Origin: an uncultured Bacteroidales bacterium
Lineage (GTDB): Bacteria; Bacteroidota; Bacteroidia; Bacteroidales; GCA-2748055
Assembly (NCBI GenBank): GCA_963809925.1
Contig: CAWELH010000007.1
Span: forward strand, 98,347-162,346
Length of the DNA: 64,000 nt
Reading direction: 5' to 3'
Under the pieces are notes generated by a model, which was given only the letters and a program-made list of their open reading frames with translations, did no database searches and was not told where the DNA came from. The translations under genes and the position numbers were made by a program. How positions within the stretch are numbered: the stretch's first letter is position 1; each line of letters starts with the position of its first letter. This document shows, one piece after another, positions 1 to 64,000 of this stretch.

Positions 1-479
1 GATATCTTTTTCAGGGTGGGGCACTCTACGATTCCATGTCGGTGAGGGAAAACCTTGCCTTCCCCATAAGAAAAAAGCGGAAGCTCCAAAGTAAGGCAGA
101 ACTGAATGACCGCATCGAAGAGGTGCTGGAGAATGTCGGACTGAGTGATGCCATCGATATGATGCCGGCGGAACTGTCGGGTGGAATGAGAAAACGGATT
201 GCACTGGCACGAACACTTATCAAAAGGCCGGAGATCATTTTCTACGATGAACCCACAACCGGTCTTGATCCGGTCACATCAGGCGAAATCAGTGATCTGA
301 TCGTACGTATCGGGGAAAAATACCAGACCTCCTCCATCATCGTAACGCATGATATGAAATGTGCCAAAATCACTTCATCTTACCTGAAGCTGCTTGAAGA
401 TGGCATTTTTTATGCAGAAGGGTCATACGATGAAATGGCCTCCAACAAAGATCCCAGGGTAAGCTCCTTCTTCCACTAA
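1..479 (+). CDS. ABC transporter ATP-binding protein, MlaF-like (N-terminus upstream of window)
   Basis: The frame is open from nt 3 (YLFQGGALYDSMSVRENLAFP), so the M at 36 is internal. ABC signature LSGGMRKRIALARTL, Walker B IIFYDEPTTGLD, H-loop VTHD. The next gene is MCE/MlaD-type. Confidence 0.85.
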   Translation, partial: YLFQGGALYDSMSVRENLAFPIRKKRKLQSKAELNDRIEEVLENVGLSDAIDMMPAELSGGMRKRIALARTLIKRPEIIFYDEPTTGLDPVTSGEISDLIVRIGEKYQTSSIIVTHDMKCAKITSSYLKLLEDGIFYAEGSYDEMASNKDPRVSSFFH

Positions 480-515
480 GGAAGTAAGGCTGGAATTCAC
501 ACTAACAACACCTTT

Positions 516-1475
516 ATGCAGAAAGATACATCACGAAAAGTAAAGCTCGGCATATTTGTCACGATCGTGCTCGCAGCATTTTTCTTTGCCATTTATTTTG
601 TCGGCAAAAACATGAACCTGTTCCATGAAGTTACCAAGATATACACGGTATTTCCCGACATTAAAGGTCTTGGAAGAGGAAGCAATGTAAGGTTCTCGGG
701 TATAACCGTTGGCACTGTTTCTGCGATAAGCATCAGCAATGATACAATTGTTCGCGTTGAAATTTCAATCCAGACCGATTATGTGAAGTTCGTGAAGGAA
801 GATTCAAAGGTCGAGATCACGAACGACGGACTCATGGGAAACAAGATCCTCATCATTCATCATGGTTCTTCCGATTCCCCTTCGGTTAAGGAATACCAGA
901 CGTTGCAGTCATCGAAGACCATCAACGTAGAGGACATTGTGAATGAAGCAACGAAGATCATCATAAACGCACGCGATGCCACAAATGTCTTTCTGGAAGT
1001 AAGCAACCAATTAAAATCTGGGAAAGGCGACCTCGGACGACTGATCTACGACACCTCTCTCACACAAAATCTGAAAAGCACTATGAACCACCTTCTGGTC
1101 ACCTCCCGGAATACCGAGGAGCTCACCAACCATATCCGCGAAGGTGAAGGCGATCTGGGAACACTGATATACAGTGATTCACTTACAAACAGCCTCCGTA
1201 CATCATTCCTGGAACTGGAGCAGGCCACCGAAAATATCCAGAAAATATCCCAAAGTCTCGATACCGCAGCATATCATATCAATGCTGGCAGCGGTATCCT
1301 GCACACCCTGATCTACGATTCGACGTTTATCCGGCACGCCGACTCTACCCTTACGAATATGAATCAGGGCATTGATGAGATAACCAGGGCTTTTGAGGCG
1401 ATCAAGGAGAGCTGGATTATTAACTTGTTCGGGGGGAAGGAGAAGAAGAGGAAGAGTGATGGGGAGAGGGAGTGA
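516..1475 (+). CDS. MCE/MlaD family protein
   Basis: N-terminal TM helix (LGIFVTIVLAAFFFAIYFV), then an MCE-type core (FPDIKGLGRGSNVRFSGITVGTVSAISI). The C-terminal half has three internal repeats (GDLGRLIYDTSL, GDLGTLIYSDSL, GILHTLIYDSTF). The last ~8 codons and the stop lie inside a dispersed repeat module. Confidence 0.75.
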   Translation: MQKDTSRKVKLGIFVTIVLAAFFFAIYFVGKNMNLFHEVTKIYTVFPDIKGLGRGSNVRFSGITVGTVSAISISNDTIVRVEISIQTDYVKFVKEDSKVEITNDGLMGNKILIIHHGSSDSPSVKEYQTLQSSKTINVEDIVNEATKIIINARDATNVFLEVSNQLKSGKGDLGRLIYDTSLTQNLKSTMNHLLVTSRNTEELTNHIREGEGDLGTLIYSDSLTNSLRTSFLELEQATENIQKISQSLDTAAYHINAGSGILHTLIYDSTFIRHADSTLTNMNQGIDEITRAFEAIKESWIINLFGGKEKKRKSDGERE

Positions 1476-1735
1476 TGGGGATCCGCCTACGCTGAAGCTA
1501 CGGTGGACGCGGTCCACAAAACCCTCTTCGGCAAGCTCAGAGAACGCCTTCGGCACGGTTAGGGAATGTCTTTGGCAAGCTCAGGTAGCCCCTTTGACAA
1601 GCCTGGGCCCCCCTTCGGCAAGCTCAGGGACCGTGGTTTCTTGCACTTTTGTGAGAAATAGTCGTTTCGGCTCCGCTCAACGACCGCTGGCAGTTTTCAT
1701 TTTAACATGTTTATTTTGGTAGAGTGGTTGGATTG
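1451..1735 (+). repeat. Intergenic repeat mosaic: AGTGATGGGG x2, one inverted 31-nt hairpin unit, CTTCGGCAAGCTCAG-like motifs x4
   Basis: AGTGATGGGG at 1455-1464 and 1471-1480. 1481-1518 (ATCCGCCTACGCTGAAGCTACGGTGGACGCGGTCCAC) matches the reverse complement of the 31-mer arrayed at 48740-48956. CTTCGGCAAGCTCAG-like motifs lie near 1527, 1573, 1597 and 1618. Confidence 0.8.
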
Positions 1736-1743
1736 TGACCTTA

Positions 1744-1842
1744 CAATATTGTTCTTATATACGTATATGTAGGGGTTCCCACCCCCCACCCACCACCCTT
1801 AATCCGCAAAAAGAACAAATCTCAGCTACCCTCCGCGATGTT
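1744..1842 (-). repeat. G4/C-tract hairpin element, copy A (G-rich strand is minus)
   Basis: TTGTTCTT (1749-1756) and AAGAACAA (1811-1818) flank CCCACCCCCCACCCACCACCC (1778-1798). Colinear with the copies at 21132-21229 and 41321-41418. Confidence 0.85.
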
Positions 1843-2419
1843 ATTAAGCAGAGTGAAGAAATTACTAAGCAGATCAAACCGGGTGTTCCCCGTGCCCCCC
1901 GATTATCTCTTAATGTAAGTTAGGACGGAATATCAGCCAGCGCAAATATGTTTTTTTCGAACATCATCCCAAATCACCTGTATTGAACCACATGAGGCAC
2001 ATAAGGTCACATAAGGAGCCATGGCTACACATATAGACTGGACGGAGTACTTTAAAACAACTTTTCCCCATAACTCCATCACCCACCGTGTTCACCGAAG
2101 CTTTAGTGAAATAATATGTGAACCAATTTCTCCACAATTCGTTTGAAAATTCCCCAATTCCTGGAAATATATTCCACAGTGCATTTCCCTTTCATTATCC
2201 GGAAACCTGAGGCTGCATATTTCAATCCACAGAGAAATAATCCTCGCTTTGATAATTTATCTGTATCGTACTGAATCCGGGAAGTCAGGCAACGATAAGA
2301 ATGTCTCACTACAACAACACCTGCACACTGATATATTACCCGCCCCGGATACTCATGATCCCGTTTTTGGTATGGCTTTTTCACTATAGTATTTGCATTT
2401 AGAATTTAAACATTACGAT

Positions 2420-2590
2420 ATGCCATGGTCAAAAGATAATTATCCCGATTCAATGAAAAATCTGAAACCGGGAATACGGAACAAAGCCATCAGGATCGCA
2501 AATGCGCTTCTTGAGGAGAAGAAGATGGAAGAAGGCAGGGCTATATCCATTGCCATAAGTCAGGCTAAAAAACAGAAAAAAGACGATTAA
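2420..2590 (+). CDS. Small ChaB-like protein (56 aa from the ATG at 2420)
   Basis: MPWSKDNYPDSMKNLKPGIRNKAIRIANALL resembles the ChaB N-terminus (MPY..DLPESVK.LP....I...AFN.A). Assignment by recall only. The track ORF starts at 2393. Confidence 0.5.
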   Translation: MPWSKDNYPDSMKNLKPGIRNKAIRIANALLEEKKMEEGRAISIAISQAKKQKKDD

Positions 2591-2602
2591 TAAGATAACC
2601 TC

Positions 2603-3100
2603 ATGAAAAAAATATGGATCAGAAGCGGAGTCACGACAATCCTGATCATATTCATTGCAACAGCCGGTGTCAGCGCCCAGCGCGACTATGAGACTGCGAT
2701 CGGCGTCAGAGCCGGCGTGTCCAGCGGTCTTACAATAAAGCATTTCTCGTCCGGCAGGTCCGCCTGGGAAGGCATATTTTCGACCCGCTGGGAAGGATTT
2801 ATGGTTACCGCACTATATGAACTTCACCAGAATGCTTTCAATACCACAAACTTCAATTTTTTCTATGGTCCCGGCGGGCATGTGGGAGAATGGCCGGGGA
2901 GAACCGGACACCATGAATGGTTCGACGATAATGTGAAGCATGTTGCCGTGGGAATTGACGGTATCATTGGACTGGAATATACATTTGATGAAATCCCTTT
3001 CAGCATTTCACTCGACTGGAAGCCAAGCTTCAACCTGGCCGAACATGCCATTTTTCTCGCCGACGAGGCGGCGTTTTCCGTCAGATATGCCATAAAATAA
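2603..3100 (+). CDS. Small secreted beta-strand-rich protein, probable outer-membrane beta-barrel
   Basis: Signal peptide MKKIWIRSGVTTILIIFIATAGVSAQ. Alternating aromatic/glycine strand pattern. C-terminus FSVRYAIK. Confidence 0.5.
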   Translation: MKKIWIRSGVTTILIIFIATAGVSAQRDYETAIGVRAGVSSGLTIKHFSSGRSAWEGIFSTRWEGFMVTALYELHQNAFNTTNFNFFYGPGGHVGEWPGRTGHHEWFDDNVKHVAVGIDGIIGLEYTFDEIPFSISLDWKPSFNLAEHAIFLADEAAFSVRYAIK

Positions 3101-3106
3101 TTTGTC

Positions 3107-3547
3107 ATGAAAAAGATCGTTTTTATATTCCCCGCACTGATGTTCATACTGTCTTCAGCAGGACCTGACAAACGTTTCATATTGAAACATGAGGAAGATA
3201 ATGTTAAGGTTTATTACCGCTGGAAGAAAACGATCTTCAGTCCTGAGGATACCCGGACGCTTTTACTTTACCTGTCCAATGAAAACGATTATCGTGTGCA
3301 GGTCAGCTTTACTATTGATATTTTCAGTGATGTATTCCTGTCGGCGAGCAGTGACACGCTTACGTACTGTATTCCGCCTCATTACGAAATTACGGGAAAC
3401 TTCAGGGACCTGGAATTCTCTGTTGAGGGCACTGCCCTCGATTCAACCGGGAATGACAGGATGGTAGAATGGGAAATCAATGATTTTAGCGTAGCTAGGA
3501 ACGACTCCTGTGTGACCAGTGCAAACTGGCGTTCAGCGGATGAATAA
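3107..3547 (+). CDS. Hypothetical secreted protein
   Basis: Signal-like N-terminus MKKIVFIFPALMFILSSAG. Starts 6 nt after the preceding gene. No recognised motif. Confidence 0.45.
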   Translation: MKKIVFIFPALMFILSSAGPDKRFILKHEEDNVKVYYRWKKTIFSPEDTRTLLLYLSNENDYRVQVSFTIDIFSDVFLSASSDTLTYCIPPHYEITGNFRDLEFSVEGTALDSTGNDRMVEWEINDFSVARNDSCVTSANWRSADE

Positions 3548-3959
3548 TTTGAGAAAGATGGAAACTCAGGATTACAGAAACTATTATGTTCAACTTGTTC
3601 ACTTTTCGAATGCGAAAAAGGGGAATAAAAATACGAGCTTTTTGCCGCTAACCGGAAGTGTGCAAATGCTCGTTGTGATGGTCCATATGCTCCGGAAGGA
3701 GATCTCCGTGGACCTTGAGGTCATGACGGGCACGGATACCAGGGATCTCTATACCGCGGGGTAAATTAATCCAGGTAGCCTGTCCGGCGATGGCAGGCAT
3801 GACAGCTTCACCGCTTTATAGCCTTCCATGGATATTCAGATCCAGCATGCCGGGATGATTTTTCCCCGGTACCTAAACGATCGTCGACGGGTGGTTACGT
3901 TGTTGATCCGGCAACCGGGAGAAGCGGGATCACGGCCTGTCCCGGACAGATGCAGGGTT

Positions 3960-5138
3960 TCAGACCAGGAAGTTTTCAGGAATAGTTTTCAGGCGACAAA
4001 CATCTGCAATTTTCTCTTTTACCTCAAAACCCTTTGTACAGGTGATCCGGCACTCTCCGCAGTTTTCGCAGGCGTGATCCGAAATTCCGGATTTCACAAC
4101 CACCCTTTGTGCCTTCCTGTGTTCCCCATATCCATATGCATACATGTACGAGCGCATCAGATCGGGAACAGGAAGCCCCTCCGGGCATTGTCCCAGGCAT
4201 TCTTCACAACCCAGGCAGTACAGGCCGGTTTCCGCAGAGGCCATCTGAATATCATTTATTTCCTTCTCATCCATTCCGATATTGTTCATCACAGGAAGCA
4301 GGGCTTCAAAGTCCTCATAGGTCTTGATGGTCAGGATGGCCGTGTGAACGTTCTCATCGCGGAGGACCCATTTCAGGGCAGCGGTCTTGTTCACGGGCTT
4401 GGTCTGTTCTTTGTCGAGAAAGCCACCGGCAAATACCTTCATCGCTACCACAGAAAGACCCGCGGCGGAGGCTTTTGCTATGGAGGGCTTTATCCGGTTA
4501 TCCTGAAAAAAATTGTAACCCACCAGCACTGAATCATAAAATCTGCTTTCAACGGCAGCATCGATCATCTCCACCTGGTTGCTGTGCGCCGACAGACCCA
4601 CGAATGTTGCCTTGCCCTGCTCTTTGGCTTTGCGCAGTCCTTTCAGCATATTTTCATTCAGCGCCGACTGCCTGGTGGAAGGTTTGTGCAGATAGAGAAT
4701 GTCAACATTATCGACGCCCAGCCGGCCCATGGTGACATCCAGTTGCTGCATGAAGGCCTTCGTGGTGGCTTCCTTCTGATACTGCCCGGTTTTAGGATCC
4801 CAGGGCAGGAGGATCTTCGTGGAGATGATAAAATTCTCCCTGCCGTATTTCCGCAGCATTTTACCGATCATCAGATCATTCTGTCCGTTCTGGTAGTCCC
4901 ACGCCGAATCGAAATGCCGGATACCCGATTCAAAAAGTTTCCTTACGAGCGCTTCATTGGCAGAAGGTACGATACCGCTGCTCACCACAGGAACCATTAA
5001 ACCGGTTTTGCCCATGGTTCTTAAGATTGGCGCTCCACCGGAGGAATTCTGCTGCTTCCCTGCTGCAAACGCGTTGGCCGGCATCATTCCGGCAGCCATA
5101 CCCGAAAGTGAGAGTTTAATAAAATCTCGTTTTTTCAT
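3960..5138 (-). CDS. Aldo/keto reductase with Tat-like signal and C-terminal 2x[4Fe-4S]-type cysteine motifs
   Basis: N-terminus MKKRDFIKLSLSGMAAGMMPANAFA. AKR-like core (FDSAWDYQNGQND, ILYLHKP). C-terminal CLGCEECLGQCP and CENCGECRITC. Confidence 0.8.
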   Translation of the reverse strand: MKKRDFIKLSLSGMAAGMMPANAFAAGKQQNSSGGAPILRTMGKTGLMVPVVSSGIVPSANEALVRKLFESGIRHFDSAWDYQNGQNDLMIGKMLRKYGRENFIISTKILLPWDPKTGQYQKEATTKAFMQQLDVTMGRLGVDNVDILYLHKPSTRQSALNENMLKGLRKAKEQGKATFVGLSAHSNQVEMIDAAVESRFYDSVLVGYNFFQDNRIKPSIAKASAAGLSVVAMKVFAGGFLDKEQTKPVNKTAALKWVLRDENVHTAILTIKTYEDFEALLPVMNNIGMDEKEINDIQMASAETGLYCLGCEECLGQCPEGLPVPDLMRSYMYAYGYGEHRKAQRVVVKSGISDHACENCGECRITCTKGFEVKEKIADVCRLKTIPENFLV

Positions 5139-5322
5139 CTGGGAATTGTTTGGATAAGGGCGAAAATTAAAGAAATAAATGATGTGCTAAACAAAAAGGT
5201 TATAAAAACCTTTCAGAACAGCAGTTCAGGGTGAATTATCCAGGGATCTGAGAGGGCATACATACGGCAGATCAATTCCCTATTTACCGATTTTTTTTCA
5301 TTGGCATTATGAATATTTTTTA

Positions 5323-5330
5323 TAGTTTTG
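5323..5330 (+). promoter_or_regulatory. Bacteroidota-type -7 box TAGTTTTG upstream of tRNA-Gln
   Basis: Matches TAnnTTTG. Ends 11 nt before the tRNA 5' end. Confidence 0.4.
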
Positions 5331-5341
5331 CATCCCGTAAT

Positions 5342-5414
5342 TGTCCCGTGGTGTAATTGGCAACACGTCTGACTCTGGATCAGAAGAGTCCAGGTTCGAG
5401 CCCTGGCGGGACAA
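5342..5414 (+). tRNA. tRNA-Gln (anticodon CTG)
   Basis: Hand-folded cloverleaf. Acceptor TGTCCCG/CGGGACA, D arm GTGT-AATTGGCA-ACAC, anticodon arm TCTGA-CTCTGGA-TCAGA, T arm CCAGG-TTCGAGC-CCTGG, 73 nt. CCA is not encoded. Confidence 0.9.
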
Positions 5415-5428
5415 CATAGATAGATTAA

Positions 5429-5470
5429 AACCCCTTCTAATTGAGGTATTTAGAAGGGGTTTGTTTTTTT
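5429..5470 (+). terminator. Rho-independent terminator after tRNA-Gln
   Basis: 12-bp stem AACCCCTTCTAA / TTAGAAGGGGTT with a 9-nt loop, followed by GTTTTTTT. Confidence 0.7.
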
Positions 5471-5599
5471 AGGGGACAATTCAGGGGACATTATGAATCT
5501 TTCCTATTTCTATATGTTTCTTTATTTCATCCCCAAATTTTTTGGAGTATTTTCATAATAATTCAGCATTTGGTTCAGCTGAACCCACACTTTAAGTTT

Positions 5600-5690
5600 G
5601 TAAACCCCTCTAATTTAATTCATTAAAGGGGTTTTATATTTGTTAGGGGAATGTACAGGGGAATTACTGCTCTCTTTTCTATGTAAAAAA
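5600..5690 (+). repeat. Second, diverged copy of the hairpin + AGGGGA..CAGGGGA module
   Basis: AAACCCCTCTAAT..ATTAAAGGGGTTT hairpin, then TTAGGGGAATGTACAGGGGAATTAC. Parallels 5427-5520 (TTAGGGGACAATTCAGGGGACATTAT). Confidence 0.6.
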
Positions 5691-5988
5691 TTACCATTGG
5701 TGGAAAAAACGGACAAATTGACCACCCAATCGCAATTTAAACTGACCACCTAATCGCGGGGTATTTTGCCCCCACTCCGCGGAACAAAGTATAGTACTAC
5801 CCATTCTTAGGACCACTTTTTTTTATTCTTAATTGAAATTTATCATTCTTTTGATGATGTAATCCGGTGTTAATTACCGGAAATCACTCGTAGTGAAGCG
5901 AAGAGTTATTCTGGTTATTAACACCTTTTCTTTTTTGCCTACTTTTTTCTTTTGTTAATACGCTTTCACCGGTTGATACCTCCCATTT

Positions 5989-6828
5989 TCAATACCGGAA
6001 CGAGAAGCCCACAAAAAATACCTTGGGAGACGTATTCTTCAACCCATAATACACTCCGGTATCCAGCTTAAGGTTTTCTTTCCATTCATAAACCAATCCT
6101 GAATTTAAAAAATACGCATTCGTTTTCAGCTCATTGTCCCGTTCGGCCAGGCCTTCAGCAAAGAAAGAAACCGGCCCGGCCAACGGGTGTGCAAGGGTAG
6201 CCGAAACCAGCGGGTTTACGTGATATGCCCCGCCGGCATGTCCTTCTTCCACATCCATCTCAGCCTGTGCGCCAAAACCCCAGTTGTGCGGCAGCGATAT
6301 ACTGAAAGGGAAAACCACACCCCCGGAAATTTTTGAACCGGAATTTGTGGGAACATTGACAAAAGGCAGAATGGCCATTGCGGTATTGCCGTTATCATTC
6401 CCCAGGATGTTTTGCTTAGCCCTGATGGTTAGGGTACCGAAAGAGGAATGCGATGATGGTTGGGAACTTCCGTCCATCACTCTTATCTCGTCATAGGATG
6501 CCGCAATGAACTGAATGTCGAGCGAATTGGTGATGCCCGCTTTGAGATTAAATACGTTGAACGAATTTTCAATGGTCTTCTTGCCGGCAACGGATGAACG
6601 ATCCGTTTTAAAAAGATCCGTTTCAAACTGAAAATGCCCGGCATCCACGGTATACGGGCTTTCCGTTGCATCGGGACGATCCGTTTCAAAGCTCCGCATC
6701 AGATTACCGGGACACGGGTGAAAAAGGCAGTACCCGGATTTTGCCGAATCCGGCACTGTTTCAGCACGACTTAAAACAGCAAATTGCGGGAGCAGTACCA
6801 GGAGTAGTATATACGTATATCTCATCAT
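5989..6828 (-). CDS. Outer-membrane beta-barrel 'transporter' family protein (MetA-pathway/phenol-degradation-like)
   Basis: Signal peptide. DRPDATESPYTVDAGHFQFETD motif typical of that family. C-terminal FVGFSFRY. The start lies 2 nt after the mntH stop, on the same strand. Confidence 0.65.
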   Translation of the reverse strand: MMRYTYILLLVLLPQFAVLSRAETVPDSAKSGYCLFHPCPGNLMRSFETDRPDATESPYTVDAGHFQFETDLFKTDRSSVAGKKTIENSFNVFNLKAGITNSLDIQFIAASYDEIRVMDGSSQPSSHSSFGTLTIRAKQNILGNDNGNTAMAILPFVNVPTNSGSKISGGVVFPFSISLPHNWGFGAQAEMDVEEGHAGGAYHVNPLVSATLAHPLAGPVSFFAEGLAERDNELKTNAYFLNSGLVYEWKENLKLDTGVYYGLKNTSPKVFFVGFSFRY

Positions 6829-6829
6829 C

Positions 6830-8692
6830 TCAGCTAACGATCAGGATAGGAATCTTTACTTTGTGCCGAACCGTATCAACGGTGGTGCCAAACACGATAT
6901 CTTTAAATCCCTTGTGCCCATGCTCTCCCATAACCAGCAAGTCGATATCCAGGCTTGATGTTATTTTCGCTATTTCGGTAGCTGCACTCCCAAATCCAAT
7001 TTGGATGTTAACCTTATACCCCAGCTCCTTCAGCTTGTCCTGATATTTAACCAGACTTTCATGGTCAAGCTGGGTTTCATAATCCATCGTATTTGCCCCA
7101 AGATAGCGGGCTGCTGCGCTTTCCACAACATGGATAAACGTGTATACTGCCGCTTTACCACCCTGATTTATGGCGCTTTTTATAATCTGTTGATCGTGAC
7201 CAGAGAAATCAATAGCCATGGCAATATGATTATAGGAGACCGATTCGATATCCGCAAAATCCACCGCCTGCCCGTGGGGCAGCTGGGTCCTTTTCAGTGC
7301 GGCAGAAACCACAAACGGATGAACAAAAACATAAACCAGAAGTGCCAGGCAGGCCAGCGCCACGGGAATGACGAAAGAATATATAAGATACTTATGACTC
7401 CCTGCGGCAGAGATCCATCCAAATATTTCGTCATAAACCAGGTGGATATTCAGGTAAACGATGATGGTTGCACTCAGCCATGCCAGGATCTTTACCCATG
7501 TTTTTATGGTGAATCCTTTCATCAGTTTTTTATCAGAATTAAAATGGATGAGCGGGATAACGGCAAATCCCAATTGTAAGCTTAAAACCACCTGGCTTAG
7601 TATCAACAGGCTTCCCAGCGCCTCATTACCAAAATAAATAATGGTAAACAAGGCGGGAATTATCGCCAGGAGGCGTGTGATCAACCTTCGCAACCAGGGT
7701 TGAATTCTCAGATTCAGGTGGCCTTCCATCACAATTTGTCCGGCCAGGGTCCCGGTAATGGTAGAACTTTGGCCCGAAGCAATCAGAGCAATAGCGAAAA
7801 AGGTAGGCGCCGCCTTTCCAAATAAATTTTGCAATAAATCGGAAGCATCCTGAATTTCGGCAACATGAAAGTATCCATTGACATAGAAGGCTGCAGCAGC
7901 GAGCACTAAAATCGCCGCATTTACAAAAAATGCCAGGTTGAGAGCGATGGTGGTATCGAAAAGATTCATTTTAATGGCATTTTTCATTCCTTTCGGGGTA
8001 CGGTCAAATTTCCTGGTTTGAACCAACGAAGAATGCAAATACAAATTATGAGGCATCACCGTCGCTCCAATAATTCCAATGGCTATATACAGGGCATCAC
8101 CACTTAATTTTGAGGGAACGAAGCCCTGGATAAGATCGCCATATTCGGGCGATACAATGAACATTTCGATCAGGAATGAGAAACCTATGATAAATACCAG
8201 GGAGACAATAAATACTTCCATGGTCCGCATGCCTTTTTTCAGGAGGAAAAGCAACAATATGGTATCCAGGGCAGTCAGGCTTATACCCCATATCAACGGA
8301 AGTCCGAATAGCAGGTTAAGTCCGATAGCCATCCCCACAATCTCAGCCAGGTCGCAGGCGGCAATGGCTATTTCGGCTAAAATGTACAAAGGAATGTTCG
8401 CCCATTTGGGATAGGCATTTTTCGATGCCTGCGCAAGGTCCATGCCTCTTACGATACCCAGCCGTGCACTCAGCGACTGCAACAGTACGGCGATAAGGTT
8501 GGACATCAGCAATACCCAGATCAGTTTATACCCGAATTCAGACCCTCCGGCAATGTCTGTTGCCCAGTTCCCCGGATCCATATACCCCACGCTAACCAAA
8601 TAAGCGGGTCCTAAAAAGGCTAAGATTTTTCTCCACCCTTTCTTATCTGTCCGGACTGTTGAGTGTACTTCACTTAATGATTCTGATTTCAT
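6830..8692 (-). CDS. mntH: Nramp-family divalent metal transporter fused to a C-terminal universal stress protein domain
   Basis: GPAYLVSVGYMDPGNWATDIAGG and multiple TM helices (Nramp). The last ~150 aa are USP-like (IAMAIDFSGHD, LLVMGEHGHKGFKDIVFGTTVDTVRHKVKIPILIV). ATG at 8692; the track's TTG at 8698 is an alternative start. Confidence 0.9.
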   Translation of the reverse strand: MKSESLSEVHSTVRTDKKGWRKILAFLGPAYLVSVGYMDPGNWATDIAGGSEFGYKLIWVLLMSNLIAVLLQSLSARLGIVRGMDLAQASKNAYPKWANIPLYILAEIAIAACDLAEIVGMAIGLNLLFGLPLIWGISLTALDTILLLFLLKKGMRTMEVFIVSLVFIIGFSFLIEMFIVSPEYGDLIQGFVPSKLSGDALYIAIGIIGATVMPHNLYLHSSLVQTRKFDRTPKGMKNAIKMNLFDTTIALNLAFFVNAAILVLAAAAFYVNGYFHVAEIQDASDLLQNLFGKAAPTFFAIALIASGQSSTITGTLAGQIVMEGHLNLRIQPWLRRLITRLLAIIPALFTIIYFGNEALGSLLILSQVVLSLQLGFAVIPLIHFNSDKKLMKGFTIKTWVKILAWLSATIIVYLNIHLVYDEIFGWISAAGSHKYLIYSFVIPVALACLALLVYVFVHPFVVSAALKRTQLPHGQAVDFADIESVSYNHIAMAIDFSGHDQQIIKSAINQGGKAAVYTFIHVVESAAARYLGANTMDYETQLDHESLVKYQDKLKELGYKVNIQIGFGSAATEIAKITSSLDIDLLVMGEHGHKGFKDIVFGTTVDTVRHKVKIPILIVS

Positions 8693-8715
8693 TTGCAATG
8701 ATTCTGTTTGGATTT

Positions 8716-8723
8716 CAAATGTA
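8716..8723 (-). promoter_or_regulatory. -7 box TACATTTG for mntH
   Basis: Perfect TAnnTTTG on the minus strand, 23 nt upstream of the mntH ATG. Confidence 0.45.
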
Positions 8724-8734
8724 GAAATAAATTC

Positions 8735-8748
8735 TTAGAGTATTCTAA
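8735..8748. promoter_or_regulatory. Candidate DtxR/MntR-family operator, palindrome TTAGAGTATTCTAA
   Basis: Perfect 5-4-5 inverted repeat between two divergent -7 boxes. Its TTAG..CTAA half-sites resemble DtxR-family operators. Confidence 0.4.
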
Positions 8749-8770
8749 CATAATTGTAAGGTAAATTGTT

Positions 8771-8778
8771 TAATTTTG
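8771..8778 (+). promoter_or_regulatory. -7 box TAATTTTG for the DtxR/MntR-like gene
   Basis: Perfect TAnnTTTG, 18 nt upstream of the ATG at 8797. It overlaps the track's TTG start at 8776, which argues for the ATG. Confidence 0.45.
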
Positions 8779-8796
8779 ATCCCAAACGAAAATAGT

Positions 8797-9465
8797 ATGC
8801 CCTCGCAAGCAGAAGAAAATTATCTGAAATCGATCTACTTACTTGCCGAAAAAACCGGCGAAGTGAGTGTATCCGGATTAAGCAGTCTGCTGAATGTAAG
8901 CCTGCCCACGGTAAACAGCATGGTGAAGAGTTTGAAAAAGCAAAGCCTGGTAAATTATGAAAAATACAAACCCATCTCGCTTACGGTAAAAGGAAAGCAG
9001 GAAGCAGCCCGGGTTCTCAGAAAACACAGGTTAACGGAAATGTATCTTGTTAATAAGATGGGATTTGGCTGGGAGGAAGTGCATGAGATTGCAGAACAAC
9101 TCGAACACATCAACTCACCGGTCCTCTTTGACAGGATGGATGAGCTGATGGCCTTTCCGAAGATTGATCCGCATGGTTCGCCCATTCCTGACAAAGATGG
9201 CGAAATATCATCCCTCTCACGCATAAAACTAAGTGATTGCAAGGAAGGTGAAAAAGTGACCCTGGTTGCGATTGCAAATTCAAAAAATGAATTTTTAAAA
9301 TTTCTGGACAGCCGGGATCTAAGTCTTGGAACAAAACTCGAGGTGCTGTCCGTTGAACCTTTTGACAGCAGCATGACGGTCAGCTACAACGGCCATCCTT
9401 CTGAAGTGCTGTCCCTGATCGTATCAGACAGCCTGCTGGTTGAATACCGGAGACCAGCGAATTGA
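8797..9465 (+). CDS. DtxR/MntR-family metal-dependent transcriptional regulator with C-terminal FeoA/SH3-like domain
   Basis: SQAEENYLKSIYLL, winged-helix segment, HRLTEMYL, EVHEIAEQLEHI (metal-site region). C-terminal KEGEKVTLVAI..LSLGTKLEVL is FeoA-like. Divergent from mntH. Confidence 0.85.
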   Translation: MPSQAEENYLKSIYLLAEKTGEVSVSGLSSLLNVSLPTVNSMVKSLKKQSLVNYEKYKPISLTVKGKQEAARVLRKHRLTEMYLVNKMGFGWEEVHEIAEQLEHINSPVLFDRMDELMAFPKIDPHGSPIPDKDGEISSLSRIKLSDCKEGEKVTLVAIANSKNEFLKFLDSRDLSLGTKLEVLSVEPFDSSMTVSYNGHPSEVLSLIVSDSLLVEYRRPAN

Positions 9466-9512
9466 AGTATGTCTCATCGGAAAGAATCAGGGGGCGAAAG
9501 ACCGGAGGTAAA

Positions 9513-9692
9513 TCAAAAATTCAAATGACTCCTGAACGCCCTGTCCACAATCGGATTCACGATTACCGACGGCAGCCCGAGCGTTTCAACAGCCCTTTTG
9601 CAGGATGCCGGGAAGTCATCCTGCCCACTGGTATAGCAAGCCTTAACAACCACATCGATGCGCAGAATATGGATCTTGTCGGTGAGTTTCAT
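9513..9692 (-). CDS. Possible 59-aa ORF (MKLTDKIHILRIDVVVKACYTSGQDDFPASCKRAVETLGLPSVIVNPIVDRAFRSHLNF)
   Basis: Hand-translated. Just below the track's 60-aa cut-off. Co-directional with and 54 nt downstream of the serine hydrolase gene. No motif recognised. Confidence 0.3.
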   Translation of the reverse strand: MKLTDKIHILRIDVVVKACYTSGQDDFPASCKRAVETLGLPSVIVNPIVDRAFRSHLNF

Positions 9693-9746
9693 GATGGAGG
9701 GTTTTCAGGTTGTTCGATGGTGCGAATATGCAGCAAAAGCAGGTTC

Positions 9747-11153
9747 CTATTTTTTGCCGGTAAACGAAGGCAAAATATACTTCACCATCAGGTCCGCCAC
9801 GCCGGAATCCCGGTTATAATTCCCGCCATTAAAGATCGTGATCAGGTTCAGATCTTTCCAGATGTATGCCTTCTGTCCGCCATTGCCCGTAGCAAGGATG
9901 GCATCAAAACGTTTACCTTCGCAGTAAAGATAAGGCATCCACCACAAATATCCATAATCCGTCCCATCCAGTGACGAATGTGGAGTCGTGGATTCATCCA
10001 ACCATTTTTCCGGCACGATCTGCTGCCCCTTCCAGCGACCATGATTCTGTACCATGAGCATACATTTGGCTACATCTCTCGGTCGCAGGTATAGCTGGCA
10101 GAATGTTTCGGCGCTCGAACTATCGGGATTGAAATTCCATCTGAAACCCGTAATGCCCATTGGTCCAAACAGGCGGTCGGAGGAAAAGCTCCTGAGATCC
10201 TGTCCTGTTGCCTTTTCAATGATCCTGCCCAACACGATCACCCCACCGGAACAGTACCGTGCCGTGTCACCGGGAGGATGGTCGACAGGCAGGTCGAGGA
10301 TAAACTTCACCCAGTCGCCCTGCCGGCCCATGGTACTCTCATTGCCGGGTGAATCCATATCCCAGTCATCGCAGGCCCATCCGGAAGTCTGTGTAAGAAG
10401 GTGTCGGATGGTGATGCTGTCTTTCCATGGTGAAGGATTCCGGAATGAAGGGTATTCTGTGAAACTGCCGTACACCTTTGCTTCCGTTCCTTCAATACTC
10501 CCTTCATCGATGGCGATCCCTGCGAGCATACTGACATAACTCTTCGTTGCCGACCTCATCTGGTGAGGCCGGTCCGCATCATAACCGTAGAAATATTCTT
10601 CGGCAATGAGCTTACCTTCGTAGAGGATAAGAATGCTGTGGATATCGGTGTATTGTTCATCCAGTATGGCATTGATCATTTTTTCGTAGAGTGCCTTGTT
10701 CAATGGACTGTCTGCAATATCACCGGTGAGCAGACCATCGTTCCTGCCGGCAGGCCGCTGATACACATAATGTTTCCCTTGTAGTGCAAGACGTGGGTAC
10801 CACATTTCCACCGGGAAATGAACCTCATCGGTAATCAGTTTCATCACTTCTTCATCCTCACCTTCACGGAATCCGTCAATCTTCCCGTCACGATTGCGGA
10901 TAAAGACGACTTTTGTATCGGCCACATTCAGAAAAACATCCCCCGAAACCCTGTGCAAAGGGTATTTCGCACCGCCTAAGAGCGCCCACAGCATTCCGGT
11001 ATCCCTCGGCGTCGAGGCAATTTCAACCCGAGTATTTCCGTGGTATTCATAGATCCCTTCGTACACTTTCAGCGGGGAAGCGATCTGCTCCGCGGACTGT
11101 GTAAATCCGCAGACCTGTGTGGTGAGAAGTAAGAACAGAAGAGGAGACTTCAT
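9747..11153 (-). CDS. Serine hydrolase, beta-lactamase/PBP4*-like family
   Basis: Signal peptide from the internal ATG (MKSPLLFLLLTTQVCGFTQS). S-x-x-K motif in MRSATKSYVSMLAGIAI. Confidence 0.8.
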   Translation of the reverse strand: MKSPLLFLLLTTQVCGFTQSAEQIASPLKVYEGIYEYHGNTRVEIASTPRDTGMLWALLGGAKYPLHRVSGDVFLNVADTKVVFIRNRDGKIDGFREGEDEEVMKLITDEVHFPVEMWYPRLALQGKHYVYQRPAGRNDGLLTGDIADSPLNKALYEKMINAILDEQYTDIHSILILYEGKLIAEEYFYGYDADRPHQMRSATKSYVSMLAGIAIDEGSIEGTEAKVYGSFTEYPSFRNPSPWKDSITIRHLLTQTSGWACDDWDMDSPGNESTMGRQGDWVKFILDLPVDHPPGDTARYCSGGVIVLGRIIEKATGQDLRSFSSDRLFGPMGITGFRWNFNPDSSSAETFCQLYLRPRDVAKCMLMVQNHGRWKGQQIVPEKWLDESTTPHSSLDGTDYGYLWWMPYLYCEGKRFDAILATGNGGQKAYIWKDLNLITIFNGGNYNRDSGVADLMVKYILPSFTGKK

Positions 11154-11312
11154 AATTTTGTATTTAATCTTTATTCCGGAAAAACGATGGTTTTGATATT
11201 TATGAAGATAACAACAAAAAAGGATGCGTGTCAATGCCAACCGGATTTTATGCGGGGTGCCGCATGAACAATGTCCTTAAGTTAGCACTTACCGGTACCC
11301 CTTTTGGATTCG

Positions 11313-11696
11313 TTAGTACATCGTATTTCCGTTCTCGGTATGTTCCGGGACCTGTTGAACAGCATCCCAATGTTCAACGATCTTTCCGTTTACATCGAAG
11401 CGGAAAAAGTCCATGGTAATATACTGGTCATTTCCCGGCCACACCTGGTGGGTATGAAGGGCAACCAAATCACCCTCCGCCACTCCCCGTACAAAGCGTA
11501 TCGACTTCTCCGGGTATTCGTCTGCCATCCGTTCAAAATAAGCGATGAAGGCTTCCTTTCCGTTTCCCACACCCGGATTGTGCTGGATGTACTCATCGCC
11601 GACATACAATTCGACGGCTTTTCGCGGATTCCCCCCGAATGCCATCCTGTAATAGGCAATGGCGTTTTCTTTGTTTTTAGTGAGATCTTGTTTCAT
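11313..11696 (-). CDS. SnoaL-like / NTF2-superfamily protein
   Basis: 127 aa. NKENAIAYYRMAF, YIQHNP, DFFRFDVNGKIVEHWD pattern typical of SnoaL-like cyclase-fold proteins. Confidence 0.7.
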   Translation of the reverse strand: MKQDLTKNKENAIAYYRMAFGGNPRKAVELYVGDEYIQHNPGVGNGKEAFIAYFERMADEYPEKSIRFVRGVAEGDLVALHTHQVWPGNDQYITMDFFRFDVNGKIVEHWDAVQQVPEHTENGNTMY

Positions 11697-11789
11697 GGCT
11701 GATTAGGTTAAATTTAACTTGTATGCACCTAATATAGGCGACAATATGTCTGGCATTCTACGTTGTAAAGAACTCCAAAACAATACTCT

Positions 11790-12611
11790 TTACTTCCTGA
11801 GTAGTTCTGCAATACGTTTTCCAAATTCCAATCCCAATTCAAGTTGTCCGGCAGAGGAATAGTGAATACTGTCTCCCCACTTTTCGAGAGCCCCTGTATT
11901 CAATAAAAAAATATTCGGAATTTCCAGCGAAATTTTTTCCTGGGCAGAGACAACCGTGTCAACAGCAGGGTACATGGATACCGGAGGATTGATCCTGCCA
12001 TAAACTACAGGCAGATCGGGAGAATCCAGGTCCCTTCGTATGGCGTTGATGAACAACTTAAAATTTTGAAAATAGTTTACGCCTGCTTCGGGAATCCGGG
12101 CATCCCTTTCACCCTGCATCCATACCAGTCCTACCTTTTTAACTTTCAGATCTTTCGTTACACTATAAATTTTCGTCAACAGTGAATCGTACAAATTTCC
12201 AAATTCCGGATGACCTGTAATTTCCGCATTTCGCGAAGTATATTTGGGTGACCAGTCAAGCAATGAAGAGCCGCTTACGGCATATTTTAAGATGATAAAT
12301 TTTTTTCGGGGGAAATTTTCTTTTAACTCCCTGGATATGCCATATTCGGGTCCAAATTTACTGCTGTCAATCCCGAATGTTGTGCCCATACCATAATTAA
12401 AATAATAGATATTTTTAAATCTGTTTCTCTCCAGGATATCCTCAATTTTTCCCTGTCCCACCATATTGGATTGTCCGGCCAGGAGGATTAAATAATATGA
12501 TTCATGTTCATTGATCTTTTCGGGATTACCGTATTTTATGATAGGCTGGTCAGCACAACCAAATGCAAAAATCATTACGAGGAGAATAGAATTCAACGGT
12601 TTTTTCTTCAT
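11790..12611 (-). CDS. Sialate O-acetylesterase-like (SASA/DUF303) carbohydrate esterase
   Basis: Lipoprotein signal (IFAFGC). LLAGQSNMVGQG and VWMQGERDA motifs. Confidence 0.75.
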   Translation of the reverse strand: MKKKPLNSILLVMIFAFGCADQPIIKYGNPEKINEHESYYLILLAGQSNMVGQGKIEDILERNRFKNIYYFNYGMGTTFGIDSSKFGPEYGISRELKENFPRKKFIILKYAVSGSSLLDWSPKYTSRNAEITGHPEFGNLYDSLLTKIYSVTKDLKVKKVGLVWMQGERDARIPEAGVNYFQNFKLFINAIRRDLDSPDLPVVYGRINPPVSMYPAVDTVVSAQEKISLEIPNIFLLNTGALEKWGDSIHYSSAGQLELGLEFGKRIAELLRK

Positions 12612-12757
12612 AGTTTACACGTTGTTGATCAGGTGTTTTTTGCTAAATATTTGATTGTATGCTAATTAACAGCACAGTGCCGTGCAAGGATGTCGAACGA
12701 TATTCTACACTGGCTTCGTTATGTTTCAACGCAGGAAGTTCAATTTACATGTAAATG

Positions 12758-14098
12758 CTATTTTAGCGTTGTGTCATGAACATCAGTGGCACTCTTTTTA
12801 TCGGAGACTGCTATTTTCGCAGCATAAATTGCACTTCCCGTGACATTCCGTCTGATATTATAACCATACCAGGTGCCTACGGCGTTGCTGCTGCCATCTG
12901 TAGATACAAACAGATAGCCGTTCACGTATGAAAGAGAATAGCCGTAATTGCCGTTCGTTAATTTCAGGGATTTCACATACGTGCCTGTTAAATCATAAAC
13001 ATATACGGTTCCATTCGAAGCATCCCAGGTATAAATATAATCGGGACCAACGGCAACATTTACGTTATTACCGTTTGTAGTGCCGGAATTTAAGCCTTCT
13101 ATTGTATTTACCAGGGAACCATCCGAAAATTGATACTGCTTCAAGGTGCCTGCATTAAATGCATAAAGATATTGTCCGTCATCACTCATGGCAACGGTTG
13201 ACTGGAGATTATCAAACAAATCCGGAAGTATTTTTGTAAAAGCCCCGGTCGCCAGATTCGTGATTTTATAAATGTTTCTTGCAGTCGTATTTTCAAAGCC
13301 TGAAGTGTATAAAAATCCGTCTGCCTTATTATACATTAATCCCCGCATATCCAATGCAATTGGATAAGAGGTAACAGAATCTCCTGAAAGGGTAAACTTA
13401 TCAATTCTTCCTGCATTATAATTGCCCCCATTGCAGGTATAATAATAATTGCCATCCGAGGCAATATGCATATTGTGATAATCAATTTTGTCCTTAATAA
13501 TAATCCTTAAAATCGGATCATGCAATGCTACGAGTTCATTACCTGTTACTACGTCTTTCCAGGCTGGCATCCCATTCATTATGGTTAATACCTGTCCCTC
13601 ATCGCCCGCTGGCAAAGCCATCCACTCATTACCATTGTAAAGCAGCATATCACCGGAATTCGCTGGCGCTGATATTTGTACTACATTTGTCGGTAAAATG
13701 GATGATTTTGCGTACAGGGCATACGGAACGCTTAACAGCTGAGTTGTTCCACTGATTGTATAACCAGTACCTCCTGCCGGATCGATCTCCGTTTTAATAT
13801 AGTATGGACCTGCGCTCCAGTCAATGTTTTCAAATACGCCGGTCACCACAGTTCCACCACCAATTTCAAGGGTTGTCAGACCATTTTCATTGGTTGTGGC
13901 CTGGTGGGTTTCTACATATACTGCAGCGCCAAATTCCGATGCTTGTAAAATCTGGATCCTGATGCCAACATTGCTGCTTTTAGACAGGTCTCCATTTGCA
14001 TTTCTGATAACCGCCTGGTAACTTATTTTTTCAGGTGCCTGTGCAAACATGTATGCAAATAACAATAAAAAACTATACGTAGAGATTAATCTTTTCAT
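12758..14098 (-). CDS. Secreted surface protein: N-terminal ISYQAVIRN-type domain + repeat-rich beta-propeller-like C-terminus
   Basis: Signal peptide. PEKISYQAVIRNANGDL..VGIRIQILQ, GQVLTIMNGMPAWKD. C-terminal half has recurring YYYTCNGG / LYTSGF / YLYAFNAG / YVYD / YLFVSTDG blades. Confidence 0.55.
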   Translation of the reverse strand: MKRLISTYSFLLLFAYMFAQAPEKISYQAVIRNANGDLSKSSNVGIRIQILQASEFGAAVYVETHQATTNENGLTTLEIGGGTVVTGVFENIDWSAGPYYIKTEIDPAGGTGYTISGTTQLLSVPYALYAKSSILPTNVVQISAPANSGDMLLYNGNEWMALPAGDEGQVLTIMNGMPAWKDVVTGNELVALHDPILRIIIKDKIDYHNMHIASDGNYYYTCNGGNYNAGRIDKFTLSGDSVTSYPIALDMRGLMYNKADGFLYTSGFENTTARNIYKITNLATGAFTKILPDLFDNLQSTVAMSDDGQYLYAFNAGTLKQYQFSDGSLVNTIEGLNSGTTNGNNVNVAVGPDYIYTWDASNGTVYVYDLTGTYVKSLKLTNGNYGYSLSYVNGYLFVSTDGSSNAVGTWYGYNIRRNVTGSAIYAAKIAVSDKKSATDVHDTTLK

Positions 14099-14104
14099 GA
14101 CGGA

Positions 14105-14584
14105 TTAGTTTTTAATGATTTTGAAAATCTTAACTACCTTCATATGGTCTCTCACCTGAAGAAAATAGGTGGATGACGGATCGTGTTGCAATGAAATACT
14201 GGTTTCCGTATTTTCTATGGCTCTTTCATCGAGTATCTTGCCATTTATATCCATTAACATATATGAAAGCTTCTCAAGCCTATCCCCTTGTATTTTCAAT
14301 ATCAGCATATCCGTTGCAGGATTTGGATATGCCACACAATTGAGGAGGATATCTTTCTCAGTTTCATTTCCGGTTTCAACAAGTATTTCGTACGGCTGCT
14401 GAACTCCCGGAAATACAGCACCATCGCTGCCAGTGGATGAAACATATACGGTTTGTCCTACCGTAAAACTCACAGAACCGCCGGCGCCATCTGATTCCCC
14501 ACCGGCCGTAGATGTTGCCTGCTGCCCAAAACAAAAGGCTTCGCCACAAACGAGAAGTAATATACATTCCCCTATTCTTATCAT
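14105..14584 (-). CDS. Small T9SS C-terminal-sorting-domain protein
   Basis: Signal peptide. GVQQPYEI. C-terminal NCVAYPNPATDMLILKI...TYFLQV...KIIKN matches the type-A T9SS CTD pattern. Confidence 0.65.
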   Translation of the reverse strand: MIRIGECILLLVCGEAFCFGQQATSTAGGESDGAGGSVSFTVGQTVYVSSTGSDGAVFPGVQQPYEILVETGNETEKDILLNCVAYPNPATDMLILKIQGDRLEKLSYMLMDINGKILDERAIENTETSISLQHDPSSTYFLQVRDHMKVVKIFKIIKN

Positions 14585-14890
14585 GATTTACAAATTTTAA
14601 GTTTTGAAAATACACAAATCAGAACCTGTGGTGTGACCCTAAACAGCTAACTTTCGGATCGTAAAGTTCTTAACAAGAAAAGAAGTACTTGGTTTATGAT
14701 TTTCCGGAAAAAAAATTTATTCAGACGGTGTAGGGAAATACGTAAATAGAAGTCGGGGACTACAATAAAGATAATATGAAATTGCTACAAAAACCACAAA
14801 TCATCTGTCCGGCTGCCCCTGTACTTTTCAATGGCTGACGGGTAGTGAATGAGGTTTTTGTAACCCAAATGATCTTTAGACTGTGATATT

Positions 14891-16441
14891 TTACCAGCCC
14901 GGGTTCTGTTTCAGTGATCCCCTTGAAAGGTTGATTTCTGACAGGGGTATTGGCAGGTATTCGTTTTTCCCTTTCTTGAAGTTAGGGAGTATGGCTACAA
15001 TATCTACCCATGAATCCTCCAGCTCGCTCCAACGAACCAGGTCGAAGAAACGGAGCCATTCAAACCCCAGTTCAACTTCCCTTTCATGCATGATCGCTGC
15101 CCTGGTTACCTCCGTAATTTCCTCGAGTCCGGCCCTTCTTCTTACCTTGTTTATACATTCAACGCCAAGGGGAGTGCTAACTTCGCCGTTTCTCATGAAA
15201 TCAGCTTCTGCCATCATCAACAATACATCGGCATACCGCATTAGTTTTAGGTTCGTCGGGCCGTTATTGCTAATATGTGCAGGATTGAAGTATTTGGCCC
15301 ATCCGAATCCTTCACTGATGGCACTGTTCATATTGGCACCGTTACTCCATGGTACAGGCGGATTTGATGAGTCAATGTAGTAGATCGTATCTCCGGGTTC
15401 ATAAAACATAACATAGCGTCGGGGATCACAACTCAGACCCGCCGGGTGATTTGTCGTGGTTTCGAACCTGTCACGGTACACTTTGGTGGGGGCAAGGTTT
15501 TTATACCCATCCGGACCGAAGTACAGGGCTGTCAGAGACCCGTCAGCCTGCCATCCGCCGTCCCATATCTGCCAACCTCCATAGTTGAACTGGATTTCGA
15601 AAATAGATTCTTTGTTATTTTCGGAATCATACACATTTCCGGTGGGTGTGGTAAGGTCAAGCGCTGAGAAGTTCGCCTGGTATGCATAACAATAGTCAAG
15701 TGAATCTTTTCCTTTTGGCATCAGGAGGCCGTAAACACCACTGGTTTCCAGATCGAGTACCTGTTGGAAGTAGAATGCCGCACTGTCATATTGCTGAAAA
15801 TACAGGTAGGTTTTCCCCATGTAGGCCAGTGCTGCACCTTTTGTAGCCCGGCCAAGGTTGGAATCATCCCATTTTTCAGGTAATCCTTCGATGGCATTTT
15901 TCAAATCGCTGACAATGGAATTTTTAAATTCCAACCGTGTAGAATTTTTCAGCTGTATGTCAAGATCGTCGATCAATTCCAGAACCAACGGGGGGTCATT
16001 GTAGATCGTCGTCAGGTAAAAGTTATATAATGCCCGAAGGAAATAAACCTGTGCGAGCAATACTTGCTTTTCATTTTCATCCATGACAATGGGAGGAATT
16101 TTATTGAGCGCCAGGTTGCACCTGAAATTGCCTTTAAACAGGTAGGTATAAATATCAGAAACATCACTGTTGGATGTATTGAAGGAGAAGTTATTTATAG
16201 CTGTAGCTTCGTTAACGGAATGATCGGAGAAGGCAGTAAATAAATAGAAGAATTTCGTGTTGATAGAATGCATTTTGAGGGGATCGTAACAGGAAGTAAC
16301 CGTCTGAATGGCATCGGAAGCATCCTTATAGAAACTGTCTTCAGTTATCCGGTCCTTCGGCTGGATATCAAGGAAATTATCACAAGAACCAGCCAGCATC
16401 AGTAAAGCGGATATGCATGTATATCTGAATAGTGATTTCAT
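14891..16441 (-). CDS. susD: SusD/RagB-family nutrient-binding outer-membrane lipoprotein
   Basis: Lipoprotein signal (LMLAGSC). Size and TPR-like N-terminal half. Lies 18 nt downstream of the SusC-like gene. Confidence 0.85.
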   Translation of the reverse strand: MKSLFRYTCISALLMLAGSCDNFLDIQPKDRITEDSFYKDASDAIQTVTSCYDPLKMHSINTKFFYLFTAFSDHSVNEATAINNFSFNTSNSDVSDIYTYLFKGNFRCNLALNKIPPIVMDENEKQVLLAQVYFLRALYNFYLTTIYNDPPLVLELIDDLDIQLKNSTRLEFKNSIVSDLKNAIEGLPEKWDDSNLGRATKGAALAYMGKTYLYFQQYDSAAFYFQQVLDLETSGVYGLLMPKGKDSLDYCYAYQANFSALDLTTPTGNVYDSENNKESIFEIQFNYGGWQIWDGGWQADGSLTALYFGPDGYKNLAPTKVYRDRFETTTNHPAGLSCDPRRYVMFYEPGDTIYYIDSSNPPVPWSNGANMNSAISEGFGWAKYFNPAHISNNGPTNLKLMRYADVLLMMAEADFMRNGEVSTPLGVECINKVRRRAGLEEITEVTRAAIMHEREVELGFEWLRFFDLVRWSELEDSWVDIVAILPNFKKGKNEYLPIPLSEINLSRGSLKQNPGW

Positions 16442-16459
16442 TGGATCGAATGTATTTGG

Positions 16460-19400
16460 TTAAAATTTCAGGTTAACGCCAATGGTGAATGAACGAGGTA
16501 CCGGGTAATTACCCTGGTCAATACCCATGTTCAGAGGATCACCATTTGTTTTCAGAGGATCCGTGCTGCCGGCAATTTCAGGGTCATAACCCGGATACTT
16601 GGTGATTGTATAAAGGTTGTTGCTGCTGACAAAAATTCTAAGGTTGTCAATATTTAACCTGGAAGTCAAACTTTTCGGCAGTGTATATCCAATCTGTAAG
16701 GTCTTGAGACGAATAAAAGAAGCTTCATAAACGTACCAGCTTGAAATTCTGGAGTTCCTGTTATCATCCACAATGCTTATTCTTGTCATCGTTGTAGAAG
16801 GATTTTCCGGTGTCCAGAAATTCATACAATCCACCAGGCGGTTCTGATCTTTTCCTGTCACATCACCTGAGGCAATATTAATTTGGGACATCAGATTGTT
16901 ATATACCTGGAGATTTTGCATTCCCTGCAGAAAAATGACGATATCAAAATTTTTATAGTTCCCGGCGAAATTGATACCATAAATGAAGTCCGGCAAGGCT
17001 TTTCCTATAATAGTCCTGTCAAGATCACTGATTATGCCATCATGGTTCAGATCCTTGAATTTGATATCTCCTGGTGCGGTCCCGTCTTCTTGTTTAGCAT
17101 AGAGGTATTTACCATCCTCATCGTAGTCACTTTCCTGGATGATCCTGTCTGCGACAAATCCGTAAAAACTACCGATAGTATGGCCGGTAGATGTAATCGT
17201 ATAGGTCGTTATGATATCATCAACAACAAGATCTGTTACTTCGTTTTTAATGGTCGATATATTTGCAGAAATGGTATAGTTGAAATCACCTTCGAGTTTC
17301 CTCCATGAGCCACTGAATTCGAAACCACGGTTTTGAATTTGAGAGAGGTTTGCCCAGGCTCCTACCTTCGAGGTTTCACTGTCATAGTTCTTTTTTCCGA
17401 ATATCACAGAAATGGGCTTACTGACAAGCATGGAATTCTGATTTTTTATGAAATACTCTGCCGTTATTTGTAGTCTGTTCCTGAAAGCATTGAAATCGAC
17501 ACCAAAATTCGTCATTTTTGCTGATTCCCATCTGATAAGCGGGTTGGGCTGGAAAGATGTAGGTGCCACGCCAAGCCAAAGGTCCTGGTTAACGCCAAAG
17601 ATGTACCGGCTGTTTTTCGGAGGATCAAGCAATGCTAAATATTGATAATCATCGAGGTTTTCGTTGCCCGTTACACCCCATCCAAAACGTAGCTTCAGCA
17701 TATTGATCGCTTCAACATTTTGCAGCAGGTCTTCATTTAATTTCCATCCGAGTGAGAAGGACGGAAATTGTCCGTATCGTCCTCCCTTAGGCCCAAAGCG
17801 GGTTGATCCGTCCACCCTGTAACTGGCCGTTAAGAGATATTTATCCGCATAACTGTACTGTACTCTTGCAAGGTAGGATTCCAGTCTATGGTCGGTTTCA
17901 CCACCCTTAACATCCATGGGTGTATTGGCAAGGTTTAACGAGGGCAGGTCCGGATCACTGAGGTCGGTACCCACCGCAGAATTGTTTTTATTGACAGCCG
18001 AAAACCTTTCCCAGACCGCAACAGCACTTATGTTATGTTTTCCGAAAGAATTTGCATATGAAATCTGATGATCCATCTGCAACTCATTTTCATAATAATT
18101 TGATTCTTCAAGTTTTGAAACGTCGTTATCTCTAAGCTTCAAATTACCGAGTGTATATACCGGGTTATACAATTTGTAATGATTGACGTTATAATTGGCG
18201 CCGACACGAATTGAGTAGGTCAGCCCTTTGAGTAGTTCAACATCCATATAAGCCGATGAAAACAGCTTATTCCGGTTTCTTTTTACACTGTTAAGCATTT
18301 GCTCCGCAACGGGGTTTGTACGTTCATTGATCCCTGTCAGCGTATCGGTTGGACCTCCGTATCCTCCGATGGCGTTTACATCATATAGAGGCATGTAAGG
18401 TGAAGTAACCAAAGCTACCTGAAAGGCATTACCATTACCGTAATTGGTTACATCTGTGATGTCTACGGTTGAAAATGATAACGATTCTCCAAATTTGAAG
18501 CGTTTTCCGACATTATAATTTGAGTTGGCAGTCAGACCAATTCTGGATATGGCTGTATTGATCAGGATGCCTTCTTCCGTTGAATAGTTCCCGGCGACAT
18601 AAAAATTACTGAATTGATTCCCCCCTGAACTGCTCAGACTATAATTCTGAGATGTCCCTATCCTACTTACTTCATCCTGCCAGTCAGTATCGGTACCAAA
18701 ATTATTATTGGACATTCTTGCTGAATCAGAATAAACTCTATAATACATATTTTTCTGATTGTCGCTAGCCATGTTTGCATAGGCAGCTTTGTTATATTCT
18801 GCATACTGTGAAGCATTCATAACATCATAAGTTCGGGGAAGAACATTTACACCGAAATTTGCGCTGAAATCTATTTTTGCCGGTCCGTTGCTTCCCCGCC
18901 TTGTGGTAACCATGATAACCCCGTTAGCGCCCCTTGCCCCATAGATTGCAGTGGCAGACGCATCTTTGAGGATCTGTACCGATTCAATATCCTGAGGATT
19001 GAGAGAAGTCAGAAATTCAGTACTGACCGGCATCCCATCGATGATGATCAAAGGTGCTGCACTGCGGCTGATCGATCCGATACCACGGATAAGGATTGAT
19101 GCCGATTGTCCCGGTTGGCCCGATACGCCTGTGACAAGAACTCCGGCTGCCCTTCCCTGGAGTGCCTTATCAAAGGTGGTATAATTGGACTGCCGCATTT
19201 CCTCGGCATCTACAACCGTAACAGAACCGGTCAGGTCCTCTTTTTTTTGAGTACCATATCCGATTACCACCAGCTCGCTGATTTCCGATCTGTCGGTCGA
19301 GAGTGAAATGTCGACAACCGTTTTTTCGGTAACCGTAACTTCCTGGGGGAGATAACCTACAAAGGAAAATACAAGGGTCTGACCCTGATTTGCAGTGATC

Positions 19401-19600
19401 GTGTAAAAACCATTCAGGTCTGAAGTTGTACCTTTTGTTGTTCCCTTCACAATGATGTTGGCCCCTATAACAGCTTCGCCGGTCTGTGCATCGGAGACTT
19501 TACCGGTGATGGTCAACGCCTGGGCTTCCAAATACTGTGGAAAGAATGGCAGCACACACATAAATAAGGCTGCCAGGCAGGTCATTCTTGCAGTTTTCAT
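16460..19600 (-). CDS. susC: SusC/RagA-family TonB-dependent outer-membrane transporter
   Basis: Signal peptide. Carboxypeptidase-regulatory-like domain (ITGKVSDAQTGEAVIGANIIVKGTTKGTTSDLNGFY). Plug (VVIGYGTQKKEDLTGSV, ILIRGIGS). 1046 aa, barrel ending GVNLKF. Confidence 0.92.
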   Translation of the reverse strand: MKTARMTCLAALFMCVLPFFPQYLEAQALTITGKVSDAQTGEAVIGANIIVKGTTKGTTSDLNGFYTITANQGQTLVFSFVGYLPQEVTVTEKTVVDISLSTDRSEISELVVIGYGTQKKEDLTGSVTVVDAEEMRQSNYTTFDKALQGRAAGVLVTGVSGQPGQSASILIRGIGSISRSAAPLIIIDGMPVSTEFLTSLNPQDIESVQILKDASATAIYGARGANGVIMVTTRRGSNGPAKIDFSANFGVNVLPRTYDVMNASQYAEYNKAAYANMASDNQKNMYYRVYSDSARMSNNNFGTDTDWQDEVSRIGTSQNYSLSSSGGNQFSNFYVAGNYSTEEGILINTAISRIGLTANSNYNVGKRFKFGESLSFSTVDITDVTNYGNGNAFQVALVTSPYMPLYDVNAIGGYGGPTDTLTGINERTNPVAEQMLNSVKRNRNKLFSSAYMDVELLKGLTYSIRVGANYNVNHYKLYNPVYTLGNLKLRDNDVSKLEESNYYENELQMDHQISYANSFGKHNISAVAVWERFSAVNKNNSAVGTDLSDPDLPSLNLANTPMDVKGGETDHRLESYLARVQYSYADKYLLTASYRVDGSTRFGPKGGRYGQFPSFSLGWKLNEDLLQNVEAINMLKLRFGWGVTGNENLDDYQYLALLDPPKNSRYIFGVNQDLWLGVAPTSFQPNPLIRWESAKMTNFGVDFNAFRNRLQITAEYFIKNQNSMLVSKPISVIFGKKNYDSETSKVGAWANLSQIQNRGFEFSGSWRKLEGDFNYTISANISTIKNEVTDLVVDDIITTYTITSTGHTIGSFYGFVADRIIQESDYDEDGKYLYAKQEDGTAPGDIKFKDLNHDGIISDLDRTIIGKALPDFIYGINFAGNYKNFDIVIFLQGMQNLQVYNNLMSQINIASGDVTGKDQNRLVDCMNFWTPENPSTTMTRISIVDDNRNSRISSWYVYEASFIRLKTLQIGYTLPKSLTSRLNIDNLRIFVSSNNLYTITKYPGYDPEIAGSTDPLKTNGDPLNMGIDQGNYPVPRSFTIGVNLKF

Positions 19601-20129
19601 AGATAGAATTAGTTAGTTTTATAGCCGGAATACAAATTATGAATTATTCCAGCCAAATAAAAATTGGTCGCAGTTAAATTATACCTTTCGATTTACCTAT
19701 CGAATACAAGTAAATTGGAGACTTCCCATAAACGCATTTTCTCCAAAGGTTGTTCAGTTGATGCGATATCAGTTCCGGTGAAGGTGCTTTAGACTACCCC
19801 AGTCATAACTTTCAGTGGGTGATTTGCAAAAAAGTAGTAACACCAAAACCAATCTTGAAATCGTGGAACATAAAACGCTCAGAAATTCCATGGCTTTCAT
19901 TTCCTTTTCCGACAACGCGGCGAGGAGCTTACATGGCCTCTACCGTGAGATGGTTTCTCTTACATCAAGCCTCAGACTCAGGATTCAGTATGGGTTGGTA
20001 GTCAGTGCATCCAGCCTTATCCTTCCACTGTTGAAGGGAAAAGGCATGTTCTTCATGTTTTGAAAGATGTTTCCCGGTTGCTCCCCCGGACCGAAAAGGA
20101 GGGGTTCGAAAAACTTCTGAGGAACTTGA

Positions 20130-21074
20130 ATGTTTAAATTACCGGTAATCAAACCAATGACTAACACGAAAGCCGGTATGAACTACATTCTTAATCCCCT
20201 TCAGAATCCGGAATTCGAATTCAAAAGACTGCTGAAGGAAAGAGCAGAACAGGCGACATCCATTATAAGAAGCGAAACCATGAACCCGGATCAAAGGGTT
20301 CACGACTTCCGCACAAACCTTAAGATGATGAGGGCGGTTCTGCGACTGATGCGGTTTAATCTTGGTGAGGAGGTCTATGCGGCAGAGAACGCCTTTTATC
20401 GCAATATTCAGCAAGCGCTTGCGCCGCTACGCGATAGTAATGTCCGGATGTCCACCCTGGAGTCACTCCTGTCCTTGGCAAAGAATTCGGTCGATATCCG
20501 CCTCTTTGATAAATACTATGCCGATCTGAATTCCTCCTATAGTAAAATCCGTGATACCTTTGAATCCGGAGAAGCTGACGAGCTGGCAATGATGAAGGTT
20601 TTGGAGCGCAGCAAAAAGATCGCTACAATAGCATTTTCCGACAAGAGTACCGTAGCGGTGGTAGCCGGACTCAAAAAAATATACAGACAAGGCAGGAATT
20701 TGATGGCCACAGCCAGAGAAGACCCAACGCCGGAAAACATGCATGAGTGGCGTAAGAAGGTGAAATACCTTTGGTATCATGTCGAATTGCTAAAGAATCT
20801 GTGGAAACCGGTCATGAAAGGTTTCGGAAAATCGATTCACCAGTTATCCGATTTTCTCGGAGATGAGCACGATCTCAGCGTCCTGATCGACGATCTCGAA
20901 GAAGGCAGATACAAGGATGAAAAAGACCTTCAGTCTGTACTCTATTTTGCGGAAAGTCGTAAAAAATCGTTGCACGAAGAGGCCTTCATGCTGGGTAAAA
21001 AGGTTTTCCACGAATCCCCGAAAAAATTTGCAGGGAGGATCGGCGCCTACTGGCAGGCATGCATATTAAGGTAA
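20130..21074 (+). CDS. CHAD domain-containing protein
   Basis: VHDFRTNLKMMRAVLRLMRF, HEWRKKVKYLWYHVELL and LGDEHDLSVL, the conserved His/Arg-rich helices of CHAD. The exact start is uncertain (several Met in the first 17 aa). Confidence 0.75.
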   Translation: MFKLPVIKPMTNTKAGMNYILNPLQNPEFEFKRLLKERAEQATSIIRSETMNPDQRVHDFRTNLKMMRAVLRLMRFNLGEEVYAAENAFYRNIQQALAPLRDSNVRMSTLESLLSLAKNSVDIRLFDKYYADLNSSYSKIRDTFESGEADELAMMKVLERSKKIATIAFSDKSTVAVVAGLKKIYRQGRNLMATAREDPTPENMHEWRKKVKYLWYHVELLKNLWKPVMKGFGKSIHQLSDFLGDEHDLSVLIDDLEEGRYKDEKDLQSVLYFAESRKKSLHEEAFMLGKKVFHESPKKFAGRIGAYWQACILR

Positions 21075-21131
21075 GATTGGCGGATGCGGGGGATCTGATC
21101 GAAAGAAAAAACACTACATAACCTGTTTTTT

Positions 21132-21229
21132 AACATGTTTGGGAGTGGCTGAGAATTGTTCTTTCGGAGCATTAAGGGTGGTGGGTGGGGGGTGGGATCC
21201 CCTGCATAAGAGTATATAAGAACAATATT
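21132..21229 (+). repeat. G4/C-tract hairpin element, copy B (G-rich strand is plus)
   Basis: TTGTTCTT (21156-21163) and AAGAACAA (21218-21225) flank GGGTGGTGGGTGGGGGGTGGG (21176-21196). Confidence 0.85.
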
Positions 21230-21604
21230 TGAAGCCGTAAATCATGGTATATTTTGTTAGATCTTTTGGGTCAATGGATTAATAGTTCCCTTCGAAACAT
21301 ATCTATCTCTCATCATGCCAGTGATATGTCCACATCAACTCTTTATAAATTCCTGATCTTCCAGCTCTTTTCAGGCCTTTGGATCTTAACATTGATTCTG
21401 CAATAAAAAGTGAAATCAATTCCTTATGACTTTGGGATAGTTATCCCCTTAATTCGGGTGACGTTTGCCCGGGTTCCACAAATCCAGACACACAACCCAG
21501 TGTCCCCTCACTCCTGAGTAGATCCAAAGATTCCCACCCCAATTTGTATTTTCCCCCGTTCAGTTTATCTTTATTCCCTCAACAATAAAATTAACTCAGG
21601 AGAA

Positions 21605-23062
21605 ATGGCCAGGGAATTTCAGAAAAACAGCATATCCATTGCCGGCATCCTTACCGGCATTTTCATTTTCACACTGATGTTACTTATACCTGCAGAATTG
21701 ATGCATCTGACACCAGAGGCCAAAAAGGCTATCGCTGTAGGTCTTCTGATGATCGTCCTGTGGGTGACAGAGGCTATTCCGATACCGGTGACTTCCTTGC
21801 TGCCCATTGTCCTGTTTCCCATTCTTGGGGTTCTGAAACTGGATGAAGCGCTGCGGCCGTATTCCAATCCGGTGATCATGCTGTTCTTCGGTGGTTTTGT
21901 CATCGCCCTGGCGCTTGAAAAGTATAACATTCACCGCCGTGTGGCCCTGAATCTCGTTAATCGAACCGGTACATCGCCGGGAAGGGTCATTGCCGGATTC
22001 ATGATCGCCACCGGATTCCTGAGTATGTGGATCAGCAACACCTCAACGGCAGTGATCATGTTCCCCATCGGGATGTCCATCATAGGCATTGTTGAAAAAC
22101 AATACGGCGCCGAAAGTCCGTTGCTCCGCAAATTCGGACTGGCCCTGATGCTTGGTATCGCATACGCCGCCAATATCGGAGGTTCCGGAACCCTTGTGGG
22201 TACACCCTCCAACGCCATTCTCGTCGGAATGCTCCGTCAGAGGTACGACATCAGGCTGGACTTTGCCCACTGGATGATCATTGGTATCCCGCTCATCATT
22301 ATCCTGACTGTACTGGCATGGATCACACTGACAAAGATCTTTTTCCGTCTGAACGACAAACCTCTGCCTGCGGTCGGTGAATACGTTAAACAGGAAGTCC
22401 ATAAACTCGGCCGTCCTGACAGGAGTGAGAAAAGAGTGCTACTCGTATTTGCCGTTACGGCTTTTTTCTGGGTATTCCGGGCTCACCTTAACCGGCTGAT
22501 CGGCACAACTGTGCTCAGTGATTCACTGATTGCCACCGGTGCCGCCATCCTGATGTTTGTCGTTCCTTCCGGTACGGGTAAAAAGGAAGCCCTTCTGAGC
22601 TGGCCCGATGCTGTAAATATACCCTGGGGTATCCTCATCCTCTTCGGCGGAGGCCTGAGCCTGGCGAGTGGTCTTTACTCCTCCGGTGTGATCGACATCA
22701 TCGGACAGAGTATTCTTCGGTTCAGTGATGTACCTCCACTGATCATCATGGCCGTTACGGTATCAATCATGCTTATACTCACTGAACTGATCAGCGGAAC
22801 CGCACTGAGTTCAGTGCTTCTGCCCGTCATCTTCGGAGTGTCGGAAGGCCTGCATCTAAGTCCCCTTGAACTGGCTGTTCCGCTGGTGCTGGTTGCCAAC
22901 GGTGCCTTCATGATGCCCATGGGCACTCCACCGAATGCCATTGTCTTTGCCAGTGGCTATCTGAAAATTAAGGATATGATGAGGACTGGATGGCTAATGA
23001 ATATTTTCAGTATAATCATCGTTATCCTGCTGTCACAATGGCTTCTTAAATACCTGATCTAG
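21605..23062 (+). CDS. SLC13/DASS-family anion:sodium symporter
   Basis: 485 aa, about 12+ TM helices. SNTSTAVIMFPI and GTPPNAIVFASG hairpin-tip motifs typical of DASS transporters. Confidence 0.85.
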   Translation: MAREFQKNSISIAGILTGIFIFTLMLLIPAELMHLTPEAKKAIAVGLLMIVLWVTEAIPIPVTSLLPIVLFPILGVLKLDEALRPYSNPVIMLFFGGFVIALALEKYNIHRRVALNLVNRTGTSPGRVIAGFMIATGFLSMWISNTSTAVIMFPIGMSIIGIVEKQYGAESPLLRKFGLALMLGIAYAANIGGSGTLVGTPSNAILVGMLRQRYDIRLDFAHWMIIGIPLIIILTVLAWITLTKIFFRLNDKPLPAVGEYVKQEVHKLGRPDRSEKRVLLVFAVTAFFWVFRAHLNRLIGTTVLSDSLIATGAAILMFVVPSGTGKKEALLSWPDAVNIPWGILILFGGGLSLASGLYSSGVIDIIGQSILRFSDVPPLIIMAVTVSIMLILTELISGTALSSVLLPVIFGVSEGLHLSPLELAVPLVLVANGAFMMPMGTPPNAIVFASGYLKIKDMMRTGWLMNIFSIIIVILLSQWLLKYLI

Positions 23063-23116
23063 GGCAGGCTCTTAAAAGGTTATTCAGTAGGATTCGGAAG
23101 AATGAAAATACCGGTA

Positions 23117-23833
23117 CTAGTTGCCGTTGCCTGCAAACATTGACTGCTGCGGGTTATAATTTTCAAACGCCTCCAGATAGAGATTCACAAACTCATGCAT
23201 CCTTTTTCTCCGGTACTGGATCACCCAACGGGGATGCGGCAGGGGGATGATCTCGCCGAAGAGTGAGAAACGGGCGTTCAGTCTCTGGAGATAGTCAAAG
23301 TTCTTCCCATTGCCCAGACAGAAACAGTATCGCTTATCAATCTCCCATTCAAGCAGCTCACGGAGGCAGTCGAGAATAAAGGGCTCTGCGATCTCCACCA
23401 GCTCCTTTGAATCGTAATAGTTATAATTCAGTCCGTTCCGGGTAAAGCCGAGCGGGCTGACCGCACTGATGAGGAACTGATCATAGAATTTTTTCACCCC
23501 GCCAAATGCCCCGATCACCTCATAGACAAATCCGGCTGACGCTTCGGTGGTATCCGCAAAAGGATTCTCAATTTCACAGTACGTTCTGAGTTTCACAGGA
23601 TCGGTAAAAGGAATGCCTGTGACACCTGCGCCGAAACGTCCTGGATTGATACCCAGGATCAAACGGCGGGGGCGATTGTCCGAAAAATACTTTTGATAGA
23701 ATTGAATTGTCACATCCCTTACCGTCTCATTCCTGAAAGGATTCATCACCTCCACACCTTCCGGGAGAGAAGCATCAAAATGAAGCTTTTCGTTGAATGC
23801 GATGATCTTATCGGCGAGTGTCGGGGTAAACAT
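23117..23833 (-). CDS. Uracil-DNA glycosylase superfamily protein (SMUG-like/DUF4918-type)
   Basis: ILGINPGRFGAGVTGIPFTDP (GxNPG motif A-like) and IPLPHPRW (motif B-like HP[SR]). Confidence 0.6.
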   Translation of the reverse strand: MFTPTLADKIIAFNEKLHFDASLPEGVEVMNPFRNETVRDVTIQFYQKYFSDNRPRRLILGINPGRFGAGVTGIPFTDPVKLRTYCEIENPFADTTEASAGFVYEVIGAFGGVKKFYDQFLISAVSPLGFTRNGLNYNYYDSKELVEIAEPFILDCLRELLEWEIDKRYCFCLGNGKNFDYLQRLNARFSLFGEIIPLPHPRWVIQYRRKRMHEFVNLYLEAFENYNPQQSMFAGNGN

Positions 23834-24168
23834 TTATTTGATTTGTTGATTTGTTGAATTGTTGATTTGTTGATTTGTTGATTTGTTGAATTTAAGATTG
23901 ATTTATAGAAACTCATCCGATCCATGGGCAAAACCATGGCTATTGTTGGTGAATGCCTCCGGCATGGAAGAAGTGTTCTAAAAATCCTGCTCCATCTTTT
24001 TATTTGTTGAGTTGTTGATCCACCTTCGCTCAAGCTACAGCGGACGCGGTTTGGTGAATTGAAGAGTGATGTAAAGGACATTCCTAACTTCCTAACTTCC
24101 TAACTTCCTAACTTCCTAACTTCCTAACTTCCTAACTTCCTAACTTCCTAACTTCCTAACTCCATCCC
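23834..24168 (-). repeat. Composite octamer-periodic element filling the glnS / UDG-like intergenic gap
   Basis: The module order is colinear with 48410-48739 (see findings). Contains the 47-nt core at 23921-23967 and a 31-nt hairpin unit at 24019-24049. Confidence 0.9.
24081..24160 (-). repeat. Perfect tandem array (TTCCTAAC)x10, i.e. (GTTAGGAA)x10 in glnS sense
   Basis: Counted directly: 80 nt with no mismatch. Ends 8 nt from the glnS stop codon (24169-24171). Confidence 0.97.
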
Positions 24169-25905
24169 TCACTCCCTCCCCGACATCTTCGCCCAAGGAT
24201 CCCGCAATGGTACCGTCCGGTTAAAGACCGGTTTCTCAGGGGAGGAATCGGGATCAACATTAAAATAGCCCAGTCGCTGGAACTGGAACTGGGTAAGAGG
24301 AGCCGCCCCCTTCAATCCCGGCTCAACGTAACAATTGTTCAGAATGCGAAGGGAGTCATCATTCAGAAATTCCTTAAAATCGATACCTCTATGTCCGTCC
24401 GGTTCGGGATCGTTGAACAGCCTGTCGTACAGCCTTACTTCGGCTTTCACGGCATGGCGCGCTGACACCCAGTGAAGGGTGCCTTTGACTTTGCGGTTTG
24501 CCTGGGGTGCGCCGCTTCGTGTTTCAGGATCGTAAGTGCAATGGATCTCAATGATCCGGCCGTTTTCATCCTTCACGGCTTTTTCACAGTAGATGATATA
24601 GGCCGATTTCAGACGAACTTCCTTTCCGGGTGTCAGTCTGAAAAACTTTCCCGGAGGATCTTCCATAAAATCGTCCTGTTCAATATAAATTTCACGGGAG
24701 AAGGGTATGGTTCTGGAGCCCATCGACTCATCCTCCGGGTTATTGATCGTTTCCAATTCCTCCACGAGGTCTTCGGGATAATTGGTGATCACGAGTTTTA
24801 GGGGATCCAGGACCGCCATCACTCTGGCAGCCTTTATATTTAGATCTTCACGGACTGAATGTTCCAGAAGTCCGACATCGATGATGCCGTCAACCTTGGT
24901 TACGCCGATGCGCTCAGCAAAATTCCGGATGGATACCGGTGTGTACCCCCTGCGGCGAAGACCTGAGATAGTGGGCATCCGGGGATCATCCCAGCCCCTG
25001 ACGAGACAATTCTTTACCAGTTCCAGCATCTTTCTCTTGCTCATGATGGTATAGCTGAGATTCAGCCGAGCAAACTCAATCTGTCTGGGCCGGACATTTC
25101 CTAAATTTCGAGGCATATTTACATCCCATCCATAGTTGGTAACCTGATCAAGAAACCAGTCGTAGAGCGGCCTGTGAACTTCAAATTCCAGTGTACATAT
25201 GGAATGGGTTATTCCCTCAAAATAATCAGACTGCCCGTGCGCATAATCGTACATTGGATAAATACACCAGGCATCACCGGTTCGATGATGAGATTTTCGC
25301 ATGATCCTGTACATAAGTGGATCCCGCATGTGCATATTTGGCGAGGACATATCGATTTTTGCCCTAAGGACATGAGTTCCTTCAGCAAATTCTCCCTTTT
25401 TCATCCTCTCAAAAAGATCCAGGTTCTCCTCAACACTACGATCCCGGTAAGGACTTACGCTGCCAGGTGTGGTGGGTGTACCTTTCTGTTCGGCAATGGC
25501 TTCTGCACTCTGATCATCAACATATGCCTTCCCGTCCCTGATAAGTTTTTTCGCCCACTCATAGAGCTGATAAAAATAATCAGACGCAAAGTACTCCCTG
25601 TCGTCCCATCCGAAGCCCAGCCACTTGATGTCTTCCCTGATGGAATCGACATACTCAATCTCCTCTTTTGTCGGGTTTGTATCATCGAACCTCAGGTTTG
25701 TCAGTCCGCCAAACTTTTCAGCTATACCAAAATCTATACATATAGCCTTGGCATGGCCGATATGCAGATAACCGTTTGGCTCGGGTGGGAAACGGGTATG
25801 AACCCTATCTCCGTTCTTTCCCGATTTGAGGTCTTCATCAACGATCACCTCAATAAAATTCAGACTTTTCTTCTCAGTTTTTGGCTCTTCCGGATGCATA
25901 TTCAT
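24169..25905 (-). CDS. glnS: Glutamine--tRNA ligase
   Basis: [37 protein letters not shown] closely parallels E. coli GlnRS. TIMSKRK (KMSKS-class). 578 aa. Confidence 0.95.
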
Positions 25906-26104
25906 TGCTTACCTTGTATTTTTAATGTTACGGGAAAATAACTCCCAGAAATAAGAATACTGATACCCCTGGTTTTTCAGTCTCCCTAATGCCGTTTCTT
26001 CCATCTGTTCTGCAAAAATAGAATGATTTACATAAAAAAACGATTTAAAAAATGGAATTAAATTCCAAAGCTACTTAACTTTAGACTTCTTTAAACTTAC
26101 AACT

Positions 26105-26734
26105 ATGTGGAAATACTTCATTCTCCTTTCATTTCTTCTGAATTCCGCACTCTCCGGTATCAGCGCCCAGAAAGTCCAGGACACTCAGCCACTGCGGGTA
26201 TTTCTGCTCGGTGATTACCAGGCTGCTGAATGCGACTGGACATCAACCGACAGTTCTGTTGTTATTATTAAAACCTGTGTGCCGGATTTCAGCTCTCAGC
26301 AATTGTCCTGGATACTTAAAAGGCAGATTATTGGTCCCCTCCGGGACGAAGGCAGGACCGGACCCGGTCTCTGTATCCTGAACACCGGGCAGCTCGATAT
26401 CGTTCTGGGAGTACCTCCCTACCGGATCATTCAGAATATTGACAAAATGAAAACCATGCTGTCAAACAGGGATATCGACCTTGTCGTGATGGCCCCGCTC
26501 TGTTTCAGCAGTGCTTCGGAATACAATTCGGATCTCAATGTACTGAGTGAAAAAATCAGAATGTACTGCGATTCAAGCGGCGTTGGCTTCCTTGATCCCA
26601 ACACTGTGCTCTCGCCGGAAGGCATCCTGGAATCGAAGGTTGTAACCGACGGATATCTGATCAATCAATCGGGTTGTGAGAAATGGAATAAATTAATTAA
26701 CGAATATCTTTCAAACTATGATAAGGAAAAATAA
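26105..26734 (+). CDS. Secreted SGNH-like protein with degenerate catalytic blocks
   Basis: Signal peptide. Block I reads VFLLGDYQ (Tyr in the Ser position). The block V position reads TDGYL (Leu in the His position). Overlaps the next, intact SGNH gene by 17 nt. Confidence 0.45.
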   Translation: MWKYFILLSFLLNSALSGISAQKVQDTQPLRVFLLGDYQAAECDWTSTDSSVVIIKTCVPDFSSQQLSWILKRQIIGPLRDEGRTGPGLCILNTGQLDIVLGVPPYRIIQNIDKMKTMLSNRDIDLVVMAPLCFSSASEYNSDLNVLSEKIRMYCDSSGVGFLDPNTVLSPEGILESKVVTDGYLINQSGCEKWNKLINEYLSNYDKEK

Positions 26735-27410
26735 CAGCCCGGCTATTTTCGCTATCGGCGTTGCACTATTATTCTCTTGTGCAAGAGACCCGCAAATCAA
26801 GGAGGTGGTGTGGCCCACAGACATTAACTATGCCTATGTGGCTTCAGAAAGAATCAACCGGATACTGGAACACAAACCGGATAAAACGAAGTACGCGATG
26901 CTGGGTAATTCCATCACGGAACTCGGGCAAGACTGGAACAAATGGCTCGACAGGAATGATGTTATAAACAGTGGCCAAGGCGGATACACGACACAGCAGT
27001 TCACATGGCTGCTCGATTCCTGTGTACTAGCCTCAAAGCCGGAGTACTGCTTTATCATGGGTGGAATTAACGATCTTTCTCTCGGAATCCCGGTAAGCAG
27101 GATCTTTTCAAACTACAAGTACATTCTTTCTACCCTGAAGAAGCACCATATCCATGCTATTGTCCAATCAACACTGTACCAGGCCGGGAACTCGGAAAAT
27201 AACCCAAAAGTCACAGAACTGAACGGACTACTCATTGCCTGGTGTAATGAACACAATATTCCATTCATCGATTTGAATGTTGAAATGTCGGATGAGACCG
27301 GTCTGAAAAAAGACCTTACCACCGACGGAACTCATCTTACTGACGCAGGGTACACGGTTTGGTCCGGGATCCTGAAGATATTTATTGCAAAACTGGAAAA
27401 CAAGAGCTAG
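26718..27410 (+). CDS. SGNH/GDSL-family hydrolase (lipoprotein)
   Basis: Lipobox LLFSC. Blocks AMLGNSITELG, GQGGYT, GGINDL, TDGTHLTDAGY. Confidence 0.8.
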   Translation: MIRKNNSPAIFAIGVALLFSCARDPQIKEVVWPTDINYAYVASERINRILEHKPDKTKYAMLGNSITELGQDWNKWLDRNDVINSGQGGYTTQQFTWLLDSCVLASKPEYCFIMGGINDLSLGIPVSRIFSNYKYILSTLKKHHIHAIVQSTLYQAGNSENNPKVTELNGLLIAWCNEHNIPFIDLNVEMSDETGLKKDLTTDGTHLTDAGYTVWSGILKIFIAKLENKS

Positions 27411-27518
27411 CTGATAAAATCCGGATATCTACATTGGGCACGCCGGGCCATGTTAGGACTTAAAAAACCGTACCGTCCGGAAGCATCCCACCCTGCTATT
27501 CATATCCGATCTTTTCAT

Positions 27519-27526
27519 TAACTTTG
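27519..27526 (+). promoter_or_regulatory. -7 box TAACTTTG upstream of folB
   Basis: Matches TAnnTTTG. Only 7 nt before the first ATG, so the true folB start may be a downstream Met (27546 or 27552). Confidence 0.35.
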
Positions 27527-27533
27527 TAGCTAT

Positions 27534-27899
27534 ATGTTGGTCACCATGGGAATGATCCATCTTGAGAGCATGGAGTTCTATGCTTTTCACGGGCATTATG
27601 AAGAAGAACAGATCGTTGGAAACCGGTTTCTGGTCGACCTTGTTATTGAAACCGACATGCAGCGTCCGGCAGCGTCGGATGAACTTGAGGATGCCGTCAA
27701 CTACCAGGAAGCATACCGGCTGGTGAAACGGGAGATGAAAAAAAAATCAAAATTACTGGAAAACATTGCAAACAGGATCCTGGAAGCCATATTTGAAGAA
27801 TTCAGTGGGATCAGCAAAGCAACAGTGACTATACGAAAGATGAATCCACCTGTAGGTGGACAGATGAAGGCAGTAAGCGTAACATTAAGTAAACCGTGA
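27534..27899 (+). CDS. folB: Dihydroneopterin aldolase
   Basis: IHLESMEFYAFHGHYEEEQIVGNRFLVDLVIE and DAVNYQEAY are typical FolB motifs. About 120 aa. Confidence 0.85.
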   Translation: MLVTMGMIHLESMEFYAFHGHYEEEQIVGNRFLVDLVIETDMQRPAASDELEDAVNYQEAYRLVKREMKKKSKLLENIANRILEAIFEEFSGISKATVTIRKMNPPVGGQMKAVSVTLSKP

Positions 27900-28066
27900 T
27901 GGAAGAAAAAATATGTCCTGAATGTGGTAACACGTTTTCATGTGAAGGAGAGAACGATTGCTGGTGCGAACATACACAGATCCACAAGAAAGAGATGGTG
28001 GTTATTATGGACAGGTACGATGATTGCCTTTGTCCCGACTGCCTTGCAAAATTCTCAGAGGAATGA
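27899..28066 (+). CDS. Cysteine-rich CWC-family small protein (55 aa)
   Basis: Hand-translated as MEEKICPECGNTFSCEGENDCWCEHTQIHKKEMVVIMDRYDDCLCPDCLAKFSEE. The ATG overlaps the folB stop (TGATG). Below the track cut-off. Confidence 0.65.
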   Translation: MEEKICPECGNTFSCEGENDCWCEHTQIHKKEMVVIMDRYDDCLCPDCLAKFSEE

Positions 28067-28087
28067 GCATCCCTGAGGAGGCGTCTT

Positions 28088-29173
28088 TCATTCAGATTTT
28101 TTTTTCCTTATAACAATGACCGGGTAGGCGCCATGCTTCCCAAACCACCGTGGATACTTTTCCTCGAGATCCCTGAGTTTTCTGAGAATGCTTTCGCCAA
28201 AGAGTCTTTTGTGAATATAAATATTCATAAAATACTTATTGGTACTCCGCCAGCAATAGAAACTGATCTCCCCGGAAAAGGGAAATCGTTTTCTGAACCA
28301 TGAGCGGGGATGAACATAGAAATATAGTCGGGGTTTCGAGCTGAAGAGCCTAACCCAAACCTTTCCGGCATAATGTCTCAGTAATCTGTAAATCTGTATC
28401 GGGAATAATGAGATATCCATCAGCAGGCTGTAAAAAAACCAATTATATACAATAGCGACAGATGTGCCCGGTCTGGCTACCCTGTAAAGTTCCCCCACAG
28501 CCTTATGCTGCTCATTTTTAGGTATGTGGTAAAGTGTATGTTGAGAAAGTACCGCATCACATATACCTTCCTGCAGGGGAATATTGGTGATATCACCGCA
28601 GATAAAAATACCTTTCCGACCGTTCAGGTTGTGTTTTGCCTGGATGAGTGCATTAACTGAGATATCGATACAGATCCGGATCTCATACCCGTCTGATAAA
28701 GTGAGATATTCTTTTAATCCAATCGGTCCTGATGCAATATCCAGAAAATACTTGCCCTCCGCATTGAGATACTGTCTGGCTCTGGAGAAACAATGGAATA
28801 TATATGCAGAAGACACTTCGCGGTAGTCAACCCATTTACCCGTATCCTCATAAATTGTCATGCCTTCTTTCAGCTTATAGCTAATGTCATTGTAATAGTT
28901 AAATACACGCTTCTTATCGAAGACCATGCCGCTGCGTATGTCCTCACCATCGCCGGTAAACCATGCATAGTGTGGCAGTAGAAGTATAATGCCTTCCATA
29001 ACCGGATAAAGATAGCGTCCTGACGCATTGATGTAGCCCCCGTCAATTTCACCTTCAGGCATGTTCAGTTCGAAGTCTTTTCCAATAATGCCTGCGATGT
29101 CCTCAACAGTAACTCTGGTTAACGATTCACCGCTTACCGGGCATCGAAGAATGATAGGGTCTGCTTCATACAT
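28088..29173 (-). CDS. Class I SAM-dependent methyltransferase with N-terminal Trm112-like zinc-ribbon segment
   Basis: LRCPVSGESL ... YPVMEGIILLLP at the N-terminus. Motif I FLDIASGPIG. Motif post-I/II region CIDIS, FICGDI. Confidence 0.75.
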   Translation of the reverse strand: MYEADPIILRCPVSGESLTRVTVEDIAGIIGKDFELNMPEGEIDGGYINASGRYLYPVMEGIILLLPHYAWFTGDGEDIRSGMVFDKKRVFNYYNDISYKLKEGMTIYEDTGKWVDYREVSSAYIFHCFSRARQYLNAEGKYFLDIASGPIGLKEYLTLSDGYEIRICIDISVNALIQAKHNLNGRKGIFICGDITNIPLQEGICDAVLSQHTLYHIPKNEQHKAVGELYRVARPGTSVAIVYNWFFYSLLMDISLFPIQIYRLLRHYAGKVWVRLFSSKPRLYFYVHPRSWFRKRFPFSGEISFYCWRSTNKYFMNIYIHKRLFGESILRKLRDLEEKYPRWFGKHGAYPVIVIRKKKSE

Positions 29174-29428
29174 AAGTGGATGCTTGATTAAAACAGCGCT
29201 AAAGATAAAAAAAAATAAGTTTGAGACTGAGCCGGGAGGAATTGATATTGCGAAAGGTTGTCAACGATCACCGAATCTGAATACCGCAGATCGAAGTCAA
29301 AAAATATTTAATCCACTCTTAATATTGTAACCATAAATTTTTTTTTAATTTTAGTCGGTCAGGAGGATACACAAATCCCGTCAAAATAGGGTACATATAA
29401 ACGGAAGATATCGACAACATTTAATGAT

Positions 29429-30976
29429 TTGAGAAAACACAAGGTAAATCTTAAGAACTTAATTCCCATTCTCCTGGTTGCATGTGGTATTGTATTATTA
29501 CATATCATCGGCCAGGTCAATTATCTCTTGTTTCATGTACTCATCGAATTCTTCACCATCGTTATTGCCTTCTCCCTGTTCATTATCACGGTGAATTCTA
29601 TGGACATGCTGGATAACAATTACCTGCTTATTGTGGGAATTTCAGCATTGTTCATCGGCTTTCTTGATTTACTGCACGTCCTGACATATCCGGGGATGAC
29701 CATTATTACACCGGGGAATTTTTATGCCAACCAGTTCTGGATCGCTACCCGATTCCTGGAGAGTATAACCCTCCTCAGCGGTTTCCTGTTTCTTGAAAGA
29801 AAGATCAAATCCCATTTCAGGCTGATATTTGCCATATATTTCTTCATAACCACCATTATCGTACTGAGTATCTTAATCTTAAAAATTTTTCCAACTTGTT
29901 ATATCGAGGGAGTAGGTCAGACAAAATTCAAAATTTACAGTGAATATGTCATCATCGTGATCCTGTTTGCAGCACTCTTCGTTCTTGTGAAAAAGAAGAC
30001 CCATTTCGAAAAGGACATTTATATTTTGATCGCCATTTCTATCGGTTTTACCATCCTGAGTGAATACATGTTCACGCTGTACTTTTCGAATTTTGGTATC
30101 TTCAATCAATTTGGCCATTATTTTAAATTTGTCGCCTTCATCCTCATATATAAAGCAAATATTGAGACCGGCTTTATCAGGCCAACAAAAGTTATTTACC
30201 ATTCCCTGGTTATGAGCCAGGAAGAAATCGACCGCTACAATATCCAATTAAAAGAGGAAATTGCCACACGTGACCGGTTCTTCTCCATCATCGCGCATGA
30301 TCTGAGAAGTCCTCTGGCTTCTATCATCATGGCTTCTGAAGTCATGCACAAAAAGGTAAGTCAGTTCAACACTGACAATCTCCTCAAATACACTGAAAAT
30401 ATTTATAATATCTCAAAAAATACATTTACTCTCCTTGAAAACCTTCTTGAATGGTCAAAATTCAAAACAGGTTCACTGACGGTCAATCCTGCAAAATTTA
30501 ATATTAACGACAGCGTGATGAGAGTCGTCAGTCTTTACCATCAGATAGCAGAGAATAAGAATATTGAACTTTCTGCCTTCAAGGGCCCTGATATTCAGGT
30601 ATATGCTGATCCTGATATGGTAAATTCGGTCCTTCGCAATCTCATTTCCAATGCCCTGAAATTCACATCAGATGGAGGAAAAGTGGCCATCAGTATTGAT
30701 GATGGGGAAGAATTCGTATTTGTCCATATCAGGGATAACGGCACGGGCATTAAACCAGAAAAGCTCGATACCCTGTTTGACATTGGACATGTCAGTTCAC
30801 AAAGAGGTACGTCGAATGAAAAAGGTACTGGTCTCGGCCTGATGTTATGCCGGGATTTTGTGAATGAAAATGGGGGACAGATCATGGTAGAGAGTCAGTT
30901 TGGCGTTGGCAGCACGTTTACCTTCACCCTGAAAAAGCTGTCACGAAATGTGAATCCGGCAGAATCGAAGTTATAG
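29429..30976 (+). CDS. Sensor histidine kinase with multi-pass membrane (MASE3-like) input domain
   Basis: About 7-8 TM helices in the first 250 aa (LFHVLIEFFTIVIAFSLF). H-box FFSIIAHDLRSPL, N-box NLISNALKFT, G1 IRDNGTGI, G2 GTGLGL. TTG start as listed. Confidence 0.85.
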   Translation: MRKHKVNLKNLIPILLVACGIVLLHIIGQVNYLLFHVLIEFFTIVIAFSLFIITVNSMDMLDNNYLLIVGISALFIGFLDLLHVLTYPGMTIITPGNFYANQFWIATRFLESITLLSGFLFLERKIKSHFRLIFAIYFFITTIIVLSILILKIFPTCYIEGVGQTKFKIYSEYVIIVILFAALFVLVKKKTHFEKDIYILIAISIGFTILSEYMFTLYFSNFGIFNQFGHYFKFVAFILIYKANIETGFIRPTKVIYHSLVMSQEEIDRYNIQLKEEIATRDRFFSIIAHDLRSPLASIIMASEVMHKKVSQFNTDNLLKYTENIYNISKNTFTLLENLLEWSKFKTGSLTVNPAKFNINDSVMRVVSLYHQIAENKNIELSAFKGPDIQVYADPDMVNSVLRNLISNALKFTSDGGKVAISIDDGEEFVFVHIRDNGTGIKPEKLDTLFDIGHVSSQRGTSNEKGTGLGLMLCRDFVNENGGQIMVESQFGVGSTFTFTLKKLSRNVNPAESKL

Positions 30977-31123
30977 ATCCCCGTAAATCAATATTTTGAC
31001 CTTTGTCACGTTATAAATGATCGGTATTGATTATTTTTGTTATGAATTTGTTAACCTTCAGAACCTAATAACAATAAAGTATCATAATATCGGTTAACGT
31101 CTTATTCAGGAATATCTGAATTC

Positions 31124-31579
31124 ATGCATCCTTTTCACCAGGGAAAAATGAAACCTAAAATTCGGAGCATGGGGAAAACTGAAGCTAATACATTAACAAC
31201 AGAGGTTTTGCTGGGTAAAATAATTCTTATCGTCGAAGATGACGAATTTATTTTCAGCCTGCTCGAAGTAATGCTAAAAAATACCGGTGTCGATGTGATT
31301 CATGCAGACAATGGTGAGGAGGCTCTGGCACTACTGGATATCAGACACTTTGATCTTGTCCTTCTGGATGTAAGATTGCCGGGGCAGAACGGTTTCGAGA
31401 TCTTTGAAAAAATCAGAAAGTTTAAAAAAAATATCCCCGTTGTCGCTCAAACAGCCAATTGTATCCCGGAAGAAAAGAAAAAATTTCTCGCTGCAGGATT
31501 CGCTGATTACCTCGAGAAACCTATTGATGCTGCTACGATTACGCAATTAATGGTAAAATTGATCGGTAGCAGGAACTAG
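31124..31579 (+). CDS. Stand-alone response regulator receiver protein
   Basis: IILIVEDDEF, LVLLDVRLPGQNG (acceptor Asp), VVAQTAN, YLEKPI. No output domain. The start is uncertain. Confidence 0.85.
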   Translation: MHPFHQGKMKPKIRSMGKTEANTLTTEVLLGKIILIVEDDEFIFSLLEVMLKNTGVDVIHADNGEEALALLDIRHFDLVLLDVRLPGQNGFEIFEKIRKFKKNIPVVAQTANCIPEEKKKFLAAGFADYLEKPIDAATITQLMVKLIGSRN

Positions 31580-31832
31580 ATTGGGTGTTTCATTGTTTTT
31601 ACGGCATTAATACGGCATTAATACGGCAATTACGCAGCATTCGATGTACACAGCAAGCAAATTGTCTGCACCTTTTTTAGTTTGCATTGCGGTCCCGAAC
31701 ATATGGATATTAGCTCATACAAGGAAAAGCGGAGTTTCAGGCTGTGGATTTATATCAAAAATAAACACAGGTAATCTGATAATTTAAGAATTTACCTTAA
31801 ATTGTCGTTATGATTGAAGCAGGGCAACACCC

Positions 31833-32537
31833 ATGAAATCCATTTCAAAAATACAATTTGTCAGTATATCACTCCTTTTGCTATTATTGATATTTGCTGT
31901 TACATCCTGTTTTTCAGGAAATAAAAATTATATTATCGTTATCGGAGATCAGAATTCTGCGGGGAAGGACAGCTGGGTCCGGATGCTTGAAAACATGATG
32001 CCGGAGGACCGTATTGTAAATTTTTCACCACCAGGCAACACCTTCGGATTTAATAATCTGAACAACGAAAATCTGAATACCCTAAAAAATATCGATACGT
32101 ATCTTGATAATGCACTGGACTCGGTGGGAGGTCATAAGATCGACTACCTGATTATTTCACTGGGGGGAAACGATTGTAAACTAACCTTCGATAAGAAAAT
32201 ACAGACAGTTCCGGAAAATTTGGATAACCTTATACGGAAAATAAATGGATTTCCGGGATTTAAAAACAGGCCTCCACATCTCGTGGTACTAACGCCGTTG
32301 CCTTTCGGACCCGACTCCTTATTGCCAGCCCGGTACCAGGGGTCAGATGAACGTGTTAGGTACCTCATTCCTTATTACAAGGACATCGCTCATCAAAACC
32401 GTTGCGGCTTTATTGATATATATGAAAAGCTGGATGAAGAATTTATGAAATACAGCCCGGACGGCCTTCATCTGAATAGTGATGCTCAGGATGTAATTGC
32501 GGGCAGTATATACAATTATCTGATCGATCATCCCTGA
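31833..32537 (+). CDS. SGNH/GDSL-like hydrolase (lipoprotein)
   Basis: Lipobox AVTSC. VIGDQNSAG, ISLGGNDC, PDGLHLNSDAQ blocks. Confidence 0.65.
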   Translation: MKSISKIQFVSISLLLLLLIFAVTSCFSGNKNYIIVIGDQNSAGKDSWVRMLENMMPEDRIVNFSPPGNTFGFNNLNNENLNTLKNIDTYLDNALDSVGGHKIDYLIISLGGNDCKLTFDKKIQTVPENLDNLIRKINGFPGFKNRPPHLVVLTPLPFGPDSLLPARYQGSDERVRYLIPYYKDIAHQNRCGFIDIYEKLDEEFMKYSPDGLHLNSDAQDVIAGSIYNYLIDHP

Positions 32538-32636
32538 TCAAAGGGAACTGACTTACCCTCCTGAGTAATATATCCTGCATTAAAGATGGTTCGCCTGATA
32601 AAGGTATGAAATTGAAGAGCAGGCTTACCCGGGAAT

Positions 32637-33014
32637 CTAAACGTTTTTCTCCAGGAGCCATTTCATTGCAGCATCGGGCGTTGAAAATACCTTGTGATAA
32701 TAATTCGGGATTGTATTTCTCTGCTCCGTGATCATCGACATCGCTGTTTCTTTTGGCCGTGTCTGTACAAAGGCTGCCTTGATAAAGGTAAAGGCCTTAA
32801 GCTGAATCTTCAGGGCATCCAAAACCACTGGCAGCTCTCTTTCTGAAAAATCATACTCGCCCTCTCTGACATCTGTAAGAATCTTGAGCTCTCTTGGGAT
32901 CATTTTGTTCCTGGACAAGCTTTCCCCGAATTCTGTAAGCTCCTTACAGCCCAGCTTGCCCAGATACCTGACCTCCAATATATCAAGTTTCATATTGTAC
33001 GTACTTCTTATCAT
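32637..33014 (-). CDS. Hypothetical protein (possibly STAS/SpoIIAA-like fold)
   Basis: 125-aa ORF with sensible composition. No firm motif; the fold guess is by recall only. Confidence 0.4.
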   Translation of the reverse strand: MIRSTYNMKLDILEVRYLGKLGCKELTEFGESLSRNKMIPRELKILTDVREGEYDFSERELPVVLDALKIQLKAFTFIKAAFVQTRPKETAMSMITEQRNTIPNYYHKVFSTPDAAMKWLLEKNV

Positions 33015-33291
33015 CTTCTTCGATTTACATCAACCTGATCAATCAGGTACATGAAACGAATACAAATTAGAAAATCTGTTCAATTATATTAAAATAGCCA
33101 GTTCATTTCAATAATTGAAGGAAATAGTTATCATTAATTTTACCAAAGATAAAAGAAATGGGGCGAATTCAGATATATAGAAGGTTAGTAATCCAATCGT
33201 CCAAGTTAATGAAAGATCGATCTTTGGTGTAAATCTGTTGTTTAAAAAAAAATTGCGTGTAATTTTAACCCCGCGACAAAACCCATTTCAA

Positions 33292-34944
33292 ATGAAAATA
33301 TCAATACTTTCAATGTTAACTTCCATCGGTGTGCTAATGCTCCTCGTATTAAACGTTGTACCTGGATTTAGTCAATCGGACCCGGTGGCCACCGTTGATT
33401 CTCTGAACCCCGTTTTCCTTAACTGGTTTGATAAAAGCCCGGCACACGACAAGATAGAAGGGGTAGCTGCCGACAGAACGTATACGGAACTTATCGGAAG
33501 TACAGCGGCAAAGAAAAAGGTAGTGGTAGCGGTGATTGATGGCGGGGTTGATACTGCCCATATTGATCTTAAAGGAAGAATCTGGGTAAACCAGGATGAG
33601 ATTCCGGGCAATGGAATTGATGATGATGGAAACGGCTATGTTGATGACATCCACGGGTGGAACTTTTTAGGTAATAAAAGTGGGGAAAACCTCCGGTATG
33701 CCAATTATGAGGAAGTCAGAATTCTCAGGAAACTGGAGCCCCGTTTTCGCGATGTGGATACGATTTCCCAGGTAGATCCCGCTGAAATAGGCGATTATGA
33801 ACTTTATAGGGAGTGTAAAGCGTCAATCGCTAAAAAAAAGGCAAAGTTTCAGACCTTGAAATCAAACATCGAGTACCTTGAACTGAATATTACTTATGCA
33901 GAAAACATTATCAGGGAATTTCTCGGAAAGGACACCTTTTCCATCGAAGATATCCAACAGATCGAGTCGGACAGGAACGATGTAAATATGATGAAAAACT
34001 ATCTTTTGAGGCTTCATACCAATGGTCTGTCAAAAGCGGGCATTGACGATCTGATGGAAATGGCGGAAGTGCATCTTGAAAAACAATTAAATCCCGATTT
34101 CGATCCGCAGTATATCATAGGTGACGATCCCGATGATATCCATGACAGTTATTACGGCAATAATGATGTCACCGGTCCCGATGCCTTCCATGGGACCTTT
34201 GTTGCAGGCATCATTGCCGCAATAAGGGATAACGGCATCGGAATCAACGGCATTGCTTCCAGTGTGGAGATCATGAGCGTCAGAGCCGTGCCCGATGGCG
34301 ATGAAAGGGATAAGGATGTTGCTCTGGCAATCCGCTATGCTGTAGACAATGGAGCAGACATCATCAATATGAGCTTCGGTAAGGATTTCTCACCACATAA
34401 GGATTTTGTCGATGATGCGGTAAAGTATGCTGAATCTCACAATGTTCTCATGATCCATGCAGCCGGAAATGATGCAAACGATATCGACAACGTTCCTAGT
34501 TTTCCTATGAAGAAGATGAATGACGGAACGCAGGTTTCAAACTGGATCTCCGTCGGTGCCAATTCAAAAACCAGGGATGCAGACCTGGCCGCCTCATTTT
34601 CAAATTATGGAAAGAAGAATGTCGACCTATTCGCTCCCGGGGTGAATATGATTTCTCTTCACCCTGGAAACCTATATGAAATGGGCGACGGAACAAGCTT
34701 TGCTGCTCCATCGGTGAGTGGTGTGGCTGCACTCGTTCTATCGTATCATCCCGACCTGTCGGCACAGGCCTTGAAAGATGTGATCCTGAATTCCACAAGC
34801 AAAGTTAAACGACTGAAGGTTAGGATGCCTGTTGATGATAACTCCGATGAACCCGGTGATCCAAAGACTGTCAGATTTGGCAGCCTCTCGGTAACCGGAG
34901 GTATCGTCAATGTCTATAAAGCGTTCAAAAAGGCAGGGAAATGA
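33292..34944 (+). CDS. S8-family (subtilisin-like) serine peptidase
   Basis: Catalytic triad contexts VAVIDGGVDTAH (D), HGTFVAGIIAA (H), GTSFAAPSVSGVAAL (S). Signal peptide from the ATG at 33292 (MKISILSMLTSIGVLMLL). Confidence 0.9.
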   Translation: MKISILSMLTSIGVLMLLVLNVVPGFSQSDPVATVDSLNPVFLNWFDKSPAHDKIEGVAADRTYTELIGSTAAKKKVVVAVIDGGVDTAHIDLKGRIWVNQDEIPGNGIDDDGNGYVDDIHGWNFLGNKSGENLRYANYEEVRILRKLEPRFRDVDTISQVDPAEIGDYELYRECKASIAKKKAKFQTLKSNIEYLELNITYAENIIREFLGKDTFSIEDIQQIESDRNDVNMMKNYLLRLHTNGLSKAGIDDLMEMAEVHLEKQLNPDFDPQYIIGDDPDDIHDSYYGNNDVTGPDAFHGTFVAGIIAAIRDNGIGINGIASSVEIMSVRAVPDGDERDKDVALAIRYAVDNGADIINMSFGKDFSPHKDFVDDAVKYAESHNVLMIHAAGNDANDIDNVPSFPMKKMNDGTQVSNWISVGANSKTRDADLAASFSNYGKKNVDLFAPGVNMISLHPGNLYEMGDGTSFAAPSVSGVAALVLSYHPDLSAQALKDVILNSTSKVKRLKVRMPVDDNSDEPGDPKTVRFGSLSVTGGIVNVYKAFKKAGK

Positions 34945-35054
34945 TAGCCGAAAGGGGAGGCAAGATTACTTCACCGGAACAAACTTTCTGCATACCGGGT
35001 GTGTTTAGTCCACATTGGAATTCACAGTATCCACTGCCTTAACATCAATGCAAT

Positions 35055-35495
35055 ATGAAAAACATTCTGGTCGCGCTTGATTTTGAAGACAAGTTTTCCG
35101 CCCTGGTTGATATCGCCGCTGAATTGGCAAAAAAATTCGGTGCCAAAGTGTGGCTCGTACACGTGGCAGCCCCCGAACCGGATTTTGTCGGTTATGATGT
35201 CGGCCCTCAGTATATCCGTGACTTTAGAGCCCAGGACCTTCGGGAGGAACATAAGTCTATTCAAAAGTTTGTCAAACTTTTAGAAGAAACCAATATTGAA
35301 GCTGACGGAATCCTGCTACAGGGTGCCACATCTAGTACCATCCTGGAACAAGCGGAAAAACTCAATATCGACCTCATAATTATCGGGCATCATGAACATA
35401 GTTTGTTCTATGATACTTTTCTGGGCAACAGCTCATCTTCCGTGATTAATAAATCGAAGGTGCCTGTCATGGTCATACCGGTGGGAAAAACCTGA
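35055..35495 (+). CDS. Universal stress protein (UspA family)
   Basis: ILVALDFED, WLVHV, LIIIGHHEHSLFYDTFLGNSSSSVINKSKVPVMVIP. Confidence 0.85.
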   Translation: MKNILVALDFEDKFSALVDIAAELAKKFGAKVWLVHVAAPEPDFVGYDVGPQYIRDFRAQDLREEHKSIQKFVKLLEETNIEADGILLQGATSSTILEQAEKLNIDLIIIGHHEHSLFYDTFLGNSSSSVINKSKVPVMVIPVGKT

Positions 35496-35680
35496 GGATC
35501 TGTTCCTTCAGCAATCCGGATTAATTTTAAGACATTTTCTTATGTTGAAATTCGGGATATCTGCTTTTATTCATTCCAAATAACACATTCTTCCGTCAAT
35601 TTCTGAGGACTTGATTACCATATCTTTTCATGTAGGTTGTACATTGCTCTTTTAAATAATCAATTGCAAAAACTACCAAC

Positions 35681-37297
35681 ATGAATACTTCAGGGATGTT
35701 TCCGAAAAATCAGAAAGCCTTATTATATATTCTGGCTTTTCTCCGGATCGGTATCGGATGGCATTTTCTTTATGAAGGCCTGATTAAAGCGTTTGACTCC
35801 TCCTGGTCGGCTGCAGGCTTTCTGCAGAGTGCCACTGGTCCTCTTGCCGGCATGTTTCATAATTTAGGGAGCAGCGCATCTGCGGTTCAGGTAGTCGATA
35901 TCCTGAACATCGGCGGACTCATTCTCATCGGTCTCGGACTGTTCCTGGGACTGTTTACAAGGCTGTCTCAAATTTCAGGCATTGTGCTGATATTTCTTTA
36001 TTACATTTCTCATCCACCACTTTATACTGATCCCGGCTTCTTCCGTGAAGGTTCATATCTGATAGTAAGTAAGGATCTTCTCGAGATCATGGCCCTGATC
36101 GTTCTGATGTTTTTCAAGACCGGAAAATTTCTCGGTCTCGACGGTTTGTTCACATCTATGTCATCAAAGCCCATGCATAAACTGGATTCTGGGCAGCCCG
36201 AGCCGGAGAAGACCGTTGCAGATGTTCATCACATCCAGCGACGGGAAGCCCTCAAACACCTGGCGACCCTGCCCTTTCTTGGAGCTGTGATCTACGGTGC
36301 GATCCGCAAGACACGGATGGAAAGTCTGGAAGAGCAAAATCTTGTGGATGCGGCGACCGGTCCCACACAACGATTCGTTCAGCAAATCCAGGCCGGTGGC
36401 GACAGGCTTTCGCTGGCCACTTTGAAAAATCAGAAATTCGAGGAAGCAGCAGGTATCAATGGCAAGGTGCCACGCGGTATGCTTGGATCACTGGAAGCCT
36501 CCAAGATTATCCTCGGAGGTAACCTCCTTAGCGGATACGTTCATTCCCGCGACCTGATCTATGTTTCGTCGCTGGTACTTCATTATCATCAGAAAGACAG
36601 GATCTTCCGTACTCTTATGCTTGCTGAGCAATGCGGCGTGAACACTCTCCTTTCGAATCCTGTAGTTATGCCTCTGATGAAGGAATACTGGAATGAGGGT
36701 TACGGAAAGATCCAGTTCATCTCCGACTGCGCCGGACTCGATTACAGCGATGGTATTAAACCGATGCCTTTCGATAAATATTTTGATATTGTTAAGCGAG
36801 CCATTGACGATGGGGCTAATGCCGGGTATATCCAGGGTGAAACAGCTGATTATTACATAGAGAACGGTGAAGTGGACAAGATTGTGAAGATCATGGACCT
36901 TCTCAAACAAAATAATCTGCCCATCGGTATCGGTGCTCATAAAATCCAGACGATTAAGAAATGCGTTGAACTCGGACTTGAAAATGACTTCTGGATGAAA
37001 ACCCTTCATTCACACAACTATTGGTCGGCCACTGCCCCGACATGGCACGATAATATGTATTGTTTCGATCCAAAAGAAACTGTTGCCTATATGGAGAGTC
37101 TTCCCCAGCCATGGATTGCATTTAAAACGATGGCCGCCGGATCGCTTCATCCAAAAGAGGCCTTCCCGTATTCATTTAACAATGGTGCGGACTTTATTTG
37201 CGTTGGTATGTATGATTTTCAGATCGTGGAGGATGTGAACTTAGCCATTGAGGCGCATCAGAATGCCCGTGAAAGAAACCGGCCCTGGAGAGCATAA
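35681..37297 (+). CDS. DoxX-family membrane domain fused to a ~330-aa uncharacterised soluble domain
   Basis: N-terminal LLYILAFLRIGIGWHFLYEGLIK plus about 4 TM helices (DoxX). A further TM (LATLPFLGAVIYGAI) preceded by RREALKHL. The C-terminal domain has TIM-barrel-like ends (AFKTMAAG, GADFICVGMYDF), but I cannot name a family. Confidence 0.7.
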   Translation: MNTSGMFPKNQKALLYILAFLRIGIGWHFLYEGLIKAFDSSWSAAGFLQSATGPLAGMFHNLGSSASAVQVVDILNIGGLILIGLGLFLGLFTRLSQISGIVLIFLYYISHPPLYTDPGFFREGSYLIVSKDLLEIMALIVLMFFKTGKFLGLDGLFTSMSSKPMHKLDSGQPEPEKTVADVHHIQRREALKHLATLPFLGAVIYGAIRKTRMESLEEQNLVDAATGPTQRFVQQIQAGGDRLSLATLKNQKFEEAAGINGKVPRGMLGSLEASKIILGGNLLSGYVHSRDLIYVSSLVLHYHQKDRIFRTLMLAEQCGVNTLLSNPVVMPLMKEYWNEGYGKIQFISDCAGLDYSDGIKPMPFDKYFDIVKRAIDDGANAGYIQGETADYYIENGEVDKIVKIMDLLKQNNLPIGIGAHKIQTIKKCVELGLENDFWMKTLHSHNYWSATAPTWHDNMYCFDPKETVAYMESLPQPWIAFKTMAAGSLHPKEAFPYSFNNGADFICVGMYDFQIVEDVNLAIEAHQNARERNRPWRA

Positions 37298-37352
37298 CAG
37301 AACACAATTTCCATTCTGAATTGTTTATTCTTAAAACCGATAATCAATCAAA

Positions 37353-38258
37353 ATGAAATCAATTGTTTTCTGCAATATTTTGCTTTTTCTCATCCTGTCT
37401 GCTTCATCATGCAAAAAAAATAATGATTCGGTGACAACGACCCCGGAAATCACAGGTGTTGAGCCCAATTCTGGAGTTTCAGGAATAGAGGTTACCATCT
37501 CCGGGCATGATTTTCCCGGAACTGACACAAGTACTACAAGCGTTCTGTTTAACGGCGTTAAGGCTAAAGTAATCCAAATTGGTGAAAATGAGATCCATGC
37601 TCTCGTTCCCGAAAGTGCCGGGACAGGTGACATCACTGTAAAATTTCCCCAAACCAGTATTAGCGGCCCTCAATTCACGTATATCAATTCATGGTTGATC
37701 GAAGGTTCAGATATGGGATCACTTTTTGAATGGGTGTCGGTGACGTACGAGGGTCAGCCGGTGGGTGATGCCATTGTGACTGTCAATGGTGTATCTCTGC
37801 CAAAAAGCACGGTCTATGCAGAGAAATACAATGGAAGTCTTCCGGAGCCCGTGGATCCCGGTGGTACGCTCGATATGTCCGTGACGCTTGCCAACGGCAA
37901 CACATTCAATGCTTCGGGCTATGTCCCTGAAAAACCCACACTTGTTTCCCCCTCAGAGAATTCAGTATTTACTAAGAGCCAGACTTTAACAGTCGAATGG
38001 ACTTGTCCTGTCAATCCGGACCGGTTTTTGGTGAACTTCGATTTCAATCTAGGGACAGCAAATTATGTAGGGATGTACTTTCCTGCAAGCGGTACGGCAC
38101 GTTCCTTTACCCTGGACCTTGCCGATGTTCCTTCAGGCTCACTGAATATCACGCTCTCATCCTATTCAGACGGAACATTTTCCGGAAGTCCGCTTTCGGG
38201 ATTCAGCAATATGAACATCCGGAATGAGAGTTCCGAGACAGGCGTCACCGTTCAGTAA
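37353..38258 (+). CDS. IPT/TIG domain-containing lipoprotein
   Basis: Lipobox LSASSC. ITGVEPNSGVSGIEVTISGHDF...LFNGVKAKVIQIGENEIHALVPESAGTGDITV. Confidence 0.7.
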   Translation: MKSIVFCNILLFLILSASSCKKNNDSVTTTPEITGVEPNSGVSGIEVTISGHDFPGTDTSTTSVLFNGVKAKVIQIGENEIHALVPESAGTGDITVKFPQTSISGPQFTYINSWLIEGSDMGSLFEWVSVTYEGQPVGDAIVTVNGVSLPKSTVYAEKYNGSLPEPVDPGGTLDMSVTLANGNTFNASGYVPEKPTLVSPSENSVFTKSQTLTVEWTCPVNPDRFLVNFDFNLGTANYVGMYFPASGTARSFTLDLADVPSGSLNITLSSYSDGTFSGSPLSGFSNMNIRNESSETGVTVQ

Positions 38259-38360
38259 AACTCTGTCCGGGAATCCAATCTTATAAGCAGGTATGACTAA
38301 CTCCGTTGTCTCTCTTTGAACTTTACTATTTACAGCGAAAGGTTTTAACCGGCTCTTACT

Positions 38361-39071
38361 ATGTTTAACCCATTACCAATGAAAGAACAATCCAAAAATA
38401 TTATTTTAACCCTCACTGCAATATCTTGTTTTATTGCCACGCTAGGCGATTTTGCTGTTATGGGATACGCCGGAAGCATCTACCCGGGATACCGAATGCT
38501 TCATGACACCGAAAGCATGCTGGGGGCATCCTCAAGCCCCGTATCCGAAATGACTTCAGCATGGTGGATTATCCTCGGGCTTTTGTTTGTCATTTTTGGT
38601 GCAGGCTTCAGGAAGGCATACCACGATGGCGGACGAGCAGCGCAGATTGCATCCTGGCTTATCATACTTTATGGTGTGGGTGAAGGAATGGGATCGGGAA
38701 TCTTTCATGCCGACTATGTGGACGGGTATCTGACATTACCCGGAAAAATTCATGATGCATTGGGAGGGCTTGGTATTGCCGGTATGTTTATTCTTCCCCT
38801 CCTGGTACGGAAGATAATCCCACGGAAGAAGCATCCTGTACTCCACTCCCTGGCGGTGCCCACTATTATTATTGGCCTTGCTGTACTTATCCTGTTCAGC
38901 ATCGCAAAATTGAAGAGCCAGCCTTCGGAGTTCATCACCACCTGGAAAGGCCTTTGGCAGAGACTCCTTACCCTGAATTTCTATGTTTATCTTGCTTTCC
39001 TGGCGGGTGTTATGTTGAAGGATATTGGATCCAGGACGAAAGAACGAGAGTTTTCAACCCTCACAAAGTAA
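38361..39071 (+). CDS. Multi-pass membrane protein (DUF998-like by recall)
   Basis: About 6 predicted TM helices. No catalytic motif. Confidence 0.45.
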   Translation: MFNPLPMKEQSKNIILTLTAISCFIATLGDFAVMGYAGSIYPGYRMLHDTESMLGASSSPVSEMTSAWWIILGLLFVIFGAGFRKAYHDGGRAAQIASWLIILYGVGEGMGSGIFHADYVDGYLTLPGKIHDALGGLGIAGMFILPLLVRKIIPRKKHPVLHSLAVPTIIIGLAVLILFSIAKLKSQPSEFITTWKGLWQRLLTLNFYVYLAFLAGVMLKDIGSRTKEREFSTLTK

Positions 39072-39073
39072 AC

Positions 39074-40144
39074 CTATGCATTTTTCCGGATGTGGTCCAC
39101 AATATATGCAGCGTCCCTTCCGACGCCGCCCATCAGTCCGGAGGTTAGTCCGTACTGAAAAAGCATTCCAACGAAATACAGGCCTTTGACTGGTGAAACT
39201 CCCCTGTCGTTGAGTGGCCATCCAAACTGGTCTGTAATCTCTGCACTGATCCAGGAAAAATCAGGTTTGAAACCAGTGCACCAGATGATTATGGATGCTT
39301 TTACATGTTCATCGTCCTCTGTAACAGGGAAACCATCCTGTGCACCCTTCAATCTTGATATGTTCCGGATGCCGGCGGCGGTAAGATCGCCGGCGGAAAT
39401 ACCGATCAAAGGTCCGCCATGAGAAGTCACCTGTTGTTTTGCTTTTCGTCCGAGTGGTGTCCGGACAGTGACAACATTCTTTATGAACCACCAGTAAAAA
39501 CCGCCAGCAAAGCGGAAGATTGCATTGGGGATATGAAATGTTGGTTTTCCTGAGATCACGGTTGGGTGAGTTTTCCCCACCTCAATGGCTATCTCAATTC
39601 CGGATGTGCCGGCTCCAACAACAAGAACTTCACCATCTGGCAGGGATTCCGGATTTCTGTACTCTGAAGAATGTATCTGATAAACAGAAGGATCAATGTC
39701 AGCGGCAAATTCAGGGATCCTGGGCTTCGGATTTGGACCGGTAGCCACAACTACTCTGTCACACATGATCAGACCGTCGTTACTGATGATCTCAAAGCCG
39801 CCGTCAGTTTTCGTCAGTCGTTTTACTTCGATCCCATGTCGTATGGGGAGATCAAATGTATGAGCATAGGATTCAAGGTATGACGCAACTTCATCCCTGC
39901 CGGGTAAAGACATTGCCGGTCCCGGAAAAGGACTGCCGGGTAAACTGTCATACTTAACCGGTGTAAAGAGTCGGAGTGTATCCCACCGTACCCTCCAGGA
40001 GTCGCCGACCCTTTCGTGAGCCTCAAGGATAATAAAATCAATGCCCGCTTTTTTCAGAAAATAGGCAGTAGCCAATCCTGCCTGTCCGCCACCAATAATC
40101 ACGGTGTTTGTATGATCTGTCTTTACATTTTCCCGATTTTTCAT
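39074..40144 (-). CDS. FAD/NAD(P)-binding oxidoreductase, flavin-monooxygenase (CzcO-like) family
   Basis: VIIGGGQAGLATAYFL (GxGxxG) and a second dinucleotide motif, VLVVGAGTSGIEIA. Confidence 0.8.
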   Translation of the reverse strand: MKNRENVKTDHTNTVIIGGGQAGLATAYFLKKAGIDFIILEAHERVGDSWRVRWDTLRLFTPVKYDSLPGSPFPGPAMSLPGRDEVASYLESYAHTFDLPIRHGIEVKRLTKTDGGFEIISNDGLIMCDRVVVATGPNPKPRIPEFAADIDPSVYQIHSSEYRNPESLPDGEVLVVGAGTSGIEIAIEVGKTHPTVISGKPTFHIPNAIFRFAGGFYWWFIKNVVTVRTPLGRKAKQQVTSHGGPLIGISAGDLTAAGIRNISRLKGAQDGFPVTEDDEHVKASIIIWCTGFKPDFSWISAEITDQFGWPLNDRGVSPVKGLYFVGMLFQYGLTSGLMGGVGRDAAYIVDHIRKNA

Positions 40145-40423
40145 AGCTCTTTATTAAGGACCCTGAATTTCATGCATCTATAAACAAAGAAGCCCTCACT
40201 TAGTTTTCAGACCAGGGGACAAAGGATCATGCCGGCAAAAAAAAATCCTGAAGACTTTAAGATCTTACTCCGGAATAGTAGGCAGCAACCTGTGCATCTA
40301 CTAATTTTAACAGGTACTCCCGAAACGTTTTAACCTGCTTTGTTGTTTCAACAACCTATCAGTCCTGTACCGGTCAGGAGGCGGGTTAGTGAAGATCATT
40401 GTTTTACATTTAATTCTGAAGGG

Positions 40424-41050
40424 ATGAATTTCGATAAAAAAGCAAAAGACTGGGACAAAGATTCCGGGAAAACAGAACGAGCTCTTGCATTTGCTAAGGA
40501 AGTCAATCAATTTTTAGACGGTAAAAAACTTGAAGATGCACTTGAGTTCGGAAGCGGAACCGGAATACTCAGTTTTATTTTCCGGGAACAATTCAGACAT
40601 ATCACCCTGGTCGACACTTCCGTAGGGATGATAAAAGTGCTGAACGAAAAGATCCGTAAAAATAATATACAGCATTTCCGAACCATCATGGCAGATCTTG
40701 AAACAAAACCGCTGAACGAAAAATTCGATATCATCTATACCATGATGACACTTCATCATATCAGGGATCTCGACAACATTTTTCACATATTTGCGACCAT
40801 GCTTGCCGAAGGCGGGTATCTGTGTATCGGGGATCTTGAGAAGGAAAACGGCAGTTTTCATGGTCATATGCCCGAGTTTGACGGGCATCATGGTTTTGAG
40901 AAAGAAAAACTCGAACGACTTTTGGATCTCCACGGTTTTGAGGTTCTGGATTTCCATGATTTTTATTCAATTGAAAAAGGGACAGGGGAACAAAGAAAAT
41001 CGTACCCATTGTTTATCCTCATTGCACATAAGCGAAAGAATAGCCCGTAA
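40424..41050 (+). CDS. Class I SAM-dependent methyltransferase
   Basis: Start taken at the ATG (MNFDKKAKDWDKD). Motif I LEFGSGTGILS. FDIIYTMMTLHH. Confidence 0.8.
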   Translation: MNFDKKAKDWDKDSGKTERALAFAKEVNQFLDGKKLEDALEFGSGTGILSFIFREQFRHITLVDTSVGMIKVLNEKIRKNNIQHFRTIMADLETKPLNEKFDIIYTMMTLHHIRDLDNIFHIFATMLAEGGYLCIGDLEKENGSFHGHMPEFDGHHGFEKEKLERLLDLHGFEVLDFHDFYSIEKGTGEQRKSYPLFILIAHKRKNSP

Positions 41051-41320
41051 AAAATTGATCGGACAAGGTAGTTTCAATCTGGAAAATTCAGCTTGAAGAA
41101 CCGTCGGAAGTCTATTCGGGAACGCTAGACAGGAATGCGGAAACTGCTGCTTTAGATGGATCCGGCAGGAAGAAAATTCAGATCTGTTTTTTTCGAGGTT
41201 ATCGTTATTTTGTTGTCAGACGATAAGCATTTTTCATTGTTTGATATGTTGATGTTAATCACTTAACCTTTTCTGCATTATGGCATAAATGATAGAAGTT
41301 TCTGATTCGGATGAGTCTCT

Positions 41321-41418
41321 TATATTGTTCTTATATACTTATTTGTAGGGGATCCCACCCCCCTCCCGCCACCCTTAATGCTCCGAAAGAACAAATCTCA
41401 GCGTCCCCTGCCCATGTT
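41321..41418 (-). repeat. G4/C-tract hairpin element, copy C (G-rich strand is minus)
   Basis: TTGTTCTT (41325-41332) and AAGAACAA (41387-41394) flank CCCACCCCCCTCCCGCCACCC (41354-41374). Confidence 0.85.
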
Positions 41419-41694
41419 CTTCAACACCACCTCAACCATTATTCGCAATAAAATCCTTTATCCACCTTTAACATCCTGTGTTCCAAATAAACCATCTCCT
41501 TTTACCCTGAGACGAAGATCCCCGGTATTGCGAAATTGAGTTTTCAACTTCCTTGTCTGTTTCAATATGTCATTTTCCCCATAGATTACTTACCTTTACA
41601 TTGAATTGACACCTGGCTGGACAGCCTTAAATTGTCTGGGCTACATACAACACGGACCTTCATTATTTAACCTATTTTCAACAACCATTAACCC

Positions 41695-43506
41695 ATGAAC
41701 CGGTATATCCTTTTCCTCCTTCCCGCAGCATCATTGGTGTCCTGTAGTCCCGGCAACCATTCGGTAGTGGATACTGCGCAGGACAGTTTTCATCCTGGTG
41801 CCGTTTGGTACGATACCGACAGTGTTCCGATAGAGGCCCATTCCTGCGGGATACTGAAATCGGGGAACACCTATTATATGTACGGCCAGGACCAGCGGCT
41901 GGGTCATGGTAACAAAACAGGCGTGTGCGGCTATTCATCTTCAGATCTGTATCACTGGAAATATGAAGGCACCGTTCTTCCTACCGACAGCACTCCGGAA
42001 ATTACAAGAAACAGCGGTGTCCTTGAGAGACCCAAAGTGATCTTCAATGCCTCAACAGGTAAATATGTTATGTGGATGCACCTCGATGCCGACGACTATA
42101 CCCTTTCCGAAGCCGGTGTAGCGGTGTCGGATTCCCCCACCGGGCCGTTCAAATTCGTTAAACACTTCCGTCCGGTAAGCTATGATTATGGTTTTGACCG
42201 TATGAATAGCGGGGCAGATAAACGAACTGCCGAAGATCATCAGCGTCTGGAAAAAATCAACGAGAAGGACCACGGAAATACATTCAGGGACATGAACCTC
42301 TTTGTAGATGATGATGGCAGTGCCTATGTGATCTATTCCTCCGAAAACAACAGCAGTCTCTATATCGTAAAACTTTCTGACAACTACCTGGATGTTGCCC
42401 GGCCTCTGGTGGAAGGAAAAACCTGGTCGCGGGCTGTGATCGATCAAAAACGTGAGGCCCCGGCACCCTTCAAATACCGGGATACATATTATATTATCAG
42501 CTCCGGCCTGACCGGATGGGCATCAAACCCTGCCAAATATCATACTGCTCAAAACATGCTCGGGCCATGGACCACCCATGAAAATCCATGTCGCGGTCCG
42601 GGAGCCGAATTTACCTTCGGTTCACAAAGTACATTTGTCCTTCCCGCTCCGGGAAAGCCTGAAGGATGCTATATTTTCATGGCCGATATATGGGACGCAG
42701 ACAAACTTGAGAATTCCAGGCTTTTCTGGCAGCCATTCCTTATTCAGGATGACGGCAGCTTCACCATCGAGAACCTCGATAAATGGTCACTGGATGTCTT
42801 CGATACATATGATAAACCACTGGAACGTCCCAAACTGACCTTTGAAAGCCAGATACCGGGAAGTACCGGCAAATCCATAAGCTGGGATACCATTTCCGGT
42901 GCCGATGCCTATCATATCTTCATAAACGGTAAATGGCTGCATACCACTACTGATACACGTTGGAGTCTTCCTCAAAAACTTGCAGGTAATACTGATACAT
43001 GTTGTGTTGAAAGGGTCACCATCTCGGGAAAACAATCTGAGAAGTCCCTTCCCGCTATTGTTTCATGGGATATTGCAACAGATGTGATGTTGTCCGGTAT
43101 TACACCGGATGCATGGACACAGGGATTTAGCTATCCACACCTAAATCTGGCTCTTCAGGGTACTCCGTTAAAAATCGTGGACCGTGACTTTCGCGAGGGT
43201 TTCGGCGTCCATGCGCCATCGATGATACAATATACCCTGAGTAAGCATTACAAACGGTTTACCGCATGGATCGGCGTGGATGCTTACACCAGATTCAACC
43301 AATATGGTAGCGTCGAATTCATCGTTACCGGCGACGGAGAGGAACTATACCGCAGTGGGATAATGAAAGCAGAGGACCAGGCAAAATATGTGGATCTTCG
43401 TCTTGATAACATTGTAAACCTTACTCTCATCGTTACCGACGGAGGAAATGGTAATCATTATGACCATGCCGACTGGTGTGAACCAGAGCTTTATGCGAAC
43501 GAATGA
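41695..43506 (+). CDS. GH43-family glycoside hydrolase fused to a C-terminal NPCBM-type carbohydrate-binding module
   Basis: N-terminal five-bladed-propeller-type motifs (YYMYGQD, ERPKVIF, FRDMNLFVDDDG, EAPAPFKY). C-terminal FGVHAPSMIQYTL...GSVEFIVTGDGEELYRS...GNHYDHADWCEPEL is NPCBM-like. Confidence 0.8.
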   Translation: MNRYILFLLPAASLVSCSPGNHSVVDTAQDSFHPGAVWYDTDSVPIEAHSCGILKSGNTYYMYGQDQRLGHGNKTGVCGYSSSDLYHWKYEGTVLPTDSTPEITRNSGVLERPKVIFNASTGKYVMWMHLDADDYTLSEAGVAVSDSPTGPFKFVKHFRPVSYDYGFDRMNSGADKRTAEDHQRLEKINEKDHGNTFRDMNLFVDDDGSAYVIYSSENNSSLYIVKLSDNYLDVARPLVEGKTWSRAVIDQKREAPAPFKYRDTYYIISSGLTGWASNPAKYHTAQNMLGPWTTHENPCRGPGAEFTFGSQSTFVLPAPGKPEGCYIFMADIWDADKLENSRLFWQPFLIQDDGSFTIENLDKWSLDVFDTYDKPLERPKLTFESQIPGSTGKSISWDTISGADAYHIFINGKWLHTTTDTRWSLPQKLAGNTDTCCVERVTISGKQSEKSLPAIVSWDIATDVMLSGITPDAWTQGFSYPHLNLALQGTPLKIVDRDFREGFGVHAPSMIQYTLSKHYKRFTAWIGVDAYTRFNQYGSVEFIVTGDGEELYRSGIMKAEDQAKYVDLRLDNIVNLTLIVTDGGNGNHYDHADWCEPELYANE

Positions 43507-43534
43507 TGCACTGATAAATTAACAACTGCCAGAT

Positions 43535-44077
43535 ATGAATTCCTATGCTGCCATATTGAGAGGTGTCAATGTAACAGGCTATAACAAACTGAAAATGTCG
43601 GACCTGAGGCAATCGTTGGAGGATGATGGCTTTAAGGAGGTTTCGACCTACATCCAGAGTGGAAACATCATCTTCAAATCTCCGGATGACGACCCCTACA
43701 CCTTGTCAGAAAAGATTGAAAACCTGATCCAAAAACGCTTTGGTATGTCTGTGCCAGCTATTGTGCTTGGCATTCCCAGTCTCAGGAAGATTTATGAAAA
43801 TAACCCTTTTCTTCGGGAAGGAAAAGTCGATGAGAGTAAACTATATGTCACTTTTCTTGCAACGGAACCTTCAGAAGAACTCATCCGGCAGCTTTCCGGA
43901 AAAAAATTTCTGCCTGAAGAATACATCATCAAAGACAGGGAGATTTATCTCCATTGTCCTGACGGATACGGCCGCACAAAGATCAACAACAACTACTTTG
44001 AATCAAAGTTAAAGGTGTCTGCCAGCACGAGAAACTGGAGAACGGTGGGAAAACTGGTCGCCCTGGGAGAAGGTTGA
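43535..44077 (+). CDS. DUF1697 domain-containing protein
   Basis: ILRGVNVTGYNKLKMSDLR near the N-terminus and ~180 aa length are the family hallmark. Confidence 0.75.
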   Translation: MNSYAAILRGVNVTGYNKLKMSDLRQSLEDDGFKEVSTYIQSGNIIFKSPDDDPYTLSEKIENLIQKRFGMSVPAIVLGIPSLRKIYENNPFLREGKVDESKLYVTFLATEPSEELIRQLSGKKFLPEEYIIKDREIYLHCPDGYGRTKINNNYFESKLKVSASTRNWRTVGKLVALGEG

Positions 44078-44303
44078 TCCAACCTTAAAAAACACTGTTG
44101 GTGTGTGAAATAATTCGGTCAAAGTTCCATCCTAATCTAGAGGAAAGCCTTAACAAAAAATTCACCACCTTAGATGCCATCCAGACAATTCCACTCGTCA
44201 AAAACATGACAGTTTTATTAAAAAAATATAACTTAGAGTTTCCATACGGCGTAATATGATGAATTACCCGGCGTGAAAACAAGGATCCTAAAACAAAAAA
44301 ACA

Positions 44304-45701
44304 ATGGAAAAAAGAGGAATTATCCCGGTGATCATCAGTCTGATGCTAGCCGTTTCATGTAACCCGGATAAAACAATGAAGAAAGAAAAGTCGGTAACAC
44401 TCATTACATTAAATCCCGGACATTTTCATGCTGCCCTTGTTCAGAAGTCTATGTACCCGGATGTTGACACCAATGTTTACGTTTATGCTCCGGAAGGACC
44501 GGAAGTGCAGGATTATCTGGCCAGAATTAATGCATACAATGAACGGGATACAGACCCGACACACTGGAATGAACACCTGTATACCGCACCAGACTATTTT
44601 GAAAAAATGCTGGAGGAAAAGAAGGGCAATGTTGTGGTCCTGGCCGGGAATAACCGCATTAAAACCGATTACATCTATCATTCGGTTGACAACGGATTAA
44701 ACGTACTTTCCGACAAACCCATGGTGATCACTGCCGATAAGTTTCCCATGCTTAAAAAAGCGTTCAGAGTTGCTCAGGAAAATGGTGTCATTCTTTATGA
44801 TATCATGACCGAAAGGTTTGAGATCACTACGATATTGCAGAAAAAATTATCCATGACACCGGAGATCTTCGGGGAATTGATGGATGGAAGCCTGGATAAA
44901 CCCGCCATTACAAAGGAAAGCGTGCATCATTTTTTCAAGTATGTCTCGGGCATCGCCCTGGTACGCCCTGCCTGGGCCTTTGACGTAGAGCAGCAGGGTG
45001 AAGGTATCGTCGACGTCACAACACACCTGGTCGATCTTGCACAATGGGAGGCATTTCCCGATGAGGTACTGGACTACAATACGGATGTCGATATGGTTAA
45101 AGCAAGGCGCTGGACCACCGCCATCTCACCTGAGGAATTCAGGAACGTAACGGGCCTTGAGAATTACCCGGCCTTTCTAAAGAAAAATGTCAGGAACGAC
45201 ACACTTATGGTATACTGCAACGGGGATATCGATTACAGGCTGAAAGGAAAATACGTCCATATTTCTGTGGAGTGGAAGTATAAAGCCCCTGAGGGTGCCG
45301 GCGACACACATTATTCAATCATGCGTGGAAGTCTTTCCAACCTTATCATCAGACAGGGGCAGGAAGAAAACTATATCCCCGAAGTGTACATTCAGTCCCT
45401 TTCAGGTGATCCCGTGGGTTTTGAGAAAAAACTGAAAAAAGTGATCAACGAAGATTTCGCGGCAGATTTTCCTGGACTGGGGGTAAAAAGGATTGATGAA
45501 ACAAGCTGGCAACTGGTTATTCCCACCGAATACCGGCATGGCCATGAAGCCCACTTCGGACAGGTAACACGAAACTATCTGGACTATCTGAAAGCAGGAA
45601 ATCTACCTGAATGGGAAGTTCCTGGAATGCTTACAAAATATTACATCACCACTGAAGCTCTCAAGCTGGCGAAAGCGACAGGCACGACTGATATGCCGTA
45701 A
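44304..45701 (+). CDS. Lipoprotein of the 'putative oxidoreductase C-terminal domain' family (Gfo/Idh/MocA-related)
   Basis: Lipobox LMLAVSC. LITLNPGHFHAALVQ N-terminal motif. Family assignment by recall only. Confidence 0.45.
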   Translation: MEKRGIIPVIISLMLAVSCNPDKTMKKEKSVTLITLNPGHFHAALVQKSMYPDVDTNVYVYAPEGPEVQDYLARINAYNERDTDPTHWNEHLYTAPDYFEKMLEEKKGNVVVLAGNNRIKTDYIYHSVDNGLNVLSDKPMVITADKFPMLKKAFRVAQENGVILYDIMTERFEITTILQKKLSMTPEIFGELMDGSLDKPAITKESVHHFFKYVSGIALVRPAWAFDVEQQGEGIVDVTTHLVDLAQWEAFPDEVLDYNTDVDMVKARRWTTAISPEEFRNVTGLENYPAFLKKNVRNDTLMVYCNGDIDYRLKGKYVHISVEWKYKAPEGAGDTHYSIMRGSLSNLIIRQGQEENYIPEVYIQSLSGDPVGFEKKLKKVINEDFAADFPGLGVKRIDETSWQLVIPTEYRHGHEAHFGQVTRNYLDYLKAGNLPEWEVPGMLTKYYITTEALKLAKATGTTDMP

Positions 45702-46047
45702 GTTCAAATTTTAAAAATTGGAGACCAGCTGCCATGGATGGACAAGCCTATTATACGCAACGTCTGAATACCTTTTTCAATCTTAATGAAGAGATGAACG
45801 TCCACCGGAAAGGTAATCGTTTGGTGAAGAGGTACTTAATACTTACAACTTGATATGAAAGTAACACTTCTTCTGATTTATTCTCTGGCTCTTCACACGG
45901 CAGAAGGTGTATTCATTAATGTGATGAAGACTAAAACAAACAACAATATTGACTATAACCTAGGATTAACGCGAAAAGCCGTATAGTTTAACATTCTGGC
46001 CCATCCCATCGAAAGTTTGAGCTTATGCTCAATAAAATAAACCGGCT

Positions 46048-46947
46048 ATGAAGACAACCATCGTAATAGTACTCAGCCTCATCACGATAAGTCTTTCCGG
46101 ACAGATTCCCATATTGCCCGATTTCTATGCCGATCCGTCGGCTAGACTCTTTGGTGATTCAGTATGGATATACCCCTCTCACGACATCCCTGGCAGTACC
46201 TATTGGGATATGACAGACTGGCATACTTTTTCTTCCAGTGATATGAAGTCCTGGACGGACCACGGCATCATTCTCAGCCTGGCTGATATTTCATGGGCCG
46301 GCAAATACGCCTGGGCTGCCGACTGTATCGAACGTAACAGGAAATATTATTTTTATTTCACCGCAGATTTCCAGGTGGGCGTTGCGGTCAGCAACTCTCC
46401 TGCAGGTCCTTTTAAAGATGCACTTGGCACACCACTGATCGCAAAGAATGAAGGCAGAACGACGGCAATGGATCCGTGTATTTTCATCGATGATGATGGC
46501 CAGGCGTACCTCTATTATGGCAATGGCGGGCTTTGCGTGGTGAAGCTGAAAGAGGATATGATCACAAAAGATGGAGAACCGGAGAAAATCGACGCTAAGT
46601 TCTACCACGAAGGCATCTGGGTCCATAAGAAAGACGGGAAATACTATCTTTCCTACCCTTCATGGCGTGGCGACATGGTAGCAAACCTCCTTGAATACAG
46701 CATCGGTGATTCCCCCGTCGGCCCCTTCGAACATGCAGGGATCATCCTCGATAACCATTCAAGGAACGTCCACCATTCCATTGTTGAGATAAGGGGACAA
46801 TGGTACCTGTTCTATCACATACAGGGTCCAAGTCCTTATGAAAGAAGGGTTTGCATGGAAAAACTGCAATACACTGAGGATGGTAAGATTGTTAGCCTGC
46901 ACATGTCACCGGTCGATGGTAATACCACTATTTCTGCCGGAAGATGA
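46048..46947 (+). CDS. GH43-family glycoside hydrolase (xylosidase/arabinofuranosidase-like)
   Basis: Signal peptide. LPDFYADPSARLFGDSVWIYPSHD, WAADCIERNRKYYFYF, MDPCIFIDDDG, HEGIWVHKKDGKYYLSY. Confidence 0.85.
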   Translation: MKTTIVIVLSLITISLSGQIPILPDFYADPSARLFGDSVWIYPSHDIPGSTYWDMTDWHTFSSSDMKSWTDHGIILSLADISWAGKYAWAADCIERNRKYYFYFTADFQVGVAVSNSPAGPFKDALGTPLIAKNEGRTTAMDPCIFIDDDGQAYLYYGNGGLCVVKLKEDMITKDGEPEKIDAKFYHEGIWVHKKDGKYYLSYPSWRGDMVANLLEYSIGDSPVGPFEHAGIILDNHSRNVHHSIVEIRGQWYLFYHIQGPSPYERRVCMEKLQYTEDGKIVSLHMSPVDGNTTISAGR

Positions 46948-47020
46948 ATTCACGTCAACAGACATTTGTATGCTGACGTGCGAGAGAGTGAGTTTAAATC
47001 TTGAATTATCTCTATCTTTG

Positions 47021-47054
47021 AAATCCAAACGGTTCAATTGAACCGTTTGGATTT
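47021..47054 (+). terminator. Terminator-like perfect hairpin after GH43
   Basis: AAATCCAAACGGTTCAATTGAACCGTTTGGATTT is a perfect 34-nt palindrome (17-bp arms, no unpaired loop), followed by TCCGTTG. Confidence 0.65.
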
Positions 47055-47088
47055 TCCGTTGTCTTACTTCACCTAAATAAGATTGAAG

Positions 47089-48420
47089 ATGAAACAGGTA
47101 AAACTCATACTCCTGATTGTGGCCGTTGTACAGATAAGCGTTCAGGCCCAGATAAATAAAAGGATAACTGCTGAAGCTTCAAAGGAAAGTGAAGCAGCAT
47201 TGAAGCTTTGTAAACAGATTCATGAAAATCCCGAGCTTTCAACTATGGAATTTGAAACCGCGGAGCTGATGGCCTCTGTGTTTGAAAAAGAAGGGATGGA
47301 AGTGACGCGTCATTTTGGTGGTAACAGTGTGGTAGGAATTTATAAAAACGGAAACGGGCCGGTGATCATGTTGCGTTGCGATCTGGATGCATTACCTGTT
47401 CAGGAGAAAACCGGGCTGGATTTTGCCAGCACAAAACAGATGAAAAATACCAATGGGGAGGAAGTGTATGTTATGCATGCCTGTGGACACGATATCCACA
47501 TGTCGGTGTTGGCCGGTACAATCCACACCCTGATCGCGTTGAAAGATACATGGAAAGGAACGCTGATGGTCATTGCCCAGCAGGCTGAAGAGATTTCCGG
47601 CGGTGCCACCACAGCCATCAAGGCAGGTCTGTTTCAGAAATTTCCCGTACCTGATTATGCACTGGCCTACCATATAAATCCCGATGTCGAGTCGGGCAAG
47701 ATCGGACTGGTTAGCGGACCGGCTCTTGCAGGTGTTAAGACCGTATATATTACCGTGCACGGTAAAGGCGGACACGGAGCCCTCCCGGAGAAATGCATCG
47801 ATCCCATCGTTATCGCTTCGCGAATCGTTTTAGACCTTCAGACCATTGTCAGCAGGGAGGTCAGCCCTCAGGAACCCGCAGTTGTAACTGTCGGATCCAT
47901 CCATGGAGGTACCCGGCCAAACATCATCCCCGATGAGGTAAAGCTGGAACTTACCCTGCGCTATTACAGCGATGAGGTCATAGATCAGATTATAAGCGCA
48001 ATAAACAGAATCTGCCGTGGCGCAGCACTTACTGCCGGCTTGCCGGAAAACCTGATGCCGGAAGTGATCGTATCTCCCGAAAATACACCTCCGGTAATTA
48101 ACAATGCCAGACTTAAAAGTGATATTGAATCCTTCTCCGGTGGCATCCTTGGCGCTCAGAATGTGGTTCCGGTAAAACCCGTGATGGGTGCCGAAGACTT
48201 CGGCCTCTATGGCAAAACACCAGAAAATATTCCCATTTTTCTGATCTGGTTAGGGATCACGAAACCCGAGCTGATGGCCGAGTATAAAAGCAAAGGCCAG
48301 TCACCTCCTCCGCTGCACTCACCCAACCTGACGCCGGACTATCAGAAGGCCATTGAGACCGGGATCGAGGCGATGACGGCGAATGTGATTGGGATGATGA
48401 AGGGCGGGGGGAAGTTATGA
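47089..48420 (+). CDS. M20D-family amidohydrolase (aminoacylase/hippurate-hydrolase-like)
   Basis: Signal peptide. LRCDLDALP, MHACGHDIHM, GGHGA. The ATG at 47089 is preferred over the TTG at 47083. The final codons (GGG AAG TTA TGA) are in register with the downstream octamer repeat. Confidence 0.85.
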   Translation: MKQVKLILLIVAVVQISVQAQINKRITAEASKESEAALKLCKQIHENPELSTMEFETAELMASVFEKEGMEVTRHFGGNSVVGIYKNGNGPVIMLRCDLDALPVQEKTGLDFASTKQMKNTNGEEVYVMHACGHDIHMSVLAGTIHTLIALKDTWKGTLMVIAQQAEEISGGATTAIKAGLFQKFPVPDYALAYHINPDVESGKIGLVSGPALAGVKTVYITVHGKGGHGALPEKCIDPIVIASRIVLDLQTIVSREVSPQEPAVVTVGSIHGGTRPNIIPDEVKLELTLRYYSDEVIDQIISAINRICRGAALTAGLPENLMPEVIVSPENTPPVINNARLKSDIESFSGGILGAQNVVPVKPVMGAEDFGLYGKTPENIPIFLIWLGITKPELMAEYKSKGQSPPPLHSPNLTPDYQKAIETGIEAMTANVIGMMKGGGKL

Positions 48421-48739
48421 TGTTATGGAGTTAGGAAGTTAGGGAGTTAGGGAGTTAGGGATGTCCCTTATCACTCTTCAACTCAACAAACCGCGTCCGC
48501 CGTAGCTTGAGCGAAGGTGGATCAACAACTCAACAACTCAACAAATAAGAAGTGATGGGGAGAGCATGAGAGGTGCTTGTAGAAACGATTCATCCATGCC
48601 GGAGGCATTTTCCAACAATAGCCATGGTTTTGCCCATGGAGAGGATACGGTTTTAGAGCTCTCTCTTGAATTCAACAAACCGCGTCCGCCGAAGCTTGCG
48701 CCACCGCTAAAGGCGGCACGCGGTCAGCGAAGGTGGGCT
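48410..48739 (+). repeat. Composite octamer-periodic element (colinear with 23834-24180)
   Basis: GGAAGTTA-type octamers x6 at 48410-48457. Linker GGGATGTCCCTTATCACTCTTCAACTCA. 31-nt hairpin unit at 48491-48521. (CAACAACT) repeats. AGTGATGGGG at 48551. 47-nt core at 48594-48640. A diverged 31-mer with an insertion at 48681-48739. Confidence 0.9.
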
Positions 48740-48956
48740 GTGTCCGCCGAAGCTTCAGCGAAAGTGGACCGTGTCCGCCGTAGCTTCAGCGAAGGTGGGC
48801 TGTGTCCGCCGTAACTTCAGCGAAGGTGGGCTGTGTCCGCCGTAACTTCAGCGAAGGTGGGCTGTGTCCGCCGTAGCTTCAGCGAAAGTGGACCGTGTCC
48901 GCCGTAGCTTCAGCGAAAGTGGACCGTGTCCGCCGTAGCTTCAGCGAAGGCGGATC
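48740..48956 (+). repeat. Seven head-to-tail copies of a 31-nt hairpin-forming unit (GTGTCCGCCGTAGCTTCAGCGAAGGTGGGCT)
   Basis: Units counted at 48740, 48771, 48802, 48833, 48864, 48895 and 48926, with no spacers. Two 3' variants (GAAGGTGGGCT / GAAAGTGGACC). Confidence 0.95.
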
Positions 48957-49043
48957 AATAAATAGTCTCTGTGCTGAATGGTTGACAATTTCATGAATCG
49001 AATTACATAGCAGCATTGGCCGGTGCATACCGAATACTAAAAA

Positions 49044-49634
49044 ATGAAAAAACTTCTTCTGATAATCCTGCTCCTTCCCGGCCTCATCGCATATCCCCAA
49101 AATCCGGATATTGATCTTTTGCGGGCTATTAATCATCACCGCAATCCTCATCTCGACAATACATTCCGCTTTGTCAGTGACGCTACGGCACCCATTGCTA
49201 TCGCAACACCGGTTTTGATGTTTGGAATTAGCCTGGCAAACCATGATACCTGTCTGCGGCACGATTCATATTATATCGCGGCATCACTCATTACAGCTGC
49301 TGCCCTGACAACGGTTCTTAAATACACCATCGACCGTAGCCGGCCTTTTCAAAAATATCCTGATATTATAAAACTCGGTGATGCCGGCAGTCCCTCCTTC
49401 CCTTCCGGACATACGTCCGATGCATTTTCCATGGCCACTTCCCTTAGTCTCACGTATCCAAAATGGTATGTGATCATCCCTGCCTATGCGTGGAGCTGCA
49501 CGGTAGCATTCGCCAGGATGGATCTCGGTGTTCATTATCCTTCAGATGTACTGGCCGGTGCAGTCATCGGGGCAGGATCAGCCTGGCTGTGCCATATCGG
49601 GCAGGAATACCTGAGGAAAAAGTATACCAGATAA
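49044..49634 (+). CDS. PAP2-family phosphatase
   Basis: KYTIDRSRP, PSGH and ARMDLGVHYPSD, the three PAP2 motifs. Confidence 0.85.
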   Translation: MKKLLLIILLLPGLIAYPQNPDIDLLRAINHHRNPHLDNTFRFVSDATAPIAIATPVLMFGISLANHDTCLRHDSYYIAASLITAAALTTVLKYTIDRSRPFQKYPDIIKLGDAGSPSFPSGHTSDAFSMATSLSLTYPKWYVIIPAYAWSCTVAFARMDLGVHYPSDVLAGAVIGAGSAWLCHIGQEYLRKKYTR

Positions 49635-49711
49635 AAATTGTCGGGTAGAATCCATGAAATACATGGATATTAATCAGGAATGTAGTTTCAGATTTGCGCC
49701 GAAACTCAAAA

Positions 49712-50443
49712 TTATTCAGCCGGCCCGTTCATTCTCTGAAATACTTTTAACAGATCGTCCGGACCAGCCTTGGTCATCGCTTCACTAAATCCATAGGACA
49801 ACTCAATACGGCCTTCCTTTAGTTGTTTAAAGATAGCCTCTACAAATTCATCAACAGGTGTGGCATGATCGTGCAGTCCTTTACCCCCAAGATCCGTATT
49901 AACGGCAGGGGGGATCAACTCAATCACCTCGATATTCCTTTGTTTTAACTGATGACGAAGTGAGAGCGTATAGGACCGGAAGAATGCCTTTGAAGCTGAA
50001 TACACAGGGGCACTGACCATAGGAGTGAATGCCAGTCCGGAAGTTACATTGATGATAGTATTCAACGATTTCAACTGCAGGAAAAGCCCGGTCAGGTGAA
50101 GCGGAGCCTCGATATTAATAACGATTTCCTGCTTCGCCCGCTGAAAAAAGTCCTCATCCAACACTGTCAACCGCTGTTGGATTCCCGCATTGTTGATCAG
50201 CACATTTAAATTTCCGTGTTCGTCCGATATCCAGTTGAACAGGGCCTGTCTCTCTGCAGAGACTGTCAGATCGCATTTGCGGGTGATCAGGGAAGGGTAT
50301 TTCGCAGCTGCTTCCTCAAGGGCAGAGGCACGGCGTCCACAGATGATTACCTTGTTGCCTTCAGCTGTAAATTTTCCGGCAAGTCCAAGGCCTATCCCGG
50401 ATGCCCCGCCCGTAATTAATATTGTATTCCCGGTAAGTTTCAT
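49712..50443 (-). CDS. SDR-family oxidoreductase
   Basis: Start at the internal ATG (MKLTGNTILITGGASGIGL, TGxxxGxG). NNAG. YSASK (YxxxK). Confidence 0.85.
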   Translation of the reverse strand: MKLTGNTILITGGASGIGLGLAGKFTAEGNKVIICGRRASALEEAAAKYPSLITRKCDLTVSAERQALFNWISDEHGNLNVLINNAGIQQRLTVLDEDFFQRAKQEIVINIEAPLHLTGLFLQLKSLNTIINVTSGLAFTPMVSAPVYSASKAFFRSYTLSLRHQLKQRNIEVIELIPPAVNTDLGGKGLHDHATPVDEFVEAIFKQLKEGRIELSYGFSEAMTKAGPDDLLKVFQRMNGPAE

Positions 50444-50498
50444 ACGAATATATTTAATGTTACAAACGTTATGATTTTTGCCGATCATTTAATTCTAA

Positions 50499-51332
50499 TC
50501 AGCCATGATCAACCCTTACACAGGTCATGGTCAGAGAACCGGCCACCGCTTTGTCATTAAAGAGGCTGATCTGTTCATTTTTATCCTTCAGTGCCAGGAC
50601 ATAAAGCAAGGGCAGGAAATGTTCTGGTGTCGGGACAGCCAGCTGGAATGCTTTCCCCTGGGATGAATAATCGATCAATGACTGGCAGTCAGCCTCACGA
50701 ATATAATTTTTCATCTTCGAACCGGCTTCAATGGCCCAGTCGTAGGCAAAATTATCTACGTTAAATTTATCCCAGGCTACAAGCCGGAGATTATGAACCA
50801 TGTTCCCGCTCCCAATAATAAGAATACCTTTCTTTCGAAGCGGCACCAGCTCTTTTGCCAGATCAAAGTGGTCCTTTGGCGACCTGCAATAATCAAGGCT
50901 AAGTTCGATCACCGGCACATCGGCCTCAGGATAGAGATGTTTGATGACCGACCATGCACCGTGATCAAGTCCCCAATTCTCATCAAGGGTAATGTCGGTT
51001 TGACGGACGATTTTTTTGGTTTCAACGGCTAGTTCAGGACTGCCCGGGGCCGGATACTCCGTATCAAACAGCACCTTCGGAAAACCCCCGAAATCATGGA
51101 TCGTTTCGGGCTTTTCCATGGCGGTCACGCAAGTCCCCTTCGTTTCCCAATGTGCCGATACGCAAAGGATGGCCTGAGGTTTAGGCAAAGTTTTCCCAGC
51201 TTCCTTCCATCCCCTGACAAATTCATTATCCTCAATGGCATTCATCGGGCTGCCATGTCCAAGGAAAAGCACGGGCATATGCTCCGTGCTTTTAAATGAT
51301 CCTGTCATACTATGCAAATCATTCAGTTTCAT
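50499..51332 (-). CDS. Class III extradiol dioxygenase, 4,5-DOPA-dioxygenase (YgiD/LigB) family
   Basis: MPVLFLGHGSPMNA, ILCVSAHW, GLDHGAWS, IIGSGNMVHN. Confidence 0.85.
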   Translation of the reverse strand: MKLNDLHSMTGSFKSTEHMPVLFLGHGSPMNAIEDNEFVRGWKEAGKTLPKPQAILCVSAHWETKGTCVTAMEKPETIHDFGGFPKVLFDTEYPAPGSPELAVETKKIVRQTDITLDENWGLDHGAWSVIKHLYPEADVPVIELSLDYCRSPKDHFDLAKELVPLRKKGILIIGSGNMVHNLRLVAWDKFNVDNFAYDWAIEAGSKMKNYIREADCQSLIDYSSQGKAFQLAVPTPEHFLPLLYVLALKDKNEQISLFNDKAVAGSLTMTCVRVDHG

Positions 51333-51355
51333 TTTCGTCTTTCCTTCTGCCAGCG

Positions 51356-51907
51356 TTACGCGGCTTGTTTTACAAATTGCACTTCAGCAGAGATCCTCAC
51401 CTCATCACTAACCAGTACACCCCCGGTTTCCAGAGCGGCATTCCAGTTCAACCCCCACTCCTTCCTGCTTATCTTCCCACTGATGGCAAATCCTGCCTTT
51501 TCATTCCCCCATGGGTCCTTATTGACACCTCCAAATTCCACATCGAGGGTAACCTCCTTCTTTGTTCCTTTAATCGAGAGAAGTCCGGTTAATTTGTACA
51601 ATCCATCATCGACCTTCCTCATCTTCTTTCCTTCAAAACGGATTTCTTTGTGGTGCTCCACATCAAAAAAATCAGCGCTTCTCAGGTGGCCATCACGACT
51701 TTCATCGTTGGTATAAATGGAGGAAGAATCAATATTTACGATAATCGGTGAGTTCGTAAATTCTTCTCCGTCTATTTCCGCATTAAACTTTGTGAACTCT
51801 CCTTTAACGTTTGAGATCATCATATGTTTAACCCTGAACATCAACTCACTGTGTGCGGGATCGGAAATCCATTTGGTTTTGCTTGTTGTTTCAGTAACTG
51901 TTTCCAT
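51356..51907 (-). CDS. YceI-family protein
   Basis: WISDPAHSELMFRVKHMMISNVKGEF and LSIKGTKKEVTLDVEF. Start taken at the Met of METVTE. Confidence 0.8.
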   Translation of the reverse strand: METVTETTSKTKWISDPAHSELMFRVKHMMISNVKGEFTKFNAEIDGEEFTNSPIIVNIDSSSIYTNDESRDGHLRSADFFDVEHHKEIRFEGKKMRKVDDGLYKLTGLLSIKGTKKEVTLDVEFGGVNKDPWGNEKAGFAISGKISRKEWGLNWNAALETGGVLVSDEVRISAEVQFVKQAA

Positions 51908-52012
51908 TTTTCTAAATCCTTTCTTTCTGATTACCTTCATTAAAATTAACGATACAAAGGTAAAGCTCCGGCCAGGTATGCGGTAACAGTATTCGGAAAA
52001 TGTGTTGTAATA

Positions 52013-52843
52013 TCAGGAAAGCAGCTGGTGCATCTCCTCCCTGAATTCGGTGGGCGTTTGTCCTGATTTCTTTTTGAAAACAGTCGTAAAGTAGGATTTC
52101 TCATTATAACCCAGTTCAAACCCGATTTCGGATATGGATTTATCTGTACTGATCAGCAGGTTTTTTGCCTCAATGAGCTTACGGGTTTCTATGATTTCAG
52201 AAACACTCTGATGCAGGATATTCTGACAAATGATATTCAAATTTCGGGCTGACATAAAAAGTTTTTCGGCATAATATTCAACTCCTTCCGGTCTCCGGAA
52301 ATTTTCCTCAAGAATCCTAAGGAAATTTTTAAAAGTGGTATTTTGTGTCTTTTGCAAATTATCATCACCAGGATGAAGCTTTTTCCGTTCCGATTCGATC
52401 ATGATAAACAGAGCACTGAGCAGATGCTGCATAACACCATAGTCGGGATCCTGCTGCTGTGTTTCCCTGAACATCATCTCACAGAGTATGGGCATTCGCC
52501 GGAAACATTCATCCGCTTTGAGTTTGATGTTTGCATAGCCATGATAAAAGGAATACAATTGAAAAGTGGTTTCAGGGATGAACTCACTTTTGAAACGAAG
52601 GACCCAGATATTGCATTTCCCATCCTTTAACCCCGGAACGACGCGATGTACCTTGCCCTGCGCTACGAAACTGATAAATGGTGCTTCGAGCATCTCCGAT
52701 TTAAAATCGATGAAATGATCCAAAGTCCCTTCAATGCCCACCAAAAGTTCCTCATAATCGTGCTGATGCGGTTCGTTTACTGACGAGGCGACCTTTTTTG
52801 CGTCTTCAACACCAAAATTGAATATCCGGAAGAGTTGATCCAT
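52013..52843 (-). CDS. AraC-family transcriptional regulator
   Basis: C-terminal double HTH (ARNLNIICQNILHQSVSEIIETRKLIEAKNLL, ISEIGFELGYNEKSYFTTVFKKKSGQTPTEFR). The ATG at 52843 is preferred. A TATCTTTG -7-like box lies at 52850-52857 (minus strand). Confidence 0.85.
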   Translation of the reverse strand: MDQLFRIFNFGVEDAKKVASSVNEPHQHDYEELLVGIEGTLDHFIDFKSEMLEAPFISFVAQGKVHRVVPGLKDGKCNIWVLRFKSEFIPETTFQLYSFYHGYANIKLKADECFRRMPILCEMMFRETQQQDPDYGVMQHLLSALFIMIESERKKLHPGDDNLQKTQNTTFKNFLRILEENFRRPEGVEYYAEKLFMSARNLNIICQNILHQSVSEIIETRKLIEAKNLLISTDKSISEIGFELGYNEKSYFTTVFKKKSGQTPTEFREEMHQLLS

Positions 52844-52936
52844 GGTATACAAAGATACGGGATTTTCAGAAATTGAGGGGAGGATAAGAAAAGCCGGGGC
52901 CGGGATGTCAGGAATAGGTGTGATTTACACTGATGA

Positions 52937-54448
52937 TTAGTTTACCGGGGTATACATGAAATTTTTAAATCTGACAGTTCCGTCTCCCATAGCGCATAAT
53001 CCAATGCGAAGACTTAAAAATTGGCCGAGTACGTTGTGATCATAGTCAGACACCTCTATAGAATTTTCGATTTTAGTCCAGTCTTCGCCATTAACACTGT
53101 AATACATATCAACGGTACTATTCATGTTTTTAAGGCGGAGGAATACATGCCTGTTGATGACGCCTTTCTCGGTTGGGAATTGCCAGCTCCTGAGGTTGGC
53201 AAGAATATTTTCACGATCAGCCAATATGCCTGAGTATGCTTTTTGATTATAGAACAGAAGCAATCCACCGATGGCATCACCTTCAATTTCTAGTTCAACC
53301 TGGGCAGTATAAGAATGGTCAGCCGGCATGCAAAGAAGGGGTGAACTCTCCCCAACAGTATTGCCTTTGGCTTTAATTGCAATGCTGCTTCCGCTCATTT
53401 CAAATCTACTTGTATCGTATTCACCAAAGAAATGCCAGGTAGGTTTAAGATCCTTGCCCCGAAAGTTATCATTCAATGTGAATACTTCACCATCAGGAAT
53501 ACCAGCTGGCTTTTTTATGGGTTTATCGATCCTACTATTTTCCGGAACTTTAAACCATCCGTCATCCGTCCATTCCACCGAAGAGAGTAAAGTCTGACGT
53601 CCCATGTTATAATGCCCGTTCTCGTATCCATGAAATATCATCCACCATTTTCCGGTTACGTCTTCAAAGATAGTTGCATGTCCGACGGACCACCACTTTT
53701 CGGTTTTATCTTTCGTCCTGATAACCGGATTATATGGTGAATTTTCCCACGGCCCGAATGGCGATTCAGAACGCGCCGAGATTACCATATGCCCTGTTGC
53801 AGGGCCTGCGGTCCCTCCTTCTGCAACAGTTAGGTAGTAATATCCGCCTCGTCTGAAAAGCTTTGGACCTTCCATGCAAAAGCACTCAATTGACCAGTCA
53901 CGGGGTATCTCCCAACCATCATAGGTATGCTGAAGCGGCCCCGTTACCGACAAACCATCGGCCGATAAGGGGACAAAGCCACCACTGCTGAAATATAAAT
54001 AACGCCTGCCATCCTTGTCTGTCACATGACCAGGGTCAATATTTCCCACTTTTAAATCCACCGGATCGCTCCAGGGACCGACAATTGACTCAGCCACAAC
54101 AACATAATTAGTATTATTAGCCGGAAAGTAGATGTAATATTTATTTTTAACCTTTACCAGGTCTGGAGCCCAGACAGAACCCACATATTTATGCAAAGCA
54201 CATGTCAGAGGTGTCCAGTCTGTCAGATCTTTTGAATGCCAGATGGTCAGACCAGGATAATATTCAAACGATGAATGCACAATATAATAATCACTGCCGT
54301 CAACCAAAATGCTTGGGTCAGGATAATCGCCTGCAAAAATAGGATTTAAAAAATAGCCTTCGTTTAAACCATTTTTATGATCCTGATTTTGAGCATTTAA
54401 TACTAACCAACCGATGGAAATAAGCAGCGTAAAAAAGGCTCTTTTCAT
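52937..54448 (-). CDS. GH43-family glycoside hydrolase (beta-xylosidase-like) with C-terminal beta-sandwich domain
   Basis: Signal peptide. NPIFAGDYPDPSILVDGSDYYIVHSSFEYYPGLTIWHSKDLTDW, VWAPDL, MEGPKLF. About 200 extra C-terminal residues. Confidence 0.85.
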   Translation of the reverse strand: MKRAFFTLLISIGWLVLNAQNQDHKNGLNEGYFLNPIFAGDYPDPSILVDGSDYYIVHSSFEYYPGLTIWHSKDLTDWTPLTCALHKYVGSVWAPDLVKVKNKYYIYFPANNTNYVVVAESIVGPWSDPVDLKVGNIDPGHVTDKDGRRYLYFSSGGFVPLSADGLSVTGPLQHTYDGWEIPRDWSIECFCMEGPKLFRRGGYYYLTVAEGGTAGPATGHMVISARSESPFGPWENSPYNPVIRTKDKTEKWWSVGHATIFEDVTGKWWMIFHGYENGHYNMGRQTLLSSVEWTDDGWFKVPENSRIDKPIKKPAGIPDGEVFTLNDNFRGKDLKPTWHFFGEYDTSRFEMSGSSIAIKAKGNTVGESSPLLCMPADHSYTAQVELEIEGDAIGGLLLFYNQKAYSGILADRENILANLRSWQFPTEKGVINRHVFLRLKNMNSTVDMYYSVNGEDWTKIENSIEVSDYDHNVLGQFLSLRIGLCAMGDGTVRFKNFMYTPVN

Positions 54449-54507
54449 AATGCTTTGTATCTACACTATAAAAATAGCGAATTTTTATAGAAAAATGCCC
54501 TTCTTTT

Positions 54508-54690
54508 GATTTGGTGATTTGGTGATTTAGTGAATTGAAGAGTGATTTAAAGGACATCCCTAAATCCCTAACTTCATAACTCCCTAATCATAACTCCATC
54601 ACTCCATCACTTCTTATTTGTTGAGTTGTTGAGTTGTTGAGTTGAAGATTGATTTAAAGAACATCCCTAACTTCCTAACTTCATAACTTC
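54508..54690 (-). repeat. Two tandem minimal units of the octamer-periodic element
   Basis: In minus-strand sense: GAAGTTAT GAAGTTAG GAAGTTAG GGATGTTCTTTAAATCAATCTTCAACTCA (ACAACTCA)n ACAAATAAGAAGTGATGGAGTGATGGAG TTATGA.. GGGATGTCCTTTAAATCACTCTTCAATTCA (CTAAATCA CCAAATCA CCAAATCA). Confidence 0.9.
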
Positions 54691-55185
54691 CTATCTCCCC
54701 AGCAATTCATCCAGATTCTCCAGACCTGCTGTAAATCCTTCCCTGAATCCCATCTCAATGATCTTCTCCAGGTCGGTGAGTCTATCAAACGTCAATACTA
54801 CGTTTACAATAGTAGATCCGGAATCCTCACGGAATGAATTGGACCAGTTAATTGTCGGCATATTCGGATCTATATTTCCGTTTTCATCGCAAAAGGCATC
54901 CCTGGATGAAAACGCTTTCATCGGGTTAATGGTGATGTAATCAACCCGCGACCAGTGCTCTGACCTGTCAGGTCCGACCATGGCATAAAGCCACATTCCT
55001 CCTTCCGAGAAATCCATGGATTTGGTTCTGCCTTTCCATGGTTTCGGAGCCCACCATTGATCAAGAATATTGCTCTGTGTCCATGCAGCCCAAACTTTGG
55101 CAAGGGGTGCTTCAAACTCCCTTTTCACCGTAATGGCTTTCTTTTCCTTATCGACGGAAAATTCCATGATTAAATTACGTTTCAT
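54691..55185 (-). CDS. SRPBCC-superfamily protein (AHSA1/START-like)
   Basis: 164 aa. [20 protein letters not shown] opening typical of AHSA1-like SRPBCC proteins. Overlaps the upstream ArsR gene by 11 nt. Confidence 0.8.
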
Positions 55186-55504
55186 TGTGATTTGATTTAA
55201 GATTAAGTAATACCTTATCCAGCTGATTGAATTTATCCTCCCACAGCAGTTTAAACTGTTCCAGCCATTGATCGATCTCTTTCATCTTTAATGCATTTAT
55301 ATGATAATAGATGTTCCTGCCTTCTTTCTTTTGTACCAGCAACTCACATTCCGTCAGCACCTGAATGTGCTTGGATACAGCCTGCCTGCTTGTTTTAAAA
55401 TGTTCGGCCAGTGCATTTGGCGTCATAGCCTGTGAGACGATCAGTACTAATATGGCCCTTCTTGTAGGATCGGCAATGGCCTGAAATATGTCGTGTTTTG
55501 CCAT
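55175..55504 (-). CDS. ArsR/SmtB-family transcriptional regulator
   Basis: [36 protein letters not shown] (HTH). Confidence 0.85.
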
Positions 55505-55671
55505 GATAGATTCAATTTACGCAACCATTTGATTGCAAATATACGCGCAAATATTTAGTTGCGCAAATATTTTTAGATTTATTTGAAGAAATTTGCGACC
55601 ACCAGTGATCAGAGAAGTTCGGATAGGAATATTTTGGACTGGATAACGCACTATGGAATTTTACTAATCCA

Positions 55672-56805
55672 TCAGAGGGTAAGTGCATTCTCCAGATCAG
55701 AAATCAGGTCTGAGGCATCTTCAATCCCGACAGACAATCTCAGCAAATTATCGCTGATACCATCTGCTTCCCTCTGGTCTTTGGTAAGATGTCGGTGAGA
55801 AGTAAGCGCCGGTGCGCAAATGGTGGACTCAATCCCGCCAAGGCTCATGGCAGGTTGTATAAGGGTTAGTTTTTTCTGAAAGGTATAGCTGTCGACAGCT
55901 CTGGTCTCAAACGATACCATTCCTCCAAAGCCTGACATTTGCCTTTTGGCGGTTTCATATCCGGGATCATCGGGTAAACCCGGATAGAAGACCTTACTGA
56001 TGTCCGGATGGTGGTGAAGAAAATCAGCAATGGCTGCAGCATTTTCATTTTGCTTCGATACCCTGATAGCAAGGGTCTTAATACTTCTTTCCAGCAGGTG
56101 GCACATCATGGCATTCAGACTTCCGCCAAAATTCAACGCTGTATTTCTGATTTTATCGATCAGCTTCTTTGTGGAAAGGATGGCGCCTGCAGAAATATCG
56201 CTGTGACCTCCAAGGTACTTAGTGGCACTGTGCAGTATGATATCGATGCCGAAGTCGGCCGGATTCTGGTTTATGGGAGAAGCAAATGTACTGTCGATCA
56301 CTGAGATGATCTGCAATGATTTACACAGGACTGCAATTTCCTTTAGGTCGATGATTGACAATAACGGATTCGACGGACTTTCGATATAGATCATCCTGGT
56401 ATTTTTTCGTGCTGCTCCCCGGATTGTGCGTATCTCATTATCATTCAGGATGGTATATTCGATACCAAAGCGATCCAGGTCTTCCCTGATAAAATGGATT
56501 GTGCCACCGTAAAGCCCTTTCTGAAAAATGATGTGATCACCCTTGCTCAGGAGACTAAGGATCGTAGTGCTGATAGCTGCCATCCCGGAACTGAAGATCA
56601 GCCCGCTTTCGGTATTTTCGAGTTTGGATAGTTTTTCAATCAGAACCTGTTGGTTGGGTATGTTGAAATATCGGGGATAAAGTCTTTCCTCTGAATCCAG
56701 GTAGGCATACGAGGTGGATGTGAAAACGGGAGTATTGATTCCCGTGTATTCATCGGGCCGTTGACCCGCATGGACACAGATGGTGTTTTTGGTGTGGCTT
56801 TTCAT
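55672..56805 (-). CDS. PLP-dependent Cys/Met-metabolism enzyme (cystathionine gamma-synthase / beta-lyase / Met gamma-lyase family)
   Basis: 377 aa. SSGMAAI, DSTFASP, HSATKYLGGHSD (PLP lysine), LAESLGGVES-like SLGGIES. Confidence 0.88.
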   Translation of the reverse strand: MKSHTKNTICVHAGQRPDEYTGINTPVFTSTSYAYLDSEERLYPRYFNIPNQQVLIEKLSKLENTESGLIFSSGMAAISTTILSLLSKGDHIIFQKGLYGGTIHFIREDLDRFGIEYTILNDNEIRTIRGAARKNTRMIYIESPSNPLLSIIDLKEIAVLCKSLQIISVIDSTFASPINQNPADFGIDIILHSATKYLGGHSDISAGAILSTKKLIDKIRNTALNFGGSLNAMMCHLLERSIKTLAIRVSKQNENAAAIADFLHHHPDISKVFYPGLPDDPGYETAKRQMSGFGGMVSFETRAVDSYTFQKKLTLIQPAMSLGGIESTICAPALTSHRHLTKDQREADGISDNLLRLSVGIEDASDLISDLENALTL

Positions 56806-57200
56806 AATAAATGCTTTTGTTAGCTAAATCTCTTCACCTTCCCGTTGTGCTGAAAATAATTTTCACACCCCCCGGGCTGACAGACGAAACGGATACGTAT
56901 GTCCGTCTTCCCTCAAAGGAATTAAAGATGATAAAGGTTGCTACTATCCAAAATTAAGGGATTTCACAGAATTTACAGCATTATGATATGGTTTCTGCCA
57001 CCATTGATTTCCATTAAACATATAGCAGGGTATTCCTGATCTTACGCAGGTAATTTAGAAGAAAGACGAAGTCCCGGTCATGGAAAATCTTCTGGTTGCA
57101 CAATTCGTCCCGTATCCGGCATTTGATTTCGGTGCATATGTGTCACTATCCGTACCTCCGAAATCCCTGCAAAAATCATTGCCGGAAGTTTACTTCCGTT

Positions 57201-57895
57201 TCAATTCCACAGTGTTATTCTGCTTGAGGAATCTCTTTTCACCATGATCTCCTGAGGCTGGCGGATCCGCATTTCCGATCCGTCTGAAAAGAGTACCCGG
57301 CAAGCGTTCGTAGATGATATTCCCATCTGCACTTCAGAGTTCTGAAGGTTAACATTGAGCGAATCCACGCCAAAATTGCCGGTATGAAATAACTTTTCCC
57401 CCGGGCCTGTATACCCATAGCCGTAAACGGAGTGTTTCCGTTCCTGCCGCTGTTGAACCATACCCGACTCCCATCCAGATCCAGATTAACCAACGCTGAT
57501 CCCATTTGCGCAATCGTAACCTCCGAATTTATCATGTCAATCTTTTGCAGGGAATTTCCTGTACCCAGCTTTACCTTCATCCAGATGCCTTCCTGCTGGC
57601 TTACACCCGTTATGATCATGCTGTCACCTTCTATCGAAATAACCGGATCTGCAGGTACGGCGTCCTTCGACCATGACAATTCGAGGAAGGAGGAATCGCT
57701 GTAAACAAGCTCGAAATTCTGGCCATCCTTTAAGGTCAGTACGCTGATATCGGGGATATTCCTCGTACTCGTGGTCATTTCTGGTGCCTGATGGTCGTTC
57801 CTGCTACCACTGATCTTGATGTCAATGGCTCCGGCAAGGATAAATGCAGCGGCGGTTCCAAGCAGTGAGGTAAAGATGATCTTACTTGTCTTCAT
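57201..57895 (-). pseudogene. Membrane-anchored beta-strand-repeat protein, apparently frameshifted at a homopolymer run
   Basis: The ORF 57239-57895 loses its repeat pattern after about aa 165. The pattern continues in the overlapping frame 57201-57461 (LNVNLQNSEVQM, VLFSDGSEMRI). The frames meet at C5/G3 and T4 runs at 57394-57405. Confidence 0.5.
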
Positions 57896-58262
57896 TTTGG
57901 GATGGATTAGGATTTGAAGTAAAATAGGGTTTCAGTTCCCCGAAAGTGATACCGAGCATTCTGGTCTGCTTTACGATCAGTGGCAGGTCGTTTTCGAAGA
58001 ACTCTTTCTTCTTCCATGCGAGGATAATAGTATCTGCATCATGACTTACGAAATACCCCACGCCCCGCTTTGTATCGATAATGCCCCTCCCCTGCAGTTC
58101 GCTGTAGGTCCTCATGATGGTATTCGGGTTAACGCCCATTTCTGCAGCGAGTTCTCTGACGGACGGGATCTTCTCCCCAGGCGGGTATTTTCCCTCTACC
58201 ACTTTCTCCGACAGGTTATCTGCGATCTGGAGAAAAATGCCTTTTGAATTCTTGAATTCCAT
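57882..58262 (-). CDS. GntR-family (YtrA-like) transcriptional regulator
   Basis: GEKIPSVRELAAEMGVNPNTIMRTYSELQGRGII. Short 126-aa form. Confidence 0.85.
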   Translation of the reverse strand: MEFKNSKGIFLQIADNLSEKVVEGKYPPGEKIPSVRELAAEMGVNPNTIMRTYSELQGRGIIDTKRGVGYFVSHDADTIILAWKKKEFFENDLPLIVKQTRMLGITFGELKPYFTSNPNPSQNEDK

Positions 58263-58263
58263 A

Positions 58264-59058
58264 TTACGCCTCCTTTTCCTTTATACCAAACCATACCATG
58301 GCAAGTAAGGCCAGGTTTATCACTCCCGTTGCGACGACAGAGAAGGTAAGTACATTCTCTTTGGAGCGAATAAACAAGACGCGGTGTCCCTGCGGCTCAT
58401 AGTCATGAAGATGCAAACCCTTAAACAAAATATAAATAAACAGGGTATATGCAGCACCGATGATAACAAGCGTAAACATTGTTTTCAGCAGTGGTGACTT
58501 CCGGAAAAATCCGGCGCCCGTAAAGGGAATGAAAAAGATGCTGAGAACGCCCATCACCACCAGCCACTTAACCTGCCAGACGGTATCGTCTGACTGAAAA
58601 TACAGACCATTCCCTTCCCGTAATACCGAAAACCGGTAATGTGTCAGTTCAGGGAAAAACTGATGAGCGAGCCATCCTTCCGCATTGGCGATAAGCCAAT
58701 AAAGAACAGGAAAGATTATTATAAAGGCGATGATCCTTGTCAGGATCTCGAAAACGAATTTCTCTGAGGAAGAGGCCGGATGCAGCAGGTAGGACATACT
58801 TTTCTCCTTCGACCGGAATGCCGGGAAGGAAAGACTGGAATAGATCACCCCAAGTATAAAAAATAATACCAGAAACATGACTGTGGCATTTTGATCCGTC
58901 CACCTAAATCTGGCCATTAACTGGAAAATGAACAGCGCTGCAAAGAGAGTCCCCGAAAAACCGATCAGCGATATCCCGATGATTCGTTTGTTGATGATCA
59001 GCGACTGCCTGAATAACCAGGTTAACCGCCGAAATGAAAACAGGTTGTTGGTTTGCAT
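58264..59058 (-). CDS. Multi-pass membrane protein, probable permease partner of the adjacent ABC ATPase
   Basis: About 6 TM helices. Lies 3 nt after the ATPase gene and 1 nt before the GntR gene. Confidence 0.6.
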   Translation of the reverse strand: MQTNNLFSFRRLTWLFRQSLIINKRIIGISLIGFSGTLFAALFIFQLMARFRWTDQNATVMFLVLFFILGVIYSSLSFPAFRSKEKSMSYLLHPASSSEKFVFEILTRIIAFIIIFPVLYWLIANAEGWLAHQFFPELTHYRFSVLREGNGLYFQSDDTVWQVKWLVVMGVLSIFFIPFTGAGFFRKSPLLKTMFTLVIIGAAYTLFIYILFKGLHLHDYEPQGHRVLFIRSKENVLTFSVVATGVINLALLAMVWFGIKEKEA

Positions 59059-59061
59059 GAC

Positions 59062-59877
59062 TTATCCGATTTTTTTTCCGTTCGTAATAGCATTGAAAAG
59101 CAGCTCGATGTCCACCTCGGTCCTGGCATGACCGTTGGGCATCATCATTCTTACTCCACCCGGTACCATCTCACTGTAAATGGCCTGCTCCGCCTCAGCA
59201 GAAGTACCGCTGACAAAACTGACTTTTTGCGAGATATCCTCGATGGTATGCTGGAAGATCACCGTACCGTTGTCAAGGATGATGATCTTATCAATAAGGT
59301 TTTCTACATCCTTCACCTGGTGTGTGGAAATGACCACCAGCTGGTCGTCGTCGAGCGAACCGGCAAGGATTTTTCTGAACAGGGATTTTGAAGGTATGTC
59401 AAGTCCGTTCGTCGGCTCATCCAGCACCAGTAGCCGGCATTTTGTAGATAAGGCAAAGGCAATCAGGAATTTCTTCTTCTGCCCATGCGAAATGCGGTTG
59501 AGATGCTGACCGGCATTGAGGTCAAATTCCCCGGTGATACGATGAAACATGTCATGATCAAAACGGGGATAAAACCTGGCAAAGGCCTTCTTATAATCGC
59601 CGATGGCAACCGATGGGAAAACAAATTCTTCCGGCACCAGGAAGACATCGTTCAGCATCGAAGCTTCACGCTTCCTTGGAGTGTACCCGAGAACCGATAG
59701 TTCTCCTGTCTTCGGATGAAGCAGGCCGGTCATCAGCTTTAGCAGACTCGTTTTACCTGCACCGTTCTTCCCGAGGAGTCCGGTGATGCTGCCAGACGCG
59801 AGGTCAAGCGACAGGTTTCTGAACAGGGGTTGAGGCTGTCGCGGATACGAAAAGGTGAGGTCGTTGATTTGAATCAT
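59062..59877 (-). CDS. ABC transporter ATP-binding protein
   Basis: Walker A GKNGAGKTS, signature ISHGQKKK, Walker B LLVLDEPTNGLD, H-loop STHQ. Confidence 0.88.
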   Translation of the reverse strand: MIQINDLTFSYPRQPQPLFRNLSLDLASGSITGLLGKNGAGKTSLLKLMTGLLHPKTGELSVLGYTPRKREASMLNDVFLVPEEFVFPSVAIGDYKKAFARFYPRFDHDMFHRITGEFDLNAGQHLNRISHGQKKKFLIAFALSTKCRLLVLDEPTNGLDIPSKSLFRKILAGSLDDDQLVVISTHQVKDVENLIDKIIILDNGTVIFQHTIEDISQKVSFVSGTSAEAEQAIYSEMVPGGVRMMMPNGHARTEVDIELLFNAITNGKKIG

Positions 59878-60118
59878 AAGGTTTAATTTTTCGTATTAGT
59901 GTTCTACTTTACTAGTACAGTACAAATGTAGATCAATTATTTTCATAAAACCAAATATTTTAAAAGTTTTTTTTGGGAAAGTGTAAAACATGACGTGGGC
60001 CGACCACGGCCAGCAACCTGAAAGGCCAGTTTAATTATCTGATTATAAGTCAATAAAAGAATAAGTAAACAAGAATCACTGTTTACAAAAATAGAATGTG
60101 AAGTTGCCGCCCGGAATA

Positions 60119-60352
60119 CTAAAACACCATTTTGTGGGCATTCTTCTTTCGCTTTCTTATTGCTTTTGGTTTTTTAGTTTCCTTGTATCGTCCCTTATTC
60201 ATCGAATATTCTGACTTAGACATCAGCATATAGCCCTGGCGTTTTTTTGCACTGCTGGCATTACCGGAAGTTGCGCAGGAAGACAGGGAAAGTCCGATGA
60301 AAATCACTATTGCGACCAATACAAGGCGGCAAATGTGTCTTAGTTGTTTCAT
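60119..60352 (-). CDS. Small basic lipoprotein (77 aa), hypothetical
   Basis: Lipobox GLSLSSC. Lys/Arg-rich mature part. Confidence 0.45.
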   Translation of the reverse strand: MKQLRHICRLVLVAIVIFIGLSLSSCATSGNASSAKKRQGYMLMSKSEYSMNKGRYKETKKPKAIRKRKKNAHKMVF

Positions 60353-60908
60353 GGCGCATAGATTTAAAGTTCATATCCCGCGATTAAAGCTGTAGGATTT
60401 CATATACGAACTTACCGGAAATTAGTTGTATATATTCCACGAAGGGAAAGACCGGCAGGTACACAGTCACTCCAGGTAAAAACCTGCCTAATAAAGATAA
60501 AGAATGGTGATGGGAACCTTTTAATTTCAAAAACCCGAGACATTTGTTCGTTGAATATACCCGAAGTACCCTGTTGTCTTCCGGGTTATCAGCTTTTCAT
60601 CCCTTTTATTTTATCCGAAAGCGCCGGGAAGTGTCACAATAGAATATTATGCAGGTAATTCGGAATTAGCAGCATATGTAAAACAGATATAAAGGGAATA
60701 GCTTGCATCCATTATAGATAAAATGGCCAGGCGCAAAGGTTCTACGAATAAGTATGTACTGAAATGTTTATATAAGCCGGTCCCTGTTGGCGCCATTTGG
60801 ATTTAAAACCTCAGAGAGTGCTTGCTCCCGGACTTCGCTTTAAGGTATCTTATCAAGACTGTTGCGAAATATAACTTATCTACTGGCTGGCAGTTAGCAC
60901 AGTTGAAT

Positions 60909-62624
60909 TCAGCGTACAAGAACCAGCCTCTTCACCTGTACAAATTGATTCAAGCTTAGCCGGTAAAAGTAAATACCGGTAGGAACATCTTTTCCTGAAT
61001 AATCCTTACCGTTCCATAAAGCGATATGAGCGCCGGCGTTCTGATTCTCATCGGTCAGGGTCATTATAGCCTGACCAAGCGCATTGCAGATCTCCAGTTT
61101 AACGTGGGATGACGCCCTGACCATGTAGCGAATAGTTGTTTCGTAACTAAACGGATTTGGATAACTTTCGCTTAGTTCAACATGCGTCGGAAATTCAACG
61201 GCGGTATATTCATCGACGAACGCTGGGAGCGGCAGCGTAGAATTTAGAAATGTAAAACCGACCGGTCCGGAGAGTCCTGACTGCATCCTCACGTAACGGT
61301 CAAACAGTGAATCCATCCATGCTGTTTCCGTTAACAGGATTTTTAAATCCGCATCAATACTGGTCGCATCATCTTCCCGAACGGGGATCACAGATTTAAC
61401 CGATGATGCCTGCGCCTGGAATTCTGTTCCCAACGGATTTATAGTTCCGTTGTACCGAAACAGGAAAGAGTCCGGATCCGGCTCATAGAGTCCGGCATAC
61501 GCGGCCCAGCTCACCCAGCCTGAGGCACTACCCATCGTTGCTTCAACTGTAGATCTGTGATATTGGTATTCCTCTAACAGGACAGGTTTACCGGCATAAC
61601 AATACCGGAGCAAACCCTGAACATATACTGCAGCATGGCCATCCCACCAGTCATAGCCATGCACGGAAACATAATCCAGTAAGGGTGCTATTTTCTGCGG
61701 ATTGAATCCGGCATAACCACCCGGGCTTTCAATATTTTGCTTAAATGGAACGCTCCACTGGATCAATCCAACGGTAATCATATGATTTTCATCCACCTGT
61801 CTGATGGCATCAACAAGACGTTTGGTCCAGTTGTACGCTACATCCTCACGGAAAAGTTGAAAATCAAACAGGCGCTGATCATTCAAAACATTCATGCTTT
61901 CCGAAGGAACGCCGATGTTGTTCCAGCTCTCACCTGAATACGGAAAATCTGACCAGGCTATGCCCAGATTAGCCTCGTCCTCATATTTCAAATGGGTCCA
62001 TTCTGTCCACAATTCATCCATCGGCCCATCCGACCATTTTGTAGATGGTTCGTTGGTAAGATCCCATGCAAAGATGGCAGGTTCGTCACGATACCGGCTA
62101 CCAAAAGCCCTTACTAAAAATTCCAGGCCTTTGACACTGACCGGATCAGAATAATAATCCCAGCTTAACCATCCGTCTTCCGGTGCGCCCTCCCATACTT
62201 CAACAAGGTCGAAAATAATTCGTAAATCGTATTCCTTTGCCAGCTCTATTATTTTATCAACTTTCTGAAAACTGGTCTCATCCAAAGAGTACAAGGTAGG
62301 TTCGAACTTTACAGTTGAAAGGAAAATGCGAACAACATTGGCCCCTAAAGCCTGAAGTTGTGTAAAATGTACTCTGGTCCTGACCGAATCAAAGTTTGAG
62401 ATTACATTGGGAGCAGTAAATGCCGGATTATCCCAAACTACATTCGTACCGTAGCTTTCAGGATCATAGTAGTTGGTACCGAAAGGCGTAAATGCTGTAC
62501 CACTGATATTGGTTTCAAAATGCCAGTGATCACCGGCAACTTTAATGAACTCCGATTTTGTGTCCTGGGCAGAGACGATCCGGATTAGAAAACCAAACAG
62601 GACCCAGATAAGCAGTACTTTCAT
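60909..62624 (-). CDS. GH5-like glycoside hydrolase with T9SS C-terminal sorting domain
   Basis: Signal peptide. (beta/alpha)8-type motifs including AWDLTNEPS (acid/base NEP) and PVLLEEYQ. C-terminal SYPNPFSYETTIRY...GIYFYRLSL..VKRLVLVR. Confidence 0.8.
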   Translation of the reverse strand: MKVLLIWVLFGFLIRIVSAQDTKSEFIKVAGDHWHFETNISGTAFTPFGTNYYDPESYGTNVVWDNPAFTAPNVISNFDSVRTRVHFTQLQALGANVVRIFLSTVKFEPTLYSLDETSFQKVDKIIELAKEYDLRIIFDLVEVWEGAPEDGWLSWDYYSDPVSVKGLEFLVRAFGSRYRDEPAIFAWDLTNEPSTKWSDGPMDELWTEWTHLKYEDEANLGIAWSDFPYSGESWNNIGVPSESMNVLNDQRLFDFQLFREDVAYNWTKRLVDAIRQVDENHMITVGLIQWSVPFKQNIESPGGYAGFNPQKIAPLLDYVSVHGYDWWDGHAAVYVQGLLRYCYAGKPVLLEEYQYHRSTVEATMGSASGWVSWAAYAGLYEPDPDSFLFRYNGTINPLGTEFQAQASSVKSVIPVREDDATSIDADLKILLTETAWMDSLFDRYVRMQSGLSGPVGFTFLNSTLPLPAFVDEYTAVEFPTHVELSESYPNPFSYETTIRYMVRASSHVKLEICNALGQAIMTLTDENQNAGAHIALWNGKDYSGKDVPTGIYFYRLSLNQFVQVKRLVLVR

Positions 62625-63010
62625 TATTTTATTCCTTTTGTGAATTTATTGGGTGGGATAAACCGGGCAACCAATGTATATCATATTGAAATTCTGAAAT
62701 ATATATCAAATGAAGTACCGGTATATTCGGTCTATTTATCAACAAAATTAATGGCTAAAGGTTAAGCGATAAATCAAGATTCGGCATTTAAAATGCAACG
62801 GTTTGCGCAATACGGATGGCCGAAACATCGTCATTGAAAGTTTCATCCGCCTGAAGAAAATATCAAAGATGATGGCAGTACCTGGCATTCAGTGGTTGCA
62901 GATTCTGCTGATTTTTCTATCTTGCGTATCGGATCGAATTTCCTGAGTTTACCGAATGCCATGACCAACGAATTCTTTACAAAAATCCGGTACTTCGCGG
63001 AATATGACCT

Positions 63011-64000
63011 ATGAAAACTAAAAAGTTAAATCTCATCCTCATATTTCTGTTTGCCGGGGTTATGCTGTTTCTTGCCTTCAATAAGCACAGTAAATCCGGG
63101 TATTTTAACTATCACAGCGAAATTTGGGCTGACAAAGCCGGATATTATGTTTATCTGCCAATGGCATTTGATTATCACTTCTCCCCGGTTCAGTTCCCTG
63201 ATTCTATAGATCAGAAAACCGGAAATGGTTTCTGGCTCGACTACAAAAATGAAAAGGTAATAACAAAATACACCTATGGCGTTGCACTGATGCAGTCCCC
63301 TTTTTATCTGGTCGCAAACAATGCTGCCCTCCTATTAAAACAGAAAAGAGATGGCTTTTCTCCGATTTTTCACTGGAGCATCAATGTTGCTGCAGTTTTC
63401 TGGCTAATTATTGGATTCCTCTGTTTATACAACTATCTACTGCGGTATCTGAGAAGAATCACAGTGCTGATGGTATTGCTCCTAATTCTTTTTGGTACAA
63501 ATCTGTTTTATTATTCTGTTGATGAAACAGGAATGTCACACATCTATTCCTTCGCCTTGTTCAGTATTTTTTTAAACAGACTGGATATTTATTTCAAAAG
63601 AAAAAGATTCAGCATCACCGGTATCCTTGTATTATCGTTAACAGGAAGCCTGATTGTATTAATACGTCCGACAAATATTTTGTTCATCATCGCCACATTT
63701 TTTCTTACCACAGCAACGGATAATAATTTAAAAAAATGGATTGTCGATTCGTTATTTACCCCGAAATTCCTGATCGCCCTTCTGCCGATAATCTTTGTTT
63801 TTCTTCCCCAACTTTTTTACAATGAGTACGCATACCAGAAATATTTCGTGGATACATACGTAAATGAAGGATTTAACTGGCTCAACCCCAGACCCTTCGT
63901 CACACTGTTCTCGCCCGATAATGGACTTTTCCTGTATACTCCGCTGTTTTTCGTAATTCTTTATTCCTTTTTCCTCTCATATTCGCATTCATCGCTGAAA
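63011..64000 (+). CDS. Multi-pass membrane protein, GT-C/PMT_2-like glycosyltransferase (C-terminus beyond window)
   Basis: Hand-translated. The frame is open from the ATG at 63011 to the window end (330 codons, no stop). MKTKKLNLILIFLFAGVMLF, many TM helices, SHIYSFALF. Absent from the track because no stop is reached. The family call is tentative. Confidence 0.5.
   Translation, partial: MKTKKLNLILIFLFAGVMLFLAFNKHSKSGYFNYHSEIWADKAGYYVYLPMAFDYHFSPVQFPDSIDQKTGNGFWLDYKNEKVITKYTYGVALMQSPFYLVANNAALLLKQKRDGFSPIFHWSINVAAVFWLIIGFLCLYNYLLRYLRRITVLMVLLLILFGTNLFYYSVDETGMSHIYSFALFSIFLNRLDIYFKRKRFSITGILVLSLTGSLIVLIRPTNILFIIATFFLTTATDNNLKKWIVDSLFTPKFLIALLPIIFVFLPQLFYNEYAYQKYFVDTYVNEGFNWLNPRPFVTLFSPDNGLFLYTPLFFVILYSFFLSYSHSSLK

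Follow-up and report, generated by a model that had tools for sequence, protein, structure and literature searches.

The gap between glnS and a UDG-superfamily gene in an uncultured Bacteroidales bacterium is filled by a repeat element containing ten flawless copies of a single octamer, and this raises the question of what kind of element it is, how it came to lie there and whether it acts on its neighbours. The DNA analysed, referred to here as the window, is a 64,000-nt stretch of one metagenome-assembled contig. We regard the element as probably a lineage-specific mosaic of short-period tandem repeats carrying small nested hairpin repeats. Judged by their sequence characters, its tandem repeats are members of a class known in cyanobacteria as STRR and elsewhere as 'long simple sequence repeats' with 5-11-nt units. 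Both arrays of the glnS gap are made of head-to-tail units of this length class without spacers, and arrays are dispersed between genes beside unrelated neighbours (four loci in the 64-kb window). Their strand asymmetry goes with an oriented placement, at 4/4 window loci and in other genomes, and copy number varies among close relatives, as seen for the arrays of two related Bacteroidales genomes.

The element proper covers 23834-24168, and the whole 335-nt glnS/UDG gap is taken up by modules (Table 1). The native coding end of glnS, with the codons GGG AGG GAG and the stop TGA (24169-24171), lies outside the repeats. A preliminary description had counted 'GGGAGGGAG-TGA' as a module of the element, but alignment to relatives, whose proteins end in ..GKE* where this one ends in ..SGRE*, identifies it as the native glnS C-terminus. 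At the other border, the UDG start ATG (23831-23833) is backed by an N-terminal match with relatives (M..TLADKII). The modules listed in the preliminary description were each found at their coordinates when the minus strand was read. The C-free array (R-array) of GTTAGGAA units, which can equally be written as GUUAGGAA with n=10, is indeed perfect, as assembled, at 24081-24160 (TRF at 24081-24161: period 8, 10.1 copies, 100% matches, score 162), and it carries TAG in 3/3 frames and, on the complementary strand, TAA in 3/3 frames. The asymmetry is mirrored in the second type of array (Y-array): GTTAGGAA has no C and TCAACAAA has no G. The longer Y-array, written as (UCAACAAA)7, contains neither G nor AUG (TRF at 23838-23889: period 8, 6.5 copies, 95% matches), and its CAACAAAT-type octamers extend up to the UDG ATG at 23833.

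Several of the intervening modules can be placed by comparison with other copies. The linker is the hub common to all basic units, and sister loci, like the glnS gap, open with degenerate units. The 31-nt unit is nested 3' of CAACAAA/CACCAAA in three places; TCAACAACTCAACAAATA was found at 24001-24018 on the minus-strand reading, and the variable spacer (23968-24000) stands where sister loci have a GTGATGG leader. The core shares homology with a portion of a tandem satellite of ~112 nt found in related genomes and is, among the fetched loci, the only module that recurs in relatives. This arrangement suggests a building block of ~100 nt, in which a C-free, purine-rich (GTTAGGRA)n array would be followed by a ~30-nt linker and a G-free (TCAACAAN/TCACCAAA)n array. 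The glnS gap would then represent two such units in tandem, with the 31-nt unit inserted into the first Y-array and a hairpin-pair module, putatively from the 112-nt satellite, replacing the expected second R-array.

Table 1. Genes, modules of the glnS/UDG gap and related loci in the window
Feature	Position	Strand	Evidence
Locus D, partial relative	1430..1633	+	TRF, pattern matches
UDG-superfamily gene	23117..23833	-	Pfam UDG, E = 2.6e-13
Y-array, about 7 TCAACAAA-type octamers	23834..23890	-	TRF; ends at UDG start codon
Second, degenerate linker (..TTCTATAAATCAATCTTAAAT)	23891..23920	-	Linker match with 2 mismatches at 23882-23902
Core: mini-hairpins ATGCC-GGA-GGCAT and CCATGG-TTTTGC-CCATGG	23921..23967	-	Sequence, relatives, compensatory changes
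Variable spacer AAAAGATGGAGCAGGATTTTTAGAACACTTCTT	23968..24000	-	Alignment of basic units
Short Y-array TCAACAAC TCAACAAA TA, G-free	24001..24018	-	Sequence and alignment
31-nt unit CCGCGTCCGCTGTAGCTTGAGCGAAGGTGGA	24019..24049	-	Pattern matches in window, TRF, folding
Linker TGTCCTTTACATCACTCTTCAATTCACCAAA, starting with conserved ATG	24050..24080	-	Window matches and alignment of basic units
R-array (GTTAGGAA)x10	24081..24160	-	Perfect, C-free; TRF 100% matches
Degenerate first unit GGGATGGA	24161..24168	-	Sequence; directly 3' of glnS stop codon
glnS (glutaminyl-tRNA synthetase)	24169..25905	-	Pfam tRNA-synt_1c, E = 8e-99; C-terminus aligned to relatives
Sister locus B, module order as in glnS gap	48410..48960	+	Alignment, three colinear blocks
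Sister locus C, basic unit (R-array, linker, Y-array) twice in tandem	54498..54703	-	Alignment

The modules recur in the window well beyond expectation, with 6 matches to the linker (0.03 expected), 10 to the 31-nt unit (0 expected), 19 to the GTTAGGRA dimer (0.10 expected) and 14 to the TCAACAAN dimer (1.06 expected). The module order was said to return from 48410 onward, and it does: over 48410-48760, locus B matches the glnS element in three colinear blocks of 82-91% identity, with a tandem array of eight 31-nt units (48724-48950; TRF 7.3 copies) in place of the second Y-array. A shortened version reported near 54508-54700 corresponds to two tandem short units at 54498-54703 (locus C). The stretch 1451-1520, also taken for a shortened copy, holds fragments only, lacks the linker and has the 31-nt unit inverted. 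It forms part of locus D, where a purine-rich GTGATGGG leader surrounds the stop codon of an MlaD-like gene; this locus also holds the inverted 31-nt unit, tandem units of 22 nt and, at 1558-1573, an isolated GTTAGGGA-ATGTCTTT remnant. The sister arrays are built of GTTATGAA, GTTAGGGA or GTGATGGA units.

The four loci within 64 kb neighbour glnS and genes for an M20 peptidase, an AHSA1-like protein and an MlaD-like protein, whose functions are unrelated. At each of the four, the genes on both sides point the same way, and the R side is the one at the stop codon. At locus B the upstream M20 peptidase gene ends inside the array (stop codon 48418-48420), and at locus C the upstream AHSA1-like gene ends inside the first unit (stop codon 54691-54693); at both loci the Y-array or 31-nt array stops 50-90 nt short of the next start codon. 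In all, three genes in the window terminate inside repeats.

Comparison with related genomes found the element absent from the orthologous glnS-UDG gap. Relatives with about 80% glnS identity keep the synteny of the two genes, with repeat-free gaps of 72-123 nt that are unrelated in sequence and too diverged to align. Because these relatives retain glnS-UDG with short gaps free of repeats, the sequence comparison marks the mosaic as a gain specific to this lineage. A metagenome scan with a 21-nt linker pattern gave 43 matches, with 0 in an octamer-repeat context like that of the window; as it yielded no further copies, the composite is not traceable beyond its own lineage. Linker, junction, 31-nt unit and 22-nt unit were likewise missing from the fetched loci, bar one chance-level match to the 22-nt unit with 3 mismatches. 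An exact-protein look-up with the glnS product of the window returned no record and no same-species contigs, and a literature search by octamer strings returned primer and sequence noise only.

The octamer arrays themselves are far more widespread than the composite. At least 98 stretches, drawn from more than ten phyla, contain GTTAGGRA arrays, the loci having been selected by this one octamer and including some orthologous pairs. These loci comprise 266 period-8 and 162 period-7 TRF rows, and when 371 non-overlapping arrays from these related loci are pooled, the G-rich strand contains 4% C. Orthologous arrays of two related Bacteroidales genomes differ by whole-unit indels between identical flanks. 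In this pair, indel events amount to 11.7 per kb in arrays and 2.0 per kb outside, an about sixfold difference, and gapped columns make up 27% of arrays against 3.5% outside. This excess fits slippage. The length variation by slippage predicted in the preliminary description is therefore upheld for these orthologous arrays, whereas for the glnS array the support is indirect.

Orientation follows a rule across phyla: the C-free array comes first, beside the flanking gene and usually just past its stop codon, and the G-free array comes second. At the GTTAGGRA loci the R-then-Y order occurs in 33 cases versus 5 (p = 4e-6). With crude ORF calls restricted to long ORFs, the ORF that an array adjoins is the one lying 5' of its G-rich strand in 45 cases versus 16 (p = 3e-4), the median distance between array and ORF is 31 nt on that side versus 191 nt, and the 5'-side adjacency stands at 35 versus 14 for ORFs of at least 250 aa. 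The same calls place 87 arrays that are G-rich in the gene's sense near gene 3' ends, against 24 that are C-rich, and near gene 5' ends 14 that are G-rich against 34 that are C-rich. A hairpin between the arrays was considered as a general cause of this polarity and rejected, with near-complementary units in 13/33 pairs only and folding no better than in a reversed-arm control.

Predicted RNA structure is sparse. The R-array is essentially unstructured (MFE -4.8 kcal/mol over 91 nt, z = +1.5), the Y-array has no predicted structure (MFE 0 kcal/mol) and the whole element folds at z = +1.8 against shuffles. The 31-nt unit reaches -12.4 kcal/mol (z = -1.2 against shuffled sequence; z = -2.2 for the inverted copy at 1476-1522), and the two mini-hairpins, at z -0.5 and -1.0, are no more stable than shuffled sequence. 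A structured-RNA reading was rejected, as neither whole-element nor per-module folds exceeded the stability of shuffles. Hairpins had been proposed on the basis of the window alone; they gain nothing in stability over shuffled sequence, but the pairing of the mini-hairpins is borne out in relatives by four compensatory pair changes, with 98% of cells paired. Rfam 15 at the gathering threshold gave a single tRNA elsewhere in the window, and at E up to 5 there was no match inside the element and two chance-level matches outside it.

Signals for termination, coding and initiation were also sought in the gap. No intrinsic terminator, defined as a GC-rich stem-loop with a U-run, is present on the minus (sense) strand at 23834-24168, in agreement with the earlier statement that this is not a classical terminator; the contiguous, spacer-less units likewise agree with its exclusion of CRISPR. 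From the linker ATG, the four copies read 111, 14, 16 and 60 codons, and one of them is thrown out of frame by a 2-nt indel. The ATG was rejected as a coding start since its frame is not conserved, and the observation that no consistent ORF is kept between copies was correct. A sigma-70 promoter scan gave 1 match versus 0.9 expected under a model that is not informative for Bacteroidales promoters, and inspection by eye found no clean TAnnTTTG motif on the sense strand. Position -3 of the UDG gene is U, not A.

How does the element compare with known repeat systems? For prokaryotic genomes, Mrazek and co-workers reportedly described long simple sequence repeats with 5-11-nt units as a descriptive statistical class. 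The arrays resemble what is said of that class in unit length, intergenic location and occurrence in free-living, repeat-rich genomes, and in having no link to phase-variable surface genes; unlike the glnS-gap element, however, the class specifies no composite architecture or polarity. BIME/REP elements of enterobacteria and BOX elements of pneumococci are modular extragenic mosaics with a palindromic unit that follow genes and are co-transcribed with them. The glnS-gap element is similarly composed of a few short modules in variable number after genes. It differs from BIMEs in its 31-nt units, which are direct tandem copies at 31-nt spacing rather than inverted pairs and do not show a clearly stable REP-type palindrome (z = -1.2, and -2.2 for the inverted copy); no RAYT occurs among 14 Pfam-scanned proteins, and BIMEs contain nothing comparable to the octamer arrays. 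In Nostoc punctiforme, Elhai and colleagues reportedly described in 2008 small dispersed repeats (SDR) lying within heptamer arrays. These are said to be 20-30-nt units inside short-period arrays, comparable to the 31-nt and 22-nt units here, although the sequences are unrelated and the 31-nt unit is a putative insertion. The term SDR is cited in PMC3116915.

The GGGNATC heptamers of Rehm et al. 2015 follow the same placement rule as the GTTAGGRA arrays, and form G-quadruplexes in vitro; the GGGAATC and GGGGA(C/T)T heptamers of Xanthomonas and Nostoc overlap cyanobacterial STRR sequences (PMC4692102). Shared with the present arrays are the short period, the lack of spacers, the dispersed intergenic location, a G-rich strand, length variation between close relatives and neighbours of unrelated function. 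Here, in contrast, the host belongs to the Bacteroidales, the unit is 8 nt rather than 7, the arrays are part of a fixed composite that also includes a linker and, as second array, a non-complementary G-free one, and the glnS array has GG rather than GGG runs, which makes G-quadruplex formation doubtful. MacGregor (2015) reported direct repeats of the heptamer TAACTGA in Beggiatoaceae, Cyanobacteria and five Bacteroidetes; these arrays immediately precede start codons, and the genomes concerned have few SD sequences (PMC4679880). Gaps with TAACTGA also hold other short-period repeats, and the closest relatives of Gramella and Aequorivita keep the neighbourhood with shorter gaps that lack TAACTGA (PMC4679880). 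Occurrence of one unit in distant phyla and repeat-free, shorter gaps in relatives are common to both cases, whereas TAACTGA differs in unit and period and lies mostly upstream of genes, GTTAGGRA arrays lying mostly just after stop codons. BrickBuilt of Porphyromonas gingivalis is a MITE with a 23-nt minisatellite located 49-591 nt from genes (PMC4596501). Like the present element it is a composite located between genes of a Bacteroidales host, with spacer-less tandem repeats framed by leader and tail segments and with several copies per genome, but it has inverted-repeat ends, which are missing here, its unit lengths differ, and the element in the glnS gap adjoins stop and start codons. The arrays fall into an already-described class of oriented short-period intergenic repeats (PMC4692102, PMC4679880) that was overlooked in the preliminary description.

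BrickBuilt, as a modular MITE with a tandem minisatellite known in Bacteroidales (PMC4596501), also lends weight to a different origin, in which a non-autonomous mobile element of MITE or BIME/BOX-like type transposed as a unit behind the glnS, M20 peptidase and AHSA1-like genes. Two ~330-nt copies lie 24 kb apart with the same module order and 82-91% identity, the orthologous gap of relatives lacks the element, and the placing of the 31-nt unit after CAACAAA/CACCAAA in three places resembles nested site-specific insertion. Such an origin is possible but rather unlikely, given that there are no terminal inverted repeats (a search of 23780-24230 gave 0 inverted pairs of 10 nt or more) and no recognisable target-site duplication at the ends, that these ends are not sharp, with arrays grading into gene ends, that Pfam identified no transposase or RAYT among 14 scanned proteins (those flanking the four loci, plus a few neighbours), and that the metagenome scan gave no further linker copies. 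It is decidedly unlikely that the element is a dedicated RNA-level cis-regulatory element, whose 8-nt-periodic arrays would be read by a single-strand RNA binder (S1, cold-shock protein, Rho or other) and would set termination, read-through or translation of the downstream gene. We know of no protein that binds such arrays, the functions of the flanking genes are unrelated, unit sequence and copy number drift rapidly, the same gene pair is present in relatives without the element, and the window loci disagree in where the array lies with respect to the next start codon. These points are set against the strong polarity across phyla, the single-stranded state of both arrays in folding, the contact of the Y-array with the UDG start codon, comparable proposals for TAACTGA repeats (PMC4679880) and the altered reporter output seen when Nostoc heptamers upstream of recF and recO were deleted (bioRxiv 10.1101/2022.06.06.494920).

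A G-quadruplex-forming repeat, with G4 DNA or RNA taking effect beyond the stop codon, has a very slim chance of being the right explanation. Its placement is that of the G4 heptamers of Rehm et al. (PMC4692102), and the sister units GTTAGGGA have GGG tracts with 5-nt loops. Yet the glnS array offers only GG runs, the number of GGG tracts never reaches four (three at locus B; one in the first and three in the second unit of locus C), the complement of the Y-arrays (TTTGTTGA) has no G-runs, and run lengths in the GTTAGGRA family peak at 3, which is the search minimum, and not at 4. The idea put forward in the preliminary description, that (UAGGAAGU)10 RNA serves as a Shine-Dalgarno-like ribosome decoy or a GGA protein sponge of the CsrB/RsmZ type, drew on AGGAAG being one mismatch from AGGAGG and on ten evenly spaced GGA motifs; it now appears extremely unlikely. 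CsrA is, to our knowledge, generally absent from Bacteroidota. The R-array is unstructured, so its GGA motifs are outside hairpin loops, unlike those of the CsrB type, and AGGAAG is not conserved, because sister arrays use GTTATGAA, GTGATGGA or GTTAGGGA units. A decoy is further opposed by the behaviour of Bacteroidia ribosomes, in which the anti-SD is sequestered and SD sequences are ignored (PMC7797042, PMC13000453); the host is placed in the Bacteroidales by its glnS relatives. It is hardly credible either that the perfect array was produced by the assembly, through collapse or expansion of a repeat: the source is a metagenome-assembled contig, but typical reads are longer than the 80-nt array, the conserved genes on both sides are correctly joined to it and have intact ends, and comparable arrays with as many as 20 units are present in many independent assemblies from different assemblers.

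For the reading that we favour, a lineage-specific mosaic of tandem repeats, the following course of events can be proposed. Arrays would lengthen and shorten by replication slippage, and the flawless 10-unit run would mark a recent expansion. Whole composites may reach new gaps by recombination or some copy mechanism, while the orientation of the arrays would be filtered by the tolerance of the flanking genes at the RNA level. The most likely effect of the element is that it would be transcribed as a passive, structure-free intercistronic spacer. Within such a spacer, the R-array would block read-through translation in all frames without placing C-rich RNA 3' of the stop codon, and the Y-array would provide the UDG gene with a G-free, AUG-free, unstructured leader that may be compatible with SD-independent initiation in Bacteroidia, where translation is tuned by low structure and AUG avoidance near the start codon (PMC6847099). 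The leader idea is weak, given U at -3 of the UDG gene and arrays at loci B and C that end 50-90 nt before the start. As a G-free, C-containing sequence, the array would also make a good Rho loading site and could oppose read-through into UDG. In our view, a dedicated regulatory function is less likely than tolerated, selfishly expanding DNA.

The C-free-then-G-free polarity, seen on either strand and in more than ten phyla, with octamers as well as heptamers and with no need for complementary arms, has a slim chance of marking a general, unrecognised class of cis-elements that demarcate transcription units. If this were true, the arrays might be read by a conserved single-strand-binding machine; Rho, for example, would be excluded from the C-free trailer and load on the G-free array in competition with the ribosome. 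A more radical version would invoke templated, telomerase-like repeat addition at broken ends that are later rejoined, which would account both for the constant 5'-to-3' course of the G-rich strand, leading away from the gene and into the middle of the gap, and for the presence of the same TTAGGG-containing unit in distant phyla.

The element extends the little-studied oriented short-period intergenic repeats, represented by heptamers in cyanobacteria, Xanthomonas, Beggiatoaceae and a few Bacteroidetes; in the present case they take an octamer form, in an uncultured Bacteroidales lineage and, as an incidental result, in many other phyla. In practical terms this matters only modestly: the arrays are hypervariable markers, they can break assemblies, and they create spurious ORFs and altered C-termini.

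The repeat mosaic between glnS and the UDG-superfamily gene is a real feature and was described accurately. Read on the minus strand (glnS sense), 335 nt separate the glnS stop codon TGA (24169-24171) from the UDG-superfamily ATG (23831-23833), and both genes were confirmed with Pfam. The modules and coordinates of the preliminary description are correct, since TRF, Pfam and module recurrence above shuffle expectation agree with the sequence reading. In the window, the linker has 6 matches against 0.03 expected by shuffling, the 31-nt unit 10 (0 expected), the GTTAGGRA dimer 19 (0.10 expected) and the TCAACAAN dimer 14 (1.06 expected). The leading GGGAGGGAG-TGA, which had been counted as a module, is instead the native end of glnS; in relatives the glnS C-terminus is ..GKE*, and GGGAAGGAGTGA or GGGAAAGAATAG stands where GGGAGGGAG is found here.

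Modules of the glnS/UDG gap in order from the glnS stop codon, and loci of the ~112-nt satellite in related Bacteroidales contigs (each with its own coordinates)
Feature	Position	Strand	Basis
GGGATGGA	first module after glnS stop	minus	sequence reading
(GTTAGGAA)x10, zero mismatches	24081-24160	minus	TRF 10.1 copies, 100% identity, score 162
linker, ~30 nt	24050-24080	minus	sequence reading
31-nt unit	24019-24049	minus	sequence reading
TCAACAACTCAACAAATA	directly 3' of 31-nt unit	minus	sequence reading
spacer, 33 nt	between TCAACAACTCAACAAATA and core	minus	sequence reading
core, 47 nt, two mini-hairpins	23921-23967	minus	sequence reading
second linker, degenerate	3' of core	minus	sequence reading
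~7 TCAACAAA-type octamers	last module, up to UDG ATG	minus	TRF 6.5 copies, 95%
~112-nt satellite	L003:15-713; L047:2482-3546; L063:2950-3121; L072:3006-3065		

Alignment of three good copies gives a building block in which an R-array of C-free, G-rich octamers, (GTTAGGRA)n, is followed by the linker TGTYCTTTAAATCAMTCTTCAAYTCA and a Y-array of G-free octamers, (TCAACAAN or TCACCAAA)n. Two blocks in tandem make up locus C (54498-54703, minus strand). The glnS locus and locus B (48410-48960, plus strand) likewise hold two blocks, with the 31-nt unit inserted 3' of CAACAAA/CACCAAA and the hairpin-pair core in place of the second R-array; locus B also has eight tandem 31-nt units in place of the last Y-array. 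This unit (GTCCGCCGTAGCTTCAGCGAAGGTGG..) forms a direct tandem array (7.3 copies, 93% identity, 48724-48950) that makes a spurious 82-aa ORF (48566-48814). At locus D (1430-1633, plus strand), 1451-1520 had been taken as a shortened version, which holds for its purine-rich GTGATGGG leader and one GTTAGGGA-ATGTCTTT remnant (1558-1573), but the linker is missing and the 31-nt unit is inverted. Its 22-nt tandem units (CCCTTCGGCAAGCTCAGGG-type, ~5 repeats, 68% identity, 1520-1630) are interrupted by that single junction remnant. In loci B and C, unit types grade 5' to 3' from GTGATGGR through GTTATGRA to GTTAGGGA beside the linker, and the identical gradient in two other Bacteroidales genomes (L045:2850-3150 and L079:3650-3950) suggests composite arrays of common ancestry or growing from one end.

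The closest glnS proteins in a large protein collection share 81% identity and belong to uncultured Bacteroidales. Three contigs of these relatives keep the glnS-UDG pair, with gaps of 72-123 nt that are mutually unrelated in sequence. Because these short gaps carry no repeats, the mosaic is a gain in the window's lineage. In one relative, L001 (80% glnS identity), the gap is repeat-free; two genes downstream of it, (GTTTGAAATG)n precedes (TCACCAAA)n (L001:7120-7490), matching locus C in Y unit and in G-rich-then-C-rich order. A metagenome-wide scan did not find the linker in octamer-repeat context (43 of 43 matches without it).

A scan for three GTTAGGRA units, with one genome per species, returned at least 98 stretches, GTTAGGRA being the sole octamer scanned, so that over-representation relative to others is not implied. 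The matches listed, with many loci apiece from several genomes, include Bacteroidota (several Bacteroidales, Chitinophagaceae, Fluviicola, Prevotella), Acidobacteriota, Cyanobacteriota, Chloroflexota, Fimbriimonas, Planctomycetaceae, Gemmatimonadales, Verrucomicrobiota, Peregrinibacteria and Gammaproteobacteria. Among these listed matches, TRF gives 266 period-8 and 162 period-7 rows, the G-rich strand is 4% C (pooled over 371 non-overlapping arrays), the flanks hold the kindred units GTTGGGGA, GATAGGGA, ATTAAGGG, ATTGAGGG and GTGAGGAG, and a second, C-rich array very often lies a few nt downstream. One run of 20 GTTAGGRA units (L069:4116-4433, Bacteroidales MFD02416.bin.1.410) alternates GTTAGGGA with GTTAGGAA, for an effective 16-nt period, and has more arrays beside it. 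The octamer arrays are no phage feature. Their sole IMG/VR viral-contig match is a 3-unit run on a 54-kb contig (L005:2747-2770).

Across four pairs of orthologous loci, two of the scanned Bacteroidales genomes share 94-98% identity. At one orthologous locus, ~55 nt upstream and ~120 nt downstream of the array are identical, and the array itself differs by several substituted units and one indel of 8 nt. Over a 28 kb alignment of the two genomes, short-period arrays have 11.7 indel events per kb versus 2.0 elsewhere, and 27% gapped columns versus 3.5%, an excess that fits replication slippage. The length variation predicted for the perfect array is thereby supported in these two genomes, not at the glnS locus. 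Only 3 of 107 runs among the matches listed reach 10 units, placing the glnS run in the upper tail; it is probably a recent expansion, since its sister arrays in the window are heterogeneous.

Heptamer arrays of GGGAATC and GGGGA(C/T)T in Xanthomonas and Nostoc are intergenic, differ in length among close relatives and adjoin genes from all functional classes (Rehm et al., PMC4692102). MacGregor (PMC4679880) found TAACTGA arrays in members of the Beggiatoaceae, in cyanobacteria and in five Bacteroidetes; for Gramella and Aequorivita, the gene neighbourhood is conserved in the nearest relatives, whose gaps are shorter and repeat-free, much as in the relatives at glnS. Because these heptamer arrays share its features, the octamer mosaic belongs to a class already known and is not a new kind, and at glnS/UDG it is unremarkable for a repeat-rich genome of this type. 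Function was established by neither study (PMC4692102; PMC4679880), and Nostoc heptamers near recF and recO reportedly had modest reporter effects (preprint, bioRxiv 10.1101/2022.06.06.494920).

The one intriguing point is the compositional polarity, which here reaches octamers and many phyla; for GGGNATC heptamers, such placement relative to gene ends is already published (PMC4692102). Where G-rich and C-rich arrays are neighbours among the matches listed, the G-rich array comes first in 33 cases and the C-rich in 5, on either strand (p = 4e-6). Hairpin formation was rejected as the cause of this order, with near-complementary units in only 13 of the 33 pairs and a reversed-second-arm control predicted to fold at least as well. 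When each locus contributes a single array and ORFs shorter than 150 aa are ignored, the GTTAGGRA array has its nearer ORF on the 5' side of the G-rich strand at 45 listed loci versus 16 (p = 3e-4; 35 versus 14 when the ORF minimum is 250 aa), at a median distance of 31 nt versus 191 nt on the other side; in 31 of the 45, this ORF is co-oriented and the array follows its stop codon. Read in the gene's sense, listed arrays within 40 nt of gene 3' ends are G-rich in 87 cases and C-rich in 24, and those at 5' ends G-rich in 14 and C-rich in 34. The gene calls behind these counts are crude; the trend is stable. In the window, the genes on either side of each of the four loci point in the same direction, and the purine-rich side lies at the stop codon, which is within the repeats in three. 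These stop codons belong to the M20 peptidase (48418-48420), AHSA1-like (54691-54693) and MlaD-like (1473-1475) genes, whose last residues are therefore repeat-encoded; of the four upstream genes, glnS alone retains a native end.

Predicted RNA folding of the complete element is weaker than that of its shuffles (z = +1.8), with an MFE of -4.8 kcal/mol over 91 nt for the R-array and 0 kcal/mol for the last Y-array. The sense strand of the gap has no intrinsic terminator, and the element has no Rfam match. All three frames of GTTAGGAA contain TAG and all three of its complement TAA; TCAACAAA has neither a stop codon nor AUG. Bacteroidia leave SD sequences unused, with the anti-SD sequestered (PMC7797042; PMC13000453), and their initiation is helped by low structure, upstream adenines and no extra AUGs (PMC6847099). 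Given the frame stops, the SD-independent initiation and the lack of RNA structure or terminator, the element is probably a tolerated, slippage-driven spacer whose orientation the flanking genes would filter, leaving glnS with a stop-rich trailer free of C, and UDG with a leader that lacks G, AUG and structure. Against a tuned role, the UDG start has U at -3, the arrays of loci B and C stop 50-90 nt short of the next start codon, and relatives do without the element. The earlier judgement that it is no terminator, no CRISPR and no consistent ORF was sound. Where the R-array meets the linker, a conserved ATG (approximately 24078-24080, 48461-48463, 54557-54559 and 54664-54666) would begin peptides MSF(K/T)SLFNS.. 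in three of four copies; a 2-nt deletion breaks this frame in locus B, lengths range from 14 to 111 codons, and it is probably not coding.

Other readings fare less well. A MITE or BIME-like mobile element would account for the copy at 48 kb, but inverted ends are absent and no transposase is nearby, and we consider it unlikely. A dedicated protein-binding RNA element seems less likely, and the suggested SD-like, GGA-containing decoy is unlikely because SD is unused in Bacteroidia, hairpin loops do not display the motif and AGGAAG is not kept in sister arrays. G4 formation by the glnS array is doubtful, its units being GG-only. Finally, the perfect array could be an assembly artefact, which is unlikely because its flanks are intact and many independent assemblies hold similar arrays.

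The two hairpins of the core match part of a ~112-nt head-to-tail tandem satellite in related Bacteroidales contigs (7 copies in L003, 10 in L047), which has no Rfam counterpart. Four of their base pairs are altered on both sides (compensatory) and 98% of cells are paired; because essentially one lineage split is involved, the evidence that these hairpins matter is modest. A separate dispersed intergenic repeat of ~110 nt (80-86% identity; 1740-1851 plus, 21123-21234 minus, 41322-41426 plus), with no Rfam match for its three window copies, contains a conserved ATATTGTTCTTATATAC box and, after it, GGGGATCCCACCCCCCACCCACCACCC. Between locus C and the GH43 gene start lies a perfect 10-bp palindrome, CTATAAAAAT-N5-ATTTTTATAG (54466-54490), a possible operator or part of a promoter region.

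Follow-up and report, generated by a model that had tools for sequence, protein, structure and literature searches.

The window, as we call the whole 64-kb stretch of DNA analysed here, belongs to a soil Bacteroidota genome in which a first-pass annotation had four unrelated genes terminating inside one sense-oriented repeat element. Its junction strings and stop coordinates were reproduced exactly for all four genes (MlaD, GlnRS, M20 and AHSA1/SRPBCC), and all four ORFs are real genes, GlnRS with its class I catalytic and anticodon domains. Tandem repeats of GGAAGTTA lie directly 3' of the stop on the mRNA-sense strand in three of them, GlnRS, M20 and AHSA1/SRPBCC, while the MlaD site has no GGAAGTTA array, so the element is sense-oriented at three sites rather than four. 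The unit is 8 nt long, GGRAGTTA, and C-free on the mRNA-sense strand; 10.1 copies follow GlnRS, about 6.5 M20 and about 3.5 AHSA1, all of them intergenic or at ORF ends (Table 1).

Table 1. Genes, arrays and associated repeat modules at the four gene ends (positions within the window).
Feature	Position	Strand	Remarks
MlaD 3' end	1456..1630	+	GTGATGGGGAGAG in last codons; TGA 1473-1475; hairpin 1480-1512; 22-nt repeats 1520-1630
G-free (CAACAAAT)n array	23838..23905	-	ends 4 nt ahead of the authentic UDG start codon (23831-23833)
REP-like hairpin copy, GlnRS-UDG spacer	24017..24049	-	
(GGAAGTTA)10 array, 100% matches	24081..24163	-	starts 4 nt past the GlnRS TGA (24169-24171)
M20 amidohydrolase gene	47089..48420	+	C-terminus KGGGKL (stop), about 3-5 aa beyond most orthologues
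C-free octamer array, GGAAGTTA/GGGAGTTA, about 6.5 units	48410..48461	+	units 1-2 hold the last two M20 codons and TGA 48418-48420
Junction box ATGTCCcTTaTCACTCTTCAAyTCA	48462..48490	+	common to all three spacers
REP-like imperfect hairpin CCGCGTCCGCCGTAGCTTGAGCGAAGGTGGATC	48491..48523	+	unitig depth about 60x vs 3-4x for unique flanks
G-free (TCAACAAC)n array and tail CAACAAATAAGAAGTGATGGGGAGAG	48522..48565	+	
High-copy 'mid' module CCATGCCGGAGGCATT...GCCATGGTTTTGCCCATGG	48590..48640	+	second copy 23922-23967 (-); depth about 200x
31-nt REP-like hairpin unit, 7.3 repeats	48724..48950	+	
AHSA1-GH43 spacer, second half	54507..54644	-	(CAACTCAA)n, degenerate G-rich array 54556-54611, second junction box, (CCAAATCA)n
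Octamer array, about 3.5 units	54664..54693	-	AHSA1/SRPBCC TAG (54691-54693) in first unit

The motif GGAAGTTAGG, with at most one mismatch, occurs 22 times as against 3.3 +/- 1.9 in shuffles, and if arrays were placed at random in intergenic DNA, three that each start between -12 and +4 nt from the sense stop would be expected with p about 3.6e-5. Such a stop-flush trailer is found at 3 of the 53 genes in the window. A G-rich tract preceding the stop, also pointed out in the first-pass annotation, is present in all four genes, but it is not a general trait of stop-flush arrays elsewhere, where purine and C content ahead of the stop does not differ from that of control genes and G is modestly raised (0.34 vs 0.25); a purine-rich gene end as a general requirement was accordingly not supported. 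In GlnRS the tract belongs to the ancestral coding sequence; in MlaD it corresponds to the usual K/E-rich tail. Array orientation tracks the gene and not replication, because both orientations occur inside one monotonic GC-skew stretch, each matching its own gene, and a role of the replication strand in setting orientation was rejected as well.

In this Prolixibacteraceae-like MAG, a high-copy, BIME-like mosaic has the octamer array as its 5' module. Three spacers have the mosaic structure in common, with the modules ordered as C-free G-rich array, junction box, optional REP-like hairpin, G-free CA-rich array and then further modules, and the mosaic can fill an entire spacer between the stop of the upstream gene and the ATG of the downstream one. 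In soil-metagenome unitigs the array has a depth of about 20x, the hairpin about 60x and the mid module about 200x, compared with 3-4x for unique flanks; because the modules differ in copy number, the mosaic is not one unit. Hairpin copies accompany the MlaD, GlnRS and M20 sites, in addition to the 7.3 tandem units (Table 1), and the motif in the last MlaD codons has an intergenic copy at 48552-48564. The CA array contains zero G and zero start codons; its counterpart in the GlnRS-UDG spacer truly adjoins UDG, since the UDG start is conserved.

One of two options raised in the first-pass annotation was that a gene receives its final codons and stop from the element. This is refuted for GlnRS, whose terminus and stop are retained in three orthologues without the element: proteins at 80-81% identity, the closest orthologues, end in ...WAKMAGKE and the protein encoded here in ...WAKMSGRE, at equal length, and the gene end reads GGGAGGGAGTGA here and GGGAAGGAGTGA in one orthologue (L112). 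The GlnRS-UDG spacers of three syntenic relatives measure 72-122 nt and hold no array, whereas the spacer here measures 335 nt and has been exchanged over its whole length between stop and start, leaving no ancestral sequence that can be recognised. At GlnRS the array was gained directly 3' of an already existing stop. Donation is likewise unsupported for AHSA1 and MlaD, whose termini are both within the normal family range; the AHSA1 Pfam model is covered through its last position and homologues stop 2-6 aa past LL, the same as here, and the MlaD tail is typical for its family. Only for M20 is it plausible that the element gave the last codons and the stop. Here, as first annotated, the terminal Lys-Leu-TGA lies within the period-8 register, which runs GGAAGTTA (48410), TGATGTTA (48418), TGGAGTTA (48426), and then GGAAGTTA, GGGAGTTA, GGGAGTTA. 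Most M20 orthologues end in ...GLMGK, and the nearest relative, ending in KGGGR, also has a longer tail, with its stop inside a single unit-like GGAAGGTAG. Orthologue comparison of C-termini refutes donation at GlnRS and leaves at M20 a tail extended by a few residues in repeat-like DNA. For the most part, the arrays are not the source of the stop codons of their genes.

GGRAGTTA arrays were found by a genome scan in more than 106 stretches of Cyanobacteriota, Acidobacteriota, Bacteroidota, Chloroflexota, Armatimonadota and others; the octamer spans more than 10 phyla among the matches listed, and carriers available as isolates include Paraglaciecola arctica (L059), Algoriphagus marincola DSM 16067, Algoriphagus formosus and Pleurocapsa sp. 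CCALA 161. With genes defined by longest-ORF calls, not curated annotations, the G-rich 5' edge of about 100 arrays among the matches listed lies at a median of 4-12 nt from the sense stop, and 196-280 nt separate the far edge from the next gene. Counted over 78 spacers among the matches listed, the G-rich strand had its 5' edge nearer a gene in 57 vs 21 (p = 5.6e-5), and arrays within 10 nt of a stop numbered 26 of 46 in sense against 4 of 54 in antisense; in 16 of 59 the array itself contains the stop, at -9 or -17. Also among the matches listed, tandem-sense spacers have a median of 4 nt (14/16), and in convergent spacers the array is nearer the sense gene in 26 of 32, while antisense-tandem spacers have no polarity (11/24). 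Divergent spacers hold 8 of 78 arrays (10%) and make up 83 of 546 spacers (15%) among the matches listed; spacer classes are distributed differently overall (p = 0.008), chiefly because convergent spacers are in excess (30/78 vs 123/546). In many phyla, GGRAGTTA arrays generally sit flush with a stop and in the sense orientation, and the suggestion that the element is placed, or selected, right after termination survives in view of this strong stop-proximal and sense-orientation bias, in agreement with the rule for G-rich heptamers (PMC4692102).

Several further features recur among these loci. A G-free run of at least 30 nt lies downstream of 32 of 101 arrays and upstream of 7 of 106, among the matches listed. 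The left (outer) boundary of arrays is sharp, in-register similarity reaching about one unit out, and the inner boundary decays gradually. Carrier loci mix both periods, with 62 period-8 and 67 period-7 arrays among the matches listed. Elsewhere there are perfect SD or anti-SD variants, GGAGGTGA with its partner CACCTCCT (L040, L044), and at four loci of other phyla (L006, L040, L044, L076) the G-rich array and the G-free array downstream of it are reverse complements and make a true hairpin.

In our judgement, with a probability of roughly 0.6, the arrays are a polar SSR of the C-free unit GGRAGTTA, of the heptamer-SSR or STRR-like kind, that grows by slippage, is seeded at unit-like gene ends and is tolerated in the sense orientation. 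With a TAG in the unit and a period of 8, which has no common factor with 3, none of the three frames stays open beyond 24 nt; stops recur every 24 nt per frame on both strands of an array (TAG in 3/3 sense frames and TAA in 3/3 antisense frames at GlnRS), and this closure limits the overlap of an ORF with the array to at most about 8 codons. A lost native stop could therefore be replaced by the array with only a trivial change of the C-terminal tail, as may be the case for M20. Copy number would change via slipped-strand mispairing, and new loci would probably be seeded where a gene end resembles one unit, e.g., GGAGTGA at GlnRS; a few GGAGTGA gene ends (GlnRS, MlaD, L034, L077) and a weak in-register signal at the array edge (3.66 vs 2.86 matches per 8) point this way. 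We infer that a C-free, structure-poor, stop-rich trailer beside the terminating ribosome may be harmless or mildly useful to the mRNA, and that the sense orientation would be retained and other placements purged by such tolerance or selection. The partner array can contain neither AUG, GUG or UUG nor an SD-like motif because G is absent, and it would be tolerated up to the next start codon. Frame closure leaves the sense preference unexplained, because closure works on both strands (antisense TAA), and the recurrence of one octamer in distant phyla could indicate a conserved partner or horizontal spread, which is outside this explanation.

It is quite unlikely that the arrays are a MITE/Correia-like mobile element that is targeted to gene 3' ends and brings the final codons and stop along. 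The high-copy mosaic modules, the presence of the element here while three relatives lack it in the orthologous GlnRS-UDG spacer, an M20 tail and stop in repeat-like DNA, longer than in most orthologues, and stops inside arrays elsewhere (16/59 among the matches listed) would suit such an element, but at GlnRS both terminus and stop are ancestral, the match to the AHSA1 Pfam model is complete with homologues ending likewise, and the MlaD tail is family-typical. Derivation from a MITE or transposon was rejected for want of terminal inverted repeats and on the unequal copy numbers of the modules, by which the mosaic is not one unit; the spacer ends have no inverted repeats of at least 12 nt and no evident target-site duplication, and no transposase was identified in the 64-kb window. 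The junction box (ATCACTCTTCAAYTCA) returned at least 120 rows from JGI metagenomes, none with flanking arrays and only at chance level among the matches listed. Hairpin, G-quadruplex and intrinsic-terminator readings fail in the window, as does the MITE reading. It is distinctly improbable that a structured element after the stop (a G-quadruplex of RNA or DNA, a long hairpin with the downstream C-rich array, or a REP block) stalls ribosomes, blocks exonucleases or acts as a terminator. Related heptamers form G4 in vitro, preferring 4 units (PMC4692102), and GGGAGTTA variants in other genomes would qualify as G4; yet no window array has a canonical G3 motif (no match to the regex (G3+N1-7)x4; G4Hunter-like scores of 0.62, 1.14 and 0.57), the largest having only GG tracts and a score of 0.6. 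The true hairpins formed by reverse-complement G-free partners (L006, L040, L044, L076) and the enrichment of convergent spacers among the matches listed would also favour structure, but (GGAAGTTA)n and (CAACAACT)n are not complementary, and RNA folds of two full spacers do not exceed shuffles in stability (z = 0.05 and +1.96), on which ground arrays as hairpin arms were rejected here. A scan of two spacers for intrinsic terminators found none on the sense strand and a single weak antisense match in the mid module; at the gathering score, Rfam 15 identified tRNA-Gln only in the whole window, and the best sub-threshold match of an E-value search of 48400-49050 had E = 0.17.

A sense-specific mRNA-trailer signal, in which the ribosome interacts after termination with SD-like GGAG/AGGA cores spaced 8 nt apart, or in which a C-free 'anti-rut' and the G-free rut-like tract behind it determine the loading site of Rho and so insulate neighbouring genes, appears doubtful. 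Its strict mRNA-sense polarity, flush to the stop and within the ribosome footprint, the perfect SD/anti-SD variants and the recurring C-free-then-G-free order among the matches listed would all be expected of such a signal. However, Bacteroidota ribosomes sequester their anti-SD and cyanobacteria are not known to have Rho, yet both carry arrays; in addition, only 3/53 window genes have the trailer, and arrays are gained and lost between close relatives. We would give slightly more credit, though still little, to a broader proposal of a phylum-spanning functional 3'-trailer signal acting on the terminating or post-termination ribosome or on access of Rho or RNase, e.g., through SD-like cores, as opposed to tolerated junk, which with leader arrays free of G and of start codons would form a 'punctuation' cassette insulating adjacent genes. 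We find it very hard to believe that the arrays are DNA-level scars, left where spacer breaks were resected to the gene boundaries and healed by templated or slipped addition of C-free units at both 3' ends, which would produce a G-rich array joined through a junction to a C-rich one. The C-free ... G-free composite layout, the GlnRS-UDG spacer exchanged from stop to start and the sharp outer and gradual inner array boundaries accord with this purely speculative process, but it has no candidate enzyme, its two arms use different units, and antisense-tandem spacers without polarity (11/24 among the matches listed) are unexpected from a strand-symmetric DNA process.

The rule that the G-rich strand is in mRNA sense at stops has been known for heptamers since 2015 (PMC4692102). 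The present data extend this positional rule to one octamer across many phyla, with a polarity bound to the stop of the sense gene and not equally to both neighbouring ORFs; because an octamer family incapable of canonical G-quadruplexes obeys the heptamer rule, the G4 explanation is weakened. Since arrays close every frame and can silently replace native stops, gene-end annotation and C-terminal tails are affected, as for M20, and arrays also break short-read assemblies.

REP elements near stops act through structure in enterobacteria and pseudomonads. The mosaic resembles REP/BIME in its high-copy imperfect palindromes of about 30-35 nt, single or tandem and in mosaics with short motifs, sited after gene 3' ends and within operon spacers; this class holds for the hairpin modules only and not for the octamer array, and here SSR arrays dominate, the hairpin arrays are direct and not alternating, and the octamer arrays are without structure. 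Like MITEs (Correia/NEMIS and Rickettsia palindromic elements), these are small non-autonomous repeats that may reach into the ends of coding sequences and change C-termini, as at M20, but they have no terminal inverted repeats or target duplications, and the terminus is unaltered in 3/4 genes. The TAACTGA heptamer direct repeats of Beggiatoaceae, Cyanobacteria and some Bacteroidetes, for which the frame-closure argument has already been published (MacGregor, 2015; PMC4679880), are alike in a period coprime to 3 and in stops in all frames, hence an overlap of ORF ends by a few codons, and alike in being intergenic, missing from orthologous spacers of close relatives and patchy across phyla. 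TAACTGA sets are often mixed with other 7-nt repeats, likewise here, and a TAACT core is common to TAACTGA and the reverse complement TAACTTCC; however, TAACTGA lies mostly just upstream of starts in forward orientation, whereas GGRAGTTA is mainly found a short way past stops, its G-rich strand being the sense one. The octamer arrays are not STRRs in the strict sense, i.e., heptanucleotides of heterocystous cyanobacteria, to whose classical members the G-rich heptamers of Nostoc correspond, since the unit is 8 nt and the host Prolixibacteraceae-like. The literature text searched had no match to the literal repeat strings.

The closest system consists of the heptamer SSRs GGGAATC and GGGGA(C/T)T of Xanthomonas and Nostoc, which lie within 50 bp past the stop on the coding strand, stop overlap included, are rarer between divergent genes and vary in copy number among relatives (Rehm et al., 2015; PMC4692102). 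Both are short (6-9 nt) G-rich tandem units, strongly intergenic, variable in copy number, in sense and stop-proximal, and all three window arrays (period 8, mostly non-coding) lie within the same 50 bp 3' of a coding-strand stop, at -11 to +4 nt. The octamer differs in its 8-nt unit GGRAGTTA, in the GG rather than GGG tracts of its main arrays, which fall short of the G4 criterion, in its coupling to a G-free partner and REP-like hairpins in a mosaic, and in its Bacteroidota host, the same octamer occurring in more than 10 phyla. It is nevertheless of the same kind as the G-rich heptamer SSRs and STRR-like repeats of Xanthomonas, cyanobacteria and some Bacteroidetes, and the octamer arrays are a new example of this published class of bacterial intergenic repeats.

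The octamer arrays of the window (unit GGRAGTTA, C-free and G-rich on the mRNA-sense strand) lie flush with stop codons and in sense, a placement that is real and general. The first-pass annotation, which had described four sense-oriented elements at stops, was right in the main, except that the arrays number three, not four. Its junction strings and stop coordinates were exact at all four sites, and all four ORFs are genuine genes, encoding MlaD, AHSA1/SRPBCC, an M20 peptidase that includes the dimerisation domain, and a GlnRS composed of a class I catalytic domain and two anticodon-binding domains. Tandem Repeats Finder detected three period-8 arrays (see table), all three in sense; the MlaD site, without an octamer array, carries instead a GTGATGGGGAGAG motif, also found intergenically, with a REP-like hairpin and 22-nt repeats. 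GGAAGTTAGG, allowing at most one mismatch, occurred 22 times in the window vs 3.3 ± 1.9 in shuffles, and three sense arrays at stops had p ~3.6e-5 under random intergenic placement. Only 3 of 53 window genes have a C-free trailer of this kind. Because the M20 register starts at 48410 (GGAAGTTA / TGATGTTA / TGGAGTTA / GGAAGTTA / GGGAGTTA / GGGAGTTA), the final Lys-Leu codons and the TGA fall within octamer units 1-2, as had been claimed. In all three arrays, TTATG variants in the first units create 5-codon mini-ORFs (MELGS*, MMLWS*/MELGS*, MKLGS*), which start 4 nt past the upstream stop or overlap it (ATGA at M20).

Stop codons, repeats and associated features of the window
Feature	Position	Strand	Remarks
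MlaD stop	1473-1475	+	TGA
Inverted hairpin copy	1480-1512		single, 3' of MlaD
22-nt repeat AACCCCTTCGGCAAGCTCAGGG	1520-1630		5 units, 3' of MlaD
Dispersed repeat, ~90 nt	1730-1850	-	82% column identity among copies
Dispersed repeat, ~90 nt	21130-21250	+	
Dispersed repeat, ~90 nt	41310-41430	-	
tRNA-Gln(CTG) gene	5342-5415	+	19 kb from GlnRS gene; sole Rfam/ARAGORN match in window
G-free (CAACAAAT)n array	23838-23905	-	ends 4 nt before conserved UDG ATG
Mid module CCATGCCGGAGGCATT..AATAGCCATGGTTTTGCCCATGG	23922-23967	-	
Period-8 array	24081-24161	-	10.1 copies, 100% matches
TTATG variants	24150-24168	-	
GlnRS stop	24169-24171	-	TGA
TTATG variants	48415-48443	+	
M20 stop	48418-48420	+	TGA
Period-8 array	48422-48461	+	
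GTGATGGGGAGAG motif	48552-48564		intergenic
Mid module CCATGCCGGAGGCATT..AATAGCCATGGTTTTGCCCATGG	48590-48640	+	
31-nt REP-like hairpin unit	48724-48950	+	7.3 direct repeats
TTATG variants	54664-54690	-	
Period-8 array	54666-54693	-	
AHSA1 stop	54691-54693	-	TAG

It had also been proposed, as one of two alternatives, that the element donates the last codons and the stop, which is refuted for GlnRS and holds for M20 at most. The six closest GlnRS orthologues (79-81% identity, 566 aa) end in ...WAKMAGKE*, ...WARMTAKE* or ...WTKVAGKE*, as the window protein ends in ...WAKMSGRE*, and the termini and TGA are kept where the array is absent, namely in the three of the six that were read in syntenic context, whose GlnRS-UDG spacers measure 122, 72, and 81 nt vs 335 nt in the window. 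At the gene end, locus L112 of a relative has GGGAAGGAGTGA where the window has GGGAGGGAGTGA. The G-rich tract, last codons, and TGA of GlnRS are ancestral, and the mosaic was gained directly after the stop. The UDG N-terminus, M....LADKIIAFNE, is conserved. The entire window spacer is repeat mosaic, and those of the three relatives consist of 72-122 nt of unrelated sequence. In the array-less relatives, related arrays occupy other sites (TCACCAAA-type G-free octamers and GTGATGGGGATGG; L112 5887-5908 and 5652-5810, and L111, a second such locus, 6247-6265). The repeat families are common to the clade, and the occupied loci differ.

Donation found no clear support at AHSA1, where at most 1-2 codons could be repeat-derived: the Pfam match reaches the final model position, at residue 163 of 164, and homologues end in DELLKSM*, DELLAI* or DELLAGQAA* (window, DELLGR*). 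Nor was there evidence for it at MlaD, where a purine-rich tract is normal for the tail of this family; in all orthologues (318-325 aa vs 319 in the window), SWIINLF is followed by a variable K/E-rich tail. At M20, donation of a longer tail and stop is plausible. Most of 120 homologues (named Maribellus, Draconibacterium, Mariniphaga, and Prolixibacteraceae; top non-self match 72% identity) end in ...NVIGLMGK* or similar, while the window protein, carried by the soil-metagenome assembly contig ERZ25039539:contig_17290 (ENA; 263,730 bp), ends in ...NVIGMMKGGGKL*. Because the nearest relative ends in ...LMEKGGGR*, with its TAG in GGAAGGTAG, one mismatch from a repeat unit, the clade's 3-5-residue extension and stop are encoded by repeat-like DNA older than the split of the two lineages. 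A C-poor, TAG-rich purine tract follows the relative's stop.

One genome per GTDB species was scanned for GGRAGTTAGGRAGTTAGG, which yielded at least 106 stretches, genes being longest-ORF calls. Among the matches listed, carriers belonged to Cyanobacteriota, Acidobacteriota, Bacteroidota (Algoriphagus, uncultured Bacteroidales, and Chitinophagales), Chloroflexota, Armatimonadota, Planctomycetota, Gemmatimonadota, and others. The stop-proximal and orientation bias was strong: among the matches listed, the array lay within 10 nt of the stop of a left neighbour ending in sense in 26/46 cases, vs 4/54 for the right edge and an antisense stop, and the sense stop lay within the array (-9 or -17) in 16/59. 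In 57 of 78 spacers listed, the G-rich strand had its 5' rather than its 3' edge nearer a gene (p = 5.6e-5; median distances 19.5 nt for the 5' and 169 nt for the 3' edge). By spacer type, again among the matches listed, the left gene was closer in 14/16 tandem-sense spacers (median 4 nt), the gene with the array in sense was nearer in 26/32 convergent spacers, and antisense-tandem spacers had no polarity (11/24); convergent spacers were enriched (30/78 vs 123/546, p = 0.008). Other 6-10-nt C-free/G-free arrays at the listed loci, non-independent of the seed arrays, had the same polarity (36/47). In the listed matches the gene-side boundary is sharp and the distal side fades gradually, in-register similarity extending about one unit outside the former (3.66 vs 2.86 matches per 8) before reaching background. 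Since neither purine richness nor C poverty was found in the 18 coding nt before flush stops of the listed matches, the GGGGAG-type tract reported before the stops is not general. A G-free run of at least 30 nt followed within 250 nt in 32/101 listed arrays vs 7/106 upstream. In some phyla it is the reverse complement of the array, forming a true hairpin (L006, L040, L044, and L076). At these loci, from Thermoanaerobaculales MAGs, the array consists of perfect Shine-Dalgarno repeats, (GGAGGTGA)n; next comes (CACCTCCT)n, the repeated 16S anti-SD sequence, and the two pair into long hairpins.

Alignment of the GlnRS-UDG, M20-PAP2, and AHSA1-GH43 spacers on the gene-sense strand gave the order of the mosaic: (GGAAGTTA)n, the junction box GGATGTCCTTTAaATCACTCTTCAAyTCA, an optional REP-like hairpin CCGCGTCCGCyGTAGCTTGAGCGAAGGTGGATC, a G-free array (CAACAACT / CAACAAAT / CCAAATCA)n, and CAACAAATAAGAAGTGATGG; further modules come later, among them the mid module and the 31-nt hairpin units. 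Unitig depth in soil metagenomes was 3-4x for unique flanks, ~20x for the array, ~60x for the hairpin, and ~200x for the mid module, and module ends were joined to many different sequences; therefore the modules are repeated independently, as parts of a BIME-like mosaic rather than a single transposable unit. A search for terminal inverted repeats found none. The mid module, the most abundant, contains three CCATGS boxes with the potential for alternative pairing. The separate ~90-nt dispersed repeat holds a canonical G-quadruplex motif, GGGTGGTGGGTGGGGGGTGGG, between TTGTTCTT and AAGAACAA, and its three window copies had no Rfam match.

Several mechanisms were rejected for the window. Its arrays contain no (G3+N1-7)x4 match (scores 0.57-1.14), which disposes of a G-quadruplex, and neither of the two whole spacers folded more stably than its shuffles (z = 0.05 and +1.96). 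The arrays (GGAAGTTA)n and (CAACAACT)n are non-complementary. No intrinsic terminator was found on the sense strand of the spacers scanned, and no Rfam family for the array element. Because minus-sense arrays (24.1 and 54.7 kb) and the plus-sense one (48.4 kb) share one monotonic GC-skew stretch, orientation tracks the adjacent gene, not the replichore.

We consider it probable (roughly 0.6) that the arrays are an SSR module, prone to slippage, within a mosaic extragenic repeat, gained at gene 3' ends and kept in sense as a harmless trailer. Acquisition would occur right at the gene end, possibly seeded where that end already resembles one unit; GGAGTGA stands at the gene ends of GlnRS, MlaD, and, outside the window, loci L034 and L077. 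The sense array would persist because a trailer that is C-free, poor in structure and rich in stops does no harm there, and can even make up for a lost native stop, as at M20. The G-free partner lacks a start codon and SD-like sequence and would for that reason be tolerated as far as the next ATG. The 8-nt unit contains TAG, and the 10-unit array has sense-frame stops at offsets 3, 11, and 19, then every 24 nt, so that an ORF entering it terminates within 8 codons, an argument made earlier for TAACTGA heptamers (MacGregor; PMC4679880). Frame closure accounts for genes ending in the element once an array is at the gene end, not for its location there. The antisense strand has the same stop pattern, with TAA, and this symmetry leaves the sense preference, the weak point of the SSR-module account, unexplained. 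This leaves some room for a genuine function tied to the sense orientation and exerted on the ribosome as it terminates, on Rho or on RNases, which we regard as unlikely.

Neither the literal octamer strings nor a functional study of such repeats was found in the searchable literature. G-rich heptamers, GGGAATC in Xanthomonas and GGGGAYT in Nostoc, are strongly intergenic and lie by preference less than 50 bp past a stop on the coding strand, some of them overlapping it (Rehm et al., 2015; PMC4692102). These heptamers are rarer between divergent ORFs, differ in copy number among relatives, and lack an established function. TAACTGA arrays are patchy in Beggiatoaceae, Cyanobacteria, and Bacteroidetes, intermixed with other heptamers, and missing from orthologous spacers of close relatives (MacGregor, 2015; PMC4679880). 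The window arrays are of the same kind as these heptamer repeats, but with an octamer unit, and belong to this published, unexplained repeat class.

Follow-up and report, generated by a model that had tools for sequence, protein, structure and literature searches.

A two-block composite repeat between M20 peptidase and PAP2 genes of an uncultured soil Bacteroidota species resembles mosaic intergenic repeat families of other bacteria

The window (the whole 64,000-nt stretch of DNA analyzed here) contains a composite of short repeats on the plus strand between an M20 peptidase gene and a PAP2 gene. The original prediction described it as the second copy of an element on the opposite strand, with its modules in the same order; 48410-48739 (+) is indeed colinear with 24168-23834 (-), which lies between glnS and a UDG-family gene, and each module that had been listed lies where it was placed. 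We refer to the glnS copy as copy A and to the M20 copy as copy B, which comprises the following features.

48406 to 48420, plus strand: 3' end of the M20 peptidase gene, its final codons and stop being formed by the beginning of the purine-rich P module
48410 to 48457, plus strand: P1, six imperfect purine octamers (GGAAGTTA / TGATGTTA / GGGAGTTA; TRF 48410-48461 and sequence read)
48458 to 48490, plus strand: T1, the linker of the original prediction (GGGATGTCCCTTATCACTCTTCAA + CTCAACAAA; linker proper 48458-48481), 78% identical to copy A
48491 to 48521, plus strand: solo 31-nt hairpin unit, REP-like, 30/31 identical to 24049-24019
48522 to 48551, plus strand: Q1, CA-rich octamers (TCAACAAC x2.9; TRF), then the block junction AAATAAGAA (alignment A7), the spacer reading (TCAACAAC)2.9 and then AAATAAGAAGTGATGGGGAGAG
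48552 to 48642, plus strand: solo 91-nt unit (U91) holding the 47-nt core (48594-48640), aligned end to end with 18 tandem units of contig L012
48643 to 48679, plus strand: T2 and a Q2 stub (..GCTCTCTCTTGAATTCAACAAA), 88% identical to 48471-48512 (alignment A6), with GAATTCAACAAA at 48668-48679
48680 to about 48739, plus strand: long-loop 31-nt variant, previously termed an interrupted 31-mer (sequence read)
48739 to 48956, plus strand: head-to-tail array of seven 31-nt hairpin units (TRF 48724-48950, 7.3 copies, 93% matches; eight pattern matches)
48955 to 48964, plus strand: right terminus ATCAATAAAT, matching by eye the copy A terminus ATCAAATAAAT

Copy A carries the corresponding modules on the minus strand.

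24081 to 24168, minus strand: P1, ten perfect GGAAGTTA octamers (TRF 24081-24161, 10.1 copies, 100% matches)
24051 to 24085, minus strand: T1 linker (alignment A6)
24019 to 24049, minus strand: solo 31-nt hairpin unit (pattern match, identity to the copy B unit)
23985 to 24018, minus strand: Q1 and block junction (sequence read; alignment A7)
23919 to 23984, minus strand: 91-nt unit, 5'-truncated, with the core at 23921-23967 (alignment of units)
23834 to 23918, minus strand: T2 and Q2, (TCAACAAA)6.5 (TRF 23838-23889), abutting the ATG (23833) of the UDG-family gene

A repeat search comparing the two copies returned three colinear inverted matches (96 nt at 82%, 77 nt at 91% and 61 nt at 87% identity), so the similarity extends beyond the low-complexity octamers. 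The core, for which two differences had been claimed, is identical at 45/47 positions (48594-48640 versus 23967-23921); the two mismatches are neighboring bases (TT versus CA), and the core pattern had no matches in 100 shuffles. Microsatellite length varies between the copies (six imperfect octamers in B, 10.1 perfect ones in A) while the linker (78%) and the core are kept, in agreement with the original prediction. Identity is uneven among modules, at 97% for the 31-nt unit, 96% for the core, 78% for T1, 69% for T2, 66% for the junction and 47% for the 5' part of the 91-nt unit, which fits separate homogenization or separate constraint of modules.

The right end proposed at 48739 proved arbitrary: the interrupted 31-mer opens a 31-nt tandem array reaching about 48956, and copy B extends through its seven units to about 48964. 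The description of both copies as full-length was loose, since copy A finishes with (TCAACAAA)6.5 in place of the 31-nt array and is missing the first (5') third of the 91-nt unit. In copy B the seven units of the array are all arranged head-to-tail at 31-nt spacing. The unit has a predicted stem of 6–7 bp (UCCGCC/GGUGGA, including a G.U pair) and a 14-nt loop, and folds better in the sense than in the antisense strand (-11.4 versus -7.9 kcal/mol for 48491-48521; -109 versus -87 summed over the units). The 'interrupted' 31-mer is a recurring long-loop variant, with a similar unit visible by eye after the second block of L012 (~810-750).

Two further copies lie in the window.

54497 to 54693, minus strand: copy C, two tandem blocks without a 91-nt unit (P-T-Q, junction, P-T-Q; spacing 107 nt, 83% identity)
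1430 to 1690, plus strand: partial relative, with purine octamers, a single 31-nt unit whose loop is flipped, units of 22 nt and a tail (TRF, pattern matches)

Each of the four window copies has the same orientation as both of its flanking genes and begins at the stop codon of the upstream one; in two of them (M20 and MlaD) the element supplies the stop. The M20 protein ends ..GMMKGGGKL* and its 72% relative ..GLMEKGGGR*, and the GGG tail is missing from the 58 other M20 homologues listed, most of which finish ..GLMGK or ..GLMN, indicating that the purine tract adds about four codons to the M20 gene and supplies its stop. In copy A, P1 begins directly 3' of the glnS stop codon (24169-24171) and the glnS C-terminus has its native length, while copy C begins at the stop codon of an AHSA1-family gene. 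The partial copy differs in that its purine octamers encode the MlaD C-terminus itself, followed by a 31-nt hairpin. Purine-rich tails as a general feature of genes were rejected, as a purine-rich tract directly 3' of the stop occurs in only 3/51 window genes (glnS, M20 and AHSA1). A location after a stop codon is not an absolute rule, since the L012 array is not 3' of a co-oriented gene and its left neighbor is divergent.

These copies share one block design, consisting of P octamers, a variable number (n) of 91-nt units, the T module and Q octamers, with two blocks in tandem. P octamers are purine-rich (consensus GRAGTKAK), Q octamers are G-poor and CA-rich (consensus TCAMYAAM), T is ATGTYCTTTAAATCACTCTTCAA, and the REP-like 31-nt hairpins are placed in or after Q. 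The number of 91-nt units is zero in copy C and in the first blocks of A, B and L001, one in the second blocks of A, B and L001, and 3 and 14.7 (~15) in L012. Alignment A6 places the linker in register with the sequence 3' of the 91-nt unit in A, B, L001 and L012, and the block junction motif is common to A, B, C, L001 and L012 (alignment A7, which also covers the P starts). Read from these alignments, the linker is best described as the 3' terminal module T of a block with zero 91-nt units, the 47-nt core as the conserved part of one 91-nt unit, and the element as a tandem pair of blocks.

The long arrays came to light through proteins: when the core was translated in six frames and compared with protein sequences, two spurious ORFs, P0121 and P0122, were retrieved. 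The contig to which P0122 maps is L012, part of ENA assembly ERZ25039539, in which a version of the window's M20 locus is also present (contig_17290, L008). L012 holds 14.7 + 3.0 tandem copies of the 91-nt unit (95–96% matches, TRF). Among 1.84 billion representative proteins only four, all spurious ORFs, read through the unit; an antisense product with a 91-residue period (P0121, P0122) was rejected as a real protein because it reads one DNA unit in three frames. A CRISPR array was likewise ruled out, the units being contiguous and without unique spacers. The 3' 29 nt of the unit (CCAACAATAGCCATGGTTTTGCCCATGGA) do not vary among 21 units, three of them solo copies, and are perfectly kept even where the flanks of solo copies are 47–78% identical, a degree of conservation that hints at constraint beyond what a purely selfish model requires.

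Copies were found only in the window's organism, at the four window loci, in L012 and, as a partial copy, at the start of L001; two relatives had none. The glnS-UDG spacer of an 81%-identical relative (L013) is 72 nt long, with no module there or elsewhere in 19 kb, and modules are likewise missing from the 21 kb of the 72% relative (L010) that include its M20 locus. An exact 24-mer of the core matched genome contigs once, within the first 285 nt of L001, which is probably the chimeric end of a 63%-GC contig; a 20-mer of the core gave six matches in metagenome contigs, all by chance and without shared context. Viral contigs contained no match to the linker or 31-nt patterns, and a literature text search for six element sequences returned none.

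The unrelated flanks of A and B, together with the module-free orthologous sites in relatives, indicate a dispersed element rather than a segmental duplication, as had been proposed. That the similarity instead reflects such a duplication, or an assembly artefact, is suggested by the metagenomic source of the assembly and the chimeric appearance of L001, but the flanks speak against it, and independent contigs contradict an artefact: short-read contig L009 confirms the M20-octamer junction, L011 (an independent short-read Logan contig) confirms the locus at 1476-1768, and, the 31-nt array aside, the only difference in copy B between the window and the second assembly (L008) is a single-base indel in the T1 linker. 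As far as the present data reach, this explanation is refuted, and we give it next to no credence. Within the array the ENA version is one unit longer than the window and also shows unit variants. L009 breaks inside the octamer array at 48456, and the ends of short-read contigs fall at octamers and at another repeat, which supports multi-copy status.

Dispersal could also mean that each block is a miniature inverted-repeat transposable element, with a transposase acting in trans on GAAGAGTGAT ... ATCACTCTTC ends. Compared by eye, T (ATCACTCTTC) and the P start at 1451-1460 (GAAGAGTGAT) are exact reverse complements of each other; GAAGTGAT is present at block junctions, and the orthologous sites of relatives are without modules. 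The solo 31-nt unit also occupies an identical position in A and B, indicating that at least 270 nt were copied together, as one segment. However, the 10-nt complement is exact at one locus and weaker at others, and this short inverted repeat, imperfect in most copies, overlaps the octamer periodicity and may be its by-product. No target-site duplication is definable, as the flanks are microsatellites or gene ends and the relatives are too distant to give an insertion point; no transposase occurs among the 51 window ORFs, and the element is not AT-rich. We therefore regard a transposable element of this kind as quite unlikely.

A coding function is disfavored. Each 91-nt unit could encode a 15-residue peptide, M-P-E-A-F-(S/T)-N-N-S-H-G-F-A-H-G, whose frame is open in the three solo copies and most array units, with ATG or GTG as start and TAG as the end of array units. 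Against this, the site that varies most often is a second codon position (E/A/V), 3/18 units contain frameshifts, the frame ends after 15, 20 or 73 codons depending on the copy, a ribosome-binding context is not apparent, and conservation is at the nucleotide level without a third-position pattern. Comparing all six frames of the core across copies revealed none with protein-like conservation. Such a peptide is thus highly improbable. Similarly, a linker 'ORF' (MSFKSLFNS..) is interrupted in copy B by a 2-nt deletion.

An RNA fold is plausible, though it lacks covariation support. One 91-nt unit folds at -33.3 kcal/mol in the sense strand (z = -2.6, below dinucleotide shuffles) versus -25.2 in the antisense strand, and most single-site variants at paired positions preserve the pairing (A-U to G.U, G.U to G-C, U.G to U-A). 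Together with the invariant 3' 29 nt of the 21 units, these features would suit a functional structured RNA, either a cis element in a 3'UTR or intercistronic region or an array of sRNA genes, for which the composite would be the delivery context. Tandem sRNA gene arrays occur in other bacteria, such as NsiR1 in Nostoc. Yet neither RNAalifold on three core copies nor pair counting on 17 units detected compensatory pairs, double compensatory changes are absent, and pairing does not exceed that of column shuffles. The most frequent variant (T to A in CATTCTCC) disrupts a predicted pair, copy B has three pair-breaking changes, and no promoter or terminator was seen per unit. Whole-element folds were no better than shuffles (z = -0.5, +1.7 and -1.1). 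Rfam returned no family at gathering threshold over the whole window except a tRNA at 5342-5414, and with an E-value threshold on three stretches the best sub-threshold matches (E >= 0.16) were to unrelated families. On this evidence a functional RNA seems unlikely, though worth keeping in mind.

The unit could alternatively act as DNA. Three CCATG(G/C) palindromes occur in each 91-nt unit, two of them 12 bp apart, and would be candidate sites in a protein-binding array for a regulator, nucleoid or partition protein. The invariant segment contains the palindromic hexamer as a direct repeat (GCCATGG-TTTT-GCCCATGG), and arrays of 15 or more units exist. But the window shows no bias for or against CCATGG (33 sites versus 30.8 expected), no candidate for such a protein is linked to the unit, and the solo copies occupy ordinary gene spacers. 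We consider a binding array very unlikely.

Our analysis suggests that copy B probably represents a single insertion of an intergenic repeat family, modular and non-coding, in this uncultured, Prolixibacteraceae-like soil Bacteroidota species. Its tandem modules probably grow and shrink via replication slippage or unequal recombination and may be homogenized by gene conversion. The whole two-block composite may be copied to new intergenic sites, through recombination between shared microsatellite flanks or by an enzyme in trans, and would be retained at tolerated sites, in the spacers that follow genes. Since all four window copies start at the stop codon of a co-oriented gene, they are probably co-transcribed with it as UTR, and any effect would consequently be at the RNA level. 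The hairpins might function as 3'-end structures, given their reliance on G.U pairs and their more stable folding in the sense strand, and the G-free Q tract could serve as an unstructured leader before the next start codon.

A stronger version, in which the composite is a purpose-built gene-boundary cassette acting as RNA, strikes us as unlikely. Here the purine octamers would terminate the upstream reading frame, and the 91-nt unit and 31-nt hairpins would be strand-specific RNA modules that set 3'-end stability or processing, or are freed as sRNAs from long arrays. The G-free CA octamers would provide an unstructured leader of the kind preferred by Shine-Dalgarno-independent Bacteroidota ribosomes. 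If so, module copy number would tune the expression of neighboring genes, and an RNA-level role of this sort would amount to a tunable gene-boundary module in a phylum with poorly understood translation initiation and termination signals.

BOX, BIME, NIME and MIRU mosaics are known mainly from a few well-studied pathogens, and the element would be a clear example of a mosaic repeat in uncultured soil Bacteroidota. Its hierarchy of 8-nt, 31-nt and 91-nt units is unusually transparent, and with one block design holding 0, 1, 3 or 15 internal units it offers a good natural case for the build-up and homogenization of a repeat family. In practice, such repeats break short-read assemblies, and spurious 360–390-residue 'proteins' derived from them are already in public protein collections.

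The element resembles repeat families of other bacteria, with no sign of special function in this analysis. BOX elements of S. pneumoniae, boxA-(boxB)n-boxC, have the same fixed ends and variable internal tandem count (Croucher et al. 2011, PMC3049150), just as fixed 5' and 3' modules here bracket 0, 1, 3 or 14.7 units. Both are predicted to form stem-loops if transcribed, neither has a known dedicated transposase, and large BOX copies create spurious ORFs on both strands (PMC3049150), comparable to P0121 and P0122. The likeness is one of architecture only; the host, a member of Bacteroidota, belongs to another phylum than the mitis-group streptococci that carry BOX, and homology to boxA, boxB and boxC is not expected. 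Unlike BOX, the present element has 8-nt microsatellites as terminal modules, an internal unit of 91 rather than 45 nt and blocks in tandem pairs, and whereas BOX is over-represented between convergently transcribed genes (PMC3049150), the four window copies are co-oriented with both neighbors.

The 31-nt unit recalls the REP/BIME sequences of enterobacteria and pseudomonads (PMC2817692, PMC3116915, PMC3733652): it is an imperfect palindrome within their 20–40 nt range, occurs singly or clustered, and lies at gene 3' ends joined with other conserved motifs into mosaics. REPs carry an unpaired GTAG or CGTC end tag, with an 8–9 bp stem and 4–5 nt loop in the CGTC class (PMC3733652), while here CGTC overlaps the stem, GTAG is in the loop and the loop has 14 nt. 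REP/BIME clusters also alternate in orientation, in contrast to the head-to-tail array, and no REP-associated RAYT (IS200/IS605-type) gene is found among the 51 window ORFs.

NIMEs of Neisseria, in which dRS3 repeats flank RS units, similarly interleave short repeats with longer conserved units in intergenic regions (cited in PMC3049150 and PMC3733652). The present element has no 20-bp inverted repeats like dRS3, nor did we see a link to phage integrases or antigen genes. MIRU of Mycobacterium (Supply 1997, via PMC3184786) are 40–100 bp tandem units of variable copy number in co-directional spacers, with ends overlapping the stop or start codon of their neighbors. The 91-nt unit corresponds in size, P overlaps the M20 and MlaD stops, and Q abuts the UDG-family ATG. 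MIRU carry in-phase small ORFs, which in that class couple translation, but the period of 91 nt is not divisible by three and the sense strand has TAG or TGA in all frames; sequence and host differ as well. The family is thus a mosaic intergenic repeat, very narrow and new, of a kind already known.

Both regions were read and aligned, and every module that the original prediction had listed for the composite in the spacer between an M20 peptidase gene and a PAP2 phosphatase gene (copy B) was found where it had been placed:

48410-48457, + strand: six imperfect GGAAGTTA-type octamers (sequence read, aligned)
48458-48481, + strand: linker (sequence read, aligned)
48491-48521, + strand: 31-nt unit (sequence read, aligned)
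Between the 31-nt unit and the core of copy B, + strand: (TCAACAAC)2.9, then AAATAAGAAGTGATGGGGAGAG (sequence read)
48594-48640, + strand: 47-nt core (sequence read, aligned)
Between the core and the interrupted 31-mer of copy B, + strand: GAATTCAACAAA (sequence read)
48680-48739, + strand: interrupted 31-mer (sequence read)

The core had been judged by eye to differ at two positions from that of copy A (24168-23834, - strand), and 45 of 47 positions are indeed equal between 48594-48640 and 23967-23921 on the opposite strand, with both mismatches adjacent; the core pattern had 0 matches in 100 dinucleotide-preserving shuffles of the window. Since an independent repeat finder also returned three colinear inverted matches between the two copies (96, 77 and 61 nt, 82-91% identity), their similarity in pairwise alignment extends beyond the low-complexity octamers. 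The flanking genes are unrelated, as had been claimed (M20 and PAP2 at copy B, glnS and a UDG-family gene at copy A). The observation on copy B is thereby confirmed and its interpretation as a dispersed element supported, though the proposed right boundary at 48739 is not: the interrupted 31-mer opens a head-to-tail 31-nt array reaching ~48956 (7.3 copies, 93% matches), followed by ATCAATAAAT, a match to the final bases of copy A (ATCAAATAAAT), so that copy B ends at ~48964. Copy B is more aptly viewed as a single locus of a repeat family whose modules are arranged hierarchically.

Exact-word scans with the core across species-representative genomes and metagenome contigs returned one contig end (L001) plus six chance matches. 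Among species-representative genomes L001 is the sole match; it comprises the initial 285 nt of a 406-kb, 63%-GC contig of MAG MFD05684.bin.2.41; this end is probably chimeric, judging by the abrupt change in composition after nt 285, where GC rises to 63% (1-285 vs 286-8000). A protein query made of concatenated six-frame translations of the core region in copies A and B matched two 'proteins' (294 and 360 bits). Both pass in turn through the core's three antisense frames, with a period of 91 residues, and are therefore gene calls across tandemly repeated DNA. P0122, one of the two, was placed on L012 (145 kb), a contig from ENA assembly ERZ25039539; this assembly also contains a version of the window's M20 locus. 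In L012, Tandem Repeats Finder detected two arrays of a 91-nt unit (14.7 and 3.0 copies, 95-96% matches), and the sense-strand order there is purine octamers, three units, a short CA-rich stretch, AAATAAGAAGTGA, fifteen units, GTTCACTCTTCAATTTACCAAA and an interrupted 31-nt unit. The 47-nt core thus corresponds to the conserved portion of one 91-nt unit (48552-48642 in copy B). 'Proteins' of 55 to 394 residues that match antisense translations of this unit (P0121-P0125; L012 875-1969 and 1941-2222) are present in public protein collections, and all are spurious gene calls: P0121-P0123 read through tandem arrays in all three frames, P0122 being traced to its array in L012, while the shorter P0124 and P0125 are known as protein sequences only.

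In alignment, one module, ATGTYCTTTAAATCACTCTTCAA, here named T, accounts both for the sequence 3' of the last 91-nt unit (A, B, L001, L012) and for the 'linkers' (A, B, C, L001). Block junctions (AAATAAGAAGTGATGG) are related among copies, as are the starts at gene ends. On this evidence the family takes the form P-[U91]n-T-Q, with two blocks in tandem:

P: purine octamers
U91: 91-nt unit
T: ATGTYCTTTAAATCACTCTTCAA module
Q: CA-rich, G-poor octamers

U91 counts per block pair are 0+1 in A, B and L001, 0+0 in C and 3+15 in L012, and the 31-nt hairpins are located within or 3' of Q. Copy C (54693-54497, - strand) lacks the core and consists of two tandem octamer-linker-octamer blocks spaced 107 nt apart. 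A partial relative at 1430-1690 combines purine octamers, one 31-nt unit and 4-5 units of 22 nt; the latter (CCTTCGGCAAGCTCAGGGA, 1520-1633, + strand, 4-5 copies, ~68% matches) are followed by a conserved tail, GAAATAGTCGTTTCGGCTCCGCTCAACGACC. The 22-nt unit CCTTCGGCAAGCTCAGGGA and a tail related to GAAATAGTCGTTTCGGCTCCGCTCAACGACC also occur 3' of the core in L001 (225-243).

All four window loci share the orientation of both flanking genes and begin at the upstream gene's stop codon, and two of them extend into coding sequence. The M20 gene of copy B takes its last four codons and stop from the purine tract (C-terminus ..KGGGKL); the M20 homologues listed, other than a 72% identical relative (L010), have no GGG tail, and the majority end in ..GLMGK or ..GLMN. 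Purine octamers likewise form the final 14 codons of the MlaD gene at the partial relative, while the glnS C-terminus at copy A is of native length. Since the L012 array adjoins a divergent gene, placement downstream of a co-oriented gene is a tendency rather than a rule. The M20 protein of L010 has a GGG tail of the same kind, and a C-poor, purine-rich tract of ~120 nt lacking octamer periodicity lies right 3' of its stop (L010 11320-11440), which may be a precursor state of the P module. PAP2 lies downstream of M20 in the window (47083-49634) and upstream in L010 (9250-11332), a local rearrangement adjoining the composite.

In L013, a relative whose glnS is 81% identical, the glnS-UDG-symporter-CHAD synteny is kept, but the glnS-UDG spacer measures 72 nt vs 335 nt in the window, and there is neither a module nor a tandem repeat in 19 kb; L010 likewise contains no module in 21 kb. 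The array 'protein' query against the full library found only four matches among 1.84 billion representatives. By these searches, the repeat family is very narrow, with an expansion in the present lineage. Copies A and B carry the solo 31-nt unit at the same position with the same private variants (CCGCGTCC, CTTGAGCG), which argues that no less than 270 nt was copied in one piece. Identity between them is uneven (31-nt unit, 97%; core, 96%; T1, 78%; T2, 69%; junction, 66%; 5' part of the 91-nt unit, 47%), a pattern that fits homogenisation or constraint, module by module.

Against the rival possibility of an artefact, another version of the copy B locus (L008, contig_17290 of ERZ25039539) has identical octamers, solo 31-nt unit, core and T2, with a 1-nt indel in the T1 linker; its 31-nt array (4650-4900) is one unit longer than the window's (48739-48956) and contains several unit variants. 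Short-read contigs from the same sample break off within the octamer array and where another repeat begins, as expected of multi-copy sequence. When L008 is mapped onto the window, window positions 1 to ~5500 fall past the end of contig_17290, which makes a different assembly version the probable source of the window.

A second dispersed repeat of ~110 nt (..ATATTGTTCTTATATAC..GGGGATCCCACCCCCCACCCACCACCCTTAAT..GAAAGAACAA..), unrelated in sequence to the composite, occurs at window 1740-1851 (+), 21123-21234 (-) and 41322-41426 (+) and in L012 at ~720-650 (-). Its G4/C-rich centre lies between the arms of an inverted 7-bp repeat (TGTTCTT/AAGAACA); Rfam gave no match, the C-rich centre has no match in the L013 and L010 loci, and a short-read contig stops at the start of one copy. 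A perfect 11-nt tandem repeat (TACGGCATTAA x2.6, 31600-31628) lies just 3' of a response-regulator gene.

Could the element be a mini-ORF? A 15-codon frame, MPEAF(S/T)NNSHGFAHG, is open in each copy, yet 3 of 18 array units are frameshifted. The peptide is disfavoured because the site that varies most often falls on a second codon position (E, A or V), stop positions vary among copies and conservation is at the nucleotide level; an antisense 'protein' is rejected because it is one DNA unit read in three frames. Evidence for the rival reading as a functional structured RNA is mixed. One 91-nt unit folds at -33.3 kcal/mol in the sense direction vs -23.9 +/- 3.6 for shuffles (antisense, -25.2), and ten 31-nt units sum to -109 (sense) vs -87 kcal/mol (antisense), their stems containing G.U pairs. 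A variable stem position of the 31-nt unit is, by eye, G.U, G-C (48928) or A-U (L012), and in the unit at 1480-1510 the loop is flipped, yet G.U polarity relative to gene direction is retained. Pair counting across 17 distinct 91-nt units revealed neither compensatory changes nor more pairing than in shuffles, whole-element folds were no better than shuffles, and Rfam had no family match for the composite. On the rival reading as a protein-binding DNA array, CCATGG occurs twice in the invariant segment and is unbiased in the window. Under the rival MITE reading, a short inverted repeat (GAAGAGTGAT / ATCACTCTTC), imperfect in most copies, would form the ends; the 51 window ORFs, all ordinary chromosomal genes, include no transposase or RAYT gene.

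The composite is most likely a modular repeat of BOX-like, non-coding type, the tandem parts of which would change via slippage or unequal recombination; in keeping with this, the 31-nt arrays in two assemblies of the copy B locus differ by one unit. Copies would be homogenised through gene conversion, as the module-wise identities suggest, and the whole composite would have been copied into new spacers. Read-through from the upstream gene would transcribe the window copies, and since their placement allows this, any effect of the element is likely to be at the RNA level: the hairpins would serve as 3'-end structures, and the G-free Q tract would be an unstructured leader, which in copy A, for example, directly precedes the following start codon.

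The P-[U91]n-T-Q arrangement follows a logic like the A-Bn-C of BOX elements, large pneumococcal copies of which yield spurious ORFs on both strands (PMC3049150), but sequence and host are unrelated. The 31-nt unit is REP-like but does not carry the GTAG/CGTC end tag by which REPs are defined, and 31-nt units do not have the alternating orientation of BIMEs (PMC3733652, PMC2817692). Minisatellite size and overlap with neighbouring genes are shared with MIRUs (PMC3184786), though the present family has no in-phase ORF. The composite family is new; its type of repeat is already known.
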